From contig CABYVV010000005.1 in assembly GCA_902522465.1 (NCBI GenBank), positions 26,361 through 90,360 on the forward strand: a stretch of 64,000 nucleotides of DNA, given 5' to 3'. Positions within the stretch are counted from its first letter, which is position 1; every line of letters begins with the position of its first letter. The DNA comes from an uncultured Alphaproteobacteria bacterium. GTDB lineage: Bacteria > Pseudomonadota > Alphaproteobacteria > Methylaequorales > Methylaequoraceae. The position numbers and the translations under genes were made by a program. The notes under the pieces are model-generated. The model was not told the DNA's origin and searched no databases. It saw nothing but the letters and a program-made list of their open reading frames with translations. Shown piece after piece: positions 1 through 64,000 of the stretch.

Positions 1-2
1 GA

Positions 3-512
3 AATTCATACGAATCTGAGGTTGGAACTTTTAAAAATTCATTGAAGACTGATACTAAAAACTTTCGTCAATTTCCAGAATGGGTAAAAAAAAATAAAAA
101 AATATTAGAAAATAAAAATATAGGAATATTTTGCACTGGTGGAATCAGATGTGAAAAAGCAAGTAGTTATATGTTAAAAATGGGTTTAAGAAATATATAT
201 CAACTAAATGGAGGAATAATAGAATATTTAAAAAAAACAAAAAACAAAAATAAATTCTGGAAAGGTGAATGTTTTGTTTTTGATGAAAGAGTAACACTTG
301 ATGAAAACTTAGAAAAAGGAAGTTATACCCAATGTTTTGCATGCAGATCACCTATCACCAAAAAAGAAAGAAAGTCATTGTTATTTAAGCCAGGAGTATC
401 ATGCCCTAAATGTCATGATATAAAAACTACAAATCAGAAAAAAAGATATAAAGAAAGACACAAACAAATTGAAATTGCCAAAAAAAAAAAAATTAGACAT
501 TTAGGTAGTTAA
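3..512 (+). CDS. trhO: Rhodanese-domain protein, TrhO/YceA-like (UPF0176, tRNA uridine(34) hydroxylase family). The 5' end is truncated by the window edge.
   Basis: Frame 3 is open from base 3. The rhodanese active-site loop CTGGIRCEKA and a C-terminal CxxC...CPKC zinc-ribbon-like tail are both typical of TrhO. The ORF track starts at the internal Met at 42. Confidence 0.6.
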   Translation, partial: NSYESEVGTFKNSLKTDTKNFRQFPEWVKKNKKILENKNIGIFCTGGIRCEKASSYMLKMGLRNIYQLNGGIIEYLKKTKNKNKFWKGECFVFDERVTLDENLEKGSYTQCFACRSPITKKERKSLLFKPGVSCPKCHDIKTTNQKKRYKERHKQIEIAKKKKIRHLGS

Positions 513-1570
513 TCACTGCCTAGTTTTGGTATTGAATATTTTTTCATTTTTTCGATTAAAGTTGTTCTATTTATTTTTAGACTGCGAGAGGCTTCTGTTA
601 CTGAACCCTTATTTTTCTTTAGAGCACCCTCAATCAAATTTAGTTCAACCTCACTAAGATGACGCCTAAGGTCAATTTTATCCATCATTTCAAACCATTT
701 TTTATAATCATTTGGATGAGGTAGAAAATTCATTTCAGTTTTTTCTGTTTTTATCTCTGTAAGTTCAGATGTCATTTCCCATAAAACATTTTTCTCATCT
801 TGATTATCAGGAAGATTGATTTTCAATAAATTTTCTTTGACATTTTTAGAAGTTATATTTTTTTTAGGGAATATTATAGCTGCCCTTTCAATTACATTTC
901 GTAGTTCTCTCACATTTCCTGGCCAAACATACTCCTGCAGTGCTTTGATGGCTGATGGATCAATTTGAGGTATAGAAGAACCACTTTTTTTTAACTCATC
1001 TAGAATGTGATCCACTAATACTGGAATGTCTTCTCTTCTTTCAGACAATGTCGGAATTTCGATAGGAAACACATTAATTCTGTAAAATAGATCCGCTCTA
1101 AAATGCCCTTCATCAATTTTTTTTTCTATATTCTGATGCGTTGCACAAATTAACCTTAAGTTGAGTTCAATTTCGTTTTTCCCACCAACGCGTTGAATTT
1201 TTCTAGTTTCAATTGCTCTTAGTAATTTAGCCTGAAGAGGAAGCGGCATATCCCCAATCTCATCTAAAAATAAGGTTCCGTTATCGGAAGATTCAAATCT
1301 TCCCTCTCGTCTTGAGTCAGCACCAGTAAATGCACCTTTCTCATGACCAAACAGTTCAGATTCTAATAGTTCTGATGGAATTGCTGCACAATTAACATTA
1401 ACCAAATCACCTTTTCTTTCTGATGAATTATGAATTGCTTTTGCAACAACGTCTTTTCCACAACCTGTTTCACCTCTTAACAAAACTGTTGAGTTAGACT
1501 GTGCAACCATACTCACTAATTTCTTTAATTGAATAGTTGCCTCACATTGGCCTTTTATTATATTTGACAT
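509..1570 (-). CDS. Sigma-54-dependent transcriptional activator. It has an AAA+ sigma-54 interaction domain and a C-terminal Fis-type HTH, but no N-terminal receiver or regulatory domain.
   Basis: Walker A GETGCGKD, the GAFTGA motif (EKGAFTGA), an arginine-finger region and a C-terminal HTH (RSLKINRTTLIEKMKKY). The protein begins directly with the AAA+ domain. Confidence 0.85.
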   Translation of the reverse strand: MSNIIKGQCEATIQLKKLVSMVAQSNSTVLLRGETGCGKDVVAKAIHNSSERKGDLVNVNCAAIPSELLESELFGHEKGAFTGADSRREGRFESSDNGTLFLDEIGDMPLPLQAKLLRAIETRKIQRVGGKNEIELNLRLICATHQNIEKKIDEGHFRADLFYRINVFPIEIPTLSERREDIPVLVDHILDELKKSGSSIPQIDPSAIKALQEYVWPGNVRELRNVIERAAIIFPKKNITSKNVKENLLKINLPDNQDEKNVLWEMTSELTEIKTEKTEMNFLPHPNDYKKWFEMMDKIDLRRHLSEVELNLIEGALKKNKGSVTEASRSLKINRTTLIEKMKKYSIPKLGSD

Positions 1571-1706
1571 TAGCTCACCTAAATGAATTTTATAATGTCA
1601 GAAAAATGACAATAATCAAATTTTAAAATTAAAAAAAAAAAAAAAATTATTTTAAGTCATTGATTTAGTTGTTAAAAAAATTGCAAAAAAAAAAAAATTA
1701 TTTATT

Positions 1707-1722
1707 TGGCAATATTTTTGCT
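1707..1722 (+). promoter_or_regulatory. Putative sigma-54 (-24/-12) promoter for the activator-fliE-fliF-fliG-fliH-fliI-fliJ operon.
   Basis: TGGCAA-N-TTTGC with GG(1708-09)-N10-GC(1720-21) spacing, 35 nt upstream of the start codon at 1756. It is preceded by two A13-A15 tracts. Confidence 0.5.
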
Positions 1723-1755
1723 TTCTAGGTTTTAGTAAAAAAAAAGGAATTAAAT

Positions 1756-2913
1756 ATGAAGGAAATATTTATAATTAAAGATTGCTTTGACTCTTATGAA
1801 GAGGTCCATAAGCATTTTTTAACAAAAGGTAATAATGTTAATGTATTAAGTTATGAAGAAGCAATCAATTTAAATTCTTCAAAATCAATAGTTGTAATTC
1901 ATCAAAAATTAGAAGAAAAAAAGGGTGGTAAATCAGAAATATTGAAATTTGCAAGGGATATTGGTTGTATTAAAATTATAACTATAAACTCTAACTATGA
2001 TAATGGATATTCAATTTGTAAAGAGATGGGTGGGGCATACATAAAGTTATCCTTCAAAAACATCGATGAAGTTATAAAAGAAATTATTTTCCAGATAATC
2101 TCAACTGAGAAATATAGTTTTTCAGATAAAAAAACAATCTGTCTTGTAAATATGGTTGAAAAGGTTGCAACAACTGACGTAACTGTTTTCATTCACGGAC
2201 CTACTGGAACCGGAAAAGAAGTAATTTCCAACCTTATACACAAGAAATCAGATAGGGCAGACAAACCATTTATTGCAATTAATTGTGCTGCTATCCCAGA
2301 AAATATGCTAGAAGCAATGTTATTTGGCCATGAAAAAGGGGCATTTACCGGTGCTTCCTCAGCAAATAAAGGGATTTTTAGAGCAGCTGATACAGGAACC
2401 CTATTATTGGATGAAATTTCTGAAATGCCATTGTCGCTTCAAGCTAAACTCCTAAGAGTCTTACAAGAAAAAAAGGTAACTCCTATTGGGGGTCAAAGAG
2501 ACATTGATGTAAATGTAAGGGTAATTGCAACTACAAATAGAGATATGTTGAATGAGGTAAAAGAGAAAAAGTTTCGAGAGGATTTATATTATAGATTAAA
2601 TGTTTTTCCAATTGAAACTCACAATTTATCTGAAAGACCAGATGATATTTTACCCATCAGCATTGCTTTACTGAATAGACATACTGAAGAAAGTTTTTTA
2701 CCTTATATAAGTGACGAGGCACAAAAAATTCTAAGAGAATACAGTTGGCCAGGAAACGTAAGAGAACTTGAAAATGTTCTACAAAGAGCAATAGTTCTAT
2801 GTGAAAACAATATAATAGATGAAAAAGACATAATGATTGATGTCTCAAAACAGAGTAATTTTTATAATAATATTCAAGAAAACTTATCAGAAAAAAAAGC
2901 AATACAAGCTTAA
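1756..2913 (+). CDS. Sigma-54-dependent activator. It has an N-terminal degenerate receiver-like (FleQ-type) domain plus the AAA+ domain, and appears to lack the C-terminal HTH.
   Basis: Walker A GPTGTGKE, GAFTGA (EKGAFTGA) and an ESFLPY...WPGNVRELEN region. The roughly 130 aa N-terminal domain has His rather than Asp at the expected phospho-acceptor position (VVIHQKL). The C-terminus ends soon after the AAA+ lid with no Fis-like helix-turn-helix. Confidence 0.8.
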   Translation: MKEIFIIKDCFDSYEEVHKHFLTKGNNVNVLSYEEAINLNSSKSIVVIHQKLEEKKGGKSEILKFARDIGCIKIITINSNYDNGYSICKEMGGAYIKLSFKNIDEVIKEIIFQIISTEKYSFSDKKTICLVNMVEKVATTDVTVFIHGPTGTGKEVISNLIHKKSDRADKPFIAINCAAIPENMLEAMLFGHEKGAFTGASSANKGIFRAADTGTLLLDEISEMPLSLQAKLLRVLQEKKVTPIGGQRDIDVNVRVIATTNRDMLNEVKEKKFREDLYYRLNVFPIETHNLSERPDDILPISIALLNRHTEESFLPYISDEAQKILREYSWPGNVRELENVLQRAIVLCENNIIDEKDIMIDVSKQSNFYNNIQENLSEKKAIQA

Positions 2914-2929
2914 AAATTTAGGAGAAAAA

Positions 2930-3268
2930 ATGAAACCAAGTCTTACAAATCTTAAACCAACAGTTACAATGCCCAGCAATCAAACTGAAATAAAAAATAT
3001 TCAAGAAGAGGTTGCTAACTTATCACCAAAAATAATTGAACCACAGGATGGAGGATTTTTGGAGAATATTAAATCAGCAATTCAAGAGGTTTCCGATACC
3101 CAAAAGCAAAGTGCCGAACTTACAAAAAACTTTGAACTCGGGCTAGAAAACGATTTAACCAAGGTTATGATCCAGCAACAATTGTCAAGTTTAGGGTTCC
3201 AGATGACTTTGAATGTAAGAAATAAAGTACTGAGTGCATATAAAGATATAATGAATATGCCTGTTTAA
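2930..3268 (+). CDS. fliE: Flagellar hook-basal body complex protein FliE.
   Basis: 112 aa. The C-terminus VMIQQQLSSLGFQMTLNVRNKVLSAYKDIMNMPV matches the FliE signature. The RBS GGAGAAAAAA lies immediately upstream. The ORF-track start at 2837 overlaps the upstream gene and was rejected. Confidence 0.8.
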   Translation: MKPSLTNLKPTVTMPSNQTEIKNIQEEVANLSPKIIEPQDGGFLENIKSAIQEVSDTQKQSAELTKNFELGLENDLTKVMIQQQLSSLGFQMTLNVRNKVLSAYKDIMNMPV

Positions 3269-3285
3269 ATTAAAAGGAAAAGATT

Positions 3286-5007
3286 ATGGCTGAAGACATA
3301 CAAACTGCTGAATTAGCAAAGACTCAAATAACCAATCAGGGAATTTTAGCAAATATTGGAAATTCACTTGAAAAAATAAAAAAATTCTCAAATGAACCCG
3401 CTGTTCAAAGATCAATTCCTGTTATGATTACCTTATTTGTAATATTCATAGGTTTAGTTTTTTTTATATCCTTTAGAGAACCATCAAGAACAACTCTATT
3501 TTCTGCACTACCAGAACACGAGAAATCAAGAGTCATGGACGTTTTAAGAGCTAATGGTATTGATGTATCAATCGATAGAACTACAGGTGAGATTTTAGTT
3601 CCATCTCCAGAATATTATGAAGCAAAAATGAAACTTGCAGCTGAAGGACTTCCAAGCTCTGTTCCTCAGGGATATGATGTTTTAGAGAAAATACCAATGG
3701 GAACTAGTAGATCAGTTGAATTTATGAAAATGAAACAAACGCAAGAAATCGAACTTGCGCGATCAATAAATGAAATAGCTAATATTGTTGGAGCTAGAGT
3801 GCATCTTGCAATTCCAGAAAAATCGGTTTTTGTAAGAGATTCTTCTCCACCAACTGCCTCGGTTTTTGTAAAATTAGCTGATGGAAGAGCCCTAGGCTTG
3901 GAACAGATTCGTTCAATAGTACATATTGTTTCTTCATCTATTCCAAACATGACATCAGATAACGTTACTGTGGTAGATCAATATGGTTCACTTCTATCTA
4001 AACCTGAAGATGATCCAAATCTTGCAATGACCGAAAAACAGTTGGCTCACAGAGTAAAAATAGAATCTATTTACAGGGAAAGAATTTTATCATTGGTTTC
4101 TCCTATCGTAGGAGCTGGAAATCTAACAGCTCAGGTTAATGTTGAAATGGACTTTACAAGTAATCAAACAACCGAAGAAATTTTTGATCCAGAAAGCATT
4201 TCAACTAGAAGTGAACAAAATAGTCAAGATGAGTCTACTGATAGACCAGCCAGAGGAGTTCCAGGTGCTGTAGCAAATCAAGCTCCACTTGCTGCGGATT
4301 TACAGGTGGCAGCCCCCGAAACTGGTGAGCCAGCGGAATTTAAACAAAGATCTTCTAGTAATGTGAAAAATTATGAAGTTAGTAAAAAACTTAGTACAAC
4401 AGTTGGACAGATTGGAAAAATTAAAAAAGTAAAAACAGCAGTTTTAGTCAAAAATAAAATCGTTGAAACTCCAGAAGGTACGATTTCGCAACCCATTAGT
4501 GACGAAGACAAAGAGAAAATTACCTCTTTAGTGAAAGAAGCAGTAGGTTTTAACGAAGATAGAGAAGATTCTATCGTAGTAACTAGTGGAGATTTTATTC
4601 AAGAAATGGATGTTATCTCAAAAAAATGGTATGAAGAATCTTGGTTTCAAAATATGATTGGACAACTATCAACTGTTCTTATTCTAGCAATTGTAACATT
4701 CGGAGCTTTAAAACCTCTGTTAAACAGAATTTTAGTACCATCAGCAGGAGTAGCAGGTGCGCCTGGTGGAGCTTCAGAAGCTGATCTAGAAGCTGAAGAA
4801 GCTGAAGATGAAGTCCAAGTTCAAGAAGGTGAATCTTTAGAAGATATTAAAGCTAAACTAAAACCAAAAAAATCAACAATCTCAGCAGATATGCTTGATA
4901 CAGCAAATACTTACGATGACAAGGTTGCTGTAATACGAATGATTGTTGGTGATGAAGCTGGAAAAGTTTCTAACGTATTCAGACAATTAATGAAAAAAGA
5001 TGTATAA
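3286..5007 (+). CDS. fliF: Flagellar MS-ring protein FliF.
   Basis: 573 aa. It has an N-terminal TM segment, a YscJ/FliF family core and a C-terminal TM segment, in the right position between fliE and fliG. Confidence 0.9.
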   Translation: MAEDIQTAELAKTQITNQGILANIGNSLEKIKKFSNEPAVQRSIPVMITLFVIFIGLVFFISFREPSRTTLFSALPEHEKSRVMDVLRANGIDVSIDRTTGEILVPSPEYYEAKMKLAAEGLPSSVPQGYDVLEKIPMGTSRSVEFMKMKQTQEIELARSINEIANIVGARVHLAIPEKSVFVRDSSPPTASVFVKLADGRALGLEQIRSIVHIVSSSIPNMTSDNVTVVDQYGSLLSKPEDDPNLAMTEKQLAHRVKIESIYRERILSLVSPIVGAGNLTAQVNVEMDFTSNQTTEEIFDPESISTRSEQNSQDESTDRPARGVPGAVANQAPLAADLQVAAPETGEPAEFKQRSSSNVKNYEVSKKLSTTVGQIGKIKKVKTAVLVKNKIVETPEGTISQPISDEDKEKITSLVKEAVGFNEDREDSIVVTSGDFIQEMDVISKKWYEESWFQNMIGQLSTVLILAIVTFGALKPLLNRILVPSAGVAGAPGGASEADLEAEEAEDEVQVQEGESLEDIKAKLKPKKSTISADMLDTANTYDDKVAVIRMIVGDEAGKVSNVFRQLMKKDV

Positions 5008-5030
5008 TAATCTTTATAAGGAGTATACAG

Positions 5031-6080
5031 ATGGCTGAAAAAGCTAAGGAAGAAAGTAAGGAAGAAGAAGAAAAGTCACAATACGAGCAGCTAACTAGCA
5101 CTCAAAAATGTGCAATTCTAATGATGTTACTGGGAGAAGAAGAAGCTTCAGAAATTCTTAAAAACCTTGGACCAAAAGAAGTTCAACAGTTGGGTAAAGA
5201 AATGTACAACGTTCAGGGTTTAGATCAAGATACAGTAAACCGGGTTCTTGATGAATTCCTAGCAATAATAAAAACGCAAACTGATCTAGGTATGGGGTCA
5301 ACTAATTATATAAGAAATGTAATGACAAAAGCACTTGGAGAAAATAAGGCACAATCAGTTTTAGGGAGAATAACTCCAACTGAAAGTGATAAGCCAATTG
5401 AAATTTTAGATTGGATGGACGCAAGATCTGTTGCAGAACTAATTTCTGATGAGCACCCGCAGATTATGGCGTTAATAATTTCATACCTTGAAGCTGGTGT
5501 TGCAGCCGACGTTCTTACTCTATTACCCGAGGAAACACAGTCAGACATAATACATAGAATTGCTACATTAGAAACGGTTCAACCCGATGCACTGGCAGAG
5601 TTAGAGAGAGTCATGCAACTAAAGTTCAAAACAAATACATCTTTACGCGCATCATCTGTAGGAGGTGTAAAGGATGCAGCATCTATAATGAACTTTACTA
5701 AACAAAATATGGAACAAAGAATCATGAAAACACTGGGTGAGAAAGATAGAAACCTAGCGAAAGAAATACAAGAAAGTATGTTTACATTTGACACACTGAT
5801 TTTAATGGACGATAGAAGTATGCAAACACTTTTAAGGAATGTTGATCAAGAAATTTTAATCATTGCTCTCAAAGGAACAGAAGACGAATTAAAAGATAAA
5901 ATTTTTTCTTGTATGTCACAAAGAGCCTCTGCAAATATAAGAGACGAGATGGAGGTGCTTGGACCATTAAGATTAACAGAGGTTCAGGAAGCCCAAAAAG
6001 CTATCATTAATGTAGCTAGAACAATGTCTGATGAAGGAACTATTGTTCTTGCTGGAAGAGGTGGAGATGACTTTGTATGA
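5031..6080 (+). CDS. fliG: Flagellar motor switch protein FliG.
   Basis: 349 aa. The FliG middle and C-terminal domains are present and the protein ends ...EGTIVLAGRGGDDFV. Gene order also supports the call. Confidence 0.9.
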   Translation: MAEKAKEESKEEEEKSQYEQLTSTQKCAILMMLLGEEEASEILKNLGPKEVQQLGKEMYNVQGLDQDTVNRVLDEFLAIIKTQTDLGMGSTNYIRNVMTKALGENKAQSVLGRITPTESDKPIEILDWMDARSVAELISDEHPQIMALIISYLEAGVAADVLTLLPEETQSDIIHRIATLETVQPDALAELERVMQLKFKTNTSLRASSVGGVKDAASIMNFTKQNMEQRIMKTLGEKDRNLAKEIQESMFTFDTLILMDDRSMQTLLRNVDQEILIIALKGTEDELKDKIFSCMSQRASANIRDEMEVLGPLRLTEVQEAQKAIINVARTMSDEGTIVLAGRGGDDFV

Positions 6081-6967
6081 TGCCATTAAAAGAAAATGAG
6101 GAATCTGCTAATAAAGTAGAAAAAGTTTCTGGAGCATTAAGCACAGAAGAAATAGTAAGTTTATTAAGCAAAAGTAATAAAGATTTTATAAAAGAATCTG
6201 AGATTTCGTCCACCATAACAAATCTATTTAAAAAGATTACTCCAAAAATCCTTGCAAAAAAAAAAGAGGATGATGACTTAAAAATTAAAAATGAAACGGA
6301 AAAACAAACCGAAGAACTTCTTGAAGAAGTAAAACCTCAGGATATTGAAAATGACGAAAAAAAAGATCCTGTATTAGAAAAGAAATATACAGAAGCTGAA
6401 GCACAAAAATTAGCTAATGAATATGCCAAACAATATTACAACAATGGATACAAACTAGGGGTTAAGAAAACCACAGAAGAATTACAGAAAGGCGATATGG
6501 CTCTAGCTGTTACATTCAAGAAAACTGCTGATAATATCTTTGCGGTTACACCAGATTTTTCAAAAAAATTAACTCTTTCAATTAATAAGCTTATTTTAAA
6601 AATAACTAATGAAGTTTTAGGTTATGAAATTGATAACAATAACCCAATTTTTCAAAATAAAATAAAAGAACTTGTTAATTCAATTGAAAAATCAGTTAAT
6701 GCTGTGGAGATTTATCTTAATGAGCAAGATTTAAAATCAATTAGTGATTATAACAAACAAAATAATATTTCTTTTTCTTATAAATTACTCCCTGATTCAA
6801 AACTTCAAAGAGGAGATTTAAGAGTTAAATCTGGATCAATTGAAGTTGGAGACATCGTATCCAATAAAATTAATTTTTCTGATTCAAATGACTTAAATTT
6901 GAATTTAAAGTTTGATTCTAATAATGATAAATTAAGTAATCAACCAAAACAAAAACCTAATACTTGA
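6077..6967 (+). CDS. fliH: Flagellar assembly protein FliH, the negative regulator of FliI.
   Basis: It sits between fliG and fliI with a 4 nt overlap to fliG. The protein is charged and coiled-coil rich with a FliH-like C-terminal domain. The call rests mostly on position. Confidence 0.6.
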   Translation: MMPLKENEESANKVEKVSGALSTEEIVSLLSKSNKDFIKESEISSTITNLFKKITPKILAKKKEDDDLKIKNETEKQTEELLEEVKPQDIENDEKKDPVLEKKYTEAEAQKLANEYAKQYYNNGYKLGVKKTTEELQKGDMALAVTFKKTADNIFAVTPDFSKKLTLSINKLILKITNEVLGYEIDNNNPIFQNKIKELVNSIEKSVNAVEIYLNEQDLKSISDYNKQNNISFSYKLLPDSKLQRGDLRVKSGSIEVGDIVSNKINFSDSNDLNLNLKFDSNNDKLSNQPKQKPNT

Positions 6968-6968
6968 T

Positions 6969-8288
6969 ATGATTCTTGCTGAGAACATATTAAGGAATGC
7001 TGAAAAGCATAGAATAAGTAGAAATAGAATCTACAAAAGTAAAACAACAAAATTTGATGGAAAAGTTGTTGAATGCGATTCTTTTCCCTCGCCTATCGGA
7101 ACAATTTGTCAAATTGAATGTGATGATAAAACTTATGTAACAGGAGAAATTATAGGATTCAAGGAAAATAAAAATATAATCGCAGTTCATGAAATGAATG
7201 CCAATATAATCTTAGGATCTACAATCAAAGTTTTAAACTCATCAAATGATATCGAAGTCGGTCCTCAAATTCTCGGAAGAGTGGTCGATGCGTTTGGAAA
7301 ACCAATTGATGGAGGTGACGACAATATTGGACTAAATGAACTTTGGCCAATAAATGGAAAAAATATAAATCCAATGAACAGAAAACCAATTAATGAAGTT
7401 TTAGACGTTGGTATTAGAGCTATAAACTCATTATTTACAGTTGGAAGAGGCCAAAGGTTAGGAATAATTGCAGGCTCAGGTGTAGGCAAGTCCATATTAT
7501 TGGGTATGATGACAAAATTCACCAATGCTGATGTAGTTGTTGTTGCGTTAATTGGAGAAAGAGGAAGAGAGCTAGGTAATTTTGTATCAGAAATTTTGAA
7601 TGATGAATCAAGAAAAAGGACTGTAACTGTAGCTGTTCCAGCTGATAAATCTCCTTTGTTAAGAATAAAAGGAGCAGAACGAGCAACATCTATTGCCGAA
7701 TATTTCAGATCAAAGGGTAAAAATGTTTTACTAATCATGGATTCCCTTACAAGAATTGCTCATGCGAAAAGAGAAGTTGGTTTAGCATTAGGAGAACAAC
7801 CAACATCAAAGGGCTATCCTCCTTCAGTAATTTCTATGATTCCAAGTCTGATTGAAAGAACAGGAACTGGTTCCAAAGATGAAGGAACAATCACAAGTTT
7901 TTACACAATTCTCGCAGACTCTGATGACACAAATGATCCTGTCGTCGATACAGCTCGAGCAATATTGGATGGCCATATTGTTCTTTCTAGAGAACTGGCA
8001 CAATTAGGAATTTTTCCTGCAATAGATTTAAATCAATCACTAAGTAGAGTAATGAATTCCATAGTTTCTGATGAACACCAGAATAAATCTGAAATTATAA
8101 AGAAATTTTATTCAATATATCAAGAAAATAAAGATCTTGTTCTGATGGGCGGATACAATCAAGGACAAAATGCTGATATAGACAGTGCCTTGATAAATTG
8201 GCCTAAAATTTGCGAGTTAATCAAACAAAATTATAAGGTAAAATCTGATTTTAATAGTAGCTACGAAAGTTTAAATAAAATAAATTAA
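6969..8288 (+). CDS. fliI: Flagellum-specific ATP synthase FliI.
   Basis: Walker A GSGVGKS, Walker B LLIMDSLTR, and F1/T3SS ATPase-family similarity throughout. Confidence 0.9.
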   Translation: MILAENILRNAEKHRISRNRIYKSKTTKFDGKVVECDSFPSPIGTICQIECDDKTYVTGEIIGFKENKNIIAVHEMNANIILGSTIKVLNSSNDIEVGPQILGRVVDAFGKPIDGGDDNIGLNELWPINGKNINPMNRKPINEVLDVGIRAINSLFTVGRGQRLGIIAGSGVGKSILLGMMTKFTNADVVVVALIGERGRELGNFVSEILNDESRKRTVTVAVPADKSPLLRIKGAERATSIAEYFRSKGKNVLLIMDSLTRIAHAKREVGLALGEQPTSKGYPPSVISMIPSLIERTGTGSKDEGTITSFYTILADSDDTNDPVVDTARAILDGHIVLSRELAQLGIFPAIDLNQSLSRVMNSIVSDEHQNKSEIIKKFYSIYQENKDLVLMGGYNQGQNADIDSALINWPKICELIKQNYKVKSDFNSSYESLNKIN

Positions 8289-8702
8289 ATGAAAAAAAAT
8301 AAATACGATACTTTCTTAATTCTTAAAAAGCTAAAAAAAAATAAATTACTTAATAATTTGAACACACTGAGTATTGAAAAAGATAAAATTAAATTAGTCA
8401 AAGAAACCTTGCATGAAATGATAGATGCTTCAAATATTGATAATTTTGAAGAAACCTTAGGTTCTACATTAAAAGTAAGAGCTAATTTTAGGCAAAATTT
8501 AATGAACAAACTTGAAATTTCATCTAATAGGCAAAATCATTTGCAGAATGAGATCAACAACAATCTCTCTGCCATTGGAAAGATTGAAAAACAAAAAGAG
8601 AAAATTCTAGAAAAAAAAAAAATAGAAGAAGAAAAAAAGCAAAATCTCATCGAATTAAAAAAAGATAATTATTTTAAACCTAAAAATTTCATTCCTTTTT
8701 AG
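8289..8702 (+). CDS. fliJ: Flagellar export chaperone FliJ.
   Basis: A 137 aa coiled-coil protein immediately after fliI. The call rests on position and size. Confidence 0.6.
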   Translation: MKKNKYDTFLILKKLKKNKLLNNLNTLSIEKDKIKLVKETLHEMIDASNIDNFEETLGSTLKVRANFRQNLMNKLEISSNRQNHLQNEINNNLSAIGKIEKQKEKILEKKKIEEEKKQNLIELKKDNYFKPKNFIPF

Positions 8703-8705
8703 GAG

Positions 8706-8721
8706 TGGCACTATAATTGCA
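8706..8721 (+). promoter_or_regulatory. Sigma-54 promoter in front of the fliK-fliL-fliM-fliN operon.
   Basis: A perfect consensus, TGGCAC-tataa-TTGCA, directly after the fliJ stop and 24 nt before the fliK ATG. Confidence 0.65.
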
Positions 8722-8744
8722 GAATTGTTAGTAAAAAGGCAGTT

Positions 8745-10025
8745 ATGGTTGCAATAAATAATAATTTAAACGAAAAATTCAAAATTCTTACTTCAAAAAA
8801 CGCATTTGATCAAAATGATCAATTATTTGCGGAATTATTTGCATTGATGAATTCAAATGTTGTCAGCAGTAAAGAAAAAGAAGTTCTTCAGAATATCATC
8901 ACTGAATCAAATGAAAACTCGTCGGCAAAAAAACTTTTAGATTCAAGTCAAATCAATTCCATCAATAATACTTCAAAGACTTCTGTCAATGAAAATGAGT
9001 TAGCATTAGCCAAATCACTTGCGGAAATTTTTTATAAAGAACTTGGAATCGATGAAAATTCTCAATTGCCTGATAAGATTAAAGAGTTGTCGAATAAGGA
9101 AAATTTTAATATTAGACCAGATTTAAGTAAAAATGATGTTAAAGACCTACATAAATCATTAGATCTGTTTGAAGAAAAAGAGATTGAAGATAGATCACCA
9201 AGAAATTTAACAATCAAAATAGAAAAAAAAGTTTTTGACAATAGTAAAAAACAACATCATCAAATACAAATTGGTTCAAGTCTAGATGTAAAATTTAATA
9301 AAACTATTAATAAAGAACCAAAATTAAATATTTCGAAAAATGAAAAAATTTTAAATATTAGTCAAAATTCTGCTCAAGTAGAGAAAAAAATAAAAAAGAA
9401 AAATAAACAACTTGGTCAAAGTTCAAAAAGTGTATTCGAGGATATTAAAACACAAATAAATGAGGCCAAAGGAGATATAAAAACAGCACGAGTTAATAAT
9501 ATAAAAACACAAACTCCAAGAGATAATAAAATCTCAATTAAAAAGGAATCCTTTGAAAAAAATGACACTAAGACATTGGATAACAAACAAACTTTCGCAA
9601 ACCTTAACAATAAAGAATTTTTAAATTTGCTAGAAAGTAGTTGGGGAGAGAAGTTTTCTAAAATAATCAAGAATTCAGTAAACAATGGTAATAATAAAGT
9701 AGAAATAGAACTCAAACCCCACAATTTAGGAAAACTTAATTTAGAAGTTTCACTAAAAAACAATAAAACTTTCATTAACATCAGCTCGGAAAATCAAGAA
9801 GTTGTAAATATACTGAATGAAAACCTTCCTCGCTTTACTGAAATAATTGACAAAGAAAATAAATCATTTTCAAGTTTTGTTAATACTAATAATCAAAATG
9901 GTAACTTCGGTGAAAACAAAGAAAAGAAAACTGTAATTTCACAGGACAACTTAATAAAAAAGAAAAAGAATATTGAATCAAAGATTAATAAAATTAGTAA
10001 TCATAATATTGATGTGAATGCTTAA
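8745..10025 (+). CDS. fliK: Flagellar hook-length control protein FliK.
   Basis: A low-complexity N/K/S-rich N-terminal region and a C-terminal Flg_hook-like domain (VEIELKPHNLGKLNLEVSLKNNKTFINISSENQEV..NENLPRFTEII). It sits after fliJ. Confidence 0.65.
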   Translation: MVAINNNLNEKFKILTSKNAFDQNDQLFAELFALMNSNVVSSKEKEVLQNIITESNENSSAKKLLDSSQINSINNTSKTSVNENELALAKSLAEIFYKELGIDENSQLPDKIKELSNKENFNIRPDLSKNDVKDLHKSLDLFEEKEIEDRSPRNLTIKIEKKVFDNSKKQHHQIQIGSSLDVKFNKTINKEPKLNISKNEKILNISQNSAQVEKKIKKKNKQLGQSSKSVFEDIKTQINEAKGDIKTARVNNIKTQTPRDNKISIKKESFEKNDTKTLDNKQTFANLNNKEFLNLLESSWGEKFSKIIKNSVNNGNNKVEIELKPHNLGKLNLEVSLKNNKTFINISSENQEVVNILNENLPRFTEIIDKENKSFSSFVNTNNQNGNFGENKEKKTVISQDNLIKKKKNIESKINKISNHNIDVNA

Positions 10026-10052
10026 TTGATTTAAAGTATTAAGGAGAAAAAA

Positions 10053-10682
10053 ATGGCTGAAGAAAACAATCAAGAAAATGAAAAAAAATCCCCATTAAAA
10101 TTAATTTTAATGATAGTTGGAGGAGTTGTTCTTCTAGGATTGGGAATAGGCGTTGGTATATTCATGGGTGGAGGAGATGGTACCGATCCTTCGGCAGAAA
10201 TATCTAAAATTATTGAAAAAAAAGAAAATCCTGACGAAAAAGAAAGTAAAGAAGAAAATGAGGAAGAATTAGCAGAAGAGTGTGCTGAGGAAGAAAAAGA
10301 TGAAGAAGGGAATTGTCCAACTGGGCCAAAAAAAATTCCTAAAATCACACCTGAAGAAGAAATCTTTACAACAACGTATTACGAATTTCCAGGAAACTTT
10401 ACTGCGAATTTGAAAGGATCAAAGAAGTTTCTTCAATTATCAGTTGGAGTTTCAACTCAATATGATGAGCAAGTTATGGTGAATGTAGAAAGTCATCAAT
10501 TAGCCTTAAGGTCAGAAATTCTTACCATAATGTCAGAATTTTCATCTGAAGACATAGCCGGAAAAGATGGTAAATATAGGTTAGCAGAATCTTTAAGAGA
10601 TGGGATTAATGAAGTTTTAGTAAAAGTAGAGGGGTTTGGTGGAATTGAAAATGTACATTTCACATCCTTTGTTGTACAATAG
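10053..10682 (+). CDS. fliL: Flagellar basal-body-associated protein FliL.
   Basis: A single N-terminal TM segment (LILMIVGGVVLLGLGIGVGIFM) followed by a FliL-type periplasmic domain. It is positioned before fliM. Confidence 0.75.
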   Translation: MAEENNQENEKKSPLKLILMIVGGVVLLGLGIGVGIFMGGGDGTDPSAEISKIIEKKENPDEKESKEENEEELAEECAEEEKDEEGNCPTGPKKIPKITPEEEIFTTTYYEFPGNFTANLKGSKKFLQLSVGVSTQYDEQVMVNVESHQLALRSEILTIMSEFSSEDIAGKDGKYRLAESLRDGINEVLVKVEGFGGIENVHFTSFVVQ

Positions 10683-10696
10683 CAATTAATATAATT

Positions 10697-11677
10697 ATGA
10701 GTGAACCGTCAAGAAAATTATCAAGTGAAGAAGTAAATGCTTTAATGGATGGTTTGAAGTCTGGTGATCTCAGTGCATCTACTTCAGTCAGAGATGGCGA
10801 TGACATCGAATACAAAAAGTTCAATTTTGGATCGGATGACTTATCGCTATTGGGCGACTACTATGCTCTTCGACTAATAAATGAGAGGTTTGCAAGAACT
10901 GTTAGAGGGGTTTTTTTACCTTTACTTAGAGTTCAACCTAGAATAAGTTCTTTTCCACCTGAGGTAAAATCTTTTGAAGAATATAGTTCCGGTCTAGATG
11001 CATTTATGAGTTTGACAAACAGTAGAATAGACGAATTAAGAGGATCTATGTTAACAGTTCTTCCACCTTCTTTTGTGAGTTTGTGTACAAGTAGTAGATA
11101 TGGTGGAAAACTTGAAGTTAATGAGACAGCAAGAACAGAATTCACAGCAACAGAAGAAAAAATAATTGAGGTAATAAACAATGGTATTTCAGATGTTCTA
11201 GAGCAATGTTGGAAAGATCTAACTCCAATTTCGATAAAATTTCAGAGTAGAGAACAAAATCCCCAGTTTGCTGCTTTTGTTGAATCAACAGATCTAGTAA
11301 TAGTTTGTTCTTTCGTCATGCAGTTACCAAATATTGATTCAATGTCTTTCGATGTAGTTTACCCACTTCAAACATTAAAACCAGTTTCTTCCTTACTGAG
11401 ATCCAGAGTGCAATCTGATGTAGTAGAATCTAATATGACATGGAGAGATAAATTAGAAAAAGCAGTTTTAGAAGTTCCATTGATGGTTAAAAGTAATTTG
11501 TCAGAACCAATAGTTTCAATGTCAAAATTACTTAGGATGAAATCTGGTGATACCCTCGCTGTCAACCTTGAGGATACTGTAGATTTTTATGTAGAAAATC
11601 AGAAATACTTTAAAGCAGAAATGGGAGAACTAAATGGTAATGCCTCAGTTAAACTTTCAAATAGAATAAACAATTAA
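10697..11677 (+). CDS. fliM: Flagellar motor switch protein FliM.
   Basis: An N-terminal CheY-P binding motif (LSSEEVNALMDGL), a CheC-like middle domain and a C-terminal SpoA-like region. Confidence 0.85.
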   Translation: MSEPSRKLSSEEVNALMDGLKSGDLSASTSVRDGDDIEYKKFNFGSDDLSLLGDYYALRLINERFARTVRGVFLPLLRVQPRISSFPPEVKSFEEYSSGLDAFMSLTNSRIDELRGSMLTVLPPSFVSLCTSSRYGGKLEVNETARTEFTATEEKIIEVINNGISDVLEQCWKDLTPISIKFQSREQNPQFAAFVESTDLVIVCSFVMQLPNIDSMSFDVVYPLQTLKPVSSLLRSRVQSDVVESNMTWRDKLEKAVLEVPLMVKSNLSEPIVSMSKLLRMKSGDTLAVNLEDTVDFYVENQKYFKAEMGELNGNASVKLSNRINN

Positions 11678-11688
11678 GGAGAAAAATT

Positions 11689-12090
11689 ATGAATGCAGAA
11701 ACAGTAGAAAAAGAACAAAACCCAACTGCAGAGGCGAAAGAAAACGCAGCAGAAAAGGAAGCTTCAACTAATGAAAATCCTGTTGACAACAAAGAAGAAT
11801 CAAATAAAAAAGTAGAAACAAACTCTGCCGCTGTAAGTAATCTTCGACTCCTAGAAAATATCGAAGTTAGACTTACTGTTGAAGTTGGAAATACAGAAAT
11901 AAAAATAAAAGATCTTCTAAGATTAAATGAAGGATCAGTTATTGAACTTGATCGTTTAGCTGGCGACGCACTAGATATACTAGCTAATGGAACTAAAATT
12001 GCCAAAGGCGAAGTTGTAATGGTAGGAGAAAAATTCGGTATAAGATTCACAGAAGTTGCAACTCCTGAAGAACTTATGCAGAACTTGTAG
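11689..12090 (+). CDS. fliN: Flagellar motor switch protein FliN.
   Basis: A C-terminal SpoA/FliN domain (VRLTVEVGNTEIKIKDLLRLNEGSVIELDRLAGDALDILANGTKIAKGEVV). Confidence 0.85.
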   Translation: MNAETVEKEQNPTAEAKENAAEKEASTNENPVDNKEESNKKVETNSAAVSNLRLLENIEVRLTVEVGNTEIKIKDLLRLNEGSVIELDRLAGDALDILANGTKIAKGEVVMVGEKFGIRFTEVATPEELMQNL

Positions 12091-12168
12091 CGTCATCTAT
12101 TTGACGTCAATATTTTAAGTTTTTTTTTTTTCAATAAAATCAATTGTTTAGATAACTTTATTTATAAA

Positions 12169-12184
12169 CGGCAAAGTTCTTGCA
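12169..12184 (+). promoter_or_regulatory. Putative sigma-54 promoter for fliO-fliP-fliQ-fliR-flhB.
   Basis: CGGCAA-agttc-TTGCA with GG(12170-71)-N10-GC(12182-83) spacing, about 35 nt upstream of the fliO start. Confidence 0.5.
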
Positions 12185-12217
12185 TCTTATTTCTAAAAAA
12201 TTTAAGAAGAGGGAAAA

Positions 12218-12541
12218 ATGCCAGAATATACAGGTCCAAGTTTATCAAACTATTTATTAGTCTTAGGTTTCCTAGCATTGTTATTTATAGGATTCTATTA
12301 CATCAAGAAAAACAGACACATAATTTCTAAAACAATCAATTCCAAAAGAAGAATGAAAGTATCTGAGGTAACTGTGTTAGGTCAGGGAGACAGAGCCTTA
12401 ATCTTAAACTTAGATGATAAAGATTACTTATTCATTTCCGGTAAGAACTCAGGTGCTTTATTAACAGAGATTAAGCATAAAAGTATTAAAACAAATAACC
12501 TTGAAAAGGTGTTTGAAAAAAGGCTAATGAATGAAAAATAG
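12218..12541 (+). CDS. fliO: Flagellar biosynthesis protein FliO.
   Basis: 107 aa with a single TM helix (YLLVLGFLALLFIGFYYI), located immediately before fliP and overlapping it slightly. Confidence 0.55.
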   Translation: MPEYTGPSLSNYLLVLGFLALLFIGFYYIKKNRHIISKTINSKRRMKVSEVTVLGQGDRALILNLDDKDYLFISGKNSGALLTEIKHKSIKTNNLEKVFEKRLMNEK

Positions 12542-13274
12542 TTTAATTATTTTCTTTCTGGTATTTTTACCTACCTTAGCTTTCTCACAGGTTGCTCCTC
12601 AAGGACTTGAGGCTTTAACTATTACAGAATCTGCAAATGGAACAAAAACCTATTCTGTGTCTTTAAAAATTCTTGCCTTGATGACTGCTCTAACAATTCT
12701 TCCATCATTAGTACTTGGCATGACTGCATTTACTAGGATTATAATTGTAATGTCAATTTTAAGACAAGCACTTGGCACTCAACAAACACCCCCCAATCAA
12801 ATATTAGTAGCGATTTCATTATTTTTGACATTTTTTATAATGGCTCCAACTTTCAATAAAATTTATTCGGATGTTTCAGGACCTTACAATAAAGGTGAAA
12901 TGAACCTTACTGAGGCAGTGGAGAGTGGTGGAGGTGAATTAAAAAAATTTATGATTAAAAATACAAGAAAAAATGATTTACTAATGTTTTCACAGATGGC
13001 TAATGAAGGTGATTTTGAAGATAGCACTCAAGTTCCATTTTACATAGTTCTTCCGGCTTATATAACAAGTGAATTGAAAACCGCCTTTCAGATTGGGTTC
13101 TTACTTTTTTTACCTTTTCTTGTAATTGATATGGTGGTTGCATCAGTCCTAATGTCGCTTGGAATGATGATGTTATCACCAATGTTGATTGCACTACCAT
13201 TTAAATTACTTTTATTTGTGTTAGTAGATGGTTGGTCAATGACCGTTGGATCTCTTGTAGGAACTTTTTCATAG
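12531..13274 (+). CDS. fliP: Flagellar export apparatus protein FliP.
   Basis: A signal peptide plus the conserved FliP core (LTALTILPSLVLGMTAFTRIIIVMSILRQALGTQQTPPNQIL). Confidence 0.9.
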   Translation: MKNSLIIFFLVFLPTLAFSQVAPQGLEALTITESANGTKTYSVSLKILALMTALTILPSLVLGMTAFTRIIIVMSILRQALGTQQTPPNQILVAISLFLTFFIMAPTFNKIYSDVSGPYNKGEMNLTEAVESGGGELKKFMIKNTRKNDLLMFSQMANEGDFEDSTQVPFYIVLPAYITSELKTAFQIGFLLFLPFLVIDMVVASVLMSLGMMMLSPMLIALPFKLLLFVLVDGWSMTVGSLVGTFS

Positions 13275-13292
13275 TTTACTGAGGAGAATAAA

Positions 13293-13559
13293 ATGGGATT
13301 TGATGAAAACGTTGAAATGATAAGATTAGCTTTCTACCAGGTGCTAATATCAAGTGGTCCATTTTTAGGAGCAGCATTAGCAATTGGATTAATAATAGGA
13401 ATTGTTCAAGCAGCCACCTCTATTCAGGAAATGACCTTAAGCTTTGTACCAAAAATTGTAATTGTAATTTTCGCAATTGGTTTTCTTGCAAATTTTCTTT
13501 TAGTGAGTTTAACAGACTATTTTAATTTTATATTTGATACGATATCAGGTATCAATTAA
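13293..13559 (+). CDS. fliQ: Flagellar export apparatus protein FliQ.
   Basis: An 88 aa protein with two TM segments, of the FliQ family. Confidence 0.85.
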   Translation: MGFDENVEMIRLAFYQVLISSGPFLGAALAIGLIIGIVQAATSIQEMTLSFVPKIVIVIFAIGFLANFLLVSLTDYFNFIFDTISGIN

Positions 13560-14374
13560 TGTTTATTCCCCTACCCTTTTATAATCCAATGGATGCTCTA
13601 CCTGGTCTTGAGCTTAATTCAGTTTTAGAATATTTATTTAAATTTTTTTTATGTTCAGTTAGGCTCTCAGCATTTTTTATTTCAAGTCCTTTTTTTGGAT
13701 CAAGAGTAATTCCACTCAATATTAAAATTTTATTCTCTTTAGTAATATCTTTTTTTTATTTTGGATATCTATCTGATATTGAAATTTCAAAACAAGTTTT
13801 AGATCATCTATTTATAATTGTAATTGTTGAAGCACTTATTGGGCTAGCACTTGGCTTAACTCTAACGATTTGGTTTGCTGCTGCCAGTTTAGCTGGTGAA
13901 AAAATTGCATCTACAACTGGTCTGGGTTTTTCTCAAATGGTTGATCCTGATACTGGAGGACAGACACCGGTAATAAGTTTAATAATGGATTTGTTTCTTG
14001 TGACTATTTTTCTTTCACTTAACGGGCACCTTATAGCAATTGAATTTTTATTTAAAAGTTTTGAAATTTTTAACATCAACAGTGGACTTCCTCCCATTGG
14101 ATTGGTTGGTTTAGGAATAGAAGCTGCTGGAGCAATGTTCTATACCGGTGGGCTAATTATGCTACCAGTTGTTGGAGCACTTTTAATGACTAATATTGCT
14201 GTAGGAATAATAACAAGAGCTGCTCCCCAATTGAATATGTTTTCTTTTGCTTTTCCAGTAACTATGATTTTAGCTTTCTTCATAATGTATATTTCCTCCC
14301 AATCAATTGGTAATGCTTTTGCTGAATTAACAAAAAGCTCACTTGAATCAATAGAAAACATTCTATCTAACTAA
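13559..14374 (+). CDS. fliR: Flagellar export apparatus protein FliR.
   Basis: A 271 aa polytopic membrane protein, start-overlapped with fliQ, of the FliR family. Confidence 0.85.
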   Translation: MFIPLPFYNPMDALPGLELNSVLEYLFKFFLCSVRLSAFFISSPFFGSRVIPLNIKILFSLVISFFYFGYLSDIEISKQVLDHLFIIVIVEALIGLALGLTLTIWFAAASLAGEKIASTTGLGFSQMVDPDTGGQTPVISLIMDLFLVTIFLSLNGHLIAIEFLFKSFEIFNINSGLPPIGLVGLGIEAAGAMFYTGGLIMLPVVGALLMTNIAVGIITRAAPQLNMFSFAFPVTMILAFFIMYISSQSIGNAFAELTKSSLESIENILSN

Positions 14375-14385
14375 AAGGTTTCACT

Positions 14386-15537
14386 ATGGCAGAAGATAGA
14401 GACGAAAGTCAGGAAAAAACACAAGAACCCACACCCAGACGATTGGAAAAAGCCAAGGAGGATGGGAAAGTCTTATCTTCTAAGGAAGCATTTGTGTTTA
14501 CTTCAATGTTTGTTGGGGTATTACTATTTTATTTATCACCAATGTTATTGGATGATTTTCTAAAGATATGTAAATCTTTTTTTTCATTTGGACCTGAAGT
14601 AGCAAATGGAAAATCTCCTTTAGAATCTATGGCTACGGTTATTAGGTTTTTATTACAAGTTTTTTTGATTTTCTCAATACCACTCCTTATTGTAAGCATC
14701 ATTACACAATTTGTTGTGGGTGGTATAAATTTTTCAATAAAGTCTATTTATTGGAAATTTGAAAAATTGAATCCAATAAAAGGATTAAAAAGAATTTTTT
14801 CGATAAAAGGTTTGGTTGAATTAATAAAAGCAATTCTAAAAGTTACATTGCTTGGCGCTGTATCTTTTTTTGTAATCAACAAATATTTACCAGACATTAC
14901 AAATTTAACGAGCGCCAATATTTTTTCTGCAGTTAATAGAATGACTTCTTTTTTTCCTGAGTTAGCTCTTGCTCTTATGTTAGTTCTGGCATTTCTTGCA
15001 ATTATAGACGTGATTTATCAAAAATATGATTATATCAAACAATTAAGAATGTCCCATCAAGATCTTAAAGACGAATACAAGGAAACAGATGGACAACCAG
15101 AAGTAAAACAAAAAATTAGAAAATTACAAGCTCAAGCTGCAATGAAAGGAAGAAAGGAAGCTTCATCAGTTGATGATTTAAAAGAAGCAACAGCAATAAT
15201 AACAAACCCAACCCATTTTGCCGTAGCATTAAAATACGAGGTAGGTGAATCAACAGCTCCAATAATAATTTCTAAAGGAAGAGGTAAAAATGCCGAATCA
15301 ATTATTAAAAAAGGAAAAGAACTTGAAATAGGAACAATGCAAAGTCCAAAATTAGCAAGGGCTCTTTATTACACATGCGAAATTGGAGATGAAATAATTA
15401 GTAAACTTTACAATGCAGTTGCTATTGCATTAGCTTATATTTATAAAGTAAATAACGGAGAAGAAATCGAGAAACCAGAAATTGAGTTGCCAGAAGATAT
15501 GATTTATGACGAATTTGGAAGAAAAAATGATAAATAG
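14386..15537 (+). CDS. flhB: Flagellar export switch protein FlhB.
   Basis: An N-terminus MAEDRDESQEKTQEPTPRRLEKAKEDG, four TM segments and the NPTH autocleavage motif (ITNPTHFAVALKY). Confidence 0.9.
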   Translation: MAEDRDESQEKTQEPTPRRLEKAKEDGKVLSSKEAFVFTSMFVGVLLFYLSPMLLDDFLKICKSFFSFGPEVANGKSPLESMATVIRFLLQVFLIFSIPLLIVSIITQFVVGGINFSIKSIYWKFEKLNPIKGLKRIFSIKGLVELIKAILKVTLLGAVSFFVINKYLPDITNLTSANIFSAVNRMTSFFPELALALMLVLAFLAIIDVIYQKYDYIKQLRMSHQDLKDEYKETDGQPEVKQKIRKLQAQAAMKGRKEASSVDDLKEATAIITNPTHFAVALKYEVGESTAPIIISKGRGKNAESIIKKGKELEIGTMQSPKLARALYYTCEIGDEIISKLYNAVAIALAYIYKVNNGEEIEKPEIELPEDMIYDEFGRKNDK

Positions 15538-15748
15538 AGGAATTTCTCAACTCATTGTAACAATAGCATTTTTTTATAGCTCTATTATATGTCATTTTAA
15601 AGCTATGGAATTAATTGAAGAAAATAAATTGTTTTTTGCTATTTTTTTGTGGTTTTGTTCTTTTTCTTCTTTTTGTGGCGCATTAAGATTTCAAATAGCA
15701 AAAATGGTTTATAAATTAAGGGATTATTTAAAAAATGAATCAAAATAA
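15506..15748 (+). CDS. Hypothetical small membrane protein with two TM helices.
   Basis: An 80 aa ORF overlapping the 3' end of flhB. It fills what would otherwise be an unusually long gap for this genome. No homology is recognised. Confidence 0.25.
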   Translation: MTNLEEKMINRGISQLIVTIAFFYSSIICHFKAMELIEENKLFFAIFLWFCSFSSFCGALRFQIAKMVYKLRDYLKNESK

Positions 15749-15935
15749 CTGCAGCATTTGTATGCATTTTTATGTGACATACAAAAAAAATTTTCCTTAC
15801 GGATGCAAAGCATTCGGAATAATATCAAAAAATAACCCATATTCCGAAATTAAAAAAGTTTCTGGCACAAATTGTGCACTATTTTCAAAAAAAATAAAAA
15901 ATGATAAAATAAAGATAAAAGGAAGAATTGCATGA
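15735..15935 (+). CDS. Hypothetical small Cys-containing protein, possibly a zinc ribbon. It may be spurious.
   Basis: A 66 aa ORF with CSIC...GC...NC residues. A sigma-54 promoter lies inside it, and it was kept only because the genome is so compact. Confidence 0.2.
   Translation: MNQNNCSICMHFYVTYKKNFPYGCKAFGIISKNNPYSEIKKVSGTNCALFSKKIKNDKIKIKGRIA
15863..15879 (+). promoter_or_regulatory. Sigma-54 promoter for the three-gene operon of unknown function (15932-18053).
   Basis: TGGCAC-aaatt-GTGCA with GG(15864-65)-N10-GC(15876-77) spacing, about 55 nt upstream of the ATG at 15932. Confidence 0.55.
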
Positions 15936-16657
15936 CACAACAACTTAATGCAATGCAAGAAAGCATAAAGATAGCGCTTGACGCAGCAGATGCTGCTACT
16001 GATGTAACATCTGAATACAAAAGAATAAAAAATGAATATTTAAAAACGGAGCAAAAAATGAAAGAAATCCATAAATATACTACTATCATTTTTTCGGGTT
16101 CTATTGCGACAGCAGTAATTGCAATAATCTTAACAGGATTATTATATTTTAAATCTCTATCAGAGCTAGAGGAGATGACGAGTACTAGTAGAGAAGCACT
16201 AGTTGTATTTGCTGAAAATGTTGAAAATGTTAATAAAGCAGTTGATAACATGAACTCTAGTCTTGCAAGACACACTGACCTACTCAATGCAAGCGAAGAA
16301 ATGAAAACTAAAATCGAAGAACTTTCCTCTGCCATTAATTCTAATGATAAGAAGCTAATGATTAACTTATCCAAAGAAATTACAAATTTATCTAGCGGTT
16401 TATCTAAATCAATAAAAAACGAAACCGAAAAGCTCGGAAAATCAATTCAGGAGTCAGGAGTTATGACTTCAGCTAGTGTTAATAAAGAAATTGGAAAGTT
16501 ATTGAAAGATAATAAAAAAAACCAAAATGTTAAATTATTAAAAGAACTTTCTAACAGCACTTCTTCGCTAAATGCAGCATTAGAGGCAATTTCAAGTCAA
16601 AATAAGCTTTTAGTTAAAGAAATTAAAGACCAAAAAGAAAACATTACTTTCCCATAA
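15932..16657 (+). CDS. Hypothetical membrane-anchored coiled-coil protein with a single TM segment near residue 50-73.
   Basis: 241 aa. It has a TM segment (TTIIFSGSIATAVIAIILTGLLYF) followed by a long heptad-rich S/N/K/E region. It is the first gene behind a sigma-54 promoter directly downstream of flhB. Confidence 0.6.
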   Translation: MTQQLNAMQESIKIALDAADAATDVTSEYKRIKNEYLKTEQKMKEIHKYTTIIFSGSIATAVIAIILTGLLYFKSLSELEEMTSTSREALVVFAENVENVNKAVDNMNSSLARHTDLLNASEEMKTKIEELSSAINSNDKKLMINLSKEITNLSSGLSKSIKNETEKLGKSIQESGVMTSASVNKEIGKLLKDNKKNQNVKLLKELSNSTSSLNAALEAISSQNKLLVKEIKDQKENITFP

Positions 16658-16661
16658 AAAA

Positions 16662-17444
16662 ATGGCTGAAAAAGAAGAAGGAAATTTTCTAATAAAGATA
16701 GATAAATTAGTCAATGGGAGTTATGCATTCAAGGTCTTCCTTAAACCAAATGATATCATTGTAGCTTTAGACAACCAGTTCTACACTTTTGGAGAAAAAC
16801 AATTAACCTCTGACCTTAAAGAAATAAAAACAAATCAACAAAAAGCTATTCTAACAGTTCTTCGTGATGATATTTTTTTTGACTTAAAAGTTGAAAAAAG
16901 CCTTGGTTGTAAGTTCGTGACAACTACCAAAGATGAAACTACCAAAATTAAGTCTTTATATTCTTCCAGAAAAATTTACGAAACTGAAGAACTTAATGAA
17001 TATATTGCTATGCGAGATGTTTACAGAAATTATGAAATAATAGAAAATTCGAGTTCATTATCAGCGGGAATTTTTCCTCCCTTATGGCTTGCTTACTCAC
17101 AAAAATGGTGGGTGCTATTTTTATTAGTTGCGATCATGGGAATTTCTCTTTGTGTAAATTCATACCTTTTTTTATTGGGTTGGTTGCTCACCTCTATATA
17201 TTGCTACAAAGCTCAACTGAATTTGCTTTTTAGCTTTTCTATGCTTGAAGGAAAAGTTTTTTGCATGAAATTGGTTGCTAGCTCAATGGATGAAGCACAA
17301 AAAATAGTTAGACAACTTGATCCAAAATCTAAATTCAAATTCACAAAACTTCCAAATCCTCTAATTGAAGAAGTAGACGAAAAAAAGGACAAGAAAGAAG
17401 ATAAAGAAAACATTGTTGATGAAAAAGAAACTGTAATAGTGTAG
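16662..17444 (+). CDS. Hypothetical membrane protein with an N-terminal PDZ-like soluble domain, two TM helices and an acidic C-tail.
   Basis: 260 aa and translationally close-coupled to the upstream gene. The TM region is WWVLFLLVAIMGISLCVNSYLFLLGWLLTSIY. Confidence 0.55.
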   Translation: MAEKEEGNFLIKIDKLVNGSYAFKVFLKPNDIIVALDNQFYTFGEKQLTSDLKEIKTNQQKAILTVLRDDIFFDLKVEKSLGCKFVTTTKDETTKIKSLYSSRKIYETEELNEYIAMRDVYRNYEIIENSSSLSAGIFPPLWLAYSQKWWVLFLLVAIMGISLCVNSYLFLLGWLLTSIYCYKAQLNLLFSFSMLEGKVFCMKLVASSMDEAQKIVRQLDPKSKFKFTKLPNPLIEEVDEKKDKKEDKENIVDEKETVIV

Positions 17445-17453
17445 TATCAACTC

Positions 17454-18053
17454 ATGGTTGCAGATAAATATACTATACAAGCCGAGACTTTGATGAAGGC
17501 TGCAATTGAAGATTACACTGAAATAATTCAAGAAGTAAAATCTTCAGATGCAAATCTTACAACACTTAAAGGAATCCGAATAAATATCCAAGGAAAACCA
17601 AGAAGGTTAGTTGATGTTGGAGATATTAAAAAAACTGAAAATGAAAATGTTGTTCAAATACTAGTTTTTAATACTGATCATATTCCACTTCTAACCGAGA
17701 AGATTGATGAAGTAGAATTTAATTATGAAGTAGATGGACAATTTATTAACACAGACTTACCTGAACCAGGTTACAAACAATTAATGGAAGTAGTCGATGA
17801 TCTAAATAGAAAGAAAAATTCTGCCAATGCAAGATTGACAAAAGCCAAATCAGAAGCAACGACTAGAGCAAGAACAGCTCTTGAAAATGATTTTATTTCA
17901 CAGGGGGTTGCTAATGCTGTCTCGAGAAAATGTTCTGAAATGTACGAACTATACTCATCCCAAATAGACGAACTTACAATGCAAAAAATCAATGATATTT
18001 TAGGTGATGAATATTTTGAAAAATATAAAAAAGAAGAGTTAGACTTAGAGTAA
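17454..18053 (+). CDS. Hypothetical soluble protein, the third gene of the sigma-54 operon.
   Basis: 199 aa with balanced composition and no recognised domain. Confidence 0.55.
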   Translation: MVADKYTIQAETLMKAAIEDYTEIIQEVKSSDANLTTLKGIRINIQGKPRRLVDVGDIKKTENENVVQILVFNTDHIPLLTEKIDEVEFNYEVDGQFINTDLPEPGYKQLMEVVDDLNRKKNSANARLTKAKSEATTRARTALENDFISQGVANAVSRKCSEMYELYSSQIDELTMQKINDILGDEYFEKYKKEELDLE

Positions 18054-18054
18054 A

Positions 18055-19008
18055 TTAAAGTTTTAAATTCAAATTTGATCCTTTAATTTTTAATTCTTGA
18101 TTAAGATATTTTTGTTTCATAACATTTTTATTATCCTGCATATTAGCTTTTTCATTTAATTCATTGGGTTGCCATATTGGATAATCAAAGTTTATCTCCC
18201 TAAATTGCTGAATCTTATTTCTATCTACTTCATCCACCTTTTGAGAAACATCAATTTTCTTTTTCTCAGTATTTACAAAAGGTTTTATATCAACTTTTTT
18301 ATCATAATTTGTTGGATTTTTTTGAATTAGTTTTGGAATTTCTCTATTGGAATCTTTAAGATTATTTTCATATCTTGAAGCAGATTTCAACAAATCGAAA
18401 CTAGCCAACTCTTTATTATCTTTTTCATTAGTGATAGATTCTTTGATTGAACTAATTTTATTTTGTTTATCATTTTTTGTTAATTCAGCATTAATAGAGC
18501 TAGAACTTAACTGACTCCTTCTCCACCATTCTCCAGTTTCATTTTTGGTATAATATTTAAGGTTAGTATTATTTTTTTTGTTTTCAGCTACATTACTATT
18601 TTCAAAATTCTTTTCTTTGTCTTTCCATAGATTACTTATTCCACTGGCATCAAGAGCAAGTTCAGTTGGAGTTTTGTCAAAGATTTTATTAAAAACCCAA
18701 TTTCCAAATCCAACCATTGCCCCTATTGGGCCACCGTACATAAATCCACCCAGACTATTTTGAATGAGATCTCTATCAGATTTATCATCATCAGAGTTCA
18801 TACTTGAGTAAATACCACTTACAAGAGGAAGATTTTGTAGTGGGTTTACAAGACCTCTAAACCAATCCCAAAATGACGATGTAGCTGTTTGATCTTTATT
18901 TTCTTGATTATTACTAATAGAAGTCTTTGTTTCTAAATTTTCATTAATTTTTTTAATTTGAAACTTTTGATTTTTAATTGAATGAAATGGGCTGTCTTGA
19001 ATATTCAT
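18055..19008 (-). CDS. Hypothetical protein, the last gene of the motA-motB operon.
   Basis: 317 aa with a 1 nt gap to the motB stop. It has a Gly-rich hydrophobic patch (GGFMYGGPIGAMVGFGNWVF) and no recognised domain. Confidence 0.55.
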   Translation of the reverse strand: MNIQDSPFHSIKNQKFQIKKINENLETKTSISNNQENKDQTATSSFWDWFRGLVNPLQNLPLVSGIYSSMNSDDDKSDRDLIQNSLGGFMYGGPIGAMVGFGNWVFNKIFDKTPTELALDASGISNLWKDKEKNFENSNVAENKKNNTNLKYYTKNETGEWWRRSQLSSSSINAELTKNDKQNKISSIKESITNEKDNKELASFDLLKSASRYENNLKDSNREIPKLIQKNPTNYDKKVDIKPFVNTEKKKIDVSQKVDEVDRNKIQQFREINFDYPIWQPNELNEKANMQDNKNVMKQKYLNQELKIKGSNLNLKL

Positions 19009-19009
19009 T

Positions 19010-20194
19010 TTAATAATTTATTTCTATTTCAATTCTTCTGTTTTTTGCTCTTCCCTGTCTTGTATCATTAGATTCAACAGGTCTAGTTTCACCATAGCTT
19101 ATGGCTTTCATTCTTTTAGGATCAAGCGCTTTGTTAGTTGAAAGTTGTTGAACAACCGAGGCTGATCTTGCTGCCGCAAGATCCCAATTGTCTCTATAAT
19201 TAGAACCAAATGTCAAAGGGACGTTGTCAGTATGACCCATTACTAAAATTTCACTTCTGCCCTTTTGATTCTGCTCTGCAATCTTGGACATTATTTCTCT
19301 TGCTTTTCTAGTGAGTTCTGCAGAACCAGACTTAAATGCTCCAGCAGATCCAACAGTTATAATTACCTTGTCCTCTTCTCTATCAACATTGACTAAACCC
19401 TCTCCAATCTCTTGTTTAAGAGCAATTTTGAGTTTATCCTCTGCAAGTTCTGCCTTTTTTGCCTCCTCCTTTGCTGATTGACTCATTTCTGATTGTCCCA
19501 CACTATCCCCTTCTTTTCCTTCTGCCTCACTTTTTCCTTGGCTTGATGAAGCTGTTGCTAAATCTGCCAGTTGTTTTTCTAAACCTCCAATTAAGACTTC
19601 CGAATCTGATTTACCAGACGCAGCTTTAACCGATTCAACTGCGTTTAAGGTTTCTTGTAATAGTTGTGGTAATTCTTTTTCATCTGCCTCAGTTGGTGTA
19701 AAATTAACCACAACTTTGTTACCTAATGCCTCCACCTTGATATCACCTCTCGCGATAGCTTCTTGAATGTTTTTGGCAAGTTCTTGAGCCTCTTCTTTCT
19801 CACCATCATCTTTTGTGTTATCTTCTTTTTTTGTTTGAAGCTCAACCTTTGGCTGGTCAACCTCCGTTGTCTGTTGTTTCAAATTATCCTGAACAGCTGG
19901 CGTTGGATTTGGGCTAAAATTTAATGAAAGAATTGTTGTACCTTTTGGCGGTTCAACAACTGGGATAACCCTTTGAATACCAAAAGCATTCTTCATACTT
20001 CCACTAATTTGCTTAAATTTTGGAACGTTAAATTCTGCAAATGAAAGAATTAAAACAAAAAAGGCCATCAGCAATGTTGCCATATCAGCAAATGTTGCCA
20101 TCCAGGCTGGCGCTCCTTTTGGGGGACATTCTGGACATTCATGTTCCTCTTCTTCATTTGAAGTCTCTTGATTTTCGGTTTTCTCCTCAGCCAT
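19010..20194 (-). CDS. motB: Flagellar stator protein MotB, with an OmpA-like peptidoglycan-binding domain.
   Basis: An N-terminal TM segment (WMATFADMATLLMAFFVLIL) and a C-terminal OmpA_C domain (ILVMGHTDNVP...NRRIEIEI). A long acidic linker separates them. Confidence 0.85.
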   Translation of the reverse strand: MAEEKTENQETSNEEEEHECPECPPKGAPAWMATFADMATLLMAFFVLILSFAEFNVPKFKQISGSMKNAFGIQRVIPVVEPPKGTTILSLNFSPNPTPAVQDNLKQQTTEVDQPKVELQTKKEDNTKDDGEKEEAQELAKNIQEAIARGDIKVEALGNKVVVNFTPTEADEKELPQLLQETLNAVESVKAASGKSDSEVLIGGLEKQLADLATASSSQGKSEAEGKEGDSVGQSEMSQSAKEEAKKAELAEDKLKIALKQEIGEGLVNVDREEDKVIITVGSAGAFKSGSAELTRKAREIMSKIAEQNQKGRSEILVMGHTDNVPLTFGSNYRDNWDLAAARSASVVQQLSTNKALDPKRMKAISYGETRPVESNDTRQGRAKNRRIEIEINY

Positions 20195-20204
20195 GATTTA
20201 AACT

Positions 20205-20978
20205 TTAACCCCCAGCTGCAGCTTCTATTAGTTTTTGTTTTTCTTTTGGTGGGAGATTTGCAACAAGTTGATCTTGAATATTTCTTGGACTTTCTCCTCT
20301 AGAAATAAACTGTAAACCTGTAATAATCATTTCCCTGTAAGTTGTTTCGTAAGCTGAATATCCTTTTAATTTAATAACAATAGGCATGAAAATCGTATTT
20401 GCAATCATAGCTCCGTAAAGCGTGGTCAAAAGAGCAACTGCCATTGCAGGACCGATTGCTTTTGGATCTGCCATGTTACCTAGCATAGCAACAAGGCCAA
20501 CCAAAGTTCCAATCATTCCCATTGCAGGGGCTATATCAACCCAAGATTGAGCACAACCAATATTTTTCTCATGACGAACTTGCATAGCTTTAAGCTCTTT
20601 TTTTAATTGGATGGTTAACTTTGATTCATCTGCCCCGTCTACCAACATTTGCAAACCACCATCAAAAAACGGATCGGGTGTTTCCTGTCCCTCTAATGCC
20701 ATCATTCCATCTTTTCTTGCAATACCTGCTAATTCTACAATCCTTTCAATTAGTTCGTCCATTTTTTTTACTGGTGGTTTAAAAGCCTTACCAAAAGCTC
20801 CGAAAGAACCTAAATAAACAGGTAATGGAGCTGTATACATAACTGCAAAAAAGGAACCACCAAAAACAATTAATATCGATGGGACGTCAATATATGACCC
20901 CAATCCACCAGCTGAAATCATTGCACCAGCAATCATTCCTATTGTACCTAAAAACCCGATTAAAGTAGCTAAATCCAT
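20205..20978 (-). CDS. motA: Flagellar stator protein MotA (PomA-like).
   Basis: A 257 aa MotA/TolQ/ExbB family protein with four TM segments, located immediately upstream of motB. Confidence 0.85.
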   Translation of the reverse strand: MDLATLIGFLGTIGMIAGAMISAGGLGSYIDVPSILIVFGGSFFAVMYTAPLPVYLGSFGAFGKAFKPPVKKMDELIERIVELAGIARKDGMMALEGQETPDPFFDGGLQMLVDGADESKLTIQLKKELKAMQVRHEKNIGCAQSWVDIAPAMGMIGTLVGLVAMLGNMADPKAIGPAMAVALLTTLYGAMIANTIFMPIVIKLKGYSAYETTYREMIITGLQFISRGESPRNIQDQLVANLPPKEKQKLIEAAAGG

Positions 20979-21029
20979 TTATTTATCCATTAACAGTTTA
21001 TATTTTAAATAGTATTTTGGTATAGATTC

Positions 21030-21047
21030 TGCAACTTTAATACCAAA
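21030..21047 (-). promoter_or_regulatory. Putative sigma-54 promoter for motA-motB and the 317 aa unknown gene.
   Basis: On the minus strand, TTGGTA-ttaaag-TTGCA, with GG (revcomp of CC at 21043-44)-N10-GC(21031-32) spacing, about 55 nt upstream of the motA start. Confidence 0.45.
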
Positions 21048-21088
21048 ATTCATTTTTTTTTTTTTAATTTAACATTTTATTGTAATAT

Positions 21089-21568
21089 ATGAAAATGATC
21101 AAAATCAAATTAATAATAATTACTCTGATCCTTGTTTTTTCAAAAGTCAATGCGTCTAATTTCATTGACAAGGGCTACTATGTTATTGATTTAAAAAATA
21201 AAATTGAATGGTTAAAATGTACTACTGGACAACAATGGAGCGATAAAGACAATACATGCCTAGGTAGAGCAGTAAAATTAGATTATCATTCAATAGAGGA
21301 AGCAATCAAACAACTTGATGATCAACTAGAAGGAAATTGGAGACTTCCTACAAGGAAAGAACTAGAAAGTTTGATTTGTAAAAGCTGTGAAGGAGTTAAA
21401 ATAGATAAAATCTTGTTTCCAAATACACCTGCCGAACCCTTTTGGACCTCTCAGAGAAACTGGTGGTCACCGAAGTTTTTCTGGTCTGTTAATTTTTTTA
21501 CCGGACATTCCTATGGACGCTTTGTTCCTGAGAAAGAACTATTTGTTAGGTTCGTTAAAGATCGTTAA
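21089..21568 (+). CDS. Secreted DUF1566 (Lcl C-terminal domain) protein.
   Basis: A signal peptide and a GNWRLPTRKELESL motif characteristic of DUF1566. Confidence 0.55.
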   Translation: MKMIKIKLIIITLILVFSKVNASNFIDKGYYVIDLKNKIEWLKCTTGQQWSDKDNTCLGRAVKLDYHSIEEAIKQLDDQLEGNWRLPTRKELESLICKSCEGVKIDKILFPNTPAEPFWTSQRNWWSPKFFWSVNFFTGHSYGRFVPEKELFVRFVKDR

Positions 21569-21765
21569 TCTTTTGTTCTTTTATACTCTAATAATTTTCC
21601 TATAAATATGGCGATACCTAATAAAAAAATTACTTTAACTGCGTTCCATGGTGTAACAAATGAAAGATAACTCAATTGATCTTTAAACATTAAAGCTGTT
21701 ATTATAATTAAAAGAATAAAAGCGATGAAAAATCTTATATATATGCAAATTCTACAATGTTTCAT
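21565..21765 (-). CDS. Hypothetical small membrane protein.
   Basis: 66 aa with two hydrophobic helices. It shows 4 nt overlaps with both neighbouring genes. Confidence 0.3.
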   Translation of the reverse strand: MKHCRICIYIRFFIAFILLIIITALMFKDQLSYLSFVTPWNAVKVIFLLGIAIFIGKLLEYKRTKD

Positions 21766-22373
21766 TTTTTTAGAATCAAACAGTTAATCTTTTTTGATTT
21801 TGAAAATTTACAAATCGAATCTGCAATCTCTCTATTCTTTGAAATATAAATTAACTTAAAAAGTTTATTTTCAGAAAGAATCTTAAGATTATCAGAAAAT
21901 TCTGGATATTTAGCTGAAATTTGCTTCGAAATTAAATCTTTTTGTTTTTCTGCGTTGTTAATTTTAGAAAAAGCTCCAAACTGAATTTTTATTGTTTTTT
22001 GCGTACTATTTTGTTTTGAAATAGTTTTCTTTACCTCTTCATTTTTTATAACTTTTTTAGCCTCTGTAACTTTTATATTTGGATTAATTGATGATTCTGA
22101 AATGGTTGGTTTTTCAATAATTTCCTGATTTTTTTTACTTTTAATGTCTTTTAGTTTCCGATTTGGCTCTTTTTCAGGCAATGTATTAATTGTTGGATCA
22201 TCTATTTTTTTATTTATTGTTGAATCTTCATTCTTAATTTCCTTATCAATTTGATCAGACATAACGTAATCTTCTTTATAAAAATCTTCATTTTTTGATG
22301 TCAGGATTCTAACGTTAAAAAAAACTAAAAGAAAAATTGATGGTATAAGAATTAGCGGTAAGATTTTAATCAT
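21762..22373 (-). CDS. SPOR-domain protein with an N-terminal TM anchor. It is predicted to bind septal or denuded peptidoglycan.
   Basis: A C-terminal SPOR-like domain (IKIQFGAFSKINNAEKQKDLISKQISAKYPEFS...), an N-terminal TM segment and a low-complexity linker. Confidence 0.6.
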   Translation of the reverse strand: MIKILPLILIPSIFLLVFFNVRILTSKNEDFYKEDYVMSDQIDKEIKNEDSTINKKIDDPTINTLPEKEPNRKLKDIKSKKNQEIIEKPTISESSINPNIKVTEAKKVIKNEEVKKTISKQNSTQKTIKIQFGAFSKINNAEKQKDLISKQISAKYPEFSDNLKILSENKLFKLIYISKNREIADSICKFSKSKKINCLILKK

Positions 22374-22559
22374 AATTAAAATAATAAGATAAATTCAAAA
22401 ATTTACTAGGAATATAAGCATTTCAAAAGTTTTTTTATATTTATTTTTTAAAAAATACATTAAAATTCAAGTCAAAATTCTGACTTCCCAAACATGTCAA
22501 ATTAAAGTTTTGCATTTTTTTTAAAAAAATTGTGAAATAATCATGAAAGGATAAAAATT

Positions 22560-24026
22560 ATGCAAATTTCACAGAATCTTAAGTTAAAGCAGAGTCAATC
22601 ACTAGTTATGACTCCTCAACTTCAACAAGCAATAAAATTACTTCAACTTAACAATCTTGAGTTAAGCAACTTGGTTAACAAAGAATTAGAAGAGAACCCG
22701 TTTCTTGAAAATGAAAATGAAAGCGTTGAATTAGAGGATAACAAAAATAATGAATATGAAGAAACAAATGACCTAAAGGATTCTTTTGAAAATGGTGAAT
22801 CTATTTCAGATGAACCAAAAAATGAAGATTATGAAAATAGATGGGATACCGAAAATAATTATGAAAGTTTTAAAAAGGGAAATTCTTTAGATCATAATGA
22901 TGTTGGAAGTGTAATAGAACAAACTCTTAGTAATAAAGTCTCACTGAAGTCTATTATTCAAAGCCAAGCTGATCTCCAATTTCAATCTAAAGAAGATAAA
23001 AGAATCTCTGAAATTTTAACAGATTATATCGATGAGAATGGATGGATTACAGAAAACTTAGTTAATATTTCAGAATTCAGTGGTTTTAAAATTTCTGAGA
23101 TTGAAAGAATTTTAAAAATTATGCAAACATTTGAACCTGACGGAATTTTTGCAAGGAATTTAAAAGAATGCCTTAAAATTCAACTAAGAAACAAGCAAAT
23201 GCTTGTTAACACATCTGAAGTAATAATAGATAATTTAGAAATGTTAGGTAATGGAAATATTAAATCACTTCAAAAGCTAACGTCCCTTAAAGAGGAAGAA
23301 CTTAGAGAACAAATAAAAATTATTAGGTCTTTAGATCCAAAACCAGGTAAAAAATATTCAGATGATAATTCAAATATCTTTCATCCTGATGTTATTGTTT
23401 CGAGAGTCAATTCCGATTGGTCTGTAGAACTTAATGAAAGCACTCTCCCCAAGATAACTATTAATGAAGACTACGTGAAAGAAATTGAAAGTCTCAAATG
23501 CAAAGAATCAGACAAAAAATTTATTAATGAATCTCTAAATTCAGCTAAATGGTTATTAAAAGCCATTCAACAAAGAAATTTAACTACCTTAAAAATTAGC
23601 TCTGAAATAGTTAATCAACAGAAACAATTCTTTGAAAAAGGCAAGAAATTCCTTAAACCAATGGTTCTAAAGGATGTGGCCAAAAAAATTAATATGCATG
23701 AAAGTACAGTTAGTAGAGTAACTTCAGATAAATTAATGCTTACTCCACGAGGAATCTTCGAAATGAAATTGTTCTTCAGTGCCTCAATTAGTAGTACAAA
23801 AAAAGGTGAGACTCACTCAGCTGAATCTGTGAGAGAATCACTAAAAAAATTAATAAGTTCTGAACCTGTAAATAACCCCTTGAGTGACGAAATGCTTGTG
23901 GAAAAGCTACAAGACGAGGGCATCGATTTAGCGAGAAGAACGGTTGCAAAATATAGAGAATTATTAAATATTCCAGCATCCTCTGTGAGAAGAAAAATAA
24001 TGAAGATTCAAAATATTAACTTATAA
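22560..24026 (+). CDS. rpoN: RNA polymerase sigma-54 factor RpoN.
   Basis: An N-terminal region I (MQISQNLKLKQSQSLVMTPQLQQAIKLLQLNNLEL), a core-binding domain, the HTH and the RpoN box (ARRTVAKYRE). Confidence 0.9.
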   Translation: MQISQNLKLKQSQSLVMTPQLQQAIKLLQLNNLELSNLVNKELEENPFLENENESVELEDNKNNEYEETNDLKDSFENGESISDEPKNEDYENRWDTENNYESFKKGNSLDHNDVGSVIEQTLSNKVSLKSIIQSQADLQFQSKEDKRISEILTDYIDENGWITENLVNISEFSGFKISEIERILKIMQTFEPDGIFARNLKECLKIQLRNKQMLVNTSEVIIDNLEMLGNGNIKSLQKLTSLKEEELREQIKIIRSLDPKPGKKYSDDNSNIFHPDVIVSRVNSDWSVELNESTLPKITINEDYVKEIESLKCKESDKKFINESLNSAKWLLKAIQQRNLTTLKISSEIVNQQKQFFEKGKKFLKPMVLKDVAKKINMHESTVSRVTSDKLMLTPRGIFEMKLFFSASISSTKKGETHSAESVRESLKKLISSEPVNNPLSDEMLVEKLQDEGIDLARRTVAKYRELLNIPASSVRRKIMKIQNINL

Positions 24027-24097
24027 ACTTTGTTAAAAAAATATACTTGAATTGACCTTTTAAAGTCTTGATATTGATACACTGTTTTGTCTAGTGT

Positions 24098-24268
24098 TTA
24101 TGAATATCTAACTCTCTTAAATTCTTTAGTAGAATGATCTAAAAAATATGATAGAGGAAACACATCTGTCTTTACGTGTTTATCTTCGTCAAAATGAGTT
24201 ATCTTTATCATGGGATTTAATGTTGTTACACTATAATTTTTTGTATTAGATTTAATTTCTTCTTTCAT
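24098..24268 (-). CDS. Hypothetical 56 aa protein, not in the ORF track.
   Basis: MKEEIKSNTKNYSVTTLNPMIKITHFDEDKHVKTDVFPLSYFLDHSTKEFKRVRYS. A strong AGGAG RBS lies 7 nt upstream, and the gene is co-oriented with the upstream lytic transglycosylase. Confidence 0.3.
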   Translation of the reverse strand: MKEEIKSNTKNYSVTTLNPMIKITHFDEDKHVKTDVFPLSYFLDHSTKEFKRVRYS

Positions 24269-24320
24269 TTTTTCTCCTTTTATCGTTAAATTTGCAAAAA
24301 TCTTGCCAAATACAAAAAAG

Positions 24321-24926
24321 TTAAATCTTTTCTTTCTCTAAAATTTCCTTAAAAAACTTTACCTTTTGCTTATTTTTTTCAAAATAATTAGTTTTAATAA
24401 TTATTTTTTTTTGCCTTAAATTATTCCAAAAAGAGTATACTTTTTTTAAATATATTTTCTGCCTATACGGGATCGATGAATGATATCTGGAGATAGCTTC
24501 ATTCCAAGATTTGTGCCTCTTAAATAATTTATATAAGAAACTAGCTGCGTATTTTACATTTTGTTCAGGTTCAATCATCTGAGATACATTTTCAAAATTA
24601 TTCAGATGGTATTTAGTATTGATTTGCATGCATCCAACATCAATACTTTTTTTATCAGCATTTTTTTCTAAATAATTTAATACATCTTCTTTCCTATCGA
24701 AATAAATTGACTTACCCGATACGTTTAATGTCCAGGGCCATGATGAAAAACCATTTTTTTCTTTTTTTATGCCGGATTCTACCAAAGAAATTGAAGTCAG
24801 AAGGTTATTAGGTAAATTAAAAGCTTTACCATATTTTTCAGTATAAAAGTTACAACTTTTTATATTTTCTGAATTTGAATTAGTGTAAGGAAATATAAAA
24901 AAAAATAATGTGATAATTTTTTTCAT
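24321..24926 (-). CDS. Secreted lytic transglycosylase of the SLT-domain family.
   Basis: A signal peptide, the SLT catalytic region (LTSISLVESG with the catalytic Glu) and the downstream motif IDVGCMQIN. Confidence 0.7.
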   Translation of the reverse strand: MKKIITLFFFIFPYTNSNSENIKSCNFYTEKYGKAFNLPNNLLTSISLVESGIKKEKNGFSSWPWTLNVSGKSIYFDRKEDVLNYLEKNADKKSIDVGCMQINTKYHLNNFENVSQMIEPEQNVKYAASFLYKLFKRHKSWNEAISRYHSSIPYRQKIYLKKVYSFWNNLRQKKIIIKTNYFEKNKQKVKFFKEILEKEKI

Positions 24927-24958
24927 ACAAAAGTATGAGCAAATTAAATGCCAAATAT

Positions 24959-26419
24959 TTATTTTTTTATTATAGAACTACTTAAAAGATCTCTACCAAC
25001 AGATATAAAGTTATAAGGATTGACAGATTTTCCATTTACTTTTACTTCATAATGCAAGTGAGCGCCAACTGCTCTTCCTGTGGATCCCATTCTTCCAATG
25101 ACCTGACCTTCAGTTACATTTGCTCCTTTTTTTACACTAAGCCTATGCAAGTGACCATAAAGAGTTGTAACTCCATGTTTATGTACGATTTTGATAGTTT
25201 TTCCGAAAGATCCATTTCTTCCTGAAAACGAAACATATCCATCTGCAGGCGCTCTCACTTCCTCTTGCCATGTTCCAGCCATATCAATACCGTGATGCAT
25301 TTGTTTTCTTTTTGATTTTGGATGAATTCTATAACCGTATGGACTTGACACGTAATAATACTGCATTGGAGGTTTCAAAGGAACATATATTATAGCATCT
25401 TTCAAATCCTGAAGAATCTGGAATCTTAAAGAGGTGTAATCCAGTAACTCCTCATTATCTCTATAGTTGATATTTTCTGTTAGTAAATTATTTATTTTAT
25501 GTATATCTAACTTTTCTGGTTTTAATTTTAATTCTACGAATACATTCATCAACTGAATAATTTCTGAATCTATTTTTTTGGTGAAGTTAATAATTTTTAG
25601 TTTTTTTGTTCTGGGAGCAACAAATGGAATCACTGGTAATTTGTTGTAAGCAAATTTATTATTATTTATTTTTGAAATTTTGGTAGAACCTACTTTACTC
25701 TCGATTGCGTGTTCCATAGCAATCATTTCTGGACTCGCAATTTTTGAGAATTGTTCGAATTTTACTTCATCTGAATGATTTACATCATCTGGAAAACTTA
25801 TTGAAATATTCCCCATTAAATTTTTAAGATTATCTATTTTTTCTTTTATTTGAATTTTGACATTATTAGATTTTTCTTTGTTTGTTGTTAATTCGTCTTC
25901 TTTATTTATGACAATTTGAATTTTTTCTGAGTTTAGTACTTGATCATTAATGGTTTTTTCTTTGGCAAGATCTTTTAGGGTTTGAATTTCTGTTTTTGTA
26001 AAACTTTGACTTGTTATTTCAGTATTTTTGTAAGTTAAATACGCGAAGAATGATGAAAAACCTAAAAATACTAATTGTAACATTTTAAAGGTGAAGACTA
26101 AAACCAAAATGAAAGCCGAAATATAGTGCTTGATATTAAATACCACCTCAATTGGTCCTCTTTTCGTGAAATATAAAAATCTCCTCTCTTTTAATAAATG
26201 TTTTAAATTTTTGGAAAACACACTTAAGTTTTTAGAAAAAACACTTGTTTCACCGAACCTTTGACTAGACTTTAGGTTTCTTAACAAACTAGATTTAATG
26301 TTATCATACGTAGATCTTTTGAAGAGATTTTCCATATTGATTATTTTAGATATAATACAATTACTAACATCATATTTGTTAGAAGTTGCATAAGCATAAT
26401 CAATAGCATTAGTTTCCAT
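24959..26419 (-). CDS. M23 family (LytM-type) peptidoglycan endopeptidase with an internal TM segment.
   Basis: A C-terminal M23 domain with HHGIDMAG...GRMGSTGRAVGAHLHYEV (HxxxD and HxH zinc ligands). The TM helix is near residue 100-130. Confidence 0.85.
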   Translation of the reverse strand: METNAIDYAYATSNKYDVSNCIISKIINMENLFKRSTYDNIKSSLLRNLKSSQRFGETSVFSKNLSVFSKNLKHLLKERRFLYFTKRGPIEVVFNIKHYISAFILVLVFTFKMLQLVFLGFSSFFAYLTYKNTEITSQSFTKTEIQTLKDLAKEKTINDQVLNSEKIQIVINKEDELTTNKEKSNNVKIQIKEKIDNLKNLMGNISISFPDDVNHSDEVKFEQFSKIASPEMIAMEHAIESKVGSTKISKINNNKFAYNKLPVIPFVAPRTKKLKIINFTKKIDSEIIQLMNVFVELKLKPEKLDIHKINNLLTENINYRDNEELLDYTSLRFQILQDLKDAIIYVPLKPPMQYYYVSSPYGYRIHPKSKRKQMHHGIDMAGTWQEEVRAPADGYVSFSGRNGSFGKTIKIVHKHGVTTLYGHLHRLSVKKGANVTEGQVIGRMGSTGRAVGAHLHYEVKVNGKSVNPYNFISVGRDLLSSSIIKK

Positions 26420-26895
26420 GAAATAGGATTACTAACATTTAAACTAAACTGAGGGAAAGGTTGCTTTTCATCAATTTTTACTGATTGTTTGTTCTCATCT
26501 ACCACTCTTTCATTCTGATAGTCATCATATTTTTTGAAACTTTCTTTGGATTCTTGTTTATTTCTTTTAAAATAGTTGGATTCATTGAGGTTTTCATTTT
26601 TTTGTTTATTATCTTTATCAATTTTAGCAGTTGTAATATAAACTTTATCTTCAATTGATTTTGATTTATTTTCTTCGGTTTTTGAAACATTTAATTTAGC
26701 TGAAATTTTAGCTTCGATGTTTTCTGTTTTAAAAACTTCATTATCAGTCTTAGTTTTTTGGTTAGGAACTCGATTATCGTTGATATCGTTAGCAGGTTTT
26801 TTTCTATCTTCCACACCTCCTTTTTGTCCTGGAACTGTAATCTGATTTCTCATCTTTTCTATTCTATCTCTTATATCAATAACTTGTTCTGTCAT
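26341..26895 (-). CDS. Hypothetical charged, low-complexity protein with a C-terminal hydrophobic anchor.
   Basis: 184 aa. It overlaps the M23 gene start by 79 nt in another frame. It may be a separate tail-anchored protein or part of a mis-framed N-terminus. Confidence 0.3.
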   Translation of the reverse strand: MTEQVIDIRDRIEKMRNQITVPGQKGGVEDRKKPANDINDNRVPNQKTKTDNEVFKTENIEAKISAKLNVSKTEENKSKSIEDKVYITTAKIDKDNKQKNENLNESNYFKRNKQESKESFKKYDDYQNERVVDENKQSVKIDEKQPFPQFSLNVSNPISWKLMLLIMLMQLLTNMMLVIVLYLK

Positions 26896-27023
26896 AATAA
26901 TATCAAACTACTATATTTTATTAAAAAAGTAAATTTATGCATTTAGTAAGCCAAAATTAATAATAAAAACTTTTTTTTTAAATTTTTTTATGATAATCAT
27001 AAACTTTTACAAAGGTTTAAAGT

Positions 27024-27039
27024 TGGCAAAATAATTGCA
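27024..27039 (+). promoter_or_regulatory. Sigma-54 promoter for the three-bactofilin operon.
   Basis: TGGCAA-aataa-TTGCA with perfect spacing. T-rich tracts lie upstream. Confidence 0.6.
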
Positions 27040-27050
27040 CTAATTTAAAA

Positions 27051-27473
27051 ATGTTTTCAAGAGACTCTGATAAAGTATCCAAAACCTCAACCTCATCTAG
27101 CGTTATAGGTACGGAAATGCAAATTAATGGCAATATCAAGTGCAGTGGTAAACTAGTTCTTAAAGGAATGGTAAAAGGTAACATAGAATGCGAACACGTT
27201 CACATTTCAGCAGAGGGAACCCAAACAGGAAATATTAAGGCAATCGAGTGTATTATAGGAGGTAAGTTTACAGGAGACGTAGTCGCCGATTCACTGGCAT
27301 TTGAATCCAATGCAAATATTAAAGGAAATATGTATTATAATAGTCTGAGCGCAAGACCTGGATCAAATCTTGAAATTCACCTCTTTAGGGGGCTTGAAAA
27401 AAGAATTGAAGATAAAAGTCCAACTAAAGATAAAACAAAAAAAAGCACAAATAAAAAAAATAAAGGAACCTAA
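27051..27473 (+). CDS. Bactofilin (DUF583) paralogue 1.
   Basis: Repeating beta-helical windings G-x-I/V-x-G...(INGNIKCSGKLVLKGMVKGNIECEHVHISAEGTQTGNIKA...) and a K-rich C-tail. The start may instead be the ATG at 27114, because the ATG at 27051 sits at the predicted transcription start. Confidence 0.8.
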   Translation: MFSRDSDKVSKTSTSSSVIGTEMQINGNIKCSGKLVLKGMVKGNIECEHVHISAEGTQTGNIKAIECIIGGKFTGDVVADSLAFESNANIKGNMYYNSLSARPGSNLEIHLFRGLEKRIEDKSPTKDKTKKSTNKKNKGT

Positions 27474-27476
27474 AGT

Positions 27477-27833
27477 ATGGCAGATAATCAATCAATAATA
27501 GGAAAAGGAGCAATCTTTAAGGGAAAAATATCAAATGCTTCTACTATTGAAATTAACGGTAGAGTTGAAGCTGATATTAAATCTGATAAGGTAACTCTCG
27601 GAAAAGCTGCATCACTTGAAGGATCAATTATATCTGAACTGGTTGTAATTTCAGGAAATTATCAAGGAAAGATTAAGGCAGATTCTGTATGGTTAACAGA
27701 CTCATCAGTAATTACAGGGGAAATTAATTATAAATCTTTGCAAATGGATAGAGGTGCAGCACTTAATTGTAAAATTATTCATAACTGGGATGAAAACAAG
27801 TTGAGAAATAAAAAAGAGGAGTCTGATAATTAA
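27477..27833 (+). CDS. Bactofilin paralogue 2.
   Basis: The bactofilin repeat core (IIGKGAIFKGKISNASTIEINGRVEADIKSDKVTLGKAASLEGSII...). It lies 3 nt after paralogue 1. Confidence 0.8.
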   Translation: MADNQSIIGKGAIFKGKISNASTIEINGRVEADIKSDKVTLGKAASLEGSIISELVVISGNYQGKIKADSVWLTDSSVITGEINYKSLQMDRGAALNCKIIHNWDENKLRNKKEESDN

Positions 27834-27835
27834 AT

Positions 27836-28153
27836 ATGAGTGATGTAACATATATAAATAAAGATCTTTTAATGGAGGGCTCACTTGAGTCAAAAGATGG
27901 ACAGGTTGTAATTGCAGGTCATTATAAAGGAAATATTATTGCAAGGTCAGTTATAATTGAACAATCAGCTTTGTTCAATGGAAATATAAATGCAGAACAT
28001 CTCAAGGTTGAGGGCAAGGTAGATGGGGATATTACCGCAGATCTTCTTGAAGTATCTAATAGTGGGGTTATTGATGGTAAGTTAAAGACAAATTCTTTAT
28101 CCGTTGATACCGGCGCACAAATATCAGGAAATGTTGGAAGAATCTCTACTTAG
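27836..28153 (+). CDS. Bactofilin paralogue 3.
   Basis: The bactofilin repeat core (VVIAGHYKGNIIARSVIIEQSALFNGNINAEHLKVEGKVDGDITADLLEV...). It lies 2 nt after paralogue 2. Confidence 0.8.
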   Translation: MSDVTYINKDLLMEGSLESKDGQVVIAGHYKGNIIARSVIIEQSALFNGNINAEHLKVEGKVDGDITADLLEVSNSGVIDGKLKTNSLSVDTGAQISGNVGRIST

Positions 28154-28396
28154 TTCAAATTTCTTTTGAGTCTCTATACAGTTTTTAAAAAAATTAATTG
28201 TGTGTTCCTCACCATCAAATTTTTCCAGATTTATAGACGCAAACCTTCCAGCCGCAAGTGAAACTGCCCACAAATCACTTTTATCTATAGCATATTTACT
28301 TAAAATTAATTCAACTTCATCTCTTATCTGTTCCATTTTTTCCCTTTTTTTCTTAATCAAACAAGGAAATTTAATAACATTATTTATTTTTTTCAT
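28124..28396 (-). CDS. Hypothetical small protein.
   Basis: 90 aa with balanced, charged composition. It is convergent with the bactofilin operon. The overlapping plus-strand ORF at 28200-28451 has antisense-like F/L/I/S composition and was rejected. Confidence 0.45.
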   Translation of the reverse strand: MKKINNVIKFPCLIKKKREKMEQIRDEVELILSKYAIDKSDLWAVSLAAGRFASINLEKFDGEEHTINFFKNCIETQKKFELSRDSSNIS

Positions 28397-28477
28397 GAAA
28401 GTTTTAACGGCATATTTTAAAATTATTTTAATAAATTATTTATTTATTTAAATCAAAGTTTTAGATATATAATAAAA

Positions 28478-28867
28478 ATGGATATGAAAAAAAAACCTCA
28501 AAATCTTCCAGTTAAAGCTAAACAAAATGAAGTAATAACTGTTAACCAAGAGAAATCTAATACTTTAGATATTACTCAAAAACTTCACCATCTAAAAAAC
28601 AGAGCAGATGTAAGAAAATATCTTCCAGATATTTTAGGAAGAGTCTTAGCTAGAATTTGGATTGATTCTGACTTCAAAGAAGAATTTGAGAAAGATCCCC
28701 AAAAAACACTTGAATATAATGGTGTTTATCTTCCAGAAGATATGTCTATAGAGTTCCAAAAACCTAATTCAGATAGACCAAGAATTGTCGTGTATGAACA
28801 ACGACCTAACTCTAGATTTAAATTAAGAGTTCTTTATCTACAACTCATAATGATGGCAGGTAGGTGA
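28478..28867 (+). CDS. NHLP-type (nitrile hydratase leader peptide-like) domain protein with no core peptide.
   Basis: Residues 45-110 align with NHLP leaders: ARIWIDSDFKEEFEKDPQKTLEYNGVYLPEDMSIEF matches AKAWKDAEYKQRLLSDPKAVLEEELGMQLPEGLEVRVVEE. The protein terminates as ...MMAG-R-stop, where a Gly-Gly cleavage site and a core peptide would normally follow. Confidence 0.5.
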   Translation: MDMKKKPQNLPVKAKQNEVITVNQEKSNTLDITQKLHHLKNRADVRKYLPDILGRVLARIWIDSDFKEEFEKDPQKTLEYNGVYLPEDMSIEFQKPNSDRPRIVVYEQRPNSRFKLRVLYLQLIMMAGR

Positions 28868-29514
28868 AAAAATATATTTTTATAATTTTGTTCAATTGCG
28901 TCATTACAAACGTTTTTGCAGACAACCATAAAGATATTAAAAACAATATTATTGATGACGAAAGTTATTATAAAAAAGGAGTAGGTTTTTATGATAATGG
29001 GGAATTTAAAAAATCATTCATTGTTTTTTTCAATCTTGCTGAGAAAGGAAATAAGGATGCTATTTTTAACTTATCAAACATGTTTTATGAGGGAATTGGA
29101 ACAACGCAGGACTTCAGCAAATCTCTGGAATACACATGGCTGTGTTCATTAAATGGAAATAAAAGATGTTTAAAAAAGATCGAATCTATAGAAGAAAAGT
29201 TAGACAAAGATGAGTTCATTAAAATATCTCAAAGAATTCCAGAAATTTTAGAAAAGGATTTTGTAAATTTAAATGACAAAATTTCAGCTTTCAAACTAGG
29301 TTATTGGTATGAAAAAATTTCACCAGAAATTGATTTTGAAAAATCATATTTATGGTATTCTGTTTCTGTAACTGCTGGCGTTTATAAAGCAATGAAAATG
29401 AGAGATAGAGTTGGAAAGATGATTGAAAAAAAAAAAATTTTAGCTATTCAGGAACAAGCAAATCAGATTTATACTAAAGATATGTATTTTAACTCAAAAA
29501 AGGAAGATGAATGA
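28864..29514 (+). CDS. Secreted Sel1-like repeat (TPR-like) protein.
   Basis: A GTG start, a signal peptide (…NVFA-DNH) and Sel1 repeats (AIFNLSNMFYEGIGTTQDFSKSLEYTWLCSLNG; LGYWYEKISPEIDFEKSYLWYSVSVTAG). Confidence 0.6.
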   Translation: MKKYIFIILFNCVITNVFADNHKDIKNNIIDDESYYKKGVGFYDNGEFKKSFIVFFNLAEKGNKDAIFNLSNMFYEGIGTTQDFSKSLEYTWLCSLNGNKRCLKKIESIEEKLDKDEFIKISQRIPEILEKDFVNLNDKISAFKLGYWYEKISPEIDFEKSYLWYSVSVTAGVYKAMKMRDRVGKMIEKKKILAIQEQANQIYTKDMYFNSKKEDE

Positions 29515-29753
29515 TTTTTAAAGTTCATTGGATCATTGATGGTATAGCTGAAATAGACGCTAAAAGTAAAACAGAAGCTGAAAAAATAGTTCAGGAAGGT
29601 TTAGAAAATTACGTAAAAGAATCTGATGTTTTGATGAATAAGTTTGTTGCAAAGTCAATTCAAGGTACTGCATATGAACCAGGAAGTGATGAAAATAAAA
29701 AAAAAAATGAAGATGAAAACACTAAAACTAACACCGATTTGGAAAATTCTTAG
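29511..29753 (+). CDS. Hypothetical small protein.
   Basis: 80 aa. An ATGA start/stop overlap with the upstream gene suggests translational coupling. Confidence 0.3.
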   Translation: MIFKVHWIIDGIAEIDAKSKTEAEKIVQEGLENYVKESDVLMNKFVAKSIQGTAYEPGSDENKKKNEDENTKTNTDLENS

Positions 29754-30024
29754 CTTTACTTTAATATTCGCATTTCTCATTCCAACTACTGCTATTTCAC
29801 TCCCTAAATCTAAAGGCAGAACGTATGCGCCCGAGGAAGGAACCTTTGACAGAAGAAAAAGGATAGTAATTCAACCAAAATGTAGATTAATTAGTGAGAA
29901 AAAAATCCCTGACGATGTTATATGTACATATCAGTCTCAAAAAAGAGGAGCAAAAGAAAAACAAATATATTTAGGGTCACCAGGTAACACCTGTCAAAAA
30001 GAGATTGTATGCCCAAAGAAATAG
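29707..30024 (+). CDS. Hypothetical secreted small protein with four Cys.
   Basis: A signal peptide (MKMKTLKLTPIWKILSFTLIFAFLIPTTAISLP) and C-terminal Cys pairs. The true start is uncertain because it overlaps the previous ORF. Confidence 0.35.
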   Translation: MKMKTLKLTPIWKILSFTLIFAFLIPTTAISLPKSKGRTYAPEEGTFDRRKRIVIQPKCRLISEKKIPDDVICTYQSQKRGAKEKQIYLGSPGNTCQKEIVCPKK

Positions 30025-30029
30025 CTCAA

Positions 30030-30960
30030 ATGGAGTGGGAAAATAAATTATCATAAAATAAGATTAAGATGCTGGCAACTACTTGAACCAGGTCAGGAGA
30101 AAGATTATCTAAGCAAAATCATTGATCTTTTTCTATTAGCGTTAATAACACTTAATGTTTTTTCAGTAATACTAGAGACGGTCGATCAAGTATACTATAG
30201 ATTTGAGATTTATTTCTCACGCTTCGAATATTTTTCAGTATTTGTTTTTACAGTCGAATATTTATTAAGATTATGGTCTTGTGTCTCTGATAAAGTAAAT
30301 GAAGACACCAACTCAAAAAAAAGATTAAAATATATATTTAGTTTTGGAGCAATTATAGATGCAGTTGCCATATTGCCGAGTTTAATTGCAATTTTTTACC
30401 CATCAATTGATTTAAGGTTTATAAGAGCATTAAGAATAATAAGGTTACTAAAATTCTCCAGATATTCTGGTTCTATAAATAGTCTTATTTCTGTTTTATG
30501 GGATCAAAGAAGATCATTTGGCGCTGCATTTTTTTTACTTTTCATTGCGCTTATAATAGTTTCAAGTGGAATGTATCTTGTAGAAAAAGATATTCAACCA
30601 GAAAAGTTTGGAAGCATCCCACACTCCATGTGGTGGGCACTAGTGACACTCACAACAGTTGGATATGGAGATGTATACCCTGTAACACCTTTAGGAAAAA
30701 TGTTTGGATCAATAAGTATTATCCTTGGCATCGGTACAGTTGCATTGCCAGCGGGGATAATGGCATCTGCTTTTACTGAATTCACAAGACGCAATCAAAA
30801 ACGCTACGAAGATAAATTTAAAGATATGCTACAAGATGATGTAATTGATAAGGATGAAAGAGAAGAACTTAAATTATTATCTGAAAAACTCAATTTGTCT
30901 GACGAAGATATAGGTGCAATAGAAGAGCATTATAAGGAAAGAAAAAAAAAAGAAAACTAA
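30030..30960 (+). CDS. Voltage-gated K+ channel (6TM Kv-type) with an apparent +1 frameshift near the 5' end.
   Basis: The selectivity filter TTVGYGD and an S4 with repeated basic residues (RALRIIRLLKFSRY). The channel reading frame is open from 30025, but it has no ATG, GTG or TTG start until 30373, downstream of S1-S4. An ATG at 30030 (MEWENKLS*) lies in the +2 frame. Removing one A from the A4 run at 30039-42 gives the continuous ORF MEWEINYHKIRLRCWQLLEPG... Confidence 0.6.
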
Positions 30961-33900
30961 CCTACTGAACCTATAAAATGAGTTATGCCAGTGCTCACCC
31001 TCCTTGCACATTCATACAATGCTTCCAATTGCTTAAATATATTTTTTTCTTCTTTAGTGTAATTGATATTCGTTTCACTGACATAATTTGATTTATCTGA
31101 AAATCCTGAATTAGAAGTCTTTTCCCTTCCTACAGGAAAAATTTTCCTCAATATACTTACAGCGTCAACCACATCAAATCGTATTAACTTAGCTATAATT
31201 TCATCTCTTGAAGTACCTGCTTGATCACTAAATTTTGGAACTCTTACTGAAAGTAAAAAAATTTCATGAAAGATAGCTACTCTTACTCCATGCATAAGTA
31301 ATAATTCGTCTCTGATCTCTTTTTCAATTACTCTTCCTCTTCCCACTGCAATTCTGCCTCTAAGTTTTCTTCCCAAAATCCAATTTCTAATTTCCATATA
31401 CTCTTGATGTAATTTTCTGTAAACTTTGTGAAGTCTCCAATGTACATCAAATTTTTCAAGGAGGTTAGCGACTTCTTTCATATTTTCACTCCTTTCAGAA
31501 TCAGCTGTTCTTGTCGACCAAGAAAGCCACATTCCTGGATCAAAACAATCTATATATGCTTTAAGGACTTCAATATCACTAAATGCAAATGCATGCTGTA
31601 CAATATCCATTATTCTCCTGAACCTCTCTGATTTGTTGTAATATTTTATAAATTTTTTTGGATCTTTTTTTAAATAACTACCAATGCCACCGAGTGAGTT
31701 TGCAAGCATACCAAGTTGTTGTAAAATTGAATTTTGAGGGATTGCTCTTGTTTGGCTTGGATGATAAACTAATGTTTTTACTGAATTATCAACATGCCTT
31801 TTCACAGATCTTGAACCAGTTGAATGAGTTAAGTTTGATCCAAAAATATTTAAGAGAGCTGCATAGTTTGGATCATCCATAATTTCAGTGTTAAAGTTTT
31901 TAATTGTATTTACAAATTCAATCCCAAAATCAGGTGATTCATAAAATGGATCATTAACAAAAAGATTTTCTTTGCCAAAACAAAACTCAACTATTCTTGA
32001 AATAGACGCTAATGCTAGGTCATGATTCATAAAATGCTGATAACCATCACCACCCTGAAAACTAATTTCCTGAATTAAATTAATTTTCCATTCTTTAAGT
32101 TTTTTTCTTGTATAATTACAATTAACATATTTCAGCCTATCTGATAAAGATACTGGGTGCCCGCCTCTTCCGATAGACTCTCCATGTGTGTTAAATATTA
32201 ATAATTTAACTTCGGTAAGGTTGTGATCATGCATTGCTTTAGCAATTTTTCTTTGTAAATTTTCTATTGAGAGAACTGCAGCTGACTGACCCAAATATCT
32301 TCCTGCGTCAGAAAAACCTGTTTGAACGGTAAGTTTTTTTCTAGAAATCAGATATTTTTTAAAATTATGGTTTTTTAACAACGTCTTAATAACATCATGA
32401 CCCATTTCTAGACCCCGTTCAGTCTCAAACAATGGCGATATATCAATTTTTTCTTCAACACCAAATAATTTTGAGAAGTATAAAGCAGTCATTACAGTTA
32501 ATGGATAATCACACTCGGCTATAAGAAATCTAATAGGTTGATTTTCATCAATATACTTTAAGATTTGTTTTGTTAACATAAAATACCTTCTTGCATTCAT
32601 ATTTTCTTCAAATATGCTACCAAAATTTATTTTCACCGGTTTTACTTTATCGATTAATCTGGAAATAATGTTTAAGTATGTAATTTTATTTGAAGGATCA
32701 TTTGGGTCACCGGTTAAATCAATTTCCTTTGAAATCGCATTATTAAGTTGATTCGCATTTAATCTTAAGTGCGTTCTGCCTAAACCAAGTCCAAAGTTAA
32801 TAATCTCAATTTTCATAAGAATTAGACTATCAATTACTTTTTGTTGTTCATTAATCTCTTTTTTCCTAATTGAAGCAATTAATTGATCAAAAATAATAGT
32901 AAGTTGGTTTGTATTTGTTAATAATTTTGATTTATTTTTATGCATAAAATTTGAAATTTTCTTTATGAGAGAAAAATCATCTACAAAAGCTTTTTGCGAA
33001 AAACTTTCATGAGCCTCAGTATTAACTGATATTGAATGATTTAAAATCTCTTTGACTTTAAATAGCTCTTTTTTTAATGATTTACTTTTAGAATCTTTGA
33101 TAAGTTGATCTAAGCTTTCATTATACAACTCCAATTGAGCTAATTTTACCTCAAGCCTTTTTGCAAAACTATCATTCCAGAAAATATCTCCTCTTCCATC
33201 AACATCATATCCTACCCAAGTGTAAAGTTTGAATATTTGTGGTTGAATATGATAATACTCATCAGGGTATAAATTTTTTGATACATCTAAAACAACTTTA
33301 AAAAATGTCTTTAGTGATTTTTGTAAGTATTTTAATGCTGACATTGACAACTTGTGTTCAAAATCAAGCGTTATTTTTTTTTCAGGTCTTTGCTCTGTTT
33401 TAAAAACTTCTTTTACGATTTTTTTAAGTTCTTTATCAGTTAAATATTTGTTTTTTTCTTTAGATGTTGCTAACTTTGCTAATTCAATCATCATTTTGTA
33501 TGTCATTCCAAAGGTAGGATGTGCAGTTAAAACTATTCCAAACACTTCTGTTTTTAAAATTGAATTAAACTCCTCAAAAGATATCAGAGTATTTTTTTTA
33601 TAAGCTAGGGACTTTATATGTTTTTCAATGACCAAGATATTTTTTTTTAAATCAGTAGTTCCCATGTAAGATTTTAGTCTATCTGCTCTAAGTCCAAATG
33701 ATCCAACTGCAAGTCTTTGTATAAGTGCTTCAAGGGCAGAGTAATTTAATTTATTTTTTTCCAATCTTCTAGAAATATCAAGTGCAAGCATTGTTATAGA
33801 ATTAGAAAAAGGATCTTTTTCAGCCCCAGATCTAATTTTATCTAAGTCTTTTTGGAGTATTTTTCTTAATTGTTGAGTATCTATATCCCTGTCTACTGGA

Positions 33901-33986
33901 AAACAACTCCATGTTTCGGGCAATAATGGTTTCCTATATAAATCCATTTCCGAATGAGATAATTTTCTTATATTTATACTTGTCAT
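30957..33986 (-). CDS. Phosphoenolpyruvate carboxylase family protein, divergent and 1009 aa.
   Basis: The PEPC catalytic motifs are present in the canonical order and spacing: VLTAHPTF (the TAHPT His loop), GFSDAGRY (compare GYSDSGKDAG) and FNTHGESIGRGGHP (compare FHGRGGxxGRGGxP). The C-terminal residue is Gly. The N-terminus and the overall length are atypical. Confidence 0.5.
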   Translation of the reverse strand: MTSINIRKLSHSEMDLYRKPLLPETWSCFPVDRDIDTQQLRKILQKDLDKIRSGAEKDPFSNSITMLALDISRRLEKNKLNYSALEALIQRLAVGSFGLRADRLKSYMGTTDLKKNILVIEKHIKSLAYKKNTLISFEEFNSILKTEVFGIVLTAHPTFGMTYKMMIELAKLATSKEKNKYLTDKELKKIVKEVFKTEQRPEKKITLDFEHKLSMSALKYLQKSLKTFFKVVLDVSKNLYPDEYYHIQPQIFKLYTWVGYDVDGRGDIFWNDSFAKRLEVKLAQLELYNESLDQLIKDSKSKSLKKELFKVKEILNHSISVNTEAHESFSQKAFVDDFSLIKKISNFMHKNKSKLLTNTNQLTIIFDQLIASIRKKEINEQQKVIDSLILMKIEIINFGLGLGRTHLRLNANQLNNAISKEIDLTGDPNDPSNKITYLNIISRLIDKVKPVKINFGSIFEENMNARRYFMLTKQILKYIDENQPIRFLIAECDYPLTVMTALYFSKLFGVEEKIDISPLFETERGLEMGHDVIKTLLKNHNFKKYLISRKKLTVQTGFSDAGRYLGQSAAVLSIENLQRKIAKAMHDHNLTEVKLLIFNTHGESIGRGGHPVSLSDRLKYVNCNYTRKKLKEWKINLIQEISFQGGDGYQHFMNHDLALASISRIVEFCFGKENLFVNDPFYESPDFGIEFVNTIKNFNTEIMDDPNYAALLNIFGSNLTHSTGSRSVKRHVDNSVKTLVYHPSQTRAIPQNSILQQLGMLANSLGGIGSYLKKDPKKFIKYYNKSERFRRIMDIVQHAFAFSDIEVLKAYIDCFDPGMWLSWSTRTADSERSENMKEVANLLEKFDVHWRLHKVYRKLHQEYMEIRNWILGRKLRGRIAVGRGRVIEKEIRDELLLMHGVRVAIFHEIFLLSVRVPKFSDQAGTSRDEIIAKLIRFDVVDAVSILRKIFPVGREKTSNSGFSDKSNYVSETNINYTKEEKNIFKQLEALYECARRVSTGITHFIGSVG

Positions 33987-34061
33987 GTTGCGAAAAATTA
34001 TATATTAGGTTTATATCATAAATTGCTATCATTAATATGATGTTTTAAAAGAAAATATTTA

Positions 34062-34832
34062 ATGGCTCTCTTAAAAGAAAAAGTTACACACATTCACCAC
34101 TGGACAGATAAAACCTTTAGTTTTAAAACAACTCGTAACCCTGGGTTTAGGTTTAAAAATGGAGAATTTGCAATGATAGGTTTGGAAATAGAGGGAAAGC
34201 CATTGCTAAGAGCATACTCTGTTGTTAGCCCAAATCATGAAGATCACCTTGAATTCCTTAGTATAAAAGTTCCTAATGGTCCATTAACTAGTAAACTTCA
34301 ACACATTAAAGAAAATGATGAAATCGTTGTTAATTCAAAACCAACTGGAACATTGGTGTGTGATTATCTTCTGCCAGGAAGAAATCTTTTTTTATTTTCT
34401 ACTGGTACTGGATTAGCTCCATTTATGAGTATTGTGAGAGATCCAGAAACATATGAAAAATTTGAAAAAATAATTTTAACCCATACAGTACGTAAAGTTA
34501 ATGAATTAGCTTATAAAGATTTATTAGATAATCTCAATAGTGATGATGTGTATAGAGAGGTAACTAAAGGACAATTTATTTATTTTAATACAGTGACGAG
34601 AGAAACTTGGGAGAGAGAAGGAAGAATAACAGATTGGATAACAAATAAAAAACTCTGGAGTAAGGTTAATGTTCCTGAATTTAATCCTTCACATGATAGA
34701 GTCATGATCTGTGGTTCTGAATCAATGACATTCGATTTGAAGAAAATTTTTGAAGACATGGGCTCTTCAGAAGGATCAACAAAGATTCAGGGAGGGTTTG
34801 TTATTGAAAAAGCCTTTGCTGAAAAATCATGA
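34062..34832 (+). CDS. fpr: Ferredoxin/flavodoxin-NADP+ reductase.
   Basis: 256 aa, colinear with E. coli Fpr: WTDKTFSF, GEFAMIGLEIEGKPLLRAYS, and the FAD and NADP-binding regions (GTGLAPFMSI). Confidence 0.85.
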   Translation: MALLKEKVTHIHHWTDKTFSFKTTRNPGFRFKNGEFAMIGLEIEGKPLLRAYSVVSPNHEDHLEFLSIKVPNGPLTSKLQHIKENDEIVVNSKPTGTLVCDYLLPGRNLFLFSTGTGLAPFMSIVRDPETYEKFEKIILTHTVRKVNELAYKDLLDNLNSDDVYREVTKGQFIYFNTVTRETWEREGRITDWITNKKLWSKVNVPEFNPSHDRVMICGSESMTFDLKKIFEDMGSSEGSTKIQGGFVIEKAFAEKS

Positions 34833-35467
34833 TTAAATTAATTTATTTTGACTTTAATTTTTGGAGAATAGATATATTAAGATTAAGTCTAGCTCATTCT
34901 AATATTCCTTATAAGTTTGAACGTTTGGTAAGAAATGAATGGCCAAACAATAAGAAAAAATTTCCGTTTGGTCAACTTCCTGTAATGGTTTTAAATAAAA
35001 AGGTATTTTCTCACACACATTCGTTAGCAAGATATTGTGCAAAAAAAGCAATGCTTTACGATGAAAATGAAATTAAAATTTTAGTAATTGATCAAGTTTT
35101 GGACTGGGCAAATGAAATAACAAATCTAATTGCTCCATCAATAAGAGCAGCTATGCGTGAAAAAAATTTTGAAAAATCAAAAAAATTAAGATTAGCTTTT
35201 ATAAAAAATGACCTATTAATATGGTTTTCTTATTTACAATCACTGTTTCAGAAATCCTCAATAAATGGTCAATTTTTTACAGACAAATTTAGTATTGCAG
35301 ATATTACGGCTTGGAGGGTTATTTATTGGTTTACGTCAGGACATCTAGATATGATTGACAAAACCTTTATTGACAAATTACCAGACTTAAAAAAGTTTTA
35401 TGAAAATATAAATAATTACCAACCACTCACAAAACTTCCAGAGTTTAAGGCTATTACTAAGAATTAA
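34829..35467 (+). CDS. Glutathione S-transferase family protein.
   Basis: An N-terminal thioredoxin-like fold (FGQLPVMVLNKKVFSHTHSLARY) and a C-terminal helical domain. Confidence 0.55.
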   Translation: MIKLIYFDFNFWRIDILRLSLAHSNIPYKFERLVRNEWPNNKKKFPFGQLPVMVLNKKVFSHTHSLARYCAKKAMLYDENEIKILVIDQVLDWANEITNLIAPSIRAAMREKNFEKSKKLRLAFIKNDLLIWFSYLQSLFQKSSINGQFFTDKFSIADITAWRVIYWFTSGHLDMIDKTFIDKLPDLKKFYENINNYQPLTKLPEFKAITKN

Positions 35468-36726
35468 TTTTTACCAGAAATTTGAATCTCAATAGGAAAT
35501 TTTTTTCTCATCCAAAAAAGAATTAATAAACCAGGTAAACCAAATATAGTTGAAATAATAAAAAAATTACCCCAGCCAAATGATTCCACTATGAATCCTG
35601 AAGGTGAGGATAAGAATGTTCTTGCCAGACCCATAAAAGAAGAAAGCAATGCATATTGTGTTGCGGAATACTCTTTCTTGCATAATACTGATAGATAAGC
35701 TACAAACGCCGCTGATCCCAAACCTCCTGAAAAATTTTCTCCAGCAACTGTAATAAGCAAAAATACAAAATCTGCCCCGACACTATTTAACATAACATAT
35801 AACAAGTTTGAAAATATTTGAAAGATCCCTGAGACAATCAAAGAATTAATTAAACCAACTTGATTTACTAAATAACCACCGATAAAAACTCCAAATAATG
35901 TCATTATCACACCAAAAATCTTGCTTGCATTAGCAATCTCTATATTTGAGAAGCCTATTTTAACGTAAAATGGATTCGCCATTATACCAGCAACAACATC
36001 TCCAAACTTAAAAAAAAATATAAATAGTAGAACTATTCCTATTTTTAAAAAACTATTTCTACATACAAACTCTTTGAAAGGGGCTAAAAGGTTCTCATTA
36101 TTGTTATTGATTTCACTAACACTTTCTAACTTTATGAGAAATATTGTAAATATTGACAGCACAAAAATTATTCCAGAAATAATTATAAAAACTATGGGCC
36201 AGGAGTATAAATTTTTAAGATAAAGAGAACCAGCACCTGCTAAAATACCTCCAAACCTATAACCAAATTGAGTTGCGGCCGCTCCTGCTCCTTGCAGTTC
36301 ATCATTAAGAATTTCAATTCTAAAAGCATCAATAACTATGTCTTGATTTGCAGAAAAAAAGGCTGTTGATAAAGCAAAAAATGCTGTTAGAAGTAAATTT
36401 TGGGAAGGATTACTTGATCCTAAAAATATTAGGGAAATTATTAAAAAAATTTGAGTTATTAATAACCAGGATTTTCTCATTCCCAGATACTTTGAGAGAA
36501 TAGGTATTTTATAAGTATCAACAATTGGAGCCCAGAGAAATTTTAAACTCCATGGTATCTGGGTCAATGCGAATAATCCAACTGTTGAGATATCGATGTT
36601 TTCTCGTGTTAACCAAATAAATAAGGTTGATAACACCATATAAAGTGGGATACCACTGGCTATTCCCATTAAAAAAATTACAAATATTTTTTTGGATAAA
36701 TAAATATTTAAAAAATTCTTATTCAT
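35464..36726 (-). CDS. ampG: AmpG-family MFS muropeptide permease.
   Basis: A 420 aa 12-TM MFS protein. The N-terminus GIPLYMVLSTLFIWLTRENIDISTVGLF...LKFLWAPIVDTY matches the AmpG signature. Confidence 0.7.
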   Translation of the reverse strand: MNKNFLNIYLSKKIFVIFLMGIASGIPLYMVLSTLFIWLTRENIDISTVGLFALTQIPWSLKFLWAPIVDTYKIPILSKYLGMRKSWLLITQIFLIISLIFLGSSNPSQNLLLTAFFALSTAFFSANQDIVIDAFRIEILNDELQGAGAAATQFGYRFGGILAGAGSLYLKNLYSWPIVFIIISGIIFVLSIFTIFLIKLESVSEINNNNENLLAPFKEFVCRNSFLKIGIVLLFIFFFKFGDVVAGIMANPFYVKIGFSNIEIANASKIFGVIMTLFGVFIGGYLVNQVGLINSLIVSGIFQIFSNLLYVMLNSVGADFVFLLITVAGENFSGGLGSAAFVAYLSVLCKKEYSATQYALLSSFMGLARTFLSSPSGFIVESFGWGNFFIISTIFGLPGLLILFWMRKKFPIEIQISGKN

Positions 36727-36768
36727 AATTATTGTTGAATTTTAGTTTATAATAACAATAATAGGTAT

Positions 36769-37161
36769 ATGTTAATTAAAATAATCATTTATTGTTTTTC
36801 ATTCTTAAGTCTAGTTTCATTTGAAAAAGCAAATTCCTCTGATCACATTCCAAATATTGTAGGAACTTGGGTAGGCGTAAACAAAACATTATCAGAACAA
36901 AGAGGATTCAGAACCTGGGAAAAAAAAGTAGAGATACTTGAACAAAAAGGAAGAAGGTTTAAAGGTACATTTTCATATACCGACGGAACAAAAAATTTTT
37001 TCGGGGTAATCCACCCGGATAACGTGACTGTAACATGGGTTGCTTCAAATAGTAGAGGCTACAATTTAGGAAAGCTATTAGATAAAAATAGATTAAGTGC
37101 TTGTTATGTAGAATCTGGAATTGACGCAACAGCAGGCTGCGCAGATTTAGAAAGAAAATAA
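36769..37161 (+). CDS. Hypothetical secreted protein.
   Basis: 130 aa with a signal peptide and no recognised domain. Confidence 0.4.
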   Translation: MLIKIIIYCFSFLSLVSFEKANSSDHIPNIVGTWVGVNKTLSEQRGFRTWEKKVEILEQKGRRFKGTFSYTDGTKNFFGVIHPDNVTVTWVASNSRGYNLGKLLDKNRLSACYVESGIDATAGCADLERK

Positions 37162-37887
37162 TCAGTTTATTAGATTCCCGAAGAGGTTTTTTAAATATTT
37201 GCTTTTCTTAGAACTTAAATCACAAACATCCCCTTTCCAATAAACTTGAGAATCTTCCAATACAACAGTTTCCTTAAAGTATTTCATTACACTTTTCATG
37301 TCGGATGTAACAACAATAAGTGTGGTATTTAAACTTGTAGATAATTTCTTTATAATTTTAAATATCATATTTGTTTTTATAGGGTCTAAGCCCGCCGTTG
37401 GCTCATCTAAAATTAAAAACTCTGGTTTGTGAGATATAGCTCTTGCTATCGCAACTCTTTTTCTCATTCCACCAGAAAGTTGATTTGGAAACAAAAAAGC
37501 ATCATTTTTTTCTAACCCCACTAGTTTCAAAATCTCAAAGGTTCTCTTTAATAATTTCTTTTTTGGTTTTTTATCTAGACTTCTAAACATAACATTTTCC
37601 CAAACACTTAAACTGTCAAAAAGAGCATCTTTTTGAAAGACTACTCCAAACCTTTTATAAATTTCACTGATCTCAGGGTCTGTTGTAGAAACTCCGTTAA
37701 TAGTAATATGACCAGAATTCGGTTTAAGTATTCCAATGATTGTTTTCAACAAAGAACTTTTTCCTGAGGACCCTCTTCCTAAAATACACATTGGTTTATT
37801 TGGCATAACAATAAAACTTATGTCTTTGAGTATAGATTTGCGATCTATCGACAGTGATACTTTTTTTAAAACGATTGTATTTTTCAT
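37162..37887 (-). CDS. ABC transporter ATP-binding protein.
   Basis: Walker A GRGSSGKSSLLK, the signature LSGGMRKRVAIARA and Walker B FLILDEPTAGLD. No permease gene is adjacent. Confidence 0.75.
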   Translation of the reverse strand: MKNTIVLKKVSLSIDRKSILKDISFIVMPNKPMCILGRGSSGKSSLLKTIIGILKPNSGHITINGVSTTDPEISEIYKRFGVVFQKDALFDSLSVWENVMFRSLDKKPKKKLLKRTFEILKLVGLEKNDAFLFPNQLSGGMRKRVAIARAISHKPEFLILDEPTAGLDPIKTNMIFKIIKKLSTSLNTTLIVVTSDMKSVMKYFKETVVLEDSQVYWKGDVCDLSSKKSKYLKNLFGNLIN

Positions 37888-37910
37888 CTAATTTAATGCT
37901 ACGATATCAT

Positions 37911-38645
37911 ATGCAGATTAATTATAAACAATCATTTATTGATTTTACTAAAGGATCGGTAATTATAGCAGGTGCTGGGCCAGGAAATATAGAACTGATT
38001 ACACTAAAAGTTTTCAATGCAATCAAAGATGCAGATGTTATAATTTACGATGCTCTTGTCAATAAAGACTTACTAAAATTCTCAAAAAAAAATTCTAAAC
38101 ATATTTTCGGAGGTAAAACAGCCAAAAAAAAGGCTTGCTCGCAAAGTGAAATCAATGAATGGATGATATTTTACGCAAGAAAGAATAAAAGGGTTCTCAG
38201 ATTAAAAGGAGGAGACCCGAGTTTTTTCAGCAGAGGAAGTCAGGAAATAAAATTTCTTAAAGAAAAAAAAATAAAGTATAAGATTTTTTCAGGAATTTCA
38301 TCTTCGCAACAAGCTGTCTTAAATGCCAATTTAGATTTTTTTAATAAATATGGTATATGTAATTTTATTACTGGTCACAGGAAAATTAAAGAAACACAAA
38401 AAATTTCTGATATGAGAAAGATATTTCATAATAAAGGAAAAATCATTGTTTACATGGGTGTTGGACAAATTAAAACAATTTCAAGTGAATTAATTAATCT
38501 TGGCATGAAAACAAATACAAAAGTAACAATAGTATCTAATGCTTCTTTAGATAATCAGAGAATATTTCGGTCTAATATAAGTAAGGTTACTGGACAGGTA
38601 GTCAGAAAAAAGATTCTACCACCTTCTATTATTGTCATAAATTAA
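37911..38645 (+). CDS. cobA: Uroporphyrinogen-III C-methyltransferase.
   Basis: VIIAGAGPGNIELITLKV, VLRLKGGDPSFFSRGSQE, and the tetrapyrrole methylase family. The start was moved from 37854 to the ATG at 37911 to remove a divergent overlap. Confidence 0.8.
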   Translation: MQINYKQSFIDFTKGSVIIAGAGPGNIELITLKVFNAIKDADVIIYDALVNKDLLKFSKKNSKHIFGGKTAKKKACSQSEINEWMIFYARKNKRVLRLKGGDPSFFSRGSQEIKFLKEKKIKYKIFSGISSSQQAVLNANLDFFNKYGICNFITGHRKIKETQKISDMRKIFHNKGKIIVYMGVGQIKTISSELINLGMKTNTKVTIVSNASLDNQRIFRSNISKVTGQVVRKKILPPSIIVIN

Positions 38646-38658
38646 AGTTACAAATAAA

Positions 38659-39519
38659 ATGAAAAAATACATTGAGTCTTCATTTTTATTTATTTTCTTT
38701 TATTTATTTAAAATCTTTGGAGTTCGGATGTCATCCTTCTTAGGAGGGGTTACACTTTACTCTTATGGATTATTCTCAAAGAGAAACACAATTATTGAGA
38801 AAAATTTGAAGAGAGTTTTTCCAAAAATTACTGAAAGTAAATCAAAAGAATTAATACACAAAATGTGGTTTCATTTTGGAAGGGTTATCGGAGAATATCC
38901 AAATTTAAATCGTCTTGAAGTAGGTAAAAATAAGAATATAACAATTTCAAATCAAAAAAACCTACTAGACCCTCTAAAAAAAAATAAAAATTGTCTTTTT
39001 TTTTCAGCTCATATTGGCAACTGGGAGTTAACATCCCATTTACTCACTAAGCTCGGATTCAAGATTCATTTCATTTATAGAGCCCCTAATAATAGATATG
39101 CTGATAATTTATTAAGAAAAATTAGAAAAAGCTATGGTGTAGGTTTGATAAGGAAAGGTAAACATGGTGCAAGACAATGTTTAAAAATACTTAATAAAAA
39201 AGGTGGACATATTGGTATGTTAATTGATCAAAAAATGAATGACGGTATAGACTCACTCTTTTTTAATGAATTAGTGAAATCTCCCTCTGCAATTGCAAAA
39301 TTTGCATTGAAATTTAAATGTCCAATTATACCAGCAGTTTGTATACGAAAAAATTCTATTTTTTTTAATGTTTCATATTTAAAGCCAATTTCAGTCTCAA
39401 AGATAAAAAAACTAGGAAGTGAAAAAAAAATCATGGATTATCTCAATAAATACGTTGAAAATTGGATAAAGCAAAATCCTGAACAGTGGATCTGGTTCCA
39501 TAATAGATGGAATGATTAA
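38659..39519 (+). CDS. lpxL: Lipid A biosynthesis lauroyl/myristoyl acyltransferase of the LpxL/HtrB family.
   Basis: An N-terminal TM segment and the HX4D-type motif FFSAHIGNWEL. Confidence 0.7.
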   Translation: MKKYIESSFLFIFFYLFKIFGVRMSSFLGGVTLYSYGLFSKRNTIIEKNLKRVFPKITESKSKELIHKMWFHFGRVIGEYPNLNRLEVGKNKNITISNQKNLLDPLKKNKNCLFFSAHIGNWELTSHLLTKLGFKIHFIYRAPNNRYADNLLRKIRKSYGVGLIRKGKHGARQCLKILNKKGGHIGMLIDQKMNDGIDSLFFNELVKSPSAIAKFALKFKCPIIPAVCIRKNSIFFNVSYLKPISVSKIKKLGSEKKIMDYLNKYVENWIKQNPEQWIWFHNRWND

Positions 39520-40448
39520 AGAATAGATTTTACAACATTAGAAACCCTAGAAGCTTCATTAATTGGTTTATAGCTCCAAAAACTTAATTTTCCATAAAAA
39601 AATTTTATTACACTTCTTTTTTTTAGAATTAGGGAAAAATCTTTAATTTTTTTTTTTAATTTTTTTACTTCATGAATAAATACAGGTTTCCCAGTTGAAA
39701 TGCAATCGGAGATCATACTGACTGAATCTTGAGTAACGATAAAAAACTCAGAATATTTTATAAGGTACCAGTAGGGATTTGGTTCCTTGTAATCATATAA
39801 AAGATGTGTTGATTTTTTATTCTCCAATATTATTTGTTTAATTATTTGTTCTGTTCTTCTCGATAAGCAATAAATAATATGTACGCTATCTTTAATATTG
39901 TTAACATATTTTACCAACTTTAAAGCATCTTCCTTTGTTAAATTAGAACTTTTTCCTGAACCACCCACAAAACATGAAACAATTTTCCTTTTTCTAAATA
40001 AATCCTGATATTTTTTTTTTTCATTATTTTCCAAAGGTTTTTTATCAACTAAAGTTCCAAAGATTTTTACTGTATTATTTAAATTTTTAACTCTTTTAAA
40101 ATCATGTGATGGTAAAATAATTAGATCAAAGCTTTTTCTTAAAAGGTAAGGATCAAAAATATGGACATTTCTACAAGAATTTTTTTTTTTTATTAATATA
40201 CTATAAGGCGCAGAGATTCTTCCACATGAAATTATTAGATCACAATAATTTACTTGTATTTTTTTTTTATAATTATTTAAATTTAGAAAAAAAAAAATTA
40301 AGAAATTTGGCAAATAATGTATAATCTCTCTTTTTATGGTTAGATACTCGATTTTAACTTTTTGCTTCTTTCTAAGGTATCCTGTCAAAGCCATACATTG
40401 ATTCAAGCTACTTTTTTTTTCATCGGTTATGATAAGTATTCTTTTCAT
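39516..40448 (-). CDS. ELM1/DUF1022-family protein, a putative glycosyltransferase-like protein.
   Basis: The N-terminus RILIITDEKKSSLNQCMALTGYL resembles the DUF1022 start. It lies next to lipid A genes. Confidence 0.4.
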   Translation of the reverse strand: MKRILIITDEKKSSLNQCMALTGYLRKKQKVKIEYLTIKREIIHYLPNFLIFFFLNLNNYKKKIQVNYCDLIISCGRISAPYSILIKKKNSCRNVHIFDPYLLRKSFDLIILPSHDFKRVKNLNNTVKIFGTLVDKKPLENNEKKKYQDLFRKRKIVSCFVGGSGKSSNLTKEDALKLVKYVNNIKDSVHIIYCLSRRTEQIIKQIILENKKSTHLLYDYKEPNPYWYLIKYSEFFIVTQDSVSMISDCISTGKPVFIHEVKKLKKKIKDFSLILKKRSVIKFFYGKLSFWSYKPINEASRVSNVVKSIL

Positions 40449-41145
40449 AAAAATATTTTTTTTTTAAAAATAAGTATATTAATCTTTTATATAAAATTGC
40501 TAAATAGATCATAAATATCATCGCAAAAATATTGTCACTAAAAAAGTGTCCTCCCATTGCCATTCTACAAAAAAATACTAAGAAACCTAATATAAAGTTT
40601 AAGATTAAAAAATAATGTTTTTTTAAAAGTATTGTACCTACTACAAATGAGAATGCTGCTGAAGTTTCACCACTAATCCAAGAACAGTTTCGCTCACATT
40701 GATCTGATTTTAAAAATGCTGGAGTAAATATTTTTTTTCCACCAAATTCCTCAACATGTACTGGCCTAGCTCTGCCCCATGTGTCTTTAAAATATAGATT
40801 TGCAATAATACCACAGCCAACAATAGGTCCAATTATCAGACCTATCATCGAATATTTTATTCTGAATTTATTATTAATTTGAATTTTTTGTGATTTATTT
40901 ATCATTTGAATAAATAAAATAAAAATTGCAAAGATTGGAATTATAATCATCAACTCTTTTAGGATAACCCTTAAATCCTTAATAAATATAAAATGCTCTG
41001 AGATAAATTTATTTTTGTAAAAAAAAATTTTTGATAAAAAAATGTCTAAGTTAGGAAAGAATAAAAAAAGGAAAAAAAAGAAAAAAAAAAGAACTGTATT
41101 ATAAAAAAATAAATTCTTAACTAATTTTTCATACATTAGCGACAA
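40420..41145 (-). CDS. PAP2-family membrane phosphatase, an LpxE-like candidate lipid A phosphatase.
   Basis: The PAP2 motifs KDTWGRARP (KX6RP), SGET (a degenerate PSGH) and RMAMGGHFFSD (SRX5HX3D), with multiple TM segments. Confidence 0.6.
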   Translation of the reverse strand: MSLMYEKLVKNLFFYNTVLFFFFFFLFLFFPNLDIFLSKIFFYKNKFISEHFIFIKDLRVILKELMIIIPIFAIFILFIQMINKSQKIQINNKFRIKYSMIGLIIGPIVGCGIIANLYFKDTWGRARPVHVEEFGGKKIFTPAFLKSDQCERNCSWISGETSAAFSFVVGTILLKKHYFLILNFILGFLVFFCRMAMGGHFFSDNIFAMIFMIYLAILYKRLIYLFLKKKYFYEKNTYHNR

Positions 41146-41151
41146 GAGTTT

Positions 41152-41535
41152 CTACTTAAAATTTCTTTTTGGTTTAAGTACATTCAAGTATCGTAATCTT
41201 AAAACTATTATTGCAAGAGCTATTATTAAAATTGCTAATGATTCATAAATTAAAATTGATGGATCCAAATCTTTTTTCTGCAGTATTATTAATCTTGATA
41301 TAGCTGTTATTGCAATTACTAGTGGATAAGTTATTCTGATTTCAGCATTTGCAAGATAGACCCTAATCATACCCATAACTTCAACATAAATGAAAAGTAG
41401 AAGTAAATCAGCCAACTCAACCTTCATCTTTTTTACCATTAAGGTTATTTCACTGACAAAACCGACAATGGCTCCAGCCAAAATCAAAAGAACAGAGATG
41501 ATTTGTATTAAACGTATAACTTTTTCTACATTCAT
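41152..41535 (-). CDS. Small four-TM membrane protein, possibly PsiE-like.
   Basis: 127 aa with four hydrophobic helices. The family assignment is weak. Confidence 0.35.
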   Translation of the reverse strand: MNVEKVIRLIQIISVLLILAGAIVGFVSEITLMVKKMKVELADLLLLFIYVEVMGMIRVYLANAEIRITYPLVIAITAISRLIILQKKDLDPSILIYESLAILIIALAIIVLRLRYLNVLKPKRNFK

Positions 41536-41549
41536 AAATATATAATTGC

Positions 41550-42674
41550 TTATTTTTGAATTAAGTCAATTAAACATTTAATCAAATAATCTATTTCATA
41601 AAAAGTATTATATGAATGTATTGATATTCTGTTTAGACTTTTAATTTTATTTTTCTTAAAATAGAATTCACACGTCTCTTTTTTTGTAATGGATGAGAGA
41701 ATTCTTTTTTTTATTAAGTAATTATAAATTTGTTCAGAATTAATACCTTCGATATTAAATGTATTTATGCCAGATAAAAGTTTTGTATTTTCATAGAATT
41801 TAATTTTGTTGTATTTTTTAAGTTTGAATCGTAAATAACTACTTTTCTTTCTTATGTCTAATTCGATTTTTTGTATCGACTTTTTATTAATACAGTCAAT
41901 CGCCTCTGTTAGGCCTAATTTTAATGCTGGAGAATATTCAAAATTTTCAAATATTTTTGATTTTACAATTTTTATTTTATCTTGAACTATTTTTGAATTT
42001 TTCAAATCTAGTATATTTGGACATACAAAGTTAAGAACATTAGAGTTGACATAAATAAAACCAGTCCCTCTTGGGCCTCTTAAATATTTTCTTCCTGAAC
42101 CCACTAAAACATCACATTTTATTTTTTTAACATTAATATTGACCTGACCTAGTGATTGACAGGCATCCACAATAAAAAGTGCTTTTGGATTTTTTTGCTT
42201 AATGGATCTACCAATTTTTTCAACCTCTATTATGTCTCCACATTGTGAAGCTATGTGACAAACACAAATCGCAACTGTATTTTCATCAATTTTACTTTCT
42301 AAATCTTTAATGCAAACACTACCATCCTTTTTTAATTTTGAAATTCTAATATTTATAGAATTTTTTTTAAAATAAATAAAATTGCTTCCATACTCATTAT
42401 CTAAAATTATAACATTATCATTTTTAGAAATTTTTATAGAGTTTAAAAATAAATTCCAGGCTATAGTTGAGTTTTGGAGAAAAGATACTTCATTTTCATT
42501 ACATTTAATCAATTTTGCTAAACTTTTATAAAATCTATTAATTTTTTTTTTATAAATGAATTCAGCAAGATATCCTCCATATTTCTTTTCAATTAGTAAG
42601 TAATTATTGATTGCCTCATCAACAGAATTAAAGGATTTACTTGAACCTGCGTTATTAAAGTTTACGTAATTCAA
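41550..42674 (-). CDS. egtE: Class V PLP-dependent aminotransferase/C-S lyase, a candidate EgtE.
   Basis: The class V fold (DACQSLGQ...GSGRKYLRGPRGTGFIYV). It has a 4 nt overlap with egtD and lies last in the egtB-egtD-egtE operon. Confidence 0.65.
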   Translation of the reverse strand: MNYVNFNNAGSSKSFNSVDEAINNYLLIEKKYGGYLAEFIYKKKINRFYKSLAKLIKCNENEVSFLQNSTIAWNLFLNSIKISKNDNVIILDNEYGSNFIYFKKNSINIRISKLKKDGSVCIKDLESKIDENTVAICVCHIASQCGDIIEVEKIGRSIKQKNPKALFIVDACQSLGQVNINVKKIKCDVLVGSGRKYLRGPRGTGFIYVNSNVLNFVCPNILDLKNSKIVQDKIKIVKSKIFENFEYSPALKLGLTEAIDCINKKSIQKIELDIRKKSSYLRFKLKKYNKIKFYENTKLLSGINTFNIEGINSEQIYNYLIKKRILSSITKKETCEFYFKKNKIKSLNRISIHSYNTFYEIDYLIKCLIDLIQK

Positions 42675-43648
42675 AAACTAACAACTTTCAAAAAAAAAAT
42701 ACCAAAAAAGGATTTTTTATCCTTCAAGACTTTTTTTATCTCCATTTGTGCTGTTCCAGCAAGCTTTTTAAAATTTTCAATAGAATATTTATAGGAATTT
42801 TCAGTATGGATGGTCTCACCAGTTTTAAAAGTAATATGATTATTGATAAAATTCACTGAATGATCCTTATTACTAACCAGATGCATCTCCAACCTACTTT
42901 TTTCATTATTAAAAAAGGCCTTATGATTAAAATTATCTGAATCAAAAGAAGTATTAAATTTTTTGTTTAAACCGTTTAAAATATTTTTATTAAATAATTC
43001 AGTTACACCCTCTGAGTCGTTATAAGCTTTTTCGATTATTGTTTTATCTTTTTTAAGGTCTACTCCTACTATCAAAAAATTATCTGGCCCTAAAATATTT
43101 GAAAAACTTTTCAATAATTTTTTTGCATCACTTGGACAATAATTTCCAATTGTTGATCCTGGAAAAAAACCAATTTTTTTTTTCGAACTATCTGTCAATT
43201 TTTTAATACTTTTAATTTGATTAAAATCAGCACAAATAGCTTTAACCTTGAGATTTGGAAAATATTTTGCTGAATGAAGAGCATTTTTAAATAAAAAATC
43301 TTTACTTATGTCAATTGGAATATATTCAACTGGTTTTTTTAATGATTTAAGGAGTCTTTTTATTTTTTCATTTGATCCACTTCCAAATTCAATTACAGAG
43401 GAATCTGATGGTAAGTAATCATAAAATTCTTTTCTATTATCATCTAATATTTCGATTTCTTTTTGAGTTGGATAATAATCTTTTAATTTGGTGATTTTAT
43501 CAAATAAAATAGACCCAGTTTCATCATAGAAAAATTTTGAACTAATTTGTTTTTGTTGTTTATTTAACAAACCATTTAAAATTTCACTCGTATCATTTTT
43601 GATTGAATTATAAATATTATGATAGCTTATATTTTCTATACTTTTCAT
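42671..43648 (-). CDS. egtD: L-histidine N-alpha-methyltransferase EgtD.
   Basis: The EgtD signature FFYDETGSILFDKITKLKDYYPTQKEIEIL and a SAM-binding fold (VIEFGSGSNEK). The start was chosen at the internal Met that gives an ATGA overlap with the egtB stop. Confidence 0.8.
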   Translation of the reverse strand: MKSIENISYHNIYNSIKNDTSEILNGLLNKQQKQISSKFFYDETGSILFDKITKLKDYYPTQKEIEILDDNRKEFYDYLPSDSSVIEFGSGSNEKIKRLLKSLKKPVEYIPIDISKDFLFKNALHSAKYFPNLKVKAICADFNQIKSIKKLTDSSKKKIGFFPGSTIGNYCPSDAKKLLKSFSNILGPDNFLIVGVDLKKDKTIIEKAYNDSEGVTELFNKNILNGLNKKFNTSFDSDNFNHKAFFNNEKSRLEMHLVSNKDHSVNFINNHITFKTGETIHTENSYKYSIENFKKLAGTAQMEIKKVLKDKKSFFGIFFLKVVSF

Positions 43649-44889
43649 AGGTCTTCTACGAGTCTCAAACCTGAAAATTGCCATCTATTGTGAGGATAGT
43701 AAAAATTCCTATAAGAAGATCTAATATGTTTTTTTGGAGTTGCGAATGATCCACCCTTGAGAACAAATTGGTTACACATAAATTTACTATTATATTCCAT
43801 AAGTTCTTTTTTATACGGTTTGTAATTTTTAAAAGGGGCATAGTTACTGCAAGTCCATAACCAAAGATTCCCATATAGTGATTTTGCATAATTTTGGTTT
43901 TTATAACTCACTTCCATAAAGTTGTTGTTCTCTAAAAAATTACCTTTTATCGATTTTTGTTTTAACAAATATTCAAGTTCAAACTCAGAGGGCAATCTTA
44001 ATCCTTTATACTTTGCATATGCACACGCCTCATAGAAACTTATATGTGAAACAGGTAAAGAATCTTCAATTTTTATTACACCTTTTAAAGTAAAATGGAA
44101 GTTATTATCTAACCAATACAAAGGTTTTGTAATATTATTTTTTTTTATAAATTCCCATCCATCAGATAACCAATATTCATGCGATTGATAGCCACCTTCT
44201 TTAATAAATTCTTTCCAATCTTTATTTGTTACATAATTAGTTAATTTTAAGGGATCAATAGAACTAAGGCCTTTTGGCATTTCATTATCATAACAAAAGG
44301 TCTCTGCTGAACATCCATACTCGAATTTTTTTATTTTACTTATAACAAATTCATTGTTATTTGTTTTTGGTGATTTGTCCAAAGCACCTAAAACTGAATA
44401 GGAAGGCTTTAAAGGATTAGAATAAAAAATATTTTTTATATCCATTAAAATTAACTCTTGATGTTGTTCTTCATGATTAATTCCAATTTCTATTAGGAAG
44501 TTTACTGAATTATTATTTTTTAATAATTTAATTATGTTTTCATCAATACTTTCTCTATATTTTAAAATTTCTTTTAAAAGAGGCCTGTTTAAATAACCCC
44601 TTTTTTCTCTGGAGTTGAATGGACCAACGCTGTTGTAATATGAATTAAAAATAAAATCAAATTCCTTACCAAAAATTTGGTATTCCTTAAGGTATGGGAC
44701 AAGTAAAAATTTCTCAAAAAACCATGTAGTATGACCAAGATGCCATTTGATTGGACTGACGAAATCTTCGGTTTGAATAACCATATCTTCGGAATGAAGA
44801 TTAGAAATCAAGTGATTTGTCTTTTTTCTAGTTTTAATAAACTCATCAATCAATGAATTTTCTTTGAGTTTCTTTAAAGATCCATCCAT
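43645..44889 (-). CDS. egtB: Ergothioneine biosynthesis sulfoxide synthase EgtB, a DinB_2 domain plus an FGE-sulfatase-like domain.
   Basis: A DinB-like N-domain with the iron ligands HX3HXE (INHEEQHQE) and a C-terminal FGE-like domain (GNLWLWTCSNY...GGSFATP...). Confidence 0.85.
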   Translation of the reverse strand: MDGSLKKLKENSLIDEFIKTRKKTNHLISNLHSEDMVIQTEDFVSPIKWHLGHTTWFFEKFLLVPYLKEYQIFGKEFDFIFNSYYNSVGPFNSREKRGYLNRPLLKEILKYRESIDENIIKLLKNNNSVNFLIEIGINHEEQHQELILMDIKNIFYSNPLKPSYSVLGALDKSPKTNNNEFVISKIKKFEYGCSAETFCYDNEMPKGLSSIDPLKLTNYVTNKDWKEFIKEGGYQSHEYWLSDGWEFIKKNNITKPLYWLDNNFHFTLKGVIKIEDSLPVSHISFYEACAYAKYKGLRLPSEFELEYLLKQKSIKGNFLENNNFMEVSYKNQNYAKSLYGNLWLWTCSNYAPFKNYKPYKKELMEYNSKFMCNQFVLKGGSFATPKKHIRSSYRNFYYPHNRWQFSGLRLVEDL

Positions 44890-44995
44890 AGGGTTATTAT
44901 TAAAGATTTTTTTTAGAAGTCAACTTTCTGTTTCATTATTAAAGAAATTTAATTAAATAATAAGTAAACTTTGGTTATTTATACTCAATTATTTT

Positions 44996-45394
44996 TTAAT
45001 AAATTAAGATACTCGCAACACTTAACGCATAATTTTTTTCATGAGAAATTGAAACAGAAACTAATACCTTACTATTTTTTTTTTTAAGTCCGGTTAATAT
45101 TTTTTTGGATCGACCAACTAAGTTAATTTCAGGCTTATTAAACTTGTTGTTAATTATTTCTATATTTTTATATGTGACACCATTTCTAAATCCAAAGCCT
45201 AAGGCTTTACTTACCGCCTCTTTTGCTGCAAATATACCGGATAATTTTTCATTTCTTTTTTTAGTGTTGGAATAATTAAAATTGAGTAATTCTTTTTCTG
45301 ACAATATTTTATTAAAAAATTTTTTTCCATACAATGAAATTACTTTTTTAATTCGTTTCGTTTCTACAATATCTATGCCTTGAGAAAAATACAT
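44996..45394 (-). CDS. acpS: Holo-[acyl-carrier-protein] synthase.
   Basis: 132 aa. GIDIVETKRI and FAAKEAVSKALG are typical of AcpS. Confidence 0.8.
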   Translation of the reverse strand: MYFSQGIDIVETKRIKKVISLYGKKFFNKILSEKELLNFNYSNTKKRNEKLSGIFAAKEAVSKALGFGFRNGVTYKNIEIINNKFNKPEINLVGRSKKILTGLKKKNSKVLVSVSISHEKNYALSVASILIY

Positions 45395-45417
45395 AGTTTA
45401 ATTTATCATCAAAAAAT

Positions 45418-46527
45418 TTATTTAAAATATTTTTTACAATATTCTGTTACATAATTTCCAATGGGTATTGATGAAGTCAATCCAGGGGATTCAATACCTA
45501 GTAAATTTACCAAACCTTTAATTTTATGATCATTAAATGTTTGGATTATAAAATCATTGTCATCAACTTTTGTTCTTATACCACAATAGTCAATTTCAAC
45601 TTTTCTAGATATTATATTTGGCCAAAATGAAGATATAGATTTAATGAATTTACTAACTATATTCTCATTTACATTATAATTAATCTCCTCAACAACTTCT
45701 TCATCTGGTCCAAATATTGTCTGATTACTCAAATTTATAGTTGAATGAATCCCTAATCCATCTTTGGATGGAAGTGGATAAATCAGTCGTTTAAAAGGAG
45801 ATTTTCCAGATAATTTTATATAATTTCCTTTAACATACTTAATATTTGGAACGAAATAATTTTTTTTTTTACTTATTTCTTTAGCTAATTTATGGCTATT
45901 CAAACCAGCACTATTTATAAATATTTTGGTTGAATAACTTTGAGTATTATTTACTGTAAATCTTATTGTATTATTTATAATATCTTCAATTCCGACTTTA
46001 CAATTATAAACTACTTTCCCATTATTTTTTTCTATATCAACAATAAAATTTAACATCAAATCGTGAACATCAATTATACCTGTACTATCGGATAGCAAAG
46101 CAGAATGACAAGTAAGGTCTGGTTCAATAAGTTTTAACTCTTGCAAACTTAAATGTTTAAGGATTACATTATTTTTTTTAGCATTTTTTTGCAATTTAAA
46201 AAGTTTATCTGTTTCTTTATAGTTTTTAGCAAATATAATCTTCCCACACTTTTTAAATTTAATTTTTCTGTTTGATGCATATTCATATAATGCTTTATTT
46301 CCTTCTCTACAAAAAATTGATTTGAATGATGACTGATTGTAGTAGATACCTGCATGTATAACACCACTATTTCTTGAACTAGTTTCCTGACCAAAGTTAC
46401 TGTTTGATTCCAGCACTGTAACTCGAAATCCTGATTTAGATAGACTCCTTGCTACCGACAAACCTATTACCCCCGCCCCTACAACAACACAATCAAAGTC
46501 ATATTTTTTGTTTTTTCTATATATCAT
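45418..46527 (-). CDS. FAD-dependent oxidoreductase, L-2-hydroxyglutarate oxidase-like.
   Basis: The Rossmann motif VVVGAGVIGLSVA and SRNSGVIHAGIYY match the LhgO/DAO family. Confidence 0.7.
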   Translation of the reverse strand: MIYRKNKKYDFDCVVVGAGVIGLSVARSLSKSGFRVTVLESNSNFGQETSSRNSGVIHAGIYYNQSSFKSIFCREGNKALYEYASNRKIKFKKCGKIIFAKNYKETDKLFKLQKNAKKNNVILKHLSLQELKLIEPDLTCHSALLSDSTGIIDVHDLMLNFIVDIEKNNGKVVYNCKVGIEDIINNTIRFTVNNTQSYSTKIFINSAGLNSHKLAKEISKKKNYFVPNIKYVKGNYIKLSGKSPFKRLIYPLPSKDGLGIHSTINLSNQTIFGPDEEVVEEINYNVNENIVSKFIKSISSFWPNIISRKVEIDYCGIRTKVDDNDFIIQTFNDHKIKGLVNLLGIESPGLTSSIPIGNYVTEYCKKYFK

Positions 46528-46529
46528 TA

Positions 46530-47936
46530 TTAGAAGTAATTAAGGTGACTCTTTTTTCCTCTTATCAGATCATTAACAAAGAGAACAACAATCAATAAGA
46601 TTAGAGGATAAACAGGCATTAAATATCTTGGAGTACCAATGTTTATAAAAGAGACAAAAAAGAGATGACTTTGAACAGACAAAACTAAAAAGACTAATGA
46701 AATATATTTTTTCGGATTTTTTAAGAAACCATAAATGTAATTCATTAAGATTACTATTAGTATTAACATAAGAGATAAGAAAAATAATAAATTAATTTTC
46801 AAAAGATTAATATTCGGTGAATAAATATTTGAAGAAGATTTTTCAAGTAACTCATTTACATAAATATTTTCATTACTTTTATTTATATCCATTGAACTTA
46901 AAAAAATATTTTTTGAGCCAGGTGTCCATAACGAAAAATAATGGGCCAAACTTAGCTTAAAATATTCAAAAGGATACTTAGAAATGATACTTATGAGAAT
47001 TTTTTTTTGATCTACGTATTCATCATTGAAGTAAATATTATCAGATATCACTGTAATGTTTAACTTTTTCCATATTTTATCTGATATTTGAAATTGACCT
47101 ACAACTTCAAAGTCTGAAATTAAATTTGTTTTTAGTACTGGATTTTTAACTTCTTTCAAATAATTATTAAATTTTTTTGATTCAGTTTGTATTTCATCCA
47201 GATAAGGTTTCAGTTTTTCGTCAAAATCACTTAATTTAAAACTATCTGTTCCACTTAACATAAATATTTTTCCAAAATAAATATTTTCTTTCTGTGTAGT
47301 GCGGACTTCGTTGGTTTGAAAAAAATAATAGTTTTCAATTAAAGGTAATAAAGTGAAACTAATCAAAAAGAATATAATTTTATTTTTTTGGCCTAGACAT
47401 AAAAAAATTAAAGTAAGAAAAAAACTAAGTATAATTCCTTCATGTTTCAATGAAGAAATTCCACCTAAACAAAGACCTAATATAATACAATCAAACCTTG
47501 TTTTTTTTTTTTTTAAAAGAATGGCTATTGAGATATTTATAAAGCTAAATAAAAATGATTCAGTTAGGATTATTTTACAAAAAGAAGTATAAAAAATATT
47601 TAAAACTACAAGAAAATAAAAAATTATTATTAATTTTCTGTTAATTTCTAAAATAATTAGAGACTTAAATATTAAAAAAAGACTAATTATGAAGAATATT
47701 TTTTGAATTAAAAGTACATGACGTAAATCATTTGTATAAAATATATCAAGAAAAAGTGGGTAAATTGCAAGTCTATATGCTCCATTGTCTATATATGAAG
47801 AACTATCAGGTGCTAGAGAAGAAAAAAAGCTAATAGAATGTGTAATGATAAAATAAGTAATGATGAAGAAGAATAAAAAAAAAATAATGTCTCGCTTCAT
47901 TTTTTTCAAATAATTTATACAATCAAATTTTATCAT
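46530..47936 (-). CDS. Polytopic membrane protein, possibly a GT39/GT83-like glycosyltransferase.
   Basis: 468 aa with at least ten TM helices in the N-terminal half and a soluble C-terminal half. It is the first gene of the glycan island. Confidence 0.45.
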   Translation of the reverse strand: MIKFDCINYLKKMKRDIIFFLFFFIITYFIITHSISFFSSLAPDSSSYIDNGAYRLAIYPLFLDIFYTNDLRHVLLIQKIFFIISLFLIFKSLIILEINRKLIIIFYFLVVLNIFYTSFCKIILTESFLFSFINISIAILLKKKKTRFDCIILGLCLGGISSLKHEGIILSFFLTLIFLCLGQKNKIIFFLISFTLLPLIENYYFFQTNEVRTTQKENIYFGKIFMLSGTDSFKLSDFDEKLKPYLDEIQTESKKFNNYLKEVKNPVLKTNLISDFEVVGQFQISDKIWKKLNITVISDNIYFNDEYVDQKKILISIISKYPFEYFKLSLAHYFSLWTPGSKNIFLSSMDINKSNENIYVNELLEKSSSNIYSPNINLLKINLLFFLSLMLILIVILMNYIYGFLKNPKKYISLVFLVLSVQSHLFFVSFINIGTPRYLMPVYPLILLIVVLFVNDLIRGKKSHLNYF

Positions 47937-49080
47937 ATATTTCTTTATATCTGTTTATCATTTCTTTATAATTGAATAATTGATTAACTTTTTTTTTATT
48001 ATTTTTTCCCATCATTTTTGATTTTTCCTTTTCAAGGAGCATTTTTTGTATCAGATTTGCAATTCCTTGGTAGTCTCTTTGTTTCACAATATAACCATTA
48101 ATTTGGTTGTCTAGAATTTCCGTTATATTACCTGAATCAGTGCTAATTATAGGAAGTGAACAATTCATATACTCAACTATTGCATTTGATGATCCCTCAT
48201 GATCAGATAATAAAATACCTATTTTTGCTGATTTAAGAATTTTCTCTGGAGCAATTTGAATTCCTTTAAAAATTATTTTTTCTTGTAGATCATATTTTTT
48301 TATTAGATCTTGTAGTTTTAATTTATATTTATTATTACCATCACCGATGATTAATAATTTCCATTTTTTGAAGGATCTATTTAAAACATTTAAAGATTCA
48401 ATAAGATGAATATGTCCTTTGTAAGGAATTAGGTTTGCTAAACATACAATAATGTTAATTTTTGTTAAATCTTCATTTACTGTATTTTTTTGTTTTTTTT
48501 TATAATCATTTTTCTTTTCAGTAATAAATTTTTTTATACCATTCTTAATTTCTATTATCTTTTTAATATCAACTCCTTCATCAGAAATAAGTTGATTTTT
48601 TAAATTATTAGAGTTAACTAAAATATATCTCATTTTCTTATGAAGACGATTTTCCCAAAATTTAATAAAAGGATATTTTTTCTGATAGTAATTTGTTGAT
48701 CGTCTACTCATTATCAATCTTGTTTTTCTTTGAAGAATACAAATCGTGCCAGCGATTAAATAAGATTTTGGTAAAAAAAAGTGAATTATACACTTTTTTG
48801 GTTTTAAAATTTTCCATAACTGGTTAATAAGAAAAAAATATTTTAAAAATCCAAACTTGAATCCACCATCTCCTAAATTTATTAATTTTATTCTGGTCGG
48901 AAGATGAGGAGATAATAAACCTTTATTTTTCAAACAAATAATTTCCACTTTGTAATTATTAGATATTGATGTTGCTAAATTGAATAAATGCTTTTCTGTT
49001 CCACCTATATCTAAACTCGGAATTATATATACTATAGATTTATTCTTTGAGAAAGTCATCGTACCAAATCTGAAAAACAA
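47923..49080 (-). CDS. Glycosyltransferase family 1 (GT4-type).
   Basis: The C-terminal EX7E-type motif region EGSSNAIVEYMNCSLPIISTD. Confidence 0.75.
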   Translation of the reverse strand: MFFRFGTMTFSKNKSIVYIIPSLDIGGTEKHLFNLATSISNNYKVEIICLKNKGLLSPHLPTRIKLINLGDGGFKFGFLKYFFLINQLWKILKPKKCIIHFFLPKSYLIAGTICILQRKTRLIMSRRSTNYYQKKYPFIKFWENRLHKKMRYILVNSNNLKNQLISDEGVDIKKIIEIKNGIKKFITEKKNDYKKKQKNTVNEDLTKINIIVCLANLIPYKGHIHLIESLNVLNRSFKKWKLLIIGDGNNKYKLKLQDLIKKYDLQEKIIFKGIQIAPEKILKSAKIGILLSDHEGSSNAIVEYMNCSLPIISTDSGNITEILDNQINGYIVKQRDYQGIANLIQKMLLEKEKSKMMGKNNKKKVNQLFNYKEMINRYKEIYDKI

Positions 49081-50947
49081 TAAGGTTCCAAACTAAATAA
49101 TAATTTTTTATTGTTTTATTAGATATTAAATTATCAATACTTATGTGATTTAATATTCCTTGTTTTTTTAATTTACTCTGATTGAGAGTTGATTTTACTA
49201 AATCTTTTAAATCACCATTTAACCATTCATTTAATGGGATTGAAAATCCTTTCTTAGGCCGAATAAACAAATTCTCCGGCAAATATTTTTTAAGTATTTT
49301 CTTTAAAATTAATTTTTGATTTGAGTTATTTACAGTGTATTTTGGACTAATTCTCTTTACATGTTCCAAAACAATCTTTTCTAAAAAAGGTACTCTTGTT
49401 TCAAGTGATACATTCATACTAGCTCTATCAACTTTCGCTAAAATGTCATCTGGTAAATAAGTTTTGAAGTCTAGTATTTGCATATATTTTTCAAAAGAAT
49501 GCTTGTCTAACAAAGATTTAGAAGAACTAAATAATGTATCTTTCTCATTTGCCTCTTTTACGAAAATATTTGGAGTTGTTGTATAACTTGTAAGTATCCT
49601 ATAAATTTCTGCTCTTGAATTTGCATCAAAGAGGTTTGAAATTTTTTCAATTTTATTATTAAATTCTGGAATACCAAATGTGAAGTTTTTATTCTGTAAA
49701 ATAGAATAATTTTTGGACACTATATATCTAAGTATTTTTTTTATAAAAGTTTTAATATTTTTTGGTAATCTGTAGCCAGTTTTATAGAAATTATTTGAAT
49801 ATTTATATCTATTATAACCCCCAAATAATTCATCTCCACCATCACCAGATAAAGCAACCTTTACGCTTGAACTTGTATACTGTGACAAAATAAAGGTGGG
49901 TATCTGTGAAGAATCAGCAAATGGTTCTGAATATATATTTGAAATCTTCGGTATAACATTTAATAAATCTTTAGAAGAAATAATCATTTCATTATGTTCG
50001 GTTTTAAGATGTTGGGAAATTTTTTTCGAATAGACTGACTCGTCATAATTTTTATCTTCAAATCCAATTGTAAAGGTTTTAACTTTAGAAGGACTAAGTT
50101 CATTCATTAAGGCAGTAATTAACGATGAATCAATTCCACCTGACAGGAAAGAAGCAATCTTTACGTCTGAAATCATACAATTAGAAACTGCTTGTTTTAG
50201 GATATCTTCTGTAGAATCAATAATTTTTTTTTGTGAATATTTATATTCTTCTTTTTTTTCGTCAAAATCCCAGTATTGTTTTGTTGTAATCTGCTTATTA
50301 GATGAAAAATTTAGTACTGTAGCTGGTTGAAACTTATTTACATTCTTAAATATGGTCCATGGTGCTGGAATATATCCGTGTCTTAGATAATTTGTTAATG
50401 AATCTGGGTCTACTTGTAAATTATTAAAAATTTTTTTGAACGCAGATAATTCTGAAGCAAAAAAGAAAATATTATCTAAATAACACCAATATATTGGCTT
50501 AATACCTACTCTATCATTAATCAAAATTAAATTTTTTTCGATTTTATCCCATATACCAAATGCATACATACCTTCAATTTTCTGCAATGTTTTTTCAATT
50601 CCAAAAACTGAAACATATTCCAGCAAAATTTTGGTATCAGAATTCACTCCTTTCACGTCTATATATTTAGATAAATCATTTTTTAATTTTACAAAGTTAT
50701 AAATTTCTCCATTAAATGTTAATACAAATCTTCCATTTTCAGAGGTCATTGGTTGATTAGCTGAATCACTTAAATCAATAATCGATAACCTACAATGACC
50801 AAATCCAACTCTATTTTTATTATCCACCCAACAACCATTTGAATCTGGACCTCTATGGTGCATTGTTTTGTTAATTTGTTCAAGATGATATTTTTTATCT
50901 ATTTGAACTACTTTGTTTGTTTCGATTATACCTGAAATTCCACACAT
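49040..50947 (-). CDS. asnB: Asparagine synthetase (glutamine-hydrolysing) family amidotransferase.
   Basis: An N-terminal MCGISG Ntn nucleophile and the PP-loop SGGIDSS. Confidence 0.85.
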   Translation of the reverse strand: MCGISGIIETNKVVQIDKKYHLEQINKTMHHRGPDSNGCWVDNKNRVGFGHCRLSIIDLSDSANQPMTSENGRFVLTFNGEIYNFVKLKNDLSKYIDVKGVNSDTKILLEYVSVFGIEKTLQKIEGMYAFGIWDKIEKNLILINDRVGIKPIYWCYLDNIFFFASELSAFKKIFNNLQVDPDSLTNYLRHGYIPAPWTIFKNVNKFQPATVLNFSSNKQITTKQYWDFDEKKEEYKYSQKKIIDSTEDILKQAVSNCMISDVKIASFLSGGIDSSLITALMNELSPSKVKTFTIGFEDKNYDESVYSKKISQHLKTEHNEMIISSKDLLNVIPKISNIYSEPFADSSQIPTFILSQYTSSSVKVALSGDGGDELFGGYNRYKYSNNFYKTGYRLPKNIKTFIKKILRYIVSKNYSILQNKNFTFGIPEFNNKIEKISNLFDANSRAEIYRILTSYTTTPNIFVKEANEKDTLFSSSKSLLDKHSFEKYMQILDFKTYLPDDILAKVDRASMNVSLETRVPFLEKIVLEHVKRISPKYTVNNSNQKLILKKILKKYLPENLFIRPKKGFSIPLNEWLNGDLKDLVKSTLNQSKLKKQGILNHISIDNLISNKTIKNYYLVWNLIVFQIWYDDFLKE

Positions 50948-51020
50948 TATTAGTCAGTCTTATATAGATTTAAAGTTTATAAGATTTTCTGAGTACTTTA
51001 AATAAATTATAACCATGCTT

Positions 51021-51179
51021 TTAAAAAATTGTGTAAATGAAAGGGGCAATTGCAGTTCCTTGTGTTAAAACAATTAGTCCACCAAAAATAAATAGAAAGA
51101 AAAGAATTGGTATTAACCAAAATTTTTTTCTATTTATGATAAAACCCAAGAACTCTTTGATAAATTCTATCATTCTCAT
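51021..51179 (-). CDS. DUF5989-like small membrane protein, not in the ORF track.
   Basis: 52 aa: MRMIEFIKEFLGFIINRKKFWLIPILFFLFIFGGLIVLTQGTAIAPFIYTIF. The conserved pattern is EF-KEF...RKKFWL.P.........G.......APFIYT.F. Confidence 0.45.
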   Translation of the reverse strand: MRMIEFIKEFLGFIINRKKFWLIPILFFLFIFGGLIVLTQGTAIAPFIYTIF

Positions 51180-51210
51180 TTCTTCAAAATTTTTAAGAAG
51201 CTATCAAAGG

Positions 51211-52221
51211 TCATAAATGTTCTTTCAATATAGAAAAGACTCTTTTTGAAAATTCCAAGGTACCAGTCGGATTAAAATGTGCATCATTTTTGAAATAATA
51301 ATGATCTCCCATCGTATTTACAATAAAATGTTTTATATTTTTTTTATTTAGACAAGATGATAAACTTTTATAGTAATTTTGATTTTCCAAGTTATTTCTT
51401 CCAGGTATATTAAATACTTTAAGGCTTTCTGACTGATCTTTGATTGCAGATATTATTGAACACAATTTTCCAATATCGAAATATTTCATATTATCAGGTT
51501 TTTTAATAAAATTATAAAACGTATTATAGTAAAATCTTATGATACCAACTGAGTATGATCTTTTCAAAAATAAAAAAAAAGAGGGAGGCAATCTTCTTAA
51601 AACAGTATTTTTATATTGTAATAGTTTTCCTTCTACTACAAAAGTTGTTTTACTTTCAATCTTATTGCAATTTTTGTCTAAAACATCTACAATTTTGTTA
51701 TTACTGTCAATACACAGATTATTAGAAATATCTTGAATATCATTTTCATACAAAAATAAAATATTTTTTTTATTTTGATACTCTTTGTTATGCCTTATAA
51801 AGTTTAAATAGGAGTCGGGACTTCTTCCTGTGAAATAACCCATATTTATAAAATCGTAATTTTTCATAAAAAGTTTTTCAACAAGATGGGGTATAGTTTG
51901 ATTATTTTCTACACCAAATCCAAATATAAAAGAGTCTCCATACATAAAATATCTATCACGATCGTCTAGTTCCTCATCTCTCATACCCAAACTATTGGTT
52001 TTCACCGTTACATCAAATGAGGCGTTTGAGTATGAAAATCTTCCCTCAAAATTTCTTTTTAAGGAAAATTCTGTATTTTCAGCATGATCAAAATGATTCA
52101 CAATTATTTTTTGAGGAATGAACTGGTAGGGTATATTTGGTTTAAATATTTGCGCTAATAGTTCAAAAATAAAAACTAATAATAGCAAATATAAAATAAA
52201 AAAAAATATTATTTTATTCAT
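51211..52221 (-). CDS. Membrane-anchored SGNH/GDSL-like hydrolase family protein.
   Basis: An N-terminal TM segment and a GDSL-type block, FMYGDSFIFGFGV. Confidence 0.45.
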   Translation of the reverse strand: MNKIIFFFILYLLLLVFIFELLAQIFKPNIPYQFIPQKIIVNHFDHAENTEFSLKRNFEGRFSYSNASFDVTVKTNSLGMRDEELDDRDRYFMYGDSFIFGFGVENNQTIPHLVEKLFMKNYDFINMGYFTGRSPDSYLNFIRHNKEYQNKKNILFLYENDIQDISNNLCIDSNNKIVDVLDKNCNKIESKTTFVVEGKLLQYKNTVLRRLPPSFFLFLKRSYSVGIIRFYYNTFYNFIKKPDNMKYFDIGKLCSIISAIKDQSESLKVFNIPGRNNLENQNYYKSLSSCLNKKNIKHFIVNTMGDHYYFKNDAHFNPTGTLEFSKRVFSILKEHL

Positions 52222-53536
52222 TTTTCTTTTTTTTTAATAATCGTGTCAAATAATTGTAACCATAGATAGTTAATAAGAAAAGCAGACATTCAATTGGTAA
52301 CCTTGATCTTGCATGTCCATTGAATATTACAATTACAAAAGAAAATAATATAAACATAATAACTGCTAAATATCTATGATTTTTGATTTTGAATAACAAA
52401 ATAAAAAAACCAATAATTGATAAAACTTTTAATAGAAAGTTTATTGTTAAAGCAATAATCTTGATATATTTAGAATCAGATTGGATATTTTTTGTTAATA
52501 TAAAATTTTCTGGATCCTTAACATCAATGTTTCCAAATAATATATTTAAGTAAGAAGATCCCGATGCAAAAAAGAATTTGATTGTTGATCTGGCCCATAG
52601 TTCAGTATACGAGGACAATGGATATGAAAGTAATTTACCTAGGTAATATTTTCTATACCAATTGGTAATTTCATCGTTCGATAACTTTCCTACATCTTCA
52701 AAACTTTGATAAAACTCTTCTTTAGCTTCCAATTCAATTTTGTCATCATGTAAAAGATTTAAATCAATTTTCTCATCTAAAGTTGTCGATTCAAGTAAAG
52801 TTATATTCCATGATAAATGTTCTAACTCTTTTTCAGTATTTCCAATATTGGTTAGGTTTGAATTATGCTTGGAAATTAACCATGGACCATATGAGACAAA
52901 AATTGCAATTGAGAAAATTAGAATTGATTTTAGAAAAAATTTAAATTTTTTTTCATTTATCATAACGAAAAATATCAACAATATTATTAATAGGCTTAAA
53001 TAAATTCCTTCATATCTTGTTAATGAAGCCAATCCTAGAAAAAGTCCGCAAAAAAAAATTGCGTTAATTTCTTTATCTTTATACCATTTTAAATAATAGA
53101 AAAACACAGTTGTCAAAAGTAGACTATAAATTGTCTCTGTTAAAACAAAATTTGCATGTGCTAATAGATTTGGATTCAATAATACTAATGTAAAAACAAA
53201 ATAATCTCTTTTATTAAAAAATATTTCATAAATTTTCTCTGCTACTACAGCTGTTATAAATGCACAAAACAATTGAAAAACTATCAAAAAATTAATATTG
53301 GTGTTAAAAAATTTACTTATAATATTTACAAGAACAATATATAATGGTGGTTTTTGAACACTAATTAAATTACTAAGATAATCTTTTCCGAAAATCAAAT
53401 TATCTGAAATATTGATGATATTGTATCCATCGTTAATTAATCTGATTTTACTATCCACTGTAAAAAGAAAATATAAATTTAAAATTAAAAAAATAAAAAT
53501 TGAAAGATACGCTAAATTTTGATTGTTAATTTTCAT
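52214..53536 (-). CDS. Polytopic membrane protein, possibly a GT39/ArnT-like glycosyltransferase.
   Basis: 440 aa and 10-12 TM segments. It is a paralogue-like partner to the gene at 46530-47936. Confidence 0.45.
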   Translation of the reverse strand: MKINNQNLAYLSIFIFLILNLYFLFTVDSKIRLINDGYNIINISDNLIFGKDYLSNLISVQKPPLYIVLVNIISKFFNTNINFLIVFQLFCAFITAVVAEKIYEIFFNKRDYFVFTLVLLNPNLLAHANFVLTETIYSLLLTTVFFYYLKWYKDKEINAIFFCGLFLGLASLTRYEGIYLSLLIILLIFFVMINEKKFKFFLKSILIFSIAIFVSYGPWLISKHNSNLTNIGNTEKELEHLSWNITLLESTTLDEKIDLNLLHDDKIELEAKEEFYQSFEDVGKLSNDEITNWYRKYYLGKLLSYPLSSYTELWARSTIKFFFASGSSYLNILFGNIDVKDPENFILTKNIQSDSKYIKIIALTINFLLKVLSIIGFFILLFKIKNHRYLAVIMFILFSFVIVIFNGHARSRLPIECLLFLLTIYGYNYLTRLLKKKKNE

Positions 53537-54389
53537 TTAAAATTTGTCTAATATATTCTGAATATTGATTACTATTGGATAAATTTTTAATAATTTCATT
53601 TTTTGAGAGATATCCCATTCTAAAAGAAATCTCTTCTGGACAACCAATTTGAATACCTTGTCTTTCCTGGATTGATTTAACAAATGTAGAGGCATTATAT
53701 AGACCATCAACAGTTCCAGCATCTAACCATGCATATCCTCTTCCTAACTTTTCAGCAAAAAGCTCGCCTTTTGCAAGATACATTCTGTTAATGTCAGTTA
53801 TTTGTAACTCATCATTAATGGATGGTTTTACTTTTTTAGCAAATTCAATGACTTTATTGTCATAAAAATAGAGGCCAATAACTGCAAAATTAGACTTAGG
53901 ACTTTTTGGTTTCTCAACCAATGAGCAAACTTTGTCATTTTTGTCAAACTCAATCACTCCATAATATTCTGGATTTTTAACTCTATAAGCAAAAACTTTT
54001 GCACCTCGATGGTTTTCTTTAGATTTTTTAAGATTTGACATCAGTGAATCACCAAATAGAAGGTTGTCTCCCAAAACCAATGCCACATTATGATTCCCAA
54101 TGAAATTCTCACCTATTAGGAATGCTTCAGCTACTCCATTTTGTTTAAACTGAATCTCATAACTAATTTTTATTCCTAGATTTAATCCATTACCAAGCAG
54201 TGCTTTGTAGGCTTCTAAATCTCTTTTCATACAAATAATAAGAATATCTTTTATACCAGCCATCATTAGTAATGTTAGAGGATAAAAAATCATTGGCTTA
54301 TCATAAACAGGTAATAACTGCTTACTAGTTGAAACAGTAACTGGATATAATCTCGATCCATAACCGCCTGCCAAAATTATTCCCTTCAT
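53526..54389 (-). CDS. rmlA: Glucose-1-phosphate thymidylyltransferase.
   Basis: GIILAGGYGSRLYPVT and the rest of the RmlA family core. Confidence 0.9.
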   Translation of the reverse strand: MKGIILAGGYGSRLYPVTVSTSKQLLPVYDKPMIFYPLTLLMMAGIKDILIICMKRDLEAYKALLGNGLNLGIKISYEIQFKQNGVAEAFLIGENFIGNHNVALVLGDNLLFGDSLMSNLKKSKENHRGAKVFAYRVKNPEYYGVIEFDKNDKVCSLVEKPKSPKSNFAVIGLYFYDNKVIEFAKKVKPSINDELQITDINRMYLAKGELFAEKLGRGYAWLDAGTVDGLYNASTFVKSIQERQGIQIGCPEEISFRMGYLSKNEIIKNLSNSNQYSEYIRQILNEN

Positions 54390-55447
54390 TTTTTCTCTCC
54401 TAGCCCAACTCTAAGGTTAAATCCTTTTTTTATTTTTTTTTTCCACCATTTTTCGTTCCTTATATACCAGTCTATTGTTTCAACTATTCCAGATTTGAAA
54501 TTTATTTCTTTTTTCCATCCAAGTTTTTTTATTTTATTTGAATTTAAAGAATATCTAAAATCATGACCCGGTCTATCTTGAACAAGCTTTATTAATTTTT
54601 TATAGGATTCTTTTTTTGGTTTAACCTTATCTAAATAAATACAAATAATATTTGCCAATTCAATATTACAAAACTCCTCACCACTACCTATTAAATATCT
54701 TTCTCCAACTCTTCCATTTAACATTATTTCAAATAAAGCTTTACAGTGATCATCTACATGAATCCATTCTCTTATATTCTTACCAGAACCATAAATTGGG
54801 ATATTTTGGTTGGTCAAAGCCTTGCTGATTGACAGCGGAATAAATTTCTCAATTAATTGCCATGGGCCATAATTGTTACAGGAATGTGTAATAATTACTG
54901 GAATTCCGTATGTTGTGTGCCAGGCTTTTACCAAATGATCAGCTGCTGCCTTTGAAGCAGAATAAGGAGATTTTGGATCATATCTAGTTAATTCATTAAA
55001 TTTAGGTGAGTTTTTTCCTAATGAACCAAATACTTCATCTGTTGAAATGTGAATATAATTTTTTACTTTTTTTCTTCTAATTCCTTCCAAAATATTAACG
55101 GTTCCATTTATATTCGTTTTTACAAATATATCCGAACCATCGATTGATCTATCGACATGACTCTCGGCTGCAAAGTTTACTACGTAATCAAAATCATTTT
55201 TTAAGAAAAATTTTAATACTTCCTTTTTATTGTTAATATCAATTTTAAAAAAACTTATATCATTCATCACATGACTTATTCTCTCTAAATCTGAAGCATA
55301 AGTTAAACTATCTATAACATAAGTCTTATAATGCTTTGACACAGCCATATCTACAAACTTCGATCCAATAAAGCCAGCACCGCCAAAAACTAGAATTTTA
55401 TTTTGAGATTTCTTTTTCATAAATTGGTAAAATCTCACTCCAGTCAT
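54386..55447 (-). CDS. rmlB: dTDP-glucose 4,6-dehydratase.
   Basis: GGAGFIGS plus the YxxxK catalytic dyad (YSASKAAADHLV), in the extended SDR family. Confidence 0.9.
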   Translation of the reverse strand: MTGVRFYQFMKKKSQNKILVFGGAGFIGSKFVDMAVSKHYKTYVIDSLTYASDLERISHVMNDISFFKIDINNKKEVLKFFLKNDFDYVVNFAAESHVDRSIDGSDIFVKTNINGTVNILEGIRRKKVKNYIHISTDEVFGSLGKNSPKFNELTRYDPKSPYSASKAAADHLVKAWHTTYGIPVIITHSCNNYGPWQLIEKFIPLSISKALTNQNIPIYGSGKNIREWIHVDDHCKALFEIMLNGRVGERYLIGSGEEFCNIELANIICIYLDKVKPKKESYKKLIKLVQDRPGHDFRYSLNSNKIKKLGWKKEINFKSGIVETIDWYIRNEKWWKKKIKKGFNLRVGLGEKK

Positions 55448-56531
55448 ATTTCATTGAAATTTTTTTTGAACGTTCTCCAAATTCCTTTAACTTATCTGAA
55501 CTACAACAAATAACTTCTAAAAGAATTTCTTTCATTCTTTCACTTACTTTTTTTTTATTTCTAATATCAATTAACCAACCATTATCATCAAATAATTCTA
55601 CGTTACCCTTTTCTTTTGATATTACAATAGGTAAATTATAACTCATTGCTTCTATTAAGGCTAAAGAGTTTCCTTCAGGAAAAGATGGAAATAAATAAAT
55701 ATCAGAATTAATATAATGTTTCTTTAGGTGTTTATGATCAATGCCTTTAATAATTTTTACATTTTTTTGTAAATCATTATTATTAATATATGTTTTTATA
55801 TTTTCAAATTCTGGACCGTTTCCAATAATCGTGAGCTTAATTTTATCTAAATATTTTTTTTCAAGTAATGTCATTGCTTGTAAAATAATATAAAAACCCT
55901 TTCTTTTAACAAGTCTTCCAACAATTAATAAATCAAGATATGTTTTATTTATTTTTTTTTTTTTATATTTAAGTTTAGTTGACGCACCATTTTTTACTAT
56001 CACATAATTTTTATAACCATAAATTCTTTCATATTCATACTCTAGACCCTCAGCAACAAAAACCTTATTTGCCTTTTTCAATATTAATTTCGTGAGAGGT
56101 TTTAAAAAAAAAAGAATAAATGAGAACTTTGACTTAATAGTATGTAAATCTGCTCCACCTACAAATATGTAATTTTTATATCCATATAGAATTGAGGCTA
56201 AAAAACCTATTAGTCCGCTGGGTACTATAAATAAAGATAATACTTTATTGTAACCTCTTTTTTTCAACTTTATAAATGAAAGTAATCCTTTTACAAAAAA
56301 TATTATTAGACTAGTTAAATTCGAACCTCTATCATTATTTGATAAACAATTGATTCTGACAATCTCGAAGTTCTTTTTTTTTTTGATTTTTTCAACTTTG
56401 GAATAATTACAAGTTATTAATTTAACTTTATATTCTTTTTTTAATAAATAATTGATTATTTCATTCAACAATATTACTCCCCCTGACCTTACAGGAAAAT
56501 ATTCATGAGAAATTAAAATAATACTTTTCAT
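55398..56531 (-). CDS. Glycosyltransferase family 1.
   Basis: EGNSLALIEAMSYNLPIVIS in a GT-B fold. Confidence 0.75.
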   Translation of the reverse strand: MKSIILISHEYFPVRSGGVILLNEIINYLLKKEYKVKLITCNYSKVEKIKKKKNFEIVRINCLSNNDRGSNLTSLIIFFVKGLLSFIKLKKRGYNKVLSLFIVPSGLIGFLASILYGYKNYIFVGGADLHTIKSKFSFILFFLKPLTKLILKKANKVFVAEGLEYEYERIYGYKNYVIVKNGASTKLKYKKKKINKTYLDLLIVGRLVKRKGFYIILQAMTLLEKKYLDKIKLTIIGNGPEFENIKTYINNNDLQKNVKIIKGIDHKHLKKHYINSDIYLFPSFPEGNSLALIEAMSYNLPIVISKEKGNVELFDDNGWLIDIRNKKKVSERMKEILLEVICCSSDKLKEFGERSKKISMKYDWSEILPIYEKEISK

Positions 56532-57460
56532 ATTTGTTTTATATTAAAAAGCTTAATAATACTCAGACAGAAACCGCTAAATAAACCGGAAAAAATATAA
56601 ACAAAATATACTACAGATGATAATGCTATTATATTTTCAAATTTATCCTTTTTAATATCTAAAAAATTCCACATTAAAAATTCCGAGATTCCCCTCCCGT
56701 GAATTGTTATTGGTAAAACATTAGCTATTTCAAGTAGAGGTGTTAGAAAACCAAATGTTGAGTATTTGCTCTCAAACCCAAGGTCAATTGCAACTATATA
56801 AAACATTACAGTAGAAAGAGAAATTGTCATAAAAGCTATTAAATATAATTTAATAAAAAAAAGTTTGTCTTTACTCACAGTTAAAGTAAATTCCATAATT
56901 TCTCTTAACAAAGAGACTAACTTCTTTAAAATGTTAATTTCTATTTTTGTTTTATTTAAGAGCTTTTTAAAGGAGCTAAAAAATATATCCATTATAAATG
57001 TTAAAAAGAAAATAAAAAATAATGTAAGAATTGAAGAATATACATAATTCTGTAAATAAATAGAAATAAGATAGTAACAACAAAATATTATTAAACTAAT
57101 TAAAAAATTGTATCTTAGAAAAATTATAGAACTTATTATTTTTTTTTTTTCAAAACCCTCTAACATTTTATATTTGTAAACATCACTTCCAACTCTGCCT
57201 GGAATAAAAGTATCAAAAAAGAAACTTAAAAAATTTATTCTCTGAATTCTTAAGAATCTTAAATTTATTTGATTTTTTTTTAATATAAAAAACCACCTTG
57301 TGGCTTGAAGAAAAAGACATAAAAACATAAAAATAAACAAAAAAAAAACAGTTTGTAATTTTACTTTTTTGATAAGGTGAAATAAAATTTCTATATCAAC
57401 GAACTTGATCACCAAAACCATTAAAAAAACGATCAAAATAAACTTAGTTACATTAATCAT
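56528..57460 (-). CDS. Flippase-like membrane protein (UPF0104/LPG-synthase TM-like).
   Basis: 310 aa with eight TM helices. This family is typically paired with a GT2 polyprenol-phosphate glycosyltransferase. Confidence 0.4.
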   Translation of the reverse strand: MINVTKFILIVFLMVLVIKFVDIEILFHLIKKVKLQTVFFLFIFMFLCLFLQATRWFFILKKNQINLRFLRIQRINFLSFFFDTFIPGRVGSDVYKYKMLEGFEKKKIISSIIFLRYNFLISLIIFCCYYLISIYLQNYVYSSILTLFFIFFLTFIMDIFFSSFKKLLNKTKIEINILKKLVSLLREIMEFTLTVSKDKLFFIKLYLIAFMTISLSTVMFYIVAIDLGFESKYSTFGFLTPLLEIANVLPITIHGRGISEFLMWNFLDIKKDKFENIIALSSVVYFVYIFSGLFSGFCLSIIKLFNIKQI

Positions 57461-58356
57461 TTTTTTTCAACTATCAATTGTGCTAGTATTCCAAAACTAA
57501 TTAACTGTACACCAAGAAAAATTAACACAATTACAAGGTTTGAGTTTTCAATTGGCTTTGTTGATAATCCCAAAAAGAAATTATAAATTTGAAAAAATGA
57601 TATCATTATTGCAAGAAATAAAAATAAAAGCCCCGTTAGTCCAAAAACTTTCATCGGCTTTATCCCAACTAATACCATTAATAACTGGTAAATAACTTTA
57701 AATGGATACTTAAGACTTACAAAAGAATCTCCTGATTCGCGCAGGTTAAAGCTAACATCAACATGAGCAAACCTCATTTGTTTATGATATGCATCAAGTA
57801 AAATTTGTTGTGTATAATTATAATCTCCCGGTATTCTAAAAATATCCAAATAATTTTTATTAACTGCAAATATCCCTGGCTGGCTGTCTTTTAGATCCCA
57901 GTTGGTTAATTTCTTCATTAATCCGGTAAATAATTTATTACCTATTCTTCTGATAAAAGGCATTGTATATGATATTTTTTTAAAACGATTTCCATATACA
58001 ATATCTGAATAATTTCCAAGCAAAGGTTCTATAATTTTATTTATATCTTTGGCACTATGTTGCAAATCTGCATCAAATTTAACTACAAAGTCTGAGCCTC
58101 TTTCTTTGGCAATATTTAACCCAGTTCTGACAGCAGCTCCAAGTCCAAGGTTTGTATTGTGAGAAACTAAAATAATTTTCTTAAATTTCTTTAACTTTTT
58201 ATAAGATTGATCATTAGATCCATCATTTATAACAATTATTTCAGGAGTGATCTTTTTTTTTTTTAATGAAGGAAAGATTTCTATGACAGAATCAATGGTT
58301 TTTATAATTGTTTTTTCTTCATTAAAGACAGGGATAATTATTGAAATTTTTTTCAT
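57457..58356 (-). CDS. Glycosyltransferase family 2, a polyprenol-phosphate sugar transferase (GtrB/ArnC-like).
   Basis: SIIIPVFNEEKTI, DGSND and a DxD region, plus two C-terminal TM helices. Confidence 0.8.
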   Translation of the reverse strand: MKKISIIIPVFNEEKTIIKTIDSVIEIFPSLKKKKITPEIIVINDGSNDQSYKKLKKFKKIILVSHNTNLGLGAAVRTGLNIAKERGSDFVVKFDADLQHSAKDINKIIEPLLGNYSDIVYGNRFKKISYTMPFIRRIGNKLFTGLMKKLTNWDLKDSQPGIFAVNKNYLDIFRIPGDYNYTQQILLDAYHKQMRFAHVDVSFNLRESGDSFVSLKYPFKVIYQLLMVLVGIKPMKVFGLTGLLFLFLAIMISFFQIYNFFLGLSTKPIENSNLVIVLIFLGVQLISFGILAQLIVEKK

Positions 58357-58411
58357 AAAATCATGTTATCATAAGAAGACCACTATTAACTATTTGTAAA
58401 CCAATTTTTAA

Positions 58412-58554
58412 TTATCTTTGCAAGATATTGTAAATCCAATGGTTTATCCCTGGAATACAAAAACCTTTGTGGTTAAATACTGTTATTTGATTATCTTTAG
58501 CAATCTTTAACATTGATACTTTTAAATATATTTGATCATCATCAGAAAGATAAT
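58412..58554 (-). pseudogene. Decayed glycosyltransferase gene fragment.
   Basis: The minus strand translates to DYLSDDDQIYLKVSMLKIAKDNQITVFNHKGFCIPGINHWIYNILQR*. A second remnant, RPFNEEKII at about 58585-58611, resembles the GT2 N-terminal PVFNEEKTII motif. There is no start codon or full-length ORF. Confidence 0.25.
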
Positions 58555-58648
58555 CAAAGACTTATCTTAAACGAAGAAACCACCAGAAATCAAATTATTT
58601 TTTCTTCATTAAAAGGACGTAATTATTTTAATTTTTCAATAAAAGGAT

Positions 58649-59428
58649 TTAATCATGACTTTTAATTTTGTTTATTTTTGTTATGGTTTCAACAAACCAT
58701 GCTTTCGTTGGGAAACAAGGTCTTCTTTTATTATAATTCGATAACTTTAAATTAAAAAATTTAATTAAAAACTTATTTAATAAATTTCCACTATAACTAA
58801 GATTAAATTTTTTGAATTCTTGCTTTTTTTTTTTATCAAATTCAGCCTCAACAATTGTATGACTCCAATTTTTATAAACATCTAATTCATTATCATACAG
58901 TAATTTTGAAATCTCTTTATCTTTGGTTAATCCTGGTTTCATGATTTTAGCATTACTAAAACCGCAGCTACCTAGTATTTTTTTTAAAGTGTATTCATTA
59001 TGAAGATAATAATGGTCATGATATAAAACTTGAGTGATAAAAGTTTCGACATAGTTGTTGTTGGGTAAATCTGGAAGTATCTCGTCAAATTTTAAATGTT
59101 TTTTTTTTTTATAATCATTAATCATTTTATCAAAATCCGGTACGACAGATCTTACTATCCCTCCATGTTTTAATATTCTTGCACATTCCAAAAAATGATT
59201 TACTAACTCTCTATATGTTAGATGTTCAATTGTACCCCTAGACCATATAAAATCTACATTATTATCTTCAAGAGGTATATGGTGAGTCATATCACATAAA
59301 AAATCGGGTGGATTTGGGTGTTTATTTTTAAGAATATTTATGTCAGTGTGGATAAATCCATCAAGTCTATGATTTCCACAGCCTACATATAAACGTGTTT
59401 TTTTTTTATTTCGATTATTTACCATCAT
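58649..59428 (-). CDS. Class I SAM-dependent methyltransferase.
   Basis: A Gly-rich motif (LYVGCGNHRLDG) and an RILKHGGIV region. Confidence 0.6.
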   Translation of the reverse strand: MMVNNRNKKKTRLYVGCGNHRLDGFIHTDINILKNKHPNPPDFLCDMTHHIPLEDNNVDFIWSRGTIEHLTYRELVNHFLECARILKHGGIVRSVVPDFDKMINDYKKKKHLKFDEILPDLPNNNYVETFITQVLYHDHYYLHNEYTLKKILGSCGFSNAKIMKPGLTKDKEISKLLYDNELDVYKNWSHTIVEAEFDKKKKQEFKKFNLSYSGNLLNKFLIKFFNLKLSNYNKRRPCFPTKAWFVETITKINKIKSHD

Positions 59429-59469
59429 ATAGTTATACTAGTCTGTCAAATTAATTCAATTTTGAGATA

Positions 59470-60588
59470 TTAGTTTTTTCTCTTAAACGATTTTTTTATA
59501 TTTTCAATTACATACTCAATTTCAATTTCAGTGTGATGAGGTGATATTGGAAGACTTATAATAGTTTTACTTATTTGCTCTGTAAGACGTAAATCAAACT
59601 TATTTAAATTTAATTCTTTATAACATTTTTGTTTATGAGGAGGAATTGGATAATGGATTAACGTTTGGATATTTTTTTCTTTTAAAAATGCTTGAAATTT
59701 ATCTCTATTCCTTAATCTTATAACAAATAAATGCCAAGAATGTTTACAATAGCTTTCCTCTGTAGGAAGAGTCAAATCTAAGCTTTTAAGTTCATTAATA
59801 TATATGCCTGCAATTTTTTTTCTTTTTTTATTCCATTTATTCAATTTTTTTAGTTTCTCAATTAAAAAAGCAGCTTGTATAGTATCAAGCCTATTATTAA
59901 AACCCTTGAAAGAATTGTAATATTTTACGTTTGAACCATAATTTCTTAGGCAACTAATTTTTTGGGCTAATTTATTGCTATTAGTTGTAATTGCGCCAGC
60001 ATCACCCATTGCTCCCAAATTTTTTCCGGGATAAAAAGACCAACAAACTATATCTCCATGCGAACCAATATCTATTTTATTATATTTTGATCCATGAGCC
60101 TGAGCAGCATCTATAATAATTTTAAGGTTATATTTTTTAGCTATAATTAATACTTTTTCTATATCAACTACATGTCCATAAAGATAAACTAACATTATGG
60201 CTTTTGTTTTTTTTGTAATTCTATTTTCAATTTTTTTTATATCCATATTGTACGTTTTTGAATTAGGTTCAACTGGAACAGGCATTGCGTTACAATGAGA
60301 TATTGCTAACCAAGAAGCTATGTAAGTATTTGACGGAACTATAACCTCATCATCAACTCCAATATTTAATGCTTTTAATGCAAGCATAAGAGCATCTAAA
60401 CCGGACGAAACTCCCACGCAATAATTTGATCTAGAGTATTTAGCAAATTTATTTTCAAAGTCTTCAAGAATTTTTCCTCCTATAAAGAAACCAGAATTTA
60501 TTGTTTTTTCGAGGGATATTTGTACTTCTTTATTTAATTCCACCCAACCTTCTTTAATCTTAGAAAACTGAACTTTCATTTTATACAA
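59470..60588 (-). CDS. DegT/DnrJ/EryC1-family sugar aminotransferase.
   Basis: The PLP fold with DAAQAHGSKY...SFYPGKNLGAMGDAGAITTN. Confidence 0.85.
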   Translation of the reverse strand: MYKMKVQFSKIKEGWVELNKEVQISLEKTINSGFFIGGKILEDFENKFAKYSRSNYCVGVSSGLDALMLALKALNIGVDDEVIVPSNTYIASWLAISHCNAMPVPVEPNSKTYNMDIKKIENRITKKTKAIMLVYLYGHVVDIEKVLIIAKKYNLKIIIDAAQAHGSKYNKIDIGSHGDIVCWSFYPGKNLGAMGDAGAITTNSNKLAQKISCLRNYGSNVKYYNSFKGFNNRLDTIQAAFLIEKLKKLNKWNKKRKKIAGIYINELKSLDLTLPTEESYCKHSWHLFVIRLRNRDKFQAFLKEKNIQTLIHYPIPPHKQKCYKELNLNKFDLRLTEQISKTIISLPISPHHTEIEIEYVIENIKKSFKRKN

Positions 60589-61429
60589 AATCCTTTGTGA
60601 TTATTTCCAATTTATTAGTAATTATTCCCAATCCATAATCCTTATTGGTAAGAATGAGAAAAAAATTCTTTGTTTTTTTGTTTTTCAAAATTTGAACATT
60701 GTCTTTTAAGTCAGTATTTAAATATTTGTCATAGAAAGTATCTAGCATAAAGTTATCCGAACCCATCCTAAAAATTCTCAAGCATCCTTTAATTTTGTCC
60801 AATATATTTTTATACCTCATGTATTTTATTTCATTAATAATTAGATCGGCAGTGGTTAATGAACCAACTTTAATTCCATGATTTGCGTCCAAGAATTCTT
60901 CAATAGCTGACATCACACCCTGTTTTTTTGAATTCTGAAACTCACTAGGAATATTTCTTATGTCACAATATTGATCTTTCCTTGACCATTTTCCGTAGAC
61001 ATCATTCAATATTATACAGTAATTATCTGCTAGATTCTTTTTTAATGATTCCAACTCATTTTTAACAGTAAAATAATTATGATCCCCATCTATGATTACT
61101 ACTTCAAATTTTTTTTTTTCTTTTTTAAGATAATTTAGACTAAGTTCTTTTTTTACAGTCCAGAGATTTTGAAATTTTTTATTTATTCTCCCTGAGAGAA
61201 ATCTAGGGTTAATACATCCATAATCGTTGTGTGCAGCTTTATATTTTTCAGGGATATTACCACTCCAGCCCATCGGTTCAACAGAGGTCAGATTTGAATT
61301 ATTTTTCGAGCACCATTTTAAAATCTCTATGGTTGTAGCGCCTTCGTAAACTCCAATTTCTAGAATGTTTTTACAATTGTAAGACTTTAAAATCTTTTCA
61401 ATATAATTACTAAATAATTTATGCATCAT
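60581..61429 (-). CDS. Class I SAM-dependent methyltransferase, CmcI/TylF-like.
   Basis: ILEIGVYEGATT and VIIDGDHNYF. Confidence 0.5.
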   Translation of the reverse strand: MMHKLFSNYIEKILKSYNCKNILEIGVYEGATTIEILKWCSKNNSNLTSVEPMGWSGNIPEKYKAAHNDYGCINPRFLSGRINKKFQNLWTVKKELSLNYLKKEKKKFEVVIIDGDHNYFTVKNELESLKKNLADNYCIILNDVYGKWSRKDQYCDIRNIPSEFQNSKKQGVMSAIEEFLDANHGIKVGSLTTADLIINEIKYMRYKNILDKIKGCLRIFRMGSDNFMLDTFYDKYLNTDLKDNVQILKNKKTKNFFLILTNKDYGLGIITNKLEIITKDFV

Positions 61430-61847
61430 TGTTTTTTTTTATTAATTTTTCATATGAATTAAAATCTCTTATATAATCATCCTCATTATACAAAGTTGAA
61501 GCAATAATTCCTAAGATACAATCATTAGAAAAGTTTTTCATCCAGTGCCAACACATTTTTGGTATTATAAGAGGTTTACTTTTAGCTGATAATTTGATTT
61601 TGTTTTTCTTTTTTTTTATTCCAAAAAAATAAAAGTCAAAATTTCCATTTAAGGTTAATAAACATTGAACTGTTTTTTTATGTGCGTGATATCCTCTTTC
61701 AATATTATTTGGAACATTACTTATAAAATAAATTCTTTTAAAGTTAAATATTTGAGTTGTTTTTTTCACCTCCAAGTATTTTAGAACTCCTCTGTTATCA
61801 GAAATTTTTTCTATATTAATAAAATAGGGTTTGTTATTATTTTTCAT
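61419..61847 (-). CDS. Cupin-fold dTDP-4-keto-6-deoxyhexose 3,4-ketoisomerase (FdtA/QdtA/WxcM-like).
   Basis: 142 aa. DNRGVLKYLE ... KRIYFISNVPNNIERGYHAHKK match the FdtA family His pair. Confidence 0.6.
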   Translation of the reverse strand: MKNNNKPYFINIEKISDNRGVLKYLEVKKTTQIFNFKRIYFISNVPNNIERGYHAHKKTVQCLLTLNGNFDFYFFGIKKKKNKIKLSAKSKPLIIPKMCWHWMKNFSNDCILGIIASTLYNEDDYIRDFNSYEKLIKKNNDA

Positions 61848-61878
61848 AAAAATTAGTTAGTTGAATACCATGCATAAA

Positions 61879-63033
61879 TTACTTATTCATCTTATATTTA
61901 ATAATTTTATTAAAAAACTTGGCATGACTTGCAACACAAGTATCCAATGAATAGTTTTTAAGTACAGATCTGTATGCAGATTGACCAATTTCTTTTCGAA
62001 GTTTTCTGCTTTTTATTAAATTTGAAAAAGCGTTAATAAATTTGTTTTTATCTCCAATATTATATACAAAACCATTTTTTGAATTTTTAATTATTTCTTT
62101 ATTTCCCCCAATATCTGAAACAATGATTGGTTTTTTTAATGCCATTGACTCTAAAATAGAATTTGACAAACTTTCATTCCTAATTGGTAATAAAGTCATG
62201 ATATTTGATGAAATTATATATTCAAAAACATTTTTTTGTGAACCTAATATTTTAAGTTCAATTCCCAAATTATTTTTTGATGCAAAATTTAACAGTTCCT
62301 CCTTTCTTCCAAGTTCATTACCAATAAAGAGAATTATTAATTTTTCTTTCTCCTGAGGTTTTAGCAAGCTCAATATTTCGATCAACTCTTTATGTCCTTT
62401 ATATGCAATAAGGTTGGCAACACAGGAAATTATTATTTTATTTTTAGGAATATTGAGACTTTTTCTTACCTTACAATCAATCTTCTGATGGTCAAATTTA
62501 TTGTTAATATGTATTCCATTTTTGATAAATTTAATTCTATCTTTTTCAACCTTCTCATCCATTAAGTCTCTTTTTACTGCACCACTATTAACCATATAGT
62601 AGTCGATATTTTTATCTATAATTCTCTCTAAGATAGAGACTATTAATTTATTCTTTTTATAATCATTCAGTCCTCTTCTAGAGCATATTCTAACTGATTT
62701 AGGATAAAAAAATGATAACATTCCGCCATATAAAAGTGATTGTGGAAGATAGTAATTAATAATATCTGGCTTCCAATACATTTCAAGTTTTGAAAGTCTA
62801 TAAATAAAAGAAGAAAGTTTGAAGATTTTATTAATAAAACCAATCTTAATTTGACTGTTATATTCTGAAATTTCTACAGATTTCTCTAATTCTTTTTTAA
62901 AAATACCTCCACTTGATATTAAACAAATTTTTATTTCAAATTCTAATTTAGATAACCTTGGGATTAAAAGCGAAAGTTGTCTCTCAGTGCCGCCTGCATT
63001 TAGTGAATCAATTATTATAAGAATTTTTTTCAT
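61879..63033 (-). CDS. Glycosyltransferase family 1.
   Basis: The N-terminus ILIIIDSLNAGGTERQ and a C-terminal GT-B domain. Confidence 0.75.
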   Translation of the reverse strand: MKKILIIIDSLNAGGTERQLSLLIPRLSKLEFEIKICLISSGGIFKKELEKSVEISEYNSQIKIGFINKIFKLSSFIYRLSKLEMYWKPDIINYYLPQSLLYGGMLSFFYPKSVRICSRRGLNDYKKNKLIVSILERIIDKNIDYYMVNSGAVKRDLMDEKVEKDRIKFIKNGIHINNKFDHQKIDCKVRKSLNIPKNKIIISCVANLIAYKGHKELIEILSLLKPQEKEKLIILFIGNELGRKEELLNFASKNNLGIELKILGSQKNVFEYIISSNIMTLLPIRNESLSNSILESMALKKPIIVSDIGGNKEIIKNSKNGFVYNIGDKNKFINAFSNLIKSRKLRKEIGQSAYRSVLKNYSLDTCVASHAKFFNKIIKYKMNK

Positions 63034-64000
63034 TTTTTTAAAACGCTCTTTACGAAATAATTTTCGTATATATCTAAGACTTTTTCATTTATTGGGAAAA
63101 TCAAATTAGATTTGAAAGATTTAAGTTCTTTTAACGTTATTTTTTTTTCTTTATTACTTTTTTCAAGGCCACTTAATTCATGTAAAAGGTCATATTTTGA
63201 ATCAACGTACCAGTCTTTAAAAAAAGTATCATAAATTAGAGAATTAAATACAGTTTTCCTCAGATAAAAGGTTGGTTTTTTATCAAATAGGCTGTCAATT
63301 ACAACACTAGTTGCTGAAAAAATAGTTGCATCACAAAATTTTTGTAAGCTAAAAGAAGAATAACTCTCACACATGATAAAATTTTTATTTTTTAATAAGT
63401 AGTTAATGTGATCGGTTTGTCCTCTAGTGTGAGGTTTAAGAAAGATTCTTAATTTCTTATTATTACTAATATAGTTGATGGTTTCAAAAATTCTTTTTTG
63501 GTCTACTCCATGCTTCTCTTTAGTTAAAAACCATACTATATTTAATTTGTCATCGCAAAAAGACTTTTTTAGGAAATCAATTTGTTTCTTATAAATTTCC
63601 TCAAGTTTCTCTCTCCATTCTGCAGAAAATCTTACAGAACCAAGGGGAACTAATTGTGTTTTATTTATATTAAAATAATAACTTAAAGTTTTATGATTTT
63701 GATTGCTTATACATATGTATTTGTCTGCATTCACTTCTTTGTTTATTCCTACATTTTCCCTGTATGGATCAACTTCATCATCGTCGTAATGAATATTATT
63801 CCAGTTCTCAACAGCGTGTGGTACGGACAAAACTTTGACTCCCAAGCTTTTGAAAGTTTTTACAAAATGATTGATAACCATATCGTGTCCGTGGTCTATT
63901 ATTAATAGATCAGGTTCTTTATCTATTTTTTTATAAATATCAGATGGGGATATTTTAAGAATTTGATTTATAGTGATTTTTTCAATAAATTTTTTAAATT
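63030..64000 (-). CDS. Hypothetical polysaccharide-biosynthesis-associated protein whose N-terminus lies beyond the window.
   Basis: The minus-strand ORF is open upstream of the annotated Met at 63881 (…KIDKEPDLLIIDHGHDMVINHF…) through to base 64000, so the gene is 5'-truncated by the window. Confidence 0.4.
   Translation of the reverse strand, partial: FKKFIEKITINQILKISPSDIYKKIDKEPDLLIIDHGHDMVINHFVKTFKSLGVKVLSVPHAVENWNNIHYDDDEVDPYRENVGINKEVNADKYICISNQNHKTLSYYFNINKTQLVPLGSVRFSAEWREKLEEIYKKQIDFLKKSFCDDKLNIVWFLTKEKHGVDQKRIFETINYISNNKKLRIFLKPHTRGQTDHINYLLKNKNFIMCESYSSFSLQKFCDATIFSATSVVIDSLFDKKPTFYLRKTVFNSLIYDTFFKDWYVDSKYDLLHELSGLEKSNKEKKITLKELKSFKSNLIFPINEKVLDIYENYFVKSVLKK

Follow-up and report, generated by a model that had tools for sequence, protein, structure and literature searches.

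Three tandem bactofilin genes behind a sigma-54 promoter-like element, standing in the midst of flagellar genes, raise the question of what this triad serves and which promoter transcribes it. The genes lie in an uncultured Alphaproteobacteria bacterium (Methylaequorales; Methylaequoraceae; GCA_902522465.1, contig CABYVV010000005.1, positions 26,361-90,360 of the forward strand), and this AT-rich stretch of 64,000 nt (29% GC) was analysed as a whole; it is called the window below, and all coordinates count from its first letter. The triad and the bacA promoter were compared across 32 related species, while contig L002, on which another gene lies upstream and BacA is truncated, was left out as it looks like a chimeric metagenome assembly. 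The three genes are:

27051 to 27473, plus strand: bacA, 140 aa, PF04519 at 70.4 bits
27477 to 27833, plus strand: bacB, 118 aa, PF04519 at 75.6 bits
27836 to 28153, plus strand: bacC, 105 aa, PF04519 at 78.9 bits

All three products passed the PF04519 cutoff of 27.9 bits with E values of 1.6e-19 to 3.4e-22, covering profile positions 1-94, 1-96 and 1-97 of 98, respectively, and matched by sequence the solved bactofilins 2n3d (C. crescentus BacA) and/or 6ria (T. thermophilus bactofilin) over ~90 residues (E of 1e-3 to 5e-9). With gaps of 3 nt between bacA and bacB and 2 nt between bacB and bacC, this agrees with an earlier note on this DNA, which had called three tandem DUF583 bactofilin genes 2-3 nt apart and had named the PF04519 profile as the check. 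Three orthologue groups with distinct termini are retained in the 32 species. BacA begins with MFSR, which resembles a membrane-targeting motif, and has a C-terminal tail rich in Lys; its first residues, MFSRDSDK, fit the bactofilin membrane-targeting consensus MFSKKKK (PMC12448750) at M1, F2 and the basic position 4, with an acidic residue at position 7. BacB, the most conserved of the three (72-96% identity across the 32 species), is devoid of an N-terminal tail and ends in an acidic C-terminal one, and BacC, with orthologues in all species, consists of the core alone without tails. The invariance of the N-terminus MFS[RK]D across 32 species indicates that the annotated bacA start codon is correct. 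A start at Met23 (27117), which would give a sigma-54 transcript a leader, was rejected, as the first 22 residues are conserved in the 32 species and the Pfam domain already starts at residue 17. Among the matches listed, homology searches with BacA, as well as with the M23 peptidase described below, retrieved in-clade sequences only, the BacA homologues lying on contigs of up to 1.49 Mb.

Ahead of bacA lies the element that places the triad under a predicted sigma-54 promoter:

27024 to 27039, plus strand: sigma-54 -24/-12 promoter-like element TGGCAA-AATAA-TTGCA (TGGCAAAATAATTGCA), from motif scan and footprint

When GG and GC were required exactly 10 nt apart within TGGCAC-N5-TTGCW, this element fitted 10 of 11 core positions, as the near-consensus motif with exact spacing reported previously. 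The strict form TGGCA-N6-TTGCW occurs in five copies in the window versus 0.17 expected, a number reached by none of 100 shuffles, and a looser scan for at least 10 of 11 core positions yielded 6 sites versus 0.3 expected. All five strict copies are intergenic and face a start codon, the first base of which lies 13-35 nt past the motif end; the intergenic sites and all sites with at least 10 of 11 positions fall in 1-27 kb, and beyond this region only weak intragenic matches were found. By these counts, the bacA motif is not a chance occurrence. Both half-sites are conserved within clade I (12 species), namely that TTGGCAA....ATTGCA is invariant in 11 aligned clade-I sequences while the spacer and both flanks vary, and this phylogenetic footprint bears out the motif as a promoter-like element. 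The motif-to-ATG spacing is fixed at 27 nt in clade I and is 26 nt in L018. Assuming the canonical 12 nt from the -12 C at 27038, transcription is predicted to start at ~27050, 0-2 nt before the bacA ATG; because this spacing puts the predicted start at the ATG, the bacABC mRNA made from the sigma-54 promoter would be leaderless, as would that of the transglycosylase gene nearby.

Triad and synteny are universal across the 32 related species, but the bacA sigma-54 promoter is present in two separate subclades only and missing from the sister clades and outgroups. Since 18 other species keep bacABC without the motif, sigma-54 control is evidently not essential to the function of the triad. The promoter-bearing species were placed in two separate clades by two trees, and the element of the second clade stands at a different position from that of clade I, a pattern most simply read as two gains. 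That the bacA element arose by duplication of another promoter was suggested in L024 only, where it matches the species' own U56 promoter at 22 of 23 nt; the clade I elements gave no such match. Upstream of the sigma-54 element, a further block was recognised:

26971 to 27000, plus strand: conserved block T9-AA(A)-T7/8-[AG]TGATAA[TG]CAT, from the intergenic alignment by eye

Nearly every species has this block, among them the 18 that lack the sigma-54 motif, with the variants TGTGATAAT in L006, L007 and L018 and TGTTATAAT in L036 and L037; it is degenerate in two outgroups and not recognisable in L035. Composed of a T-tract and an extended -10-like part, it is probably a housekeeping-type promoter for bacABC, or alternatively an intrinsic bend or an enhancer for the divergent sigma-54 promoter. 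A generic sigma-70 scan was uninformative in a window of 29% GC (18 sites versus 12.3 expected), and neither a terminator nor an Rfam RNA family was found in scans of the window. The end of the block, ATGATAATCAT (26990-27000), resembles the E. coli Fur-box core. It was kept as a -10-like block only, as the sequence is not significantly repeated (7 loose matches versus 2.3 expected, one of them exact) and the outgroups show plain TATAAT-like hexamers there.

The wide occurrence of the T-tract block, even where sigma-54 control is dispensable for the triad, would suit another reading, namely that bacABC is constitutively expressed from the T-tract/-10-like promoter as a housekeeping shape determinant beside flagellar genes, and that the sigma-54 motif at bacA does not function as a promoter, or serves as a binding site or roadblock only; the motif indeed lies inside the would-be 5′ UTR of a transcript from the T-tract promoter. 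A motif without promoter function would however hardly be expected to keep both half-sites invariant in 12 species amid a varying spacer and flanks, to hold an ATG distance of 26-27 nt that equals the geometry kept universally at the promoter of the SLT-domain enzyme, or to reappear independently at a different position in a second clade, given a chance expectation of 0.17 per window. We thus consider this reading improbable.

The surroundings of the triad constitute a flagellar supercluster under predicted sigma-54 regulation, comprising rpoN, two enhancer-binding proteins, fliE-fliR/flhB and motAB, of which the regulatory genes are:

509 to 1570, minus strand: FleQ-like enhancer-binding protein, AAA+ and HTH_8, without receiver domain
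1756 to 2913, plus strand: FleT-like enhancer-binding protein, without DNA-binding domain, heading the fliEFGHI(J) operon
22560 to 24026, plus strand: rpoN (sigma-54), with three sigma-54 Pfam domains

The FleT-like/fliEFGHI(J) operon has its own predicted sigma-54 promoter at 1707-1722. The end of rpoN lies 3.0 kb, and motA/motB (19010-20978) 6 kb, upstream of the bacA promoter region, the same distances as were given in the earlier note, and in the synteny survey of relatives that it had proposed, rpoN and motAB flanked the cluster in every species whose contig reaches that far. That note had further held that the other sigma-54 promoters of the window all drive flagellar operons and that the triad therefore probably belongs to the flagellar regulon. 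Some of them do, but others drive genes without an assigned function (U56 and the operon at 15932-18053) as well as cell-wall enzymes. All these sigma-54 elements are predicted promoters, and flagellar control and other sigma-54 control would look alike from the window.

The note had missed the adjacent divergent operon, which encodes the orphan protein U184 and an LmdC-like M23 endopeptidase and is followed by the gene of an SltF-like transglycosylase and by U56:

26938 to 26953, minus strand: sigma-54 promoter-like element TGGCTTACTAAATGCA for the U184-M23 operon, from conservation
26341 to 26895, minus strand: U184, first gene of the M23 operon, orphan, tail-anchored
24959 to 26335, minus strand: LmdC-like M23 DD-endopeptidase, 458 aa, PF01551 at 105.8 bits
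24938 to 24953, minus strand: sigma-54 promoter-like element TGGCATTTAATTTGCT of the transglycosylase gene, spaced as for a leaderless mRNA
24321 to 24926, minus strand: secreted SLT-domain lytic transglycosylase, SltF-like, PF01464 at 36.3 bits
24293 to 24308, minus strand: sigma-54 promoter-like element for U56, from motif scan and conservation
24098 to 24268, minus strand: U56, 56 aa, predicted to be sigma-54-dependent, from ORF and conservation

The predicted promoters of the U184-M23 operon, the transglycosylase gene, U56 and motA are kept in all species carrying the region. For the U184-M23 operon, TGGC-N8-[AG]TGCA was found in 31 of 31 sequences (the window and 30 loci), with a varying spacer and an ATG 41-60 nt away from the T that opens the motif. 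The transglycosylase promoter is kept in all 28 sequences examined, its TGG always 26-27 nt from the ATG, and that of U56 in 22 sequences, most of which show an AAGGAG-like ribosome-binding site after the promoter. The signal-like N-terminal sequence of the transglycosylase was read from the translation. U184 has a helix conserved at its N-terminus, followed by a linker of low complexity and, at the C-terminus, a transmembrane segment that is invariant; it matched no Pfam or NCBIfam family, and only 58 representatives were found among 1.84 billion proteins.

Divergently oriented, the M23 gene is separated from bacA by 716 bp, with U184 in between, and the same arrangement was found in every locus whose contig reaches. 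Its longest ORF would start at 26419 and overlap U184; this start was rejected, as orthologues begin at the position corresponding to 26335 and the overlapping frame is an artefact that the conserved 3′ end of U184 produces. The protein has a cytoplasmic tail, in which a beta-hairpin is predicted, then a transmembrane helix and a helical stretch in the periplasm, and lastly the M23 domain, in which the metal and catalytic residues (HxxxD, HxH) are intact, with H347, D351, H395, H397, H426 and H428 all invariant. In the AF2 model, a long helix at 68-109 (pLDDT ~72-75) is followed by further helices and by the M23 domain at pLDDT 76-93, while the hairpin, with strands 51-57 and 60-66 just before the transmembrane helix, was modelled at low confidence (pLDDT ~50). 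The hairpin residues are nevertheless invariant in 20 homologues, and the cytoplasmic block ERRFLYFT..GPIE.VFN.KHY is invariant as well. Foldseek matched the model to the DD-endopeptidases NMB0315, ShyA and Csd1/2/3, and the best partial NCBIfam matches were Pgp6 and Pgp3, both below cutoff. As modelled, the M23 protein has the architecture of LmdC, namely bitopic with one transmembrane helix and a C-terminal M23 domain.

With the enzymes in view, the idea that the triad is a dedicated flagellar component can be weighed, i.e. a polar or basal-body scaffold for flagellar placement or assembly, marking the site at which the M23 enzyme and the transglycosylase would make way for the rod through the wall. 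In favour of this, sigma-54 promoter-like elements precede each of the four transcription units of the cluster, rpoN and motAB flank it wherever the contig reaches, the neighbouring SLT enzyme is similar to SltF, a flagellar autolysin (PMC7277832), and the triad was never seen without flagellar genes among the 32 relatives, all of which appear flagellated, no non-flagellated relative having been retrieved. A bactofilin-flagellum link also has a precedent in B. subtilis, where hook and filament cannot be assembled without BacE and BacF (PMC4627819), although the host is Gram-positive and peritrichous, and neither an M23 partner nor sigma-54 control has been described there. Yet 18 related flagellated species lack the bacABC sigma-54 promoter, no known flagellar protein family was matched by BacABC, U184 or U56, and the M23 enzyme is built like the shape-determining LmdC/Csd/Pgp group, not like any known flagellar protein. 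The basal-body scaffold role proposed earlier is thus unsupported by the present evidence, and we regard a dedicated flagellar function as possible but unlikely.

The locus is instead best read as a form of the bactofilin/M23 morphogenetic module already described in Hyphomonas, Rhodospirillum and Helicobacter. Clustering of bactofilin and M23 genes, by the criterion of being immediately upstream or downstream, has been reported in 226 species (PMC10945521), and the BacA-LmdC pairs of Hyphomonas neptunium and Rhodospirillum rubrum described there likewise combine clustered genes for a bactofilin and a bitopic M23 peptidase in an alphaproteobacterial host. By its modelled architecture, the enzyme was set beside LmdC, with which it would share the cytoplasmic-tail beta-hairpin, the transmembrane helix, the helical periplasmic region and the intact metal ligands, although the tail before the transmembrane helix has ~65 residues here versus 38 in H. 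neptunium LmdC (PMC10945521). Further differences are that three differentiated bactofilins stand here in place of one, that the M23 gene is divergent with the orphan U184 between it and bacA, and that both the enzyme operon and bacABC have predicted sigma-54 promoters within a flagellar cluster. It counts against our explanation that no bactofilin gene is a direct neighbour of the M23 gene, and also that 18 related species retain bacABC without a sigma-54 promoter.

A further parallel is offered by Helicobacter pylori CcmA-Csd1/Csd2/Csd3 and the helical-shape peptidases Pgp3/Pgp6 of Campylobacter, where a bactofilin acts together with M23 peptidases and the host is motile with polar flagella. 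The M23 domain of the present enzyme matches the Csd1/2/3 structures, while the Pgp3 and Pgp6 models stay below cutoff, so no orthology is established, and no Csd5- or Csd7-like gene was recognised. We know of no sigma-54 control of ccmA, and none was found in the literature either.

In M. xanthus, bacNOP likewise comprises three bactofilin paralogues of a single putative operon, whose products form a heteropolymer (PMC5703909), so that the three-paralogue operon, which is conserved here in 32 species and was once presumed undescribed, has a precedent. The same gene arrangement would allow the triad to be a scaffold of the BacNOP type, organising proteins of chromosome segregation or polarity and not cell-wall enzymes. 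BacNOP organises ParABS/PadC and SofG, whereas the conserved partner here is an M23 peptidase, a cell-wall hydrolase, and the conserved neighbours (U90, NHLP-like, Sel1, U184, M23 and SLT) include no ParA-, ParB-, PadC- or small-GTPase-like gene, which makes such a role very improbable.

For the regulatory side, the closest parallel is Fla1 of Rhodobacter (Cereibacter) sphaeroides, where sigma-54 acts with FleQ and then with FleQ/FleT, with a fleT-fliEFGHIJ layout and the autolysin SltF (PMC7277832). Both systems have an enhancer-binding-protein gene heading the fliEFGHIJ operon with a second one encoded nearby, motAB and basal-body operons behind sigma-54 promoters, and a secreted SLT-domain enzyme in the flagellar region. 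They differ in that no bactofilin or M23 peptidase has been described in the Fla1 regulon, and that here rpoN lies inside the cluster and at least two promoters have leaderless geometry.

Taken together, we favour, with little more than even confidence, a bactofilin/M23 wall-shaping module that was co-opted into a FleQ/FleT-type flagellar sigma-54 hierarchy. Most likely, BacA with its membrane-targeting N-terminus and basic tail, BacB with its acidic tail and the BacC core would co-assemble into one membrane-attached polymer, the client of which would be the divergently encoded LmdC-like M23 DD-endopeptidase, recruited via its invariant cytoplasmic beta-hairpin; the tail-anchored U184 may join them. 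Polymer and enzyme would direct local peptidoglycan remodelling and so shape cell curvature or the pole. In this marine clade, the enzyme side (U184-M23, then the SltF-like transglycosylase, then U56) would be transcribed from sigma-54 promoters, presumably activated by the flagellar enhancer-binding proteins, and bacABC would have gained a sigma-54 promoter for itself, placed downstream of the housekeeping-type one that it already had, in the subclade of the window and independently in the second subclade.

In a more far-reaching version, to which we give little credence, the whole cluster rpoN-U56-SltF-like-M23-U184<>bacABC would act as one machine that builds the pole in step with the flagellum. 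The three bactofilins, translated from a leaderless sigma-54 mRNA within the flagellar hierarchy, would form a polymer marking where the M23 enzyme and the transglycosylase let the flagellar rod through the wall, or bend the motile cell. As one of the flagellar enhancer-binding proteins has no DNA-binding domain, every newly arisen -24/-12 element would then come under flagellar control by itself, which would explain the twice-gained promoter.

As regards the co-opted module, the module type and the three-bactofilin operon are known already, and what is new is the predicted sigma-54 regulation of the bactofilin trio; the earlier statement that sigma-54 control of bactofilins is undescribed still holds, as no report was found within the searchable literature. 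Bactofilin/M23 modules are emerging as a general cell-shaping mechanism whose regulation is hardly known, and this locus suggests that an alphaproteobacterium which is abundant in the sea and uncultured may activate wall-shaping enzymes and their cytoskeletal scaffold together with its flagellum. The sister lineages with and without the bacA sigma-54 promoter offer a natural experiment on the recruitment of a structural module into a developmental regulon, and the conserved promoter-to-ATG spacing of 26-27 nt predicts sigma-54-dependent leaderless mRNAs that can be looked for in marine metatranscriptomes.

The three tandem bactofilin genes (bacABC) reported in the earlier note were confirmed, with spacings of 3 nt (bacA/bacB) and 2 nt (bacB/bacC), and all three products exceeded the PF04519 cutoff of 27.9 bits:

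27051-27473 (+): bacA, 140 aa, 70.4 bits
27477-27833 (+): bacB, 118 aa, 75.6 bits
27836-28153 (+): bacC, 105 aa, 78.9 bits

Each protein covered the bactofilin profile almost end to end and matched the solved bactofilins 2n3d and/or 6ria in sequence, with pairwise identities among the paralogues of just 25–31%. By scanning one genome per species, 32 related loci were collected, all from single-cell and metagenome-assembled genomes of uncultured marine Alphaproteobacteria (variously labelled Alphaproteobacteria, Rickettsiales or Pelagibacteraceae), and BacA, BacB and BacC each formed an orthologue group found in every species. The three are bactofilins with differentiated termini: BacA begins with MFS[RK]D without exception, resembling the bactofilin membrane-targeting consensus MFSKKKK (PMC12448750), and ends in a Lys-rich tail; BacB lacks an N-terminal tail and carries an acidic C-terminal one; and BacC consists of the bactofilin core alone. 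A three-paralogue operon had been thought undescribed, but M. xanthus bacNOP already has this arrangement. Convergent with bacC and overlapping its final 30 nt lies a 90-aa ORF (U90, 28124-28396, −), present in all related loci at 40–78% identity and without a family match; no terminator between bacC and U90 was found by scanning the window.

Opposite bacA, and overlooked in the earlier note, is a divergent two-gene operon, in which the orphan gene U184 is co-transcribed with an M23 peptidase gene and which is followed by two further conserved genes:

26341-26895 (−): U184, first gene of the operon
26335: start of the M23 gene, 5 nt past U184
24926..24321 (−): SLT-domain transglycosylase with signal peptide, downstream of M23
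56-aa ORF: U56, downstream of M23 with the SLT gene

The longest-ORF start of the M23 gene, 26419, was rejected as an artefact, and 26335 was taken as the true start. No family was found for U184, which has just 58 representatives among 1.84 billion proteins and is a clade-restricted orphan; it combines a conserved N-terminal helix, a hypervariable low-complexity K/E/N-rich linker and, at its C-terminus, an invariant transmembrane segment, PFPQFSLNVSNPISWKLMLLIMLMQLLTN.MLV.VLYLK. The M23 protein keeps its metal and catalytic residues without variation, and likewise the cytoplasmic block ERRFLYFT..GPIE.VFN.KHY, which is the best conserved stretch outside the catalytic domain. The AlphaFold2 model (mean pLDDT 59) predicted, at low confidence, a β-hairpin at residues 51-66 immediately before a long transmembrane helix, followed by helical segments in the periplasm and an M23 domain modelled with confidence. 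Foldseek matched this model to DD-endopeptidases including ShyA and H. pylori Csd1/2/3, while the best NCBIfam matches were the Campylobacter shape peptidases Pgp6 and Pgp3, both sub-threshold. The architecture is shared with LmdC, an M23 endopeptidase that bactofilin recruits via a conserved cytoplasmic β-hairpin in H. neptunium and R. rubrum, and bactofilin–M23 gene clustering is reported for 226 species (PMC10945521). The conserved genomic partner of bacABC is an LmdC-like M23 endopeptidase, predicted to be active. Among known systems the BacA-LmdC module comes closest, with H. pylori CcmA and its Csd peptidases resembling the locus more loosely. The transglycosylase is comparable to the R. 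sphaeroides flagellar autolysin SltF (PMC7277832).

Gene order was identical wherever the contig allowed: motA ... rpoN – U56 – SLT – M23 – U184 <> bacA-bacB-bacC – U90(−) – NHLP-like – Sel1 ... PEP carboxylase, so that synteny of bacABC with the flagellar locus, as the earlier note had proposed to survey, holds in one fixed order with motA and rpoN. The NHLP-like/Sel1 pair (28478-29514, +), which keeps its synteny with bacABC throughout the related loci, comprises a 129-aa NHLP-leader/nitrile-hydratase-alpha-like protein (sub-threshold matches) and a Sel1-repeat protein with a signal-like N-terminus, whose start codon overlaps the stop of its neighbour. In one metagenome contig (L002, 1-540), a truncated and divergent bacA (59% identity) abuts an unrelated ORF of higher GC content, and the bacB and bacC genes after it show 97–100% identity; this is probably a chimeric assembly or recombination junction.

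BacA, BacB and BacC would co-polymerise, as in the M. xanthus BacNOP heteropolymer (PMC5703909), with BacA anchoring the polymer to the membrane; the polymer would recruit the M23 enzyme by its cytoplasmic hairpin, and perhaps U184 as well, and the resulting local peptidoglycan hydrolysis would generate curvature or pole shape.

The predicted sigma-54 (−24/−12) element ahead of bacA, TGGCAAAATAATTGCA at 27024-27039, belongs to an enriched pattern. The window has 24–36% GC (2-kb windows), so G/C-containing motifs seldom arise by chance; strict TGGCA-N6-TTGCW occurred five times against 0.17 expected, and at least 10 of 11 core positions were matched at 6 sites against 0.3 expected (consensus count, GG and GC required). 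All five strict sites are intergenic, each facing a nearby start codon. The intergenic sigma-54-like sites, and the element ahead of U184, were:

1707: ahead of the FleT-like operon
8706: ahead of fliK
12169: ahead of fliO
15863: ahead of an operon of unknown genes
21045: ahead of motA
24308: ahead of U56
24953: ahead of the SLT gene
27024: ahead of bacA
26953..26938 (−): TGGCTTACTAAATGCA, ahead of U184

No such intergenic site was found in the 28-64 kb part, which encodes unrelated functions (EgtB-like protein, lipid A acyltransferase, glycosyltransferases, asparagine synthase). Within it, 40000-64000 (GC down to 0.23-0.28; glycosyltransferases, DegT-type aminotransferases, asparagine synthase, PMT_2-like and EgtB-like proteins) looks like a surface-polysaccharide island. 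The motA promoter, TGGTATTAAAGTTGCA (21046..21018, −), sits within an inverted repeat, TTGGTAT ... ATACCAA, covering the −24 element and start region and retained in most species; this repeat may serve as an operator or fold into a 5′ stem-loop. The third gene behind site 15863 (17454-18053, +) encodes a divergent ribosome-recycling-factor-like protein (Pfam RRF 42.8 bits, above cutoff; NCBIfam frr only 30 bits against a cutoff of 149) in an otherwise unknown operon within the flagellar cluster.

Across the related loci, the U184 promoter TGGC-N8-[AG]TGCA was kept in all 31 sequences with varying spacer and distance to the start, and the U56 and motA promoters were conserved too. Conserved −24/−12 elements are carried by the U184–M23 operon, the SLT gene and, in this lineage, bacABC, in a cluster that also holds the genes for sigma-54 and for two enhancer-binding proteins of flagellar type:

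509-20978: flagellar supercluster, also containing fliK-L-M-N, fliO-P-(Q)-R-flhB and motAB
509..1570 (−): enhancer-binding protein with HTH_8 domain
1756-2913: enhancer-binding protein without DNA-binding domain, heading fliE-F-G-H-I
8289-8702: unassigned ORF in fliJ position, after fliE-F-G-H-I
22560-24026: rpoN

The layout is that of R. sphaeroides Fla1, in which sigma-54 and FleQ switch on the fleT-fliEFGHIJ operon and FleQ/FleT then activate class III genes including motAB (PMC7277832). The flagellar enhancer-binding proteins would likewise switch on the promoters described here, and the bactofilin/M23 module would then be made along with the flagellum. A flagellar-scaffold role for bacABC is speculative; B. 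subtilis BacE/BacF are a precedent for linking bactofilins with the flagellum (PMC4627819).

Since the −12 C is position 27038 and the ATG lies at 27051, bacA transcription is predicted to start at the ATG or 1–2 nt before it, giving a leaderless mRNA. The SLT promoter, placed in the 32-nt gap past the M23 stop codon (24926-24953, −), has the same geometry in the window and 27 related loci (28/28; TGG to ATG always 26–27 nt), which speaks for a functional role of the spacing and predicts a clade-wide leaderless sigma-54 transcript for a secreted protein. In full-text literature searches, bactofilin did not co-occur with sigma-54 and flagellar terms in any paper, which agrees with the earlier claim that sigma-54 control of bactofilins is undescribed; where bactofilin and RpoN are mentioned together no regulatory link was found (for a Helicobacter biofilm hypothesis article, in its title and abstract), nor did a literature search find a description of sigma-54-driven leaderless flagellar mRNAs. 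The locus is more than routine because both this regulatory link and the leaderless design can be tested and seem not to have been described before: a known morphogenetic module is here under unusual regulation, has an orphan partner specific to the lineage and shows an evolutionary pattern that is informative.

That pattern lies in the bacA element, which is restricted to two subclades:

Clade I (window, L006-L012, L014-L016, L018): no variation in either half-site, variable spacer and flanks, distance to the ATG 27 nt (L018, 26 nt)
Clade II (L024, L030, L031): at −46, −51 and −41, where the intergenic regions are longer
Sister clades and outgroups (18 species): absent

The clade I footprint supports the near-consensus motif noted earlier, and the flagellar supercluster favours the accompanying view that bacABC belongs to the flagellar regulon, but the limitation to two subclades tells against it as a general rule. 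The neighbour-joining tree of PEP carboxylase agrees with that of concatenated BacABC, and two gains of the element appear most parsimonious on these sequences. Activators such as FleT and Helicobacter FlgR can act without an enhancer. As one enhancer-binding protein here lacks a DNA-binding domain, a new −24/−12 element might by itself bring a gene into the regulon, so that promoters would easily be gained repeatedly. Also common to almost all species is a T-tract with [AG]TGATAA[TG]CAT after it, upstream of bacA (window 26971-27000), presumably a housekeeping-type extended −10 promoter; the block reads TGTTATAAT in outgroups L036/L037 and is not recognisable in L035. The L024 bacA promoter (9552-9574) matches that species' own U56 promoter (6898-6876) at 22 of 23 nt, a stretch that takes in 7 nt of 5′ flank, and two of the three clade II bacA promoters (L024, L031) are of the TGGCAGG subtype that typifies U56 promoters; these may have arisen by promoter copying instead of de novo.

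Follow-up and report, generated by a model that had tools for sequence, protein, structure and literature searches.

Gene T, located in a 64,000-nucleotide window (the whole stretch of DNA from an uncultured alphaproteobacterium that was analysed), very probably encodes a complete, stand-alone protein with the NHLP fold, which is neither a precursor nor a relic. The T family is undescribed and shares the fold and ancestry of NHLP leaders and the nitrile hydratase α subunit. Judged from gene order, T heads a conserved and translationally coupled module, which also encodes a Sel1-repeat (SLR) protein, a protein of 60–80 residues, and a four-cysteine protein. The module was located among polar-flagellum genes, and T probably serves the flagellar regulon as a non-catalytic accessory protein with the NHLP fold rather than as the precursor of a RiPP.

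The T open reading frame (positions 28478–28867, plus strand) was present exactly as first annotated, with an ATG start, a TGA stop, and a protein of 129 residues ending in ...RVLYLQLIMMAGR (LIMMAGR-TGA). Its assignment was based on the reading frame, family matches, homologues, dN/dS, and an AlphaFold2 (AF2) model. The protein lacked cysteine, a signal peptide, and a core peptide; the next gene began inside the stop codon, with a GTGA overlap between the T stop and the start of the Sel1 gene (positions 28864–28867). The N-terminal segment of about 36 residues (positions 28478–28585, plus strand), defined by pLDDT, dN/dS, and alignments, was basic and carried a short recurring NLP(V/A/I) motif, which was seen in three family alignments. 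Residues 1–30 had pLDDT values of 54–65, and the whole segment is probably disordered according to the model. It was followed by an NHLP-like core (positions 28601–28801, plus strand), which was recognised by AF2, the TIGR03793 profile, and Foldseek. The C-terminal segment (residues 115–129, KLRVLYLQLIMMAGR; positions 28820–28864, plus strand) consisted of the third β-strand and the tail, and was delimited by the AF2 strand, conservation, and dN/dS.

When T was compared with family profiles, it was placed within the NHLP clan alone and in no unrelated family. The NCBIfam model TIGR03793 (leader_NHLP) matched residues 51–98 of T to profile positions 4–51 of 77, with an E-value of 1.1e-7 and 31.6 bits, which did not reach the curated cut-off of 50.9. 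Weaker matches (E-values of 8e-4 to 0.04) to NF038399, TIGR03795, and TIGR04509 were located in the same helical region. The Pfam family NHase_alpha (PF02979) gave an E-value of 0.004 and 17 bits against a threshold of 27.2, and thiocyanate hydrolase γ showed weak similarity. A profile of the close homologues of T matched the PDB sequences of a nitrile hydratase α subunit (1v29, E = 9e-4) and an NHLP precursor (8tb1, E = 0.018). Both repeat halves of 1v29_A were weakly aligned, residues 54–91 of T with residues 68–105 and residues 65–111 of T with residues 142–187. Nitrile hydratase α is presumed to be the common ancestor of the fold. No Pfam or NCBIfam model matched the T family above threshold, and the PHROGs and Rfam searches returned nothing. 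The literature searches turned up no paper in which NHLP or nitrile hydratase was connected to Pelagibacter, to flagella, or to Sel1.

In NHLP precursors, the leader classically ends with a Gly-Gly (or Gly-Ala) motif, a variable core of typically about 26 residues, rich in Cys, Ser, and Thr, follows the cleavage site, and the gene clusters with an exporter and a maturase (Haft et al. 2010, PMC2887384). Like these precursors, T had a nitrile-hydratase-α-derived domain without the metal-binding active-site segment. The other four of the five features associated with TIGR03793 were missing from T, namely a score at the curated level, a Gly-Gly motif, a variable core, and clustering (searched for with Pfam over 13.5–40.4 kb of the window) with a C39-peptidase ABC exporter/HlyD and a cyclodehydratase, LanM, or radical SAM maturase. 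The position aligned with the Gly-Gly (or Gly-Ala) motif read MMAG, and in place of a core there was a stop codon kept in all relatives. When T was compared with a genuine NHLP precursor, P0265, by BLASTP, residues 54–128 were aligned on residues 12–85 with a single gap, and the IMMAG of T fell on KVAGAG of the P0265 leader. The protein therefore stopped at the position of the leader/core junction, as the initial annotation had recognised.

The AF2 model of T, which was built with an alignment of 51 sequences, had a pLDDT of 86 and a pTM of 0.71, with low confidence for residues 1–36. The model was composed of three helices (residues 42–62, 64–72, and 74–80) and three strands (residues 89–97, 100–108, and 115–122), the first two of which belonged to the NHLP-like core. 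When both AF2 models of T were compared with the PDB by Foldseek, one credible match, 8tb1, was obtained, with probabilities of 0.96 and 0.90. The 8TB1 entry is the NMR structure of MprE7-TH1, a proteusin NHLP precursor. In the paper on this structure, an NHLP leader is described as a rigid α1–α3/β1–β2 domain, with a disordered proline-rich stretch after it, then an LxxxxL helix, and last the core (PMC10858898). The NHLP domain was described in the same study as a protein-docking module (PMC10858898).

A search of 5.8 billion proteins yielded 1,351 homologous clusters of T, with a length of about 127 residues. Among the best 120 of these 1,351 clusters, almost all were 126–132 residues long and the C-terminus was identical. 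When 1.84 billion cluster representatives (50% clustering) were searched exhaustively with HMMER, 173 relatives were recovered, the most distant at about 30% identity. They came from both AT-rich and GC-rich organisms, and nearly all of the full-length relatives were aligned to the last residue of the query. True NHLP precursors of the multi-repeat type, which carry Gly-Gly motifs and whose cores are Cys-rich, were confined to the weak tail of this list. In a scan of 185,579 species with one genome each, T relatives were present in 337 species genomes.

In the alignment of 51 diverse members, residues Ala58, Trp61, and Ala127 were invariant. Exactly two residues followed Ala127 in all 51 members, and none of them carried a core. 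Residues 119, 121, 123, 125, and 127 were hydrophobic and nearly invariant (Ala127 fully so), and residues 120, 122, 124, 126, and 128 were variable, with Gly128 present in 34 of the 51 members. This i/i+2 alternation indicates a β-strand with one buried face, in agreement with the AF2 model. The C-terminus (xLxLxMxA and two further residues) thus appears to form the last, partly buried β-strand of the domain, so that all members stop there. Because T stops where its fold ends, mimicry of a cleavage site is not the reason for its end. The proposal that MMAG-R mimics the Gly-Gly site of a leader was accordingly not upheld, given the variability of Gly128, the buried-strand pattern, and the high-confidence model of this region. 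On the alignments and the model, the tail corresponds to the Gly-Gly region of NHLP leaders by common descent, yet is predicted to be a structural element and not a cleavage site.

Selection on T was estimated from 33 sequences of the window lineage. The dN/dS of the whole gene was 0.065; the core had a value of 0.042, the last 15 codons one of 0.045, and the first 35 codons one of 0.22. Within the window lineage, T was under stronger constraint than any neighbouring gene. A role of the conserved tail as a docking peptide for the Sel1 protein was considered and was weakened by the equal conservation of the tail in a subfamily without Sel1 partners (subfamily c, described below) and by its buried-strand periodicity.

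The initial annotation had regarded T as an orphan, and this description was overturned by its position at the head of a translationally coupled module that recurs in flagellar clusters. The second gene of the module (positions 28864–29514, plus strand; GTG start) encodes the secreted SLR protein of 216 residues, which was assigned by Pfam Sel1. The SLR start overlapped or abutted the T stop in every T–SLR lineage examined. An alignment of SLR orthologues covered the window lineage, SAR116-type loci, and loci titled as Rhodobacteraceae genera. The third gene (positions 29511–29753, plus strand) encodes P3, a small protein of 80 residues (KVHWIIDGIAEIDAK...AKSIQGTAYEPG), which was assigned by orthologue match. 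It shared 48% identity with a 61-residue Levibacter orthologue (E = 2e-21), and its ORF cluster (cluster 3) was present in 58 loci. No family match for P3 was obtained in the Pfam and HMM searches.

The fourth gene (positions 29644–30024, plus strand) encodes a small secreted protein with four cysteines. Its called start is uncertain, and translation likely begins at an internal ATG around position 29689. The gene fell into ORF cluster 15 in the window lineage and into cluster 27 elsewhere, with weak homology between the two clusters (E = 1e-4), and its dN/dS was 0.13. In the window lineage and in the SAR116-, Levibacter-, and Rhodobiaceae-type loci, the order of SLR, a protein of 61–80 residues, and a secreted four-cysteine protein was the same.

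The region upstream of T in the window contained a polar-flagellum cluster (positions 509–26419), in which Pfam identified two sigma-54 activators, FliF, FliG, FliI, FliK, FliM, FliP, FliR, FlhB, MotB, and MotA. The Fli, FlhB, and MotAB genes occupied positions 0.5–21 kb of the window. RpoN, an SLT transglycosylase, and an M23 peptidase were encoded in the same flagellar stretch. A sigma-54 promoter motif (positions 27024–27038, TGGCAAAATAATTGC) preceded three tandem bactofilin genes (positions 27051–28153) just upstream of T, and the motif and the genes together occupied positions 27024–28153 of the plus strand. The initial annotation had named a Sel1-repeat protein and small Cys proteins as the neighbours of T; these were present, but the description was incomplete in that it omitted the three bactofilins, the M23 peptidase, RpoN, MotAB, and the fliF–flhB cluster upstream. 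The strict sigma-54 pattern occurred seven times in the 64 kb, nearly always just 5′ of flagellar or bactofilin genes, and was located directly 5′ of FliK, FlhB, MotA, SLT, and the bactofilin operon. The flagellar genes and the placement of the sigma-54 motifs indicate that the window is largely a polar-flagellum regulon, and, from this gene content, the source organism is predicted to be flagellated. The idea that a non-motile SAR11 bacterium keeps the module without a flagellum was rejected, as FliF, FliG, FliI, FliK, FliM, FliP, FliR, FlhB, and MotAB were all found in the window by Pfam. The public records of close relatives read “Pelagibacteraceae bacterium TMED65” or “Rickettsiales bacterium”.

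A motif scan found neither a sigma-54 nor a sigma-28 strict consensus upstream of T in the window. SAR116-type loci carried a conserved TATAAAC-N15/16-TCGTAAT block upstream of T. Divergent from T, a conserved 90-residue ORF (positions 28124–28396, minus strand; cluster 14) was specific to the window lineage and was present in 30 of 32 related loci. It had a dN/dS of 0.20 and no family match in Pfam, HMM searches, or PHROGs. Downstream of the module, a 1009-residue ORF (positions 30957–33986, minus strand) was present, together with housekeeping genes that were assigned by Pfam to a K+ channel, an FAD-/NAD-binding oxidoreductase, GST, MFS, an ABC ATPase, and LpxL.

From the 337 carriers, 80 T loci with 10-kb flanks were retained; many of these are phylogenetically related and do not represent 80 independent observations. 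The T–SLR pair was located among flagellar genes in six differing arrangements in marine alphaproteobacteria, and T thus lay inside flagellar clusters in independent lineages. The first arrangement, that of the window, contained fliF through flhB, motAB, rpoN, and the sigma-54 promoters. The second was found in 47 SAR116/Levibacter-type loci outside the window lineage, in which flhA-flhF-flhG-fliA-x-flgF preceded T–SLR. The upstream genes in these loci encoded FlhA, FlhF, an FlhG/MinD-like ATPase, a FliA-like sigma factor, a 126-residue protein, and a divergent FlgF/G-type rod protein. The third to fifth arrangements were those of Donghicola, Roseovarius, and Rhodobacter sp. CACIA14H1, and the sixth (locus L226) was composed of fliE-K, fliS, T–SLR, and flgB-K. 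In these last four, T was located between fliS and flgM/flgA or flgB-K and adjoined flhA/fliA or fliE-K, and SLR overlapped its stop. The Rhodobacteraceae-titled loci, which carry distant T members, were reached by a second protein search. In locus L225, the SLR ORF at the T stop was read from the ORFs, as the automatic caller had taken the opposite strand.

Diverged members of the T family were also found in other settings. The bacterial loci L084 and L087 carried diverged subfamilies without flagellar genes or a Sel1 partner. Subfamily c (tail ...CYLQLIMMAGK) was present in a bacterial locus without flagellar genes and in large phage genomes, including the 163-kb phage LR797518.1, in which it was located between a DnaB-like helicase and uncharacterised genes, and a 308-kb contig. 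It also occurred in 21 IMG/VR contigs with varied contexts. Subfamily f was located in a housekeeping gene context. Subfamily d (tail ...RVCSLTLTMMAQR) was present in 170 marine metagenome loci and 31 IMG/VR loci, and its neighbours were phage auxiliary genes, namely those for 5-aminolevulinate synthase, GMP reductase, DUF454, 2OG oxygenases, DNA polymerase, and ligase. T-family genes were carried by both marine and freshwater phages. The subfamilies without flagellar or Sel1 neighbours suggest that the ancestral or general function of the T family is not specific to the flagellum.

These subfamilies bear on the alternative that T is a general small binding or regulatory protein with a non-flagellar target, such as a host factor that phages control, and that its flagellar position is inherited synteny. 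Neither flagellar neighbours nor Sel1 partners accompany subfamilies c, d, and f. Homologues of T were located between unrelated phage genes, such as those for DNA polymerase, a helicase, 5-aminolevulinate synthase, or GMP reductase, in at least 52 viral contigs of IMG/VR and in 170 loci from metagenomes, and the fold and C-terminal motif are kept in all subfamilies whatever their context. The flagellar link, however, recurred in six differently organised clusters of distant alphaproteobacterial lineages, always with a coupled Sel1 gene. The gene order around T–SLR was otherwise rearranged, which argues against pure inheritance. Taken with this evidence, the general-factor explanation was considered rather unlikely, although it was the strongest of the alternatives.

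A flagellar role of T, which is proposed through guilt by association, was regarded as somewhat probable. Since NHLP domains dock proteins and catalytic residues are missing from T, it may be proposed that T takes part in the assembly, placement, or function of the flagellum without catalysis, as a binding, adaptor, or regulatory protein. By analogy with NHLP leaders, T would act as a binding or adaptor protein, and both its folded domain and its disordered basic N-terminus would be used for this. Translational coupling would keep T and SLR in a fixed ratio, and T would help to assemble, place, or regulate the polar flagellar apparatus or the envelope around it. The setting of this role would be marine alphaproteobacteria with a polar flagellum of the sigma-54/FlhF/FlhG type. 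As T has no signal peptide and SLR is periplasmic, a direct contact between the two is topologically unexplained. The missing sigma-54 or sigma-28 consensus upstream of T in the window and the diverged subfamilies outside flagellar settings also speak against a flagellar role. The earlier suggestions of a regulator, or of a module with a partner encoded elsewhere, may still hold in general terms.

A more extended proposal, which is tentative and for which the chances appear limited, is that T, SLR, and the two small proteins form an unrecognised accessory module of four genes for the polar flagellum of the sigma-54/FlhF/FlhG type in abundant alphaproteobacteria of the sea, namely those of the window lineage, SAR116, and genomes of the roseobacter type. 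In this module, the fold of RiPP leaders would have been turned into a stand-alone docking subunit or regulator, and the phage copies would hijack the same interaction. If this were true, phage copies of T might alter the motility or surface of the host after infection.

The region from 13.5 to 40.4 kb of the window was searched with Pfam for RiPP machinery, and no YcaO, radical SAM enzyme, lanthionine synthetase (LanB/C/M), or C39-ABC exporter was found, in agreement with the initial annotation. No ORF of at least 100 residues with a CX3CX2C motif was present in the whole 64 kb, and such a motif was found in 2 among about 1,800 ORFs of 80 related loci. A radical SAM gene was located directly after T in one phage sub-lineage of subfamily d, in which the tail RVCSLTLTMMAQR carries a conserved cysteine. 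This enzyme was assigned to NF033640, an N-terminal twitch-domain radical SAM family, with 308 bits. A radical SAM ORF lay less than 2 kb from T in 11 of 110 subfamily-d loci and was absent in 91 of the 110, and it was absent from the window and from essentially all 80 cellular loci. A radical SAM maturase was therefore rejected as the partner of T, being NF033640 in one phage lineage and missing in most phage and cellular loci.

These observations also weigh on the alternative that T is a RiPP precursor or scaffold, in effect a leader whose core is minimal. In that case, an enzyme from another part of the genome would modify, extend, or cleave its short conserved C-terminus. The NHLP-leader homology runs through the Gly-Gly position, and the radical SAM neighbour of the Cys-tailed phage sub-lineage, with those within 2 kb in subfamily d, would fit such a scheme. 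Against it, NF033640 is no known peptide-maturase family and is missing from most of the loci. The T protein of the window has no cysteine, and its tail is the most conserved part and a modelled strand, whereas the linkers and cores of NHLP precursors are disordered and variable. The C39 transporter, YcaO, and Lan enzymes were not found in the searched region, and the sole universally conserved neighbour of T is a non-enzymatic Sel1 protein. A precursor or scaffold role was thus judged very improbable.

The possibility that T derives from an NHLP precursor by truncation or decay (a pseudogene or relic), or that its core was lost through an artefact of assembly or sequencing, has as its sole support the end of the protein at the leader/core junction. 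It was assigned a negligible probability, since the same stop was found in all 51 members and in hundreds of independent assemblies, purifying selection included the last 15 codons, and the downstream gene was translationally coupled; the suggestion of a relic in the initial annotation likewise fell to the dN/dS of 0.065 and to the size of the family, with over 1,300 clusters. A role of T in nitrile or thiocyanate hydratase, as a subunit or an accessory, to which the weak matches to nitrile hydratase α and thiocyanate hydrolase γ pointed, was dismissed at the same level, with 14.8 bits to the nitrile hydratase α model (TIGR01323) against a threshold of 249.85, the entire metal-binding segment absent, no cysteine, and no nitrile hydratase β or activator gene near T by Pfam (13.5–40.4 kb).

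The one role in which the NHLP domain has been known so far is that of the leader in precursors of RiPP natural products, and genome-mining pipelines take any NHLP-like match as a candidate precursor. As the T family represents a finished protein without a core or a maturase, such matches would be false positives in natural-product discovery. The family, which is large and strongly conserved, would represent a second, non-RiPP use of the NHLP fold. It is widespread in ocean alphaproteobacteria and their phages and marks an uncharacterised module in polar-flagellum clusters. The module provides four new candidate genes for flagellar biologists, and T provides a candidate host-manipulation gene for phage biologists.

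MotX is a Sel1-repeat protein of the T ring in the polar flagellar motor of Vibrio. The SLR protein resembled MotX in that it was secreted, about 210 residues long, composed of Sel1 repeats, encoded in a polar-flagellum cluster, and weakly matched to the MotX model and PDB chains. When the SLR profile was compared with the PDB, generic Sel1 proteins were matched at 1e-33 and MotX chains at 1.6e-5. The MotX model NF047621 gave no match to the window SLR and 14.5–18.9 bits for the SLR orthologues, against a cut-off of 330. The resemblance to MotX was no better than that to other Sel1 proteins, and an identification of SLR as MotX was unsupported, the similarity being that of generic Sel1 repeats.

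When T was compared with nitrile hydratase α, it had about 60% of the length and lacked the Cys-rich metal segment and a β-subunit partner. The families NF038399 (Os1348 family), TIGR04509 (NHLP-related RiPP peptide), and TIGR03795 (BMA_0021/0022 TOMM bacteriocin) are annotated RiPP precursors with cores; T reached none of their cut-offs and differed in its C-terminal architecture. Among the closest known systems were NHLP precursors, with proteusin precursors such as MprE7 (8TB1), PoyA, and OspA. Their sequence is homologous to that of T for some 75 residues, a stretch that takes in the W-x-D-x-x-F-K...D-P...L-P block as well as the position at which the leader ends. T and these precursors had a common fold of three helices and a β-hairpin, the nitrile hydratase metal site was absent from both, and both were non-catalytic. 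In contrast to these precursors, T was not clustered with maturases or PCAT exporters and had no Gly-Gly motif, core, disordered proline-rich linker, or α4 helix. At its N-terminus, T was longer by an additional, probably disordered, segment of about 40 residues. In place of the linker and core, the fold of T was completed by a third β-strand, with which the protein ends.

The region of the window between positions 509 and 20978 contained a complete set of polar-flagellum genes, including two sigma-54 activators, FliF, FliG, FliI, FliK, FliM, FliP, FliR, FlhB, MotB, and MotA. Strict sigma-54 promoter motifs were located just upstream of an activator (1707), FliK (8706), FlhB (14308), MotA (21031–21045, minus strand), and an SLT transglycosylase (24939–24953, minus strand). 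The closest public records of this flagellated organism are labelled Pelagibacteraceae or Rickettsiales.

The SLT transglycosylase gene belonged to a segment between RpoN and the target gene (24321–28153), which also encoded an M23 peptidase, a 184-aa protein of unknown function, and three tandem bactofilins. The bactofilin operon had its own sigma-54 motif (27024–27038), and the SLT/M23/bactofilin arrangement was kept in about 26–31 of the 32 related loci. The position of these genes between RpoN and the target, together with the motif of the operon, suggests that the flagellar regulon of the window lineage includes bactofilins and peptidoglycan hydrolases.

A 90-aa ORF (28124–28396, minus strand), oriented divergently from the target, shared 30 nt with the third bactofilin gene at the 3′ end of the latter. 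This ORF had no match in the family search, and was present in 30 of the 32 related loci with a dN/dS of 0.20; judged by this sequence conservation, it is probably a real gene. The adjoining region upstream of the target (28397–28477) and the equivalent regions of the 80 loci of the one-genome-per-species scan (L001–L080) contained conserved blocks. In the window lineage, these were 'TTAACGAC', 'TTTTAATAAATTAT', and 'TTTAGATATATA'. In the SAR116-type loci, the target was preceded by 'TATAAAC-N15/16-TCGTAAT', and a perfect sigma-54 motif lay on the opposite strand, serving the divergent flgF gene.

Elsewhere in the window, the sole match of a 199-aa ORF within the flagellar cluster (17454–18053) was a weak one to ribosome-recycling factor (42.8 bits, E = 6e-11), and its product would be either a very divergent ribosome-recycling factor or a similar protein with another role. 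The match of the K+ channel ORF (30373–30960) to the Ion_trans profile began only at profile position 78 of 241, for which either an incorrectly assigned TTG start or an N-terminal shortening of the gene may account. Between positions 40000 and 64000, the GC content dropped to 0.23–0.28 and nearly all long ORFs were on the minus strand.

Diverged homologues of the target occurred frequently in the genomes of phages and in viral contigs (loci L085 and L086 of LR797518.1, L088–L108, L111, and L114–L224). They were adjoined by auxiliary genes, such as those for 5-aminolevulinate synthase, GMP reductase, DUF454 proteins, and 2OG-Fe(II) oxygenases, and, in one phage lineage, by several NF033640 twitch-domain radical SAM genes.

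In Rhodobacter sp. CACIA14H1 (L225), the Sel1 partner ORF (10435–11808) shared an ATGA overlap with the stop codon of the target homologue and continued for 457 aa, and the automatic gene call had placed an opposite-strand gene in its stead. This anomaly probably reflects a frameshift, an error of assembly, or incorrect gene calling in a genome of high GC content. In this and three other loci titled as Rhodobacteraceae genera, or matching them, the target homologue was transcribed divergently from the gene of a conserved 167–189-aa protein on the minus strand (L082, 9333–9836; L083, 9307–9843; L225, 9321–9890; L226, 9286–9846). This protein had no match in Pfam, and its architecture, with a single N-terminal transmembrane segment, resembled that of FliL.
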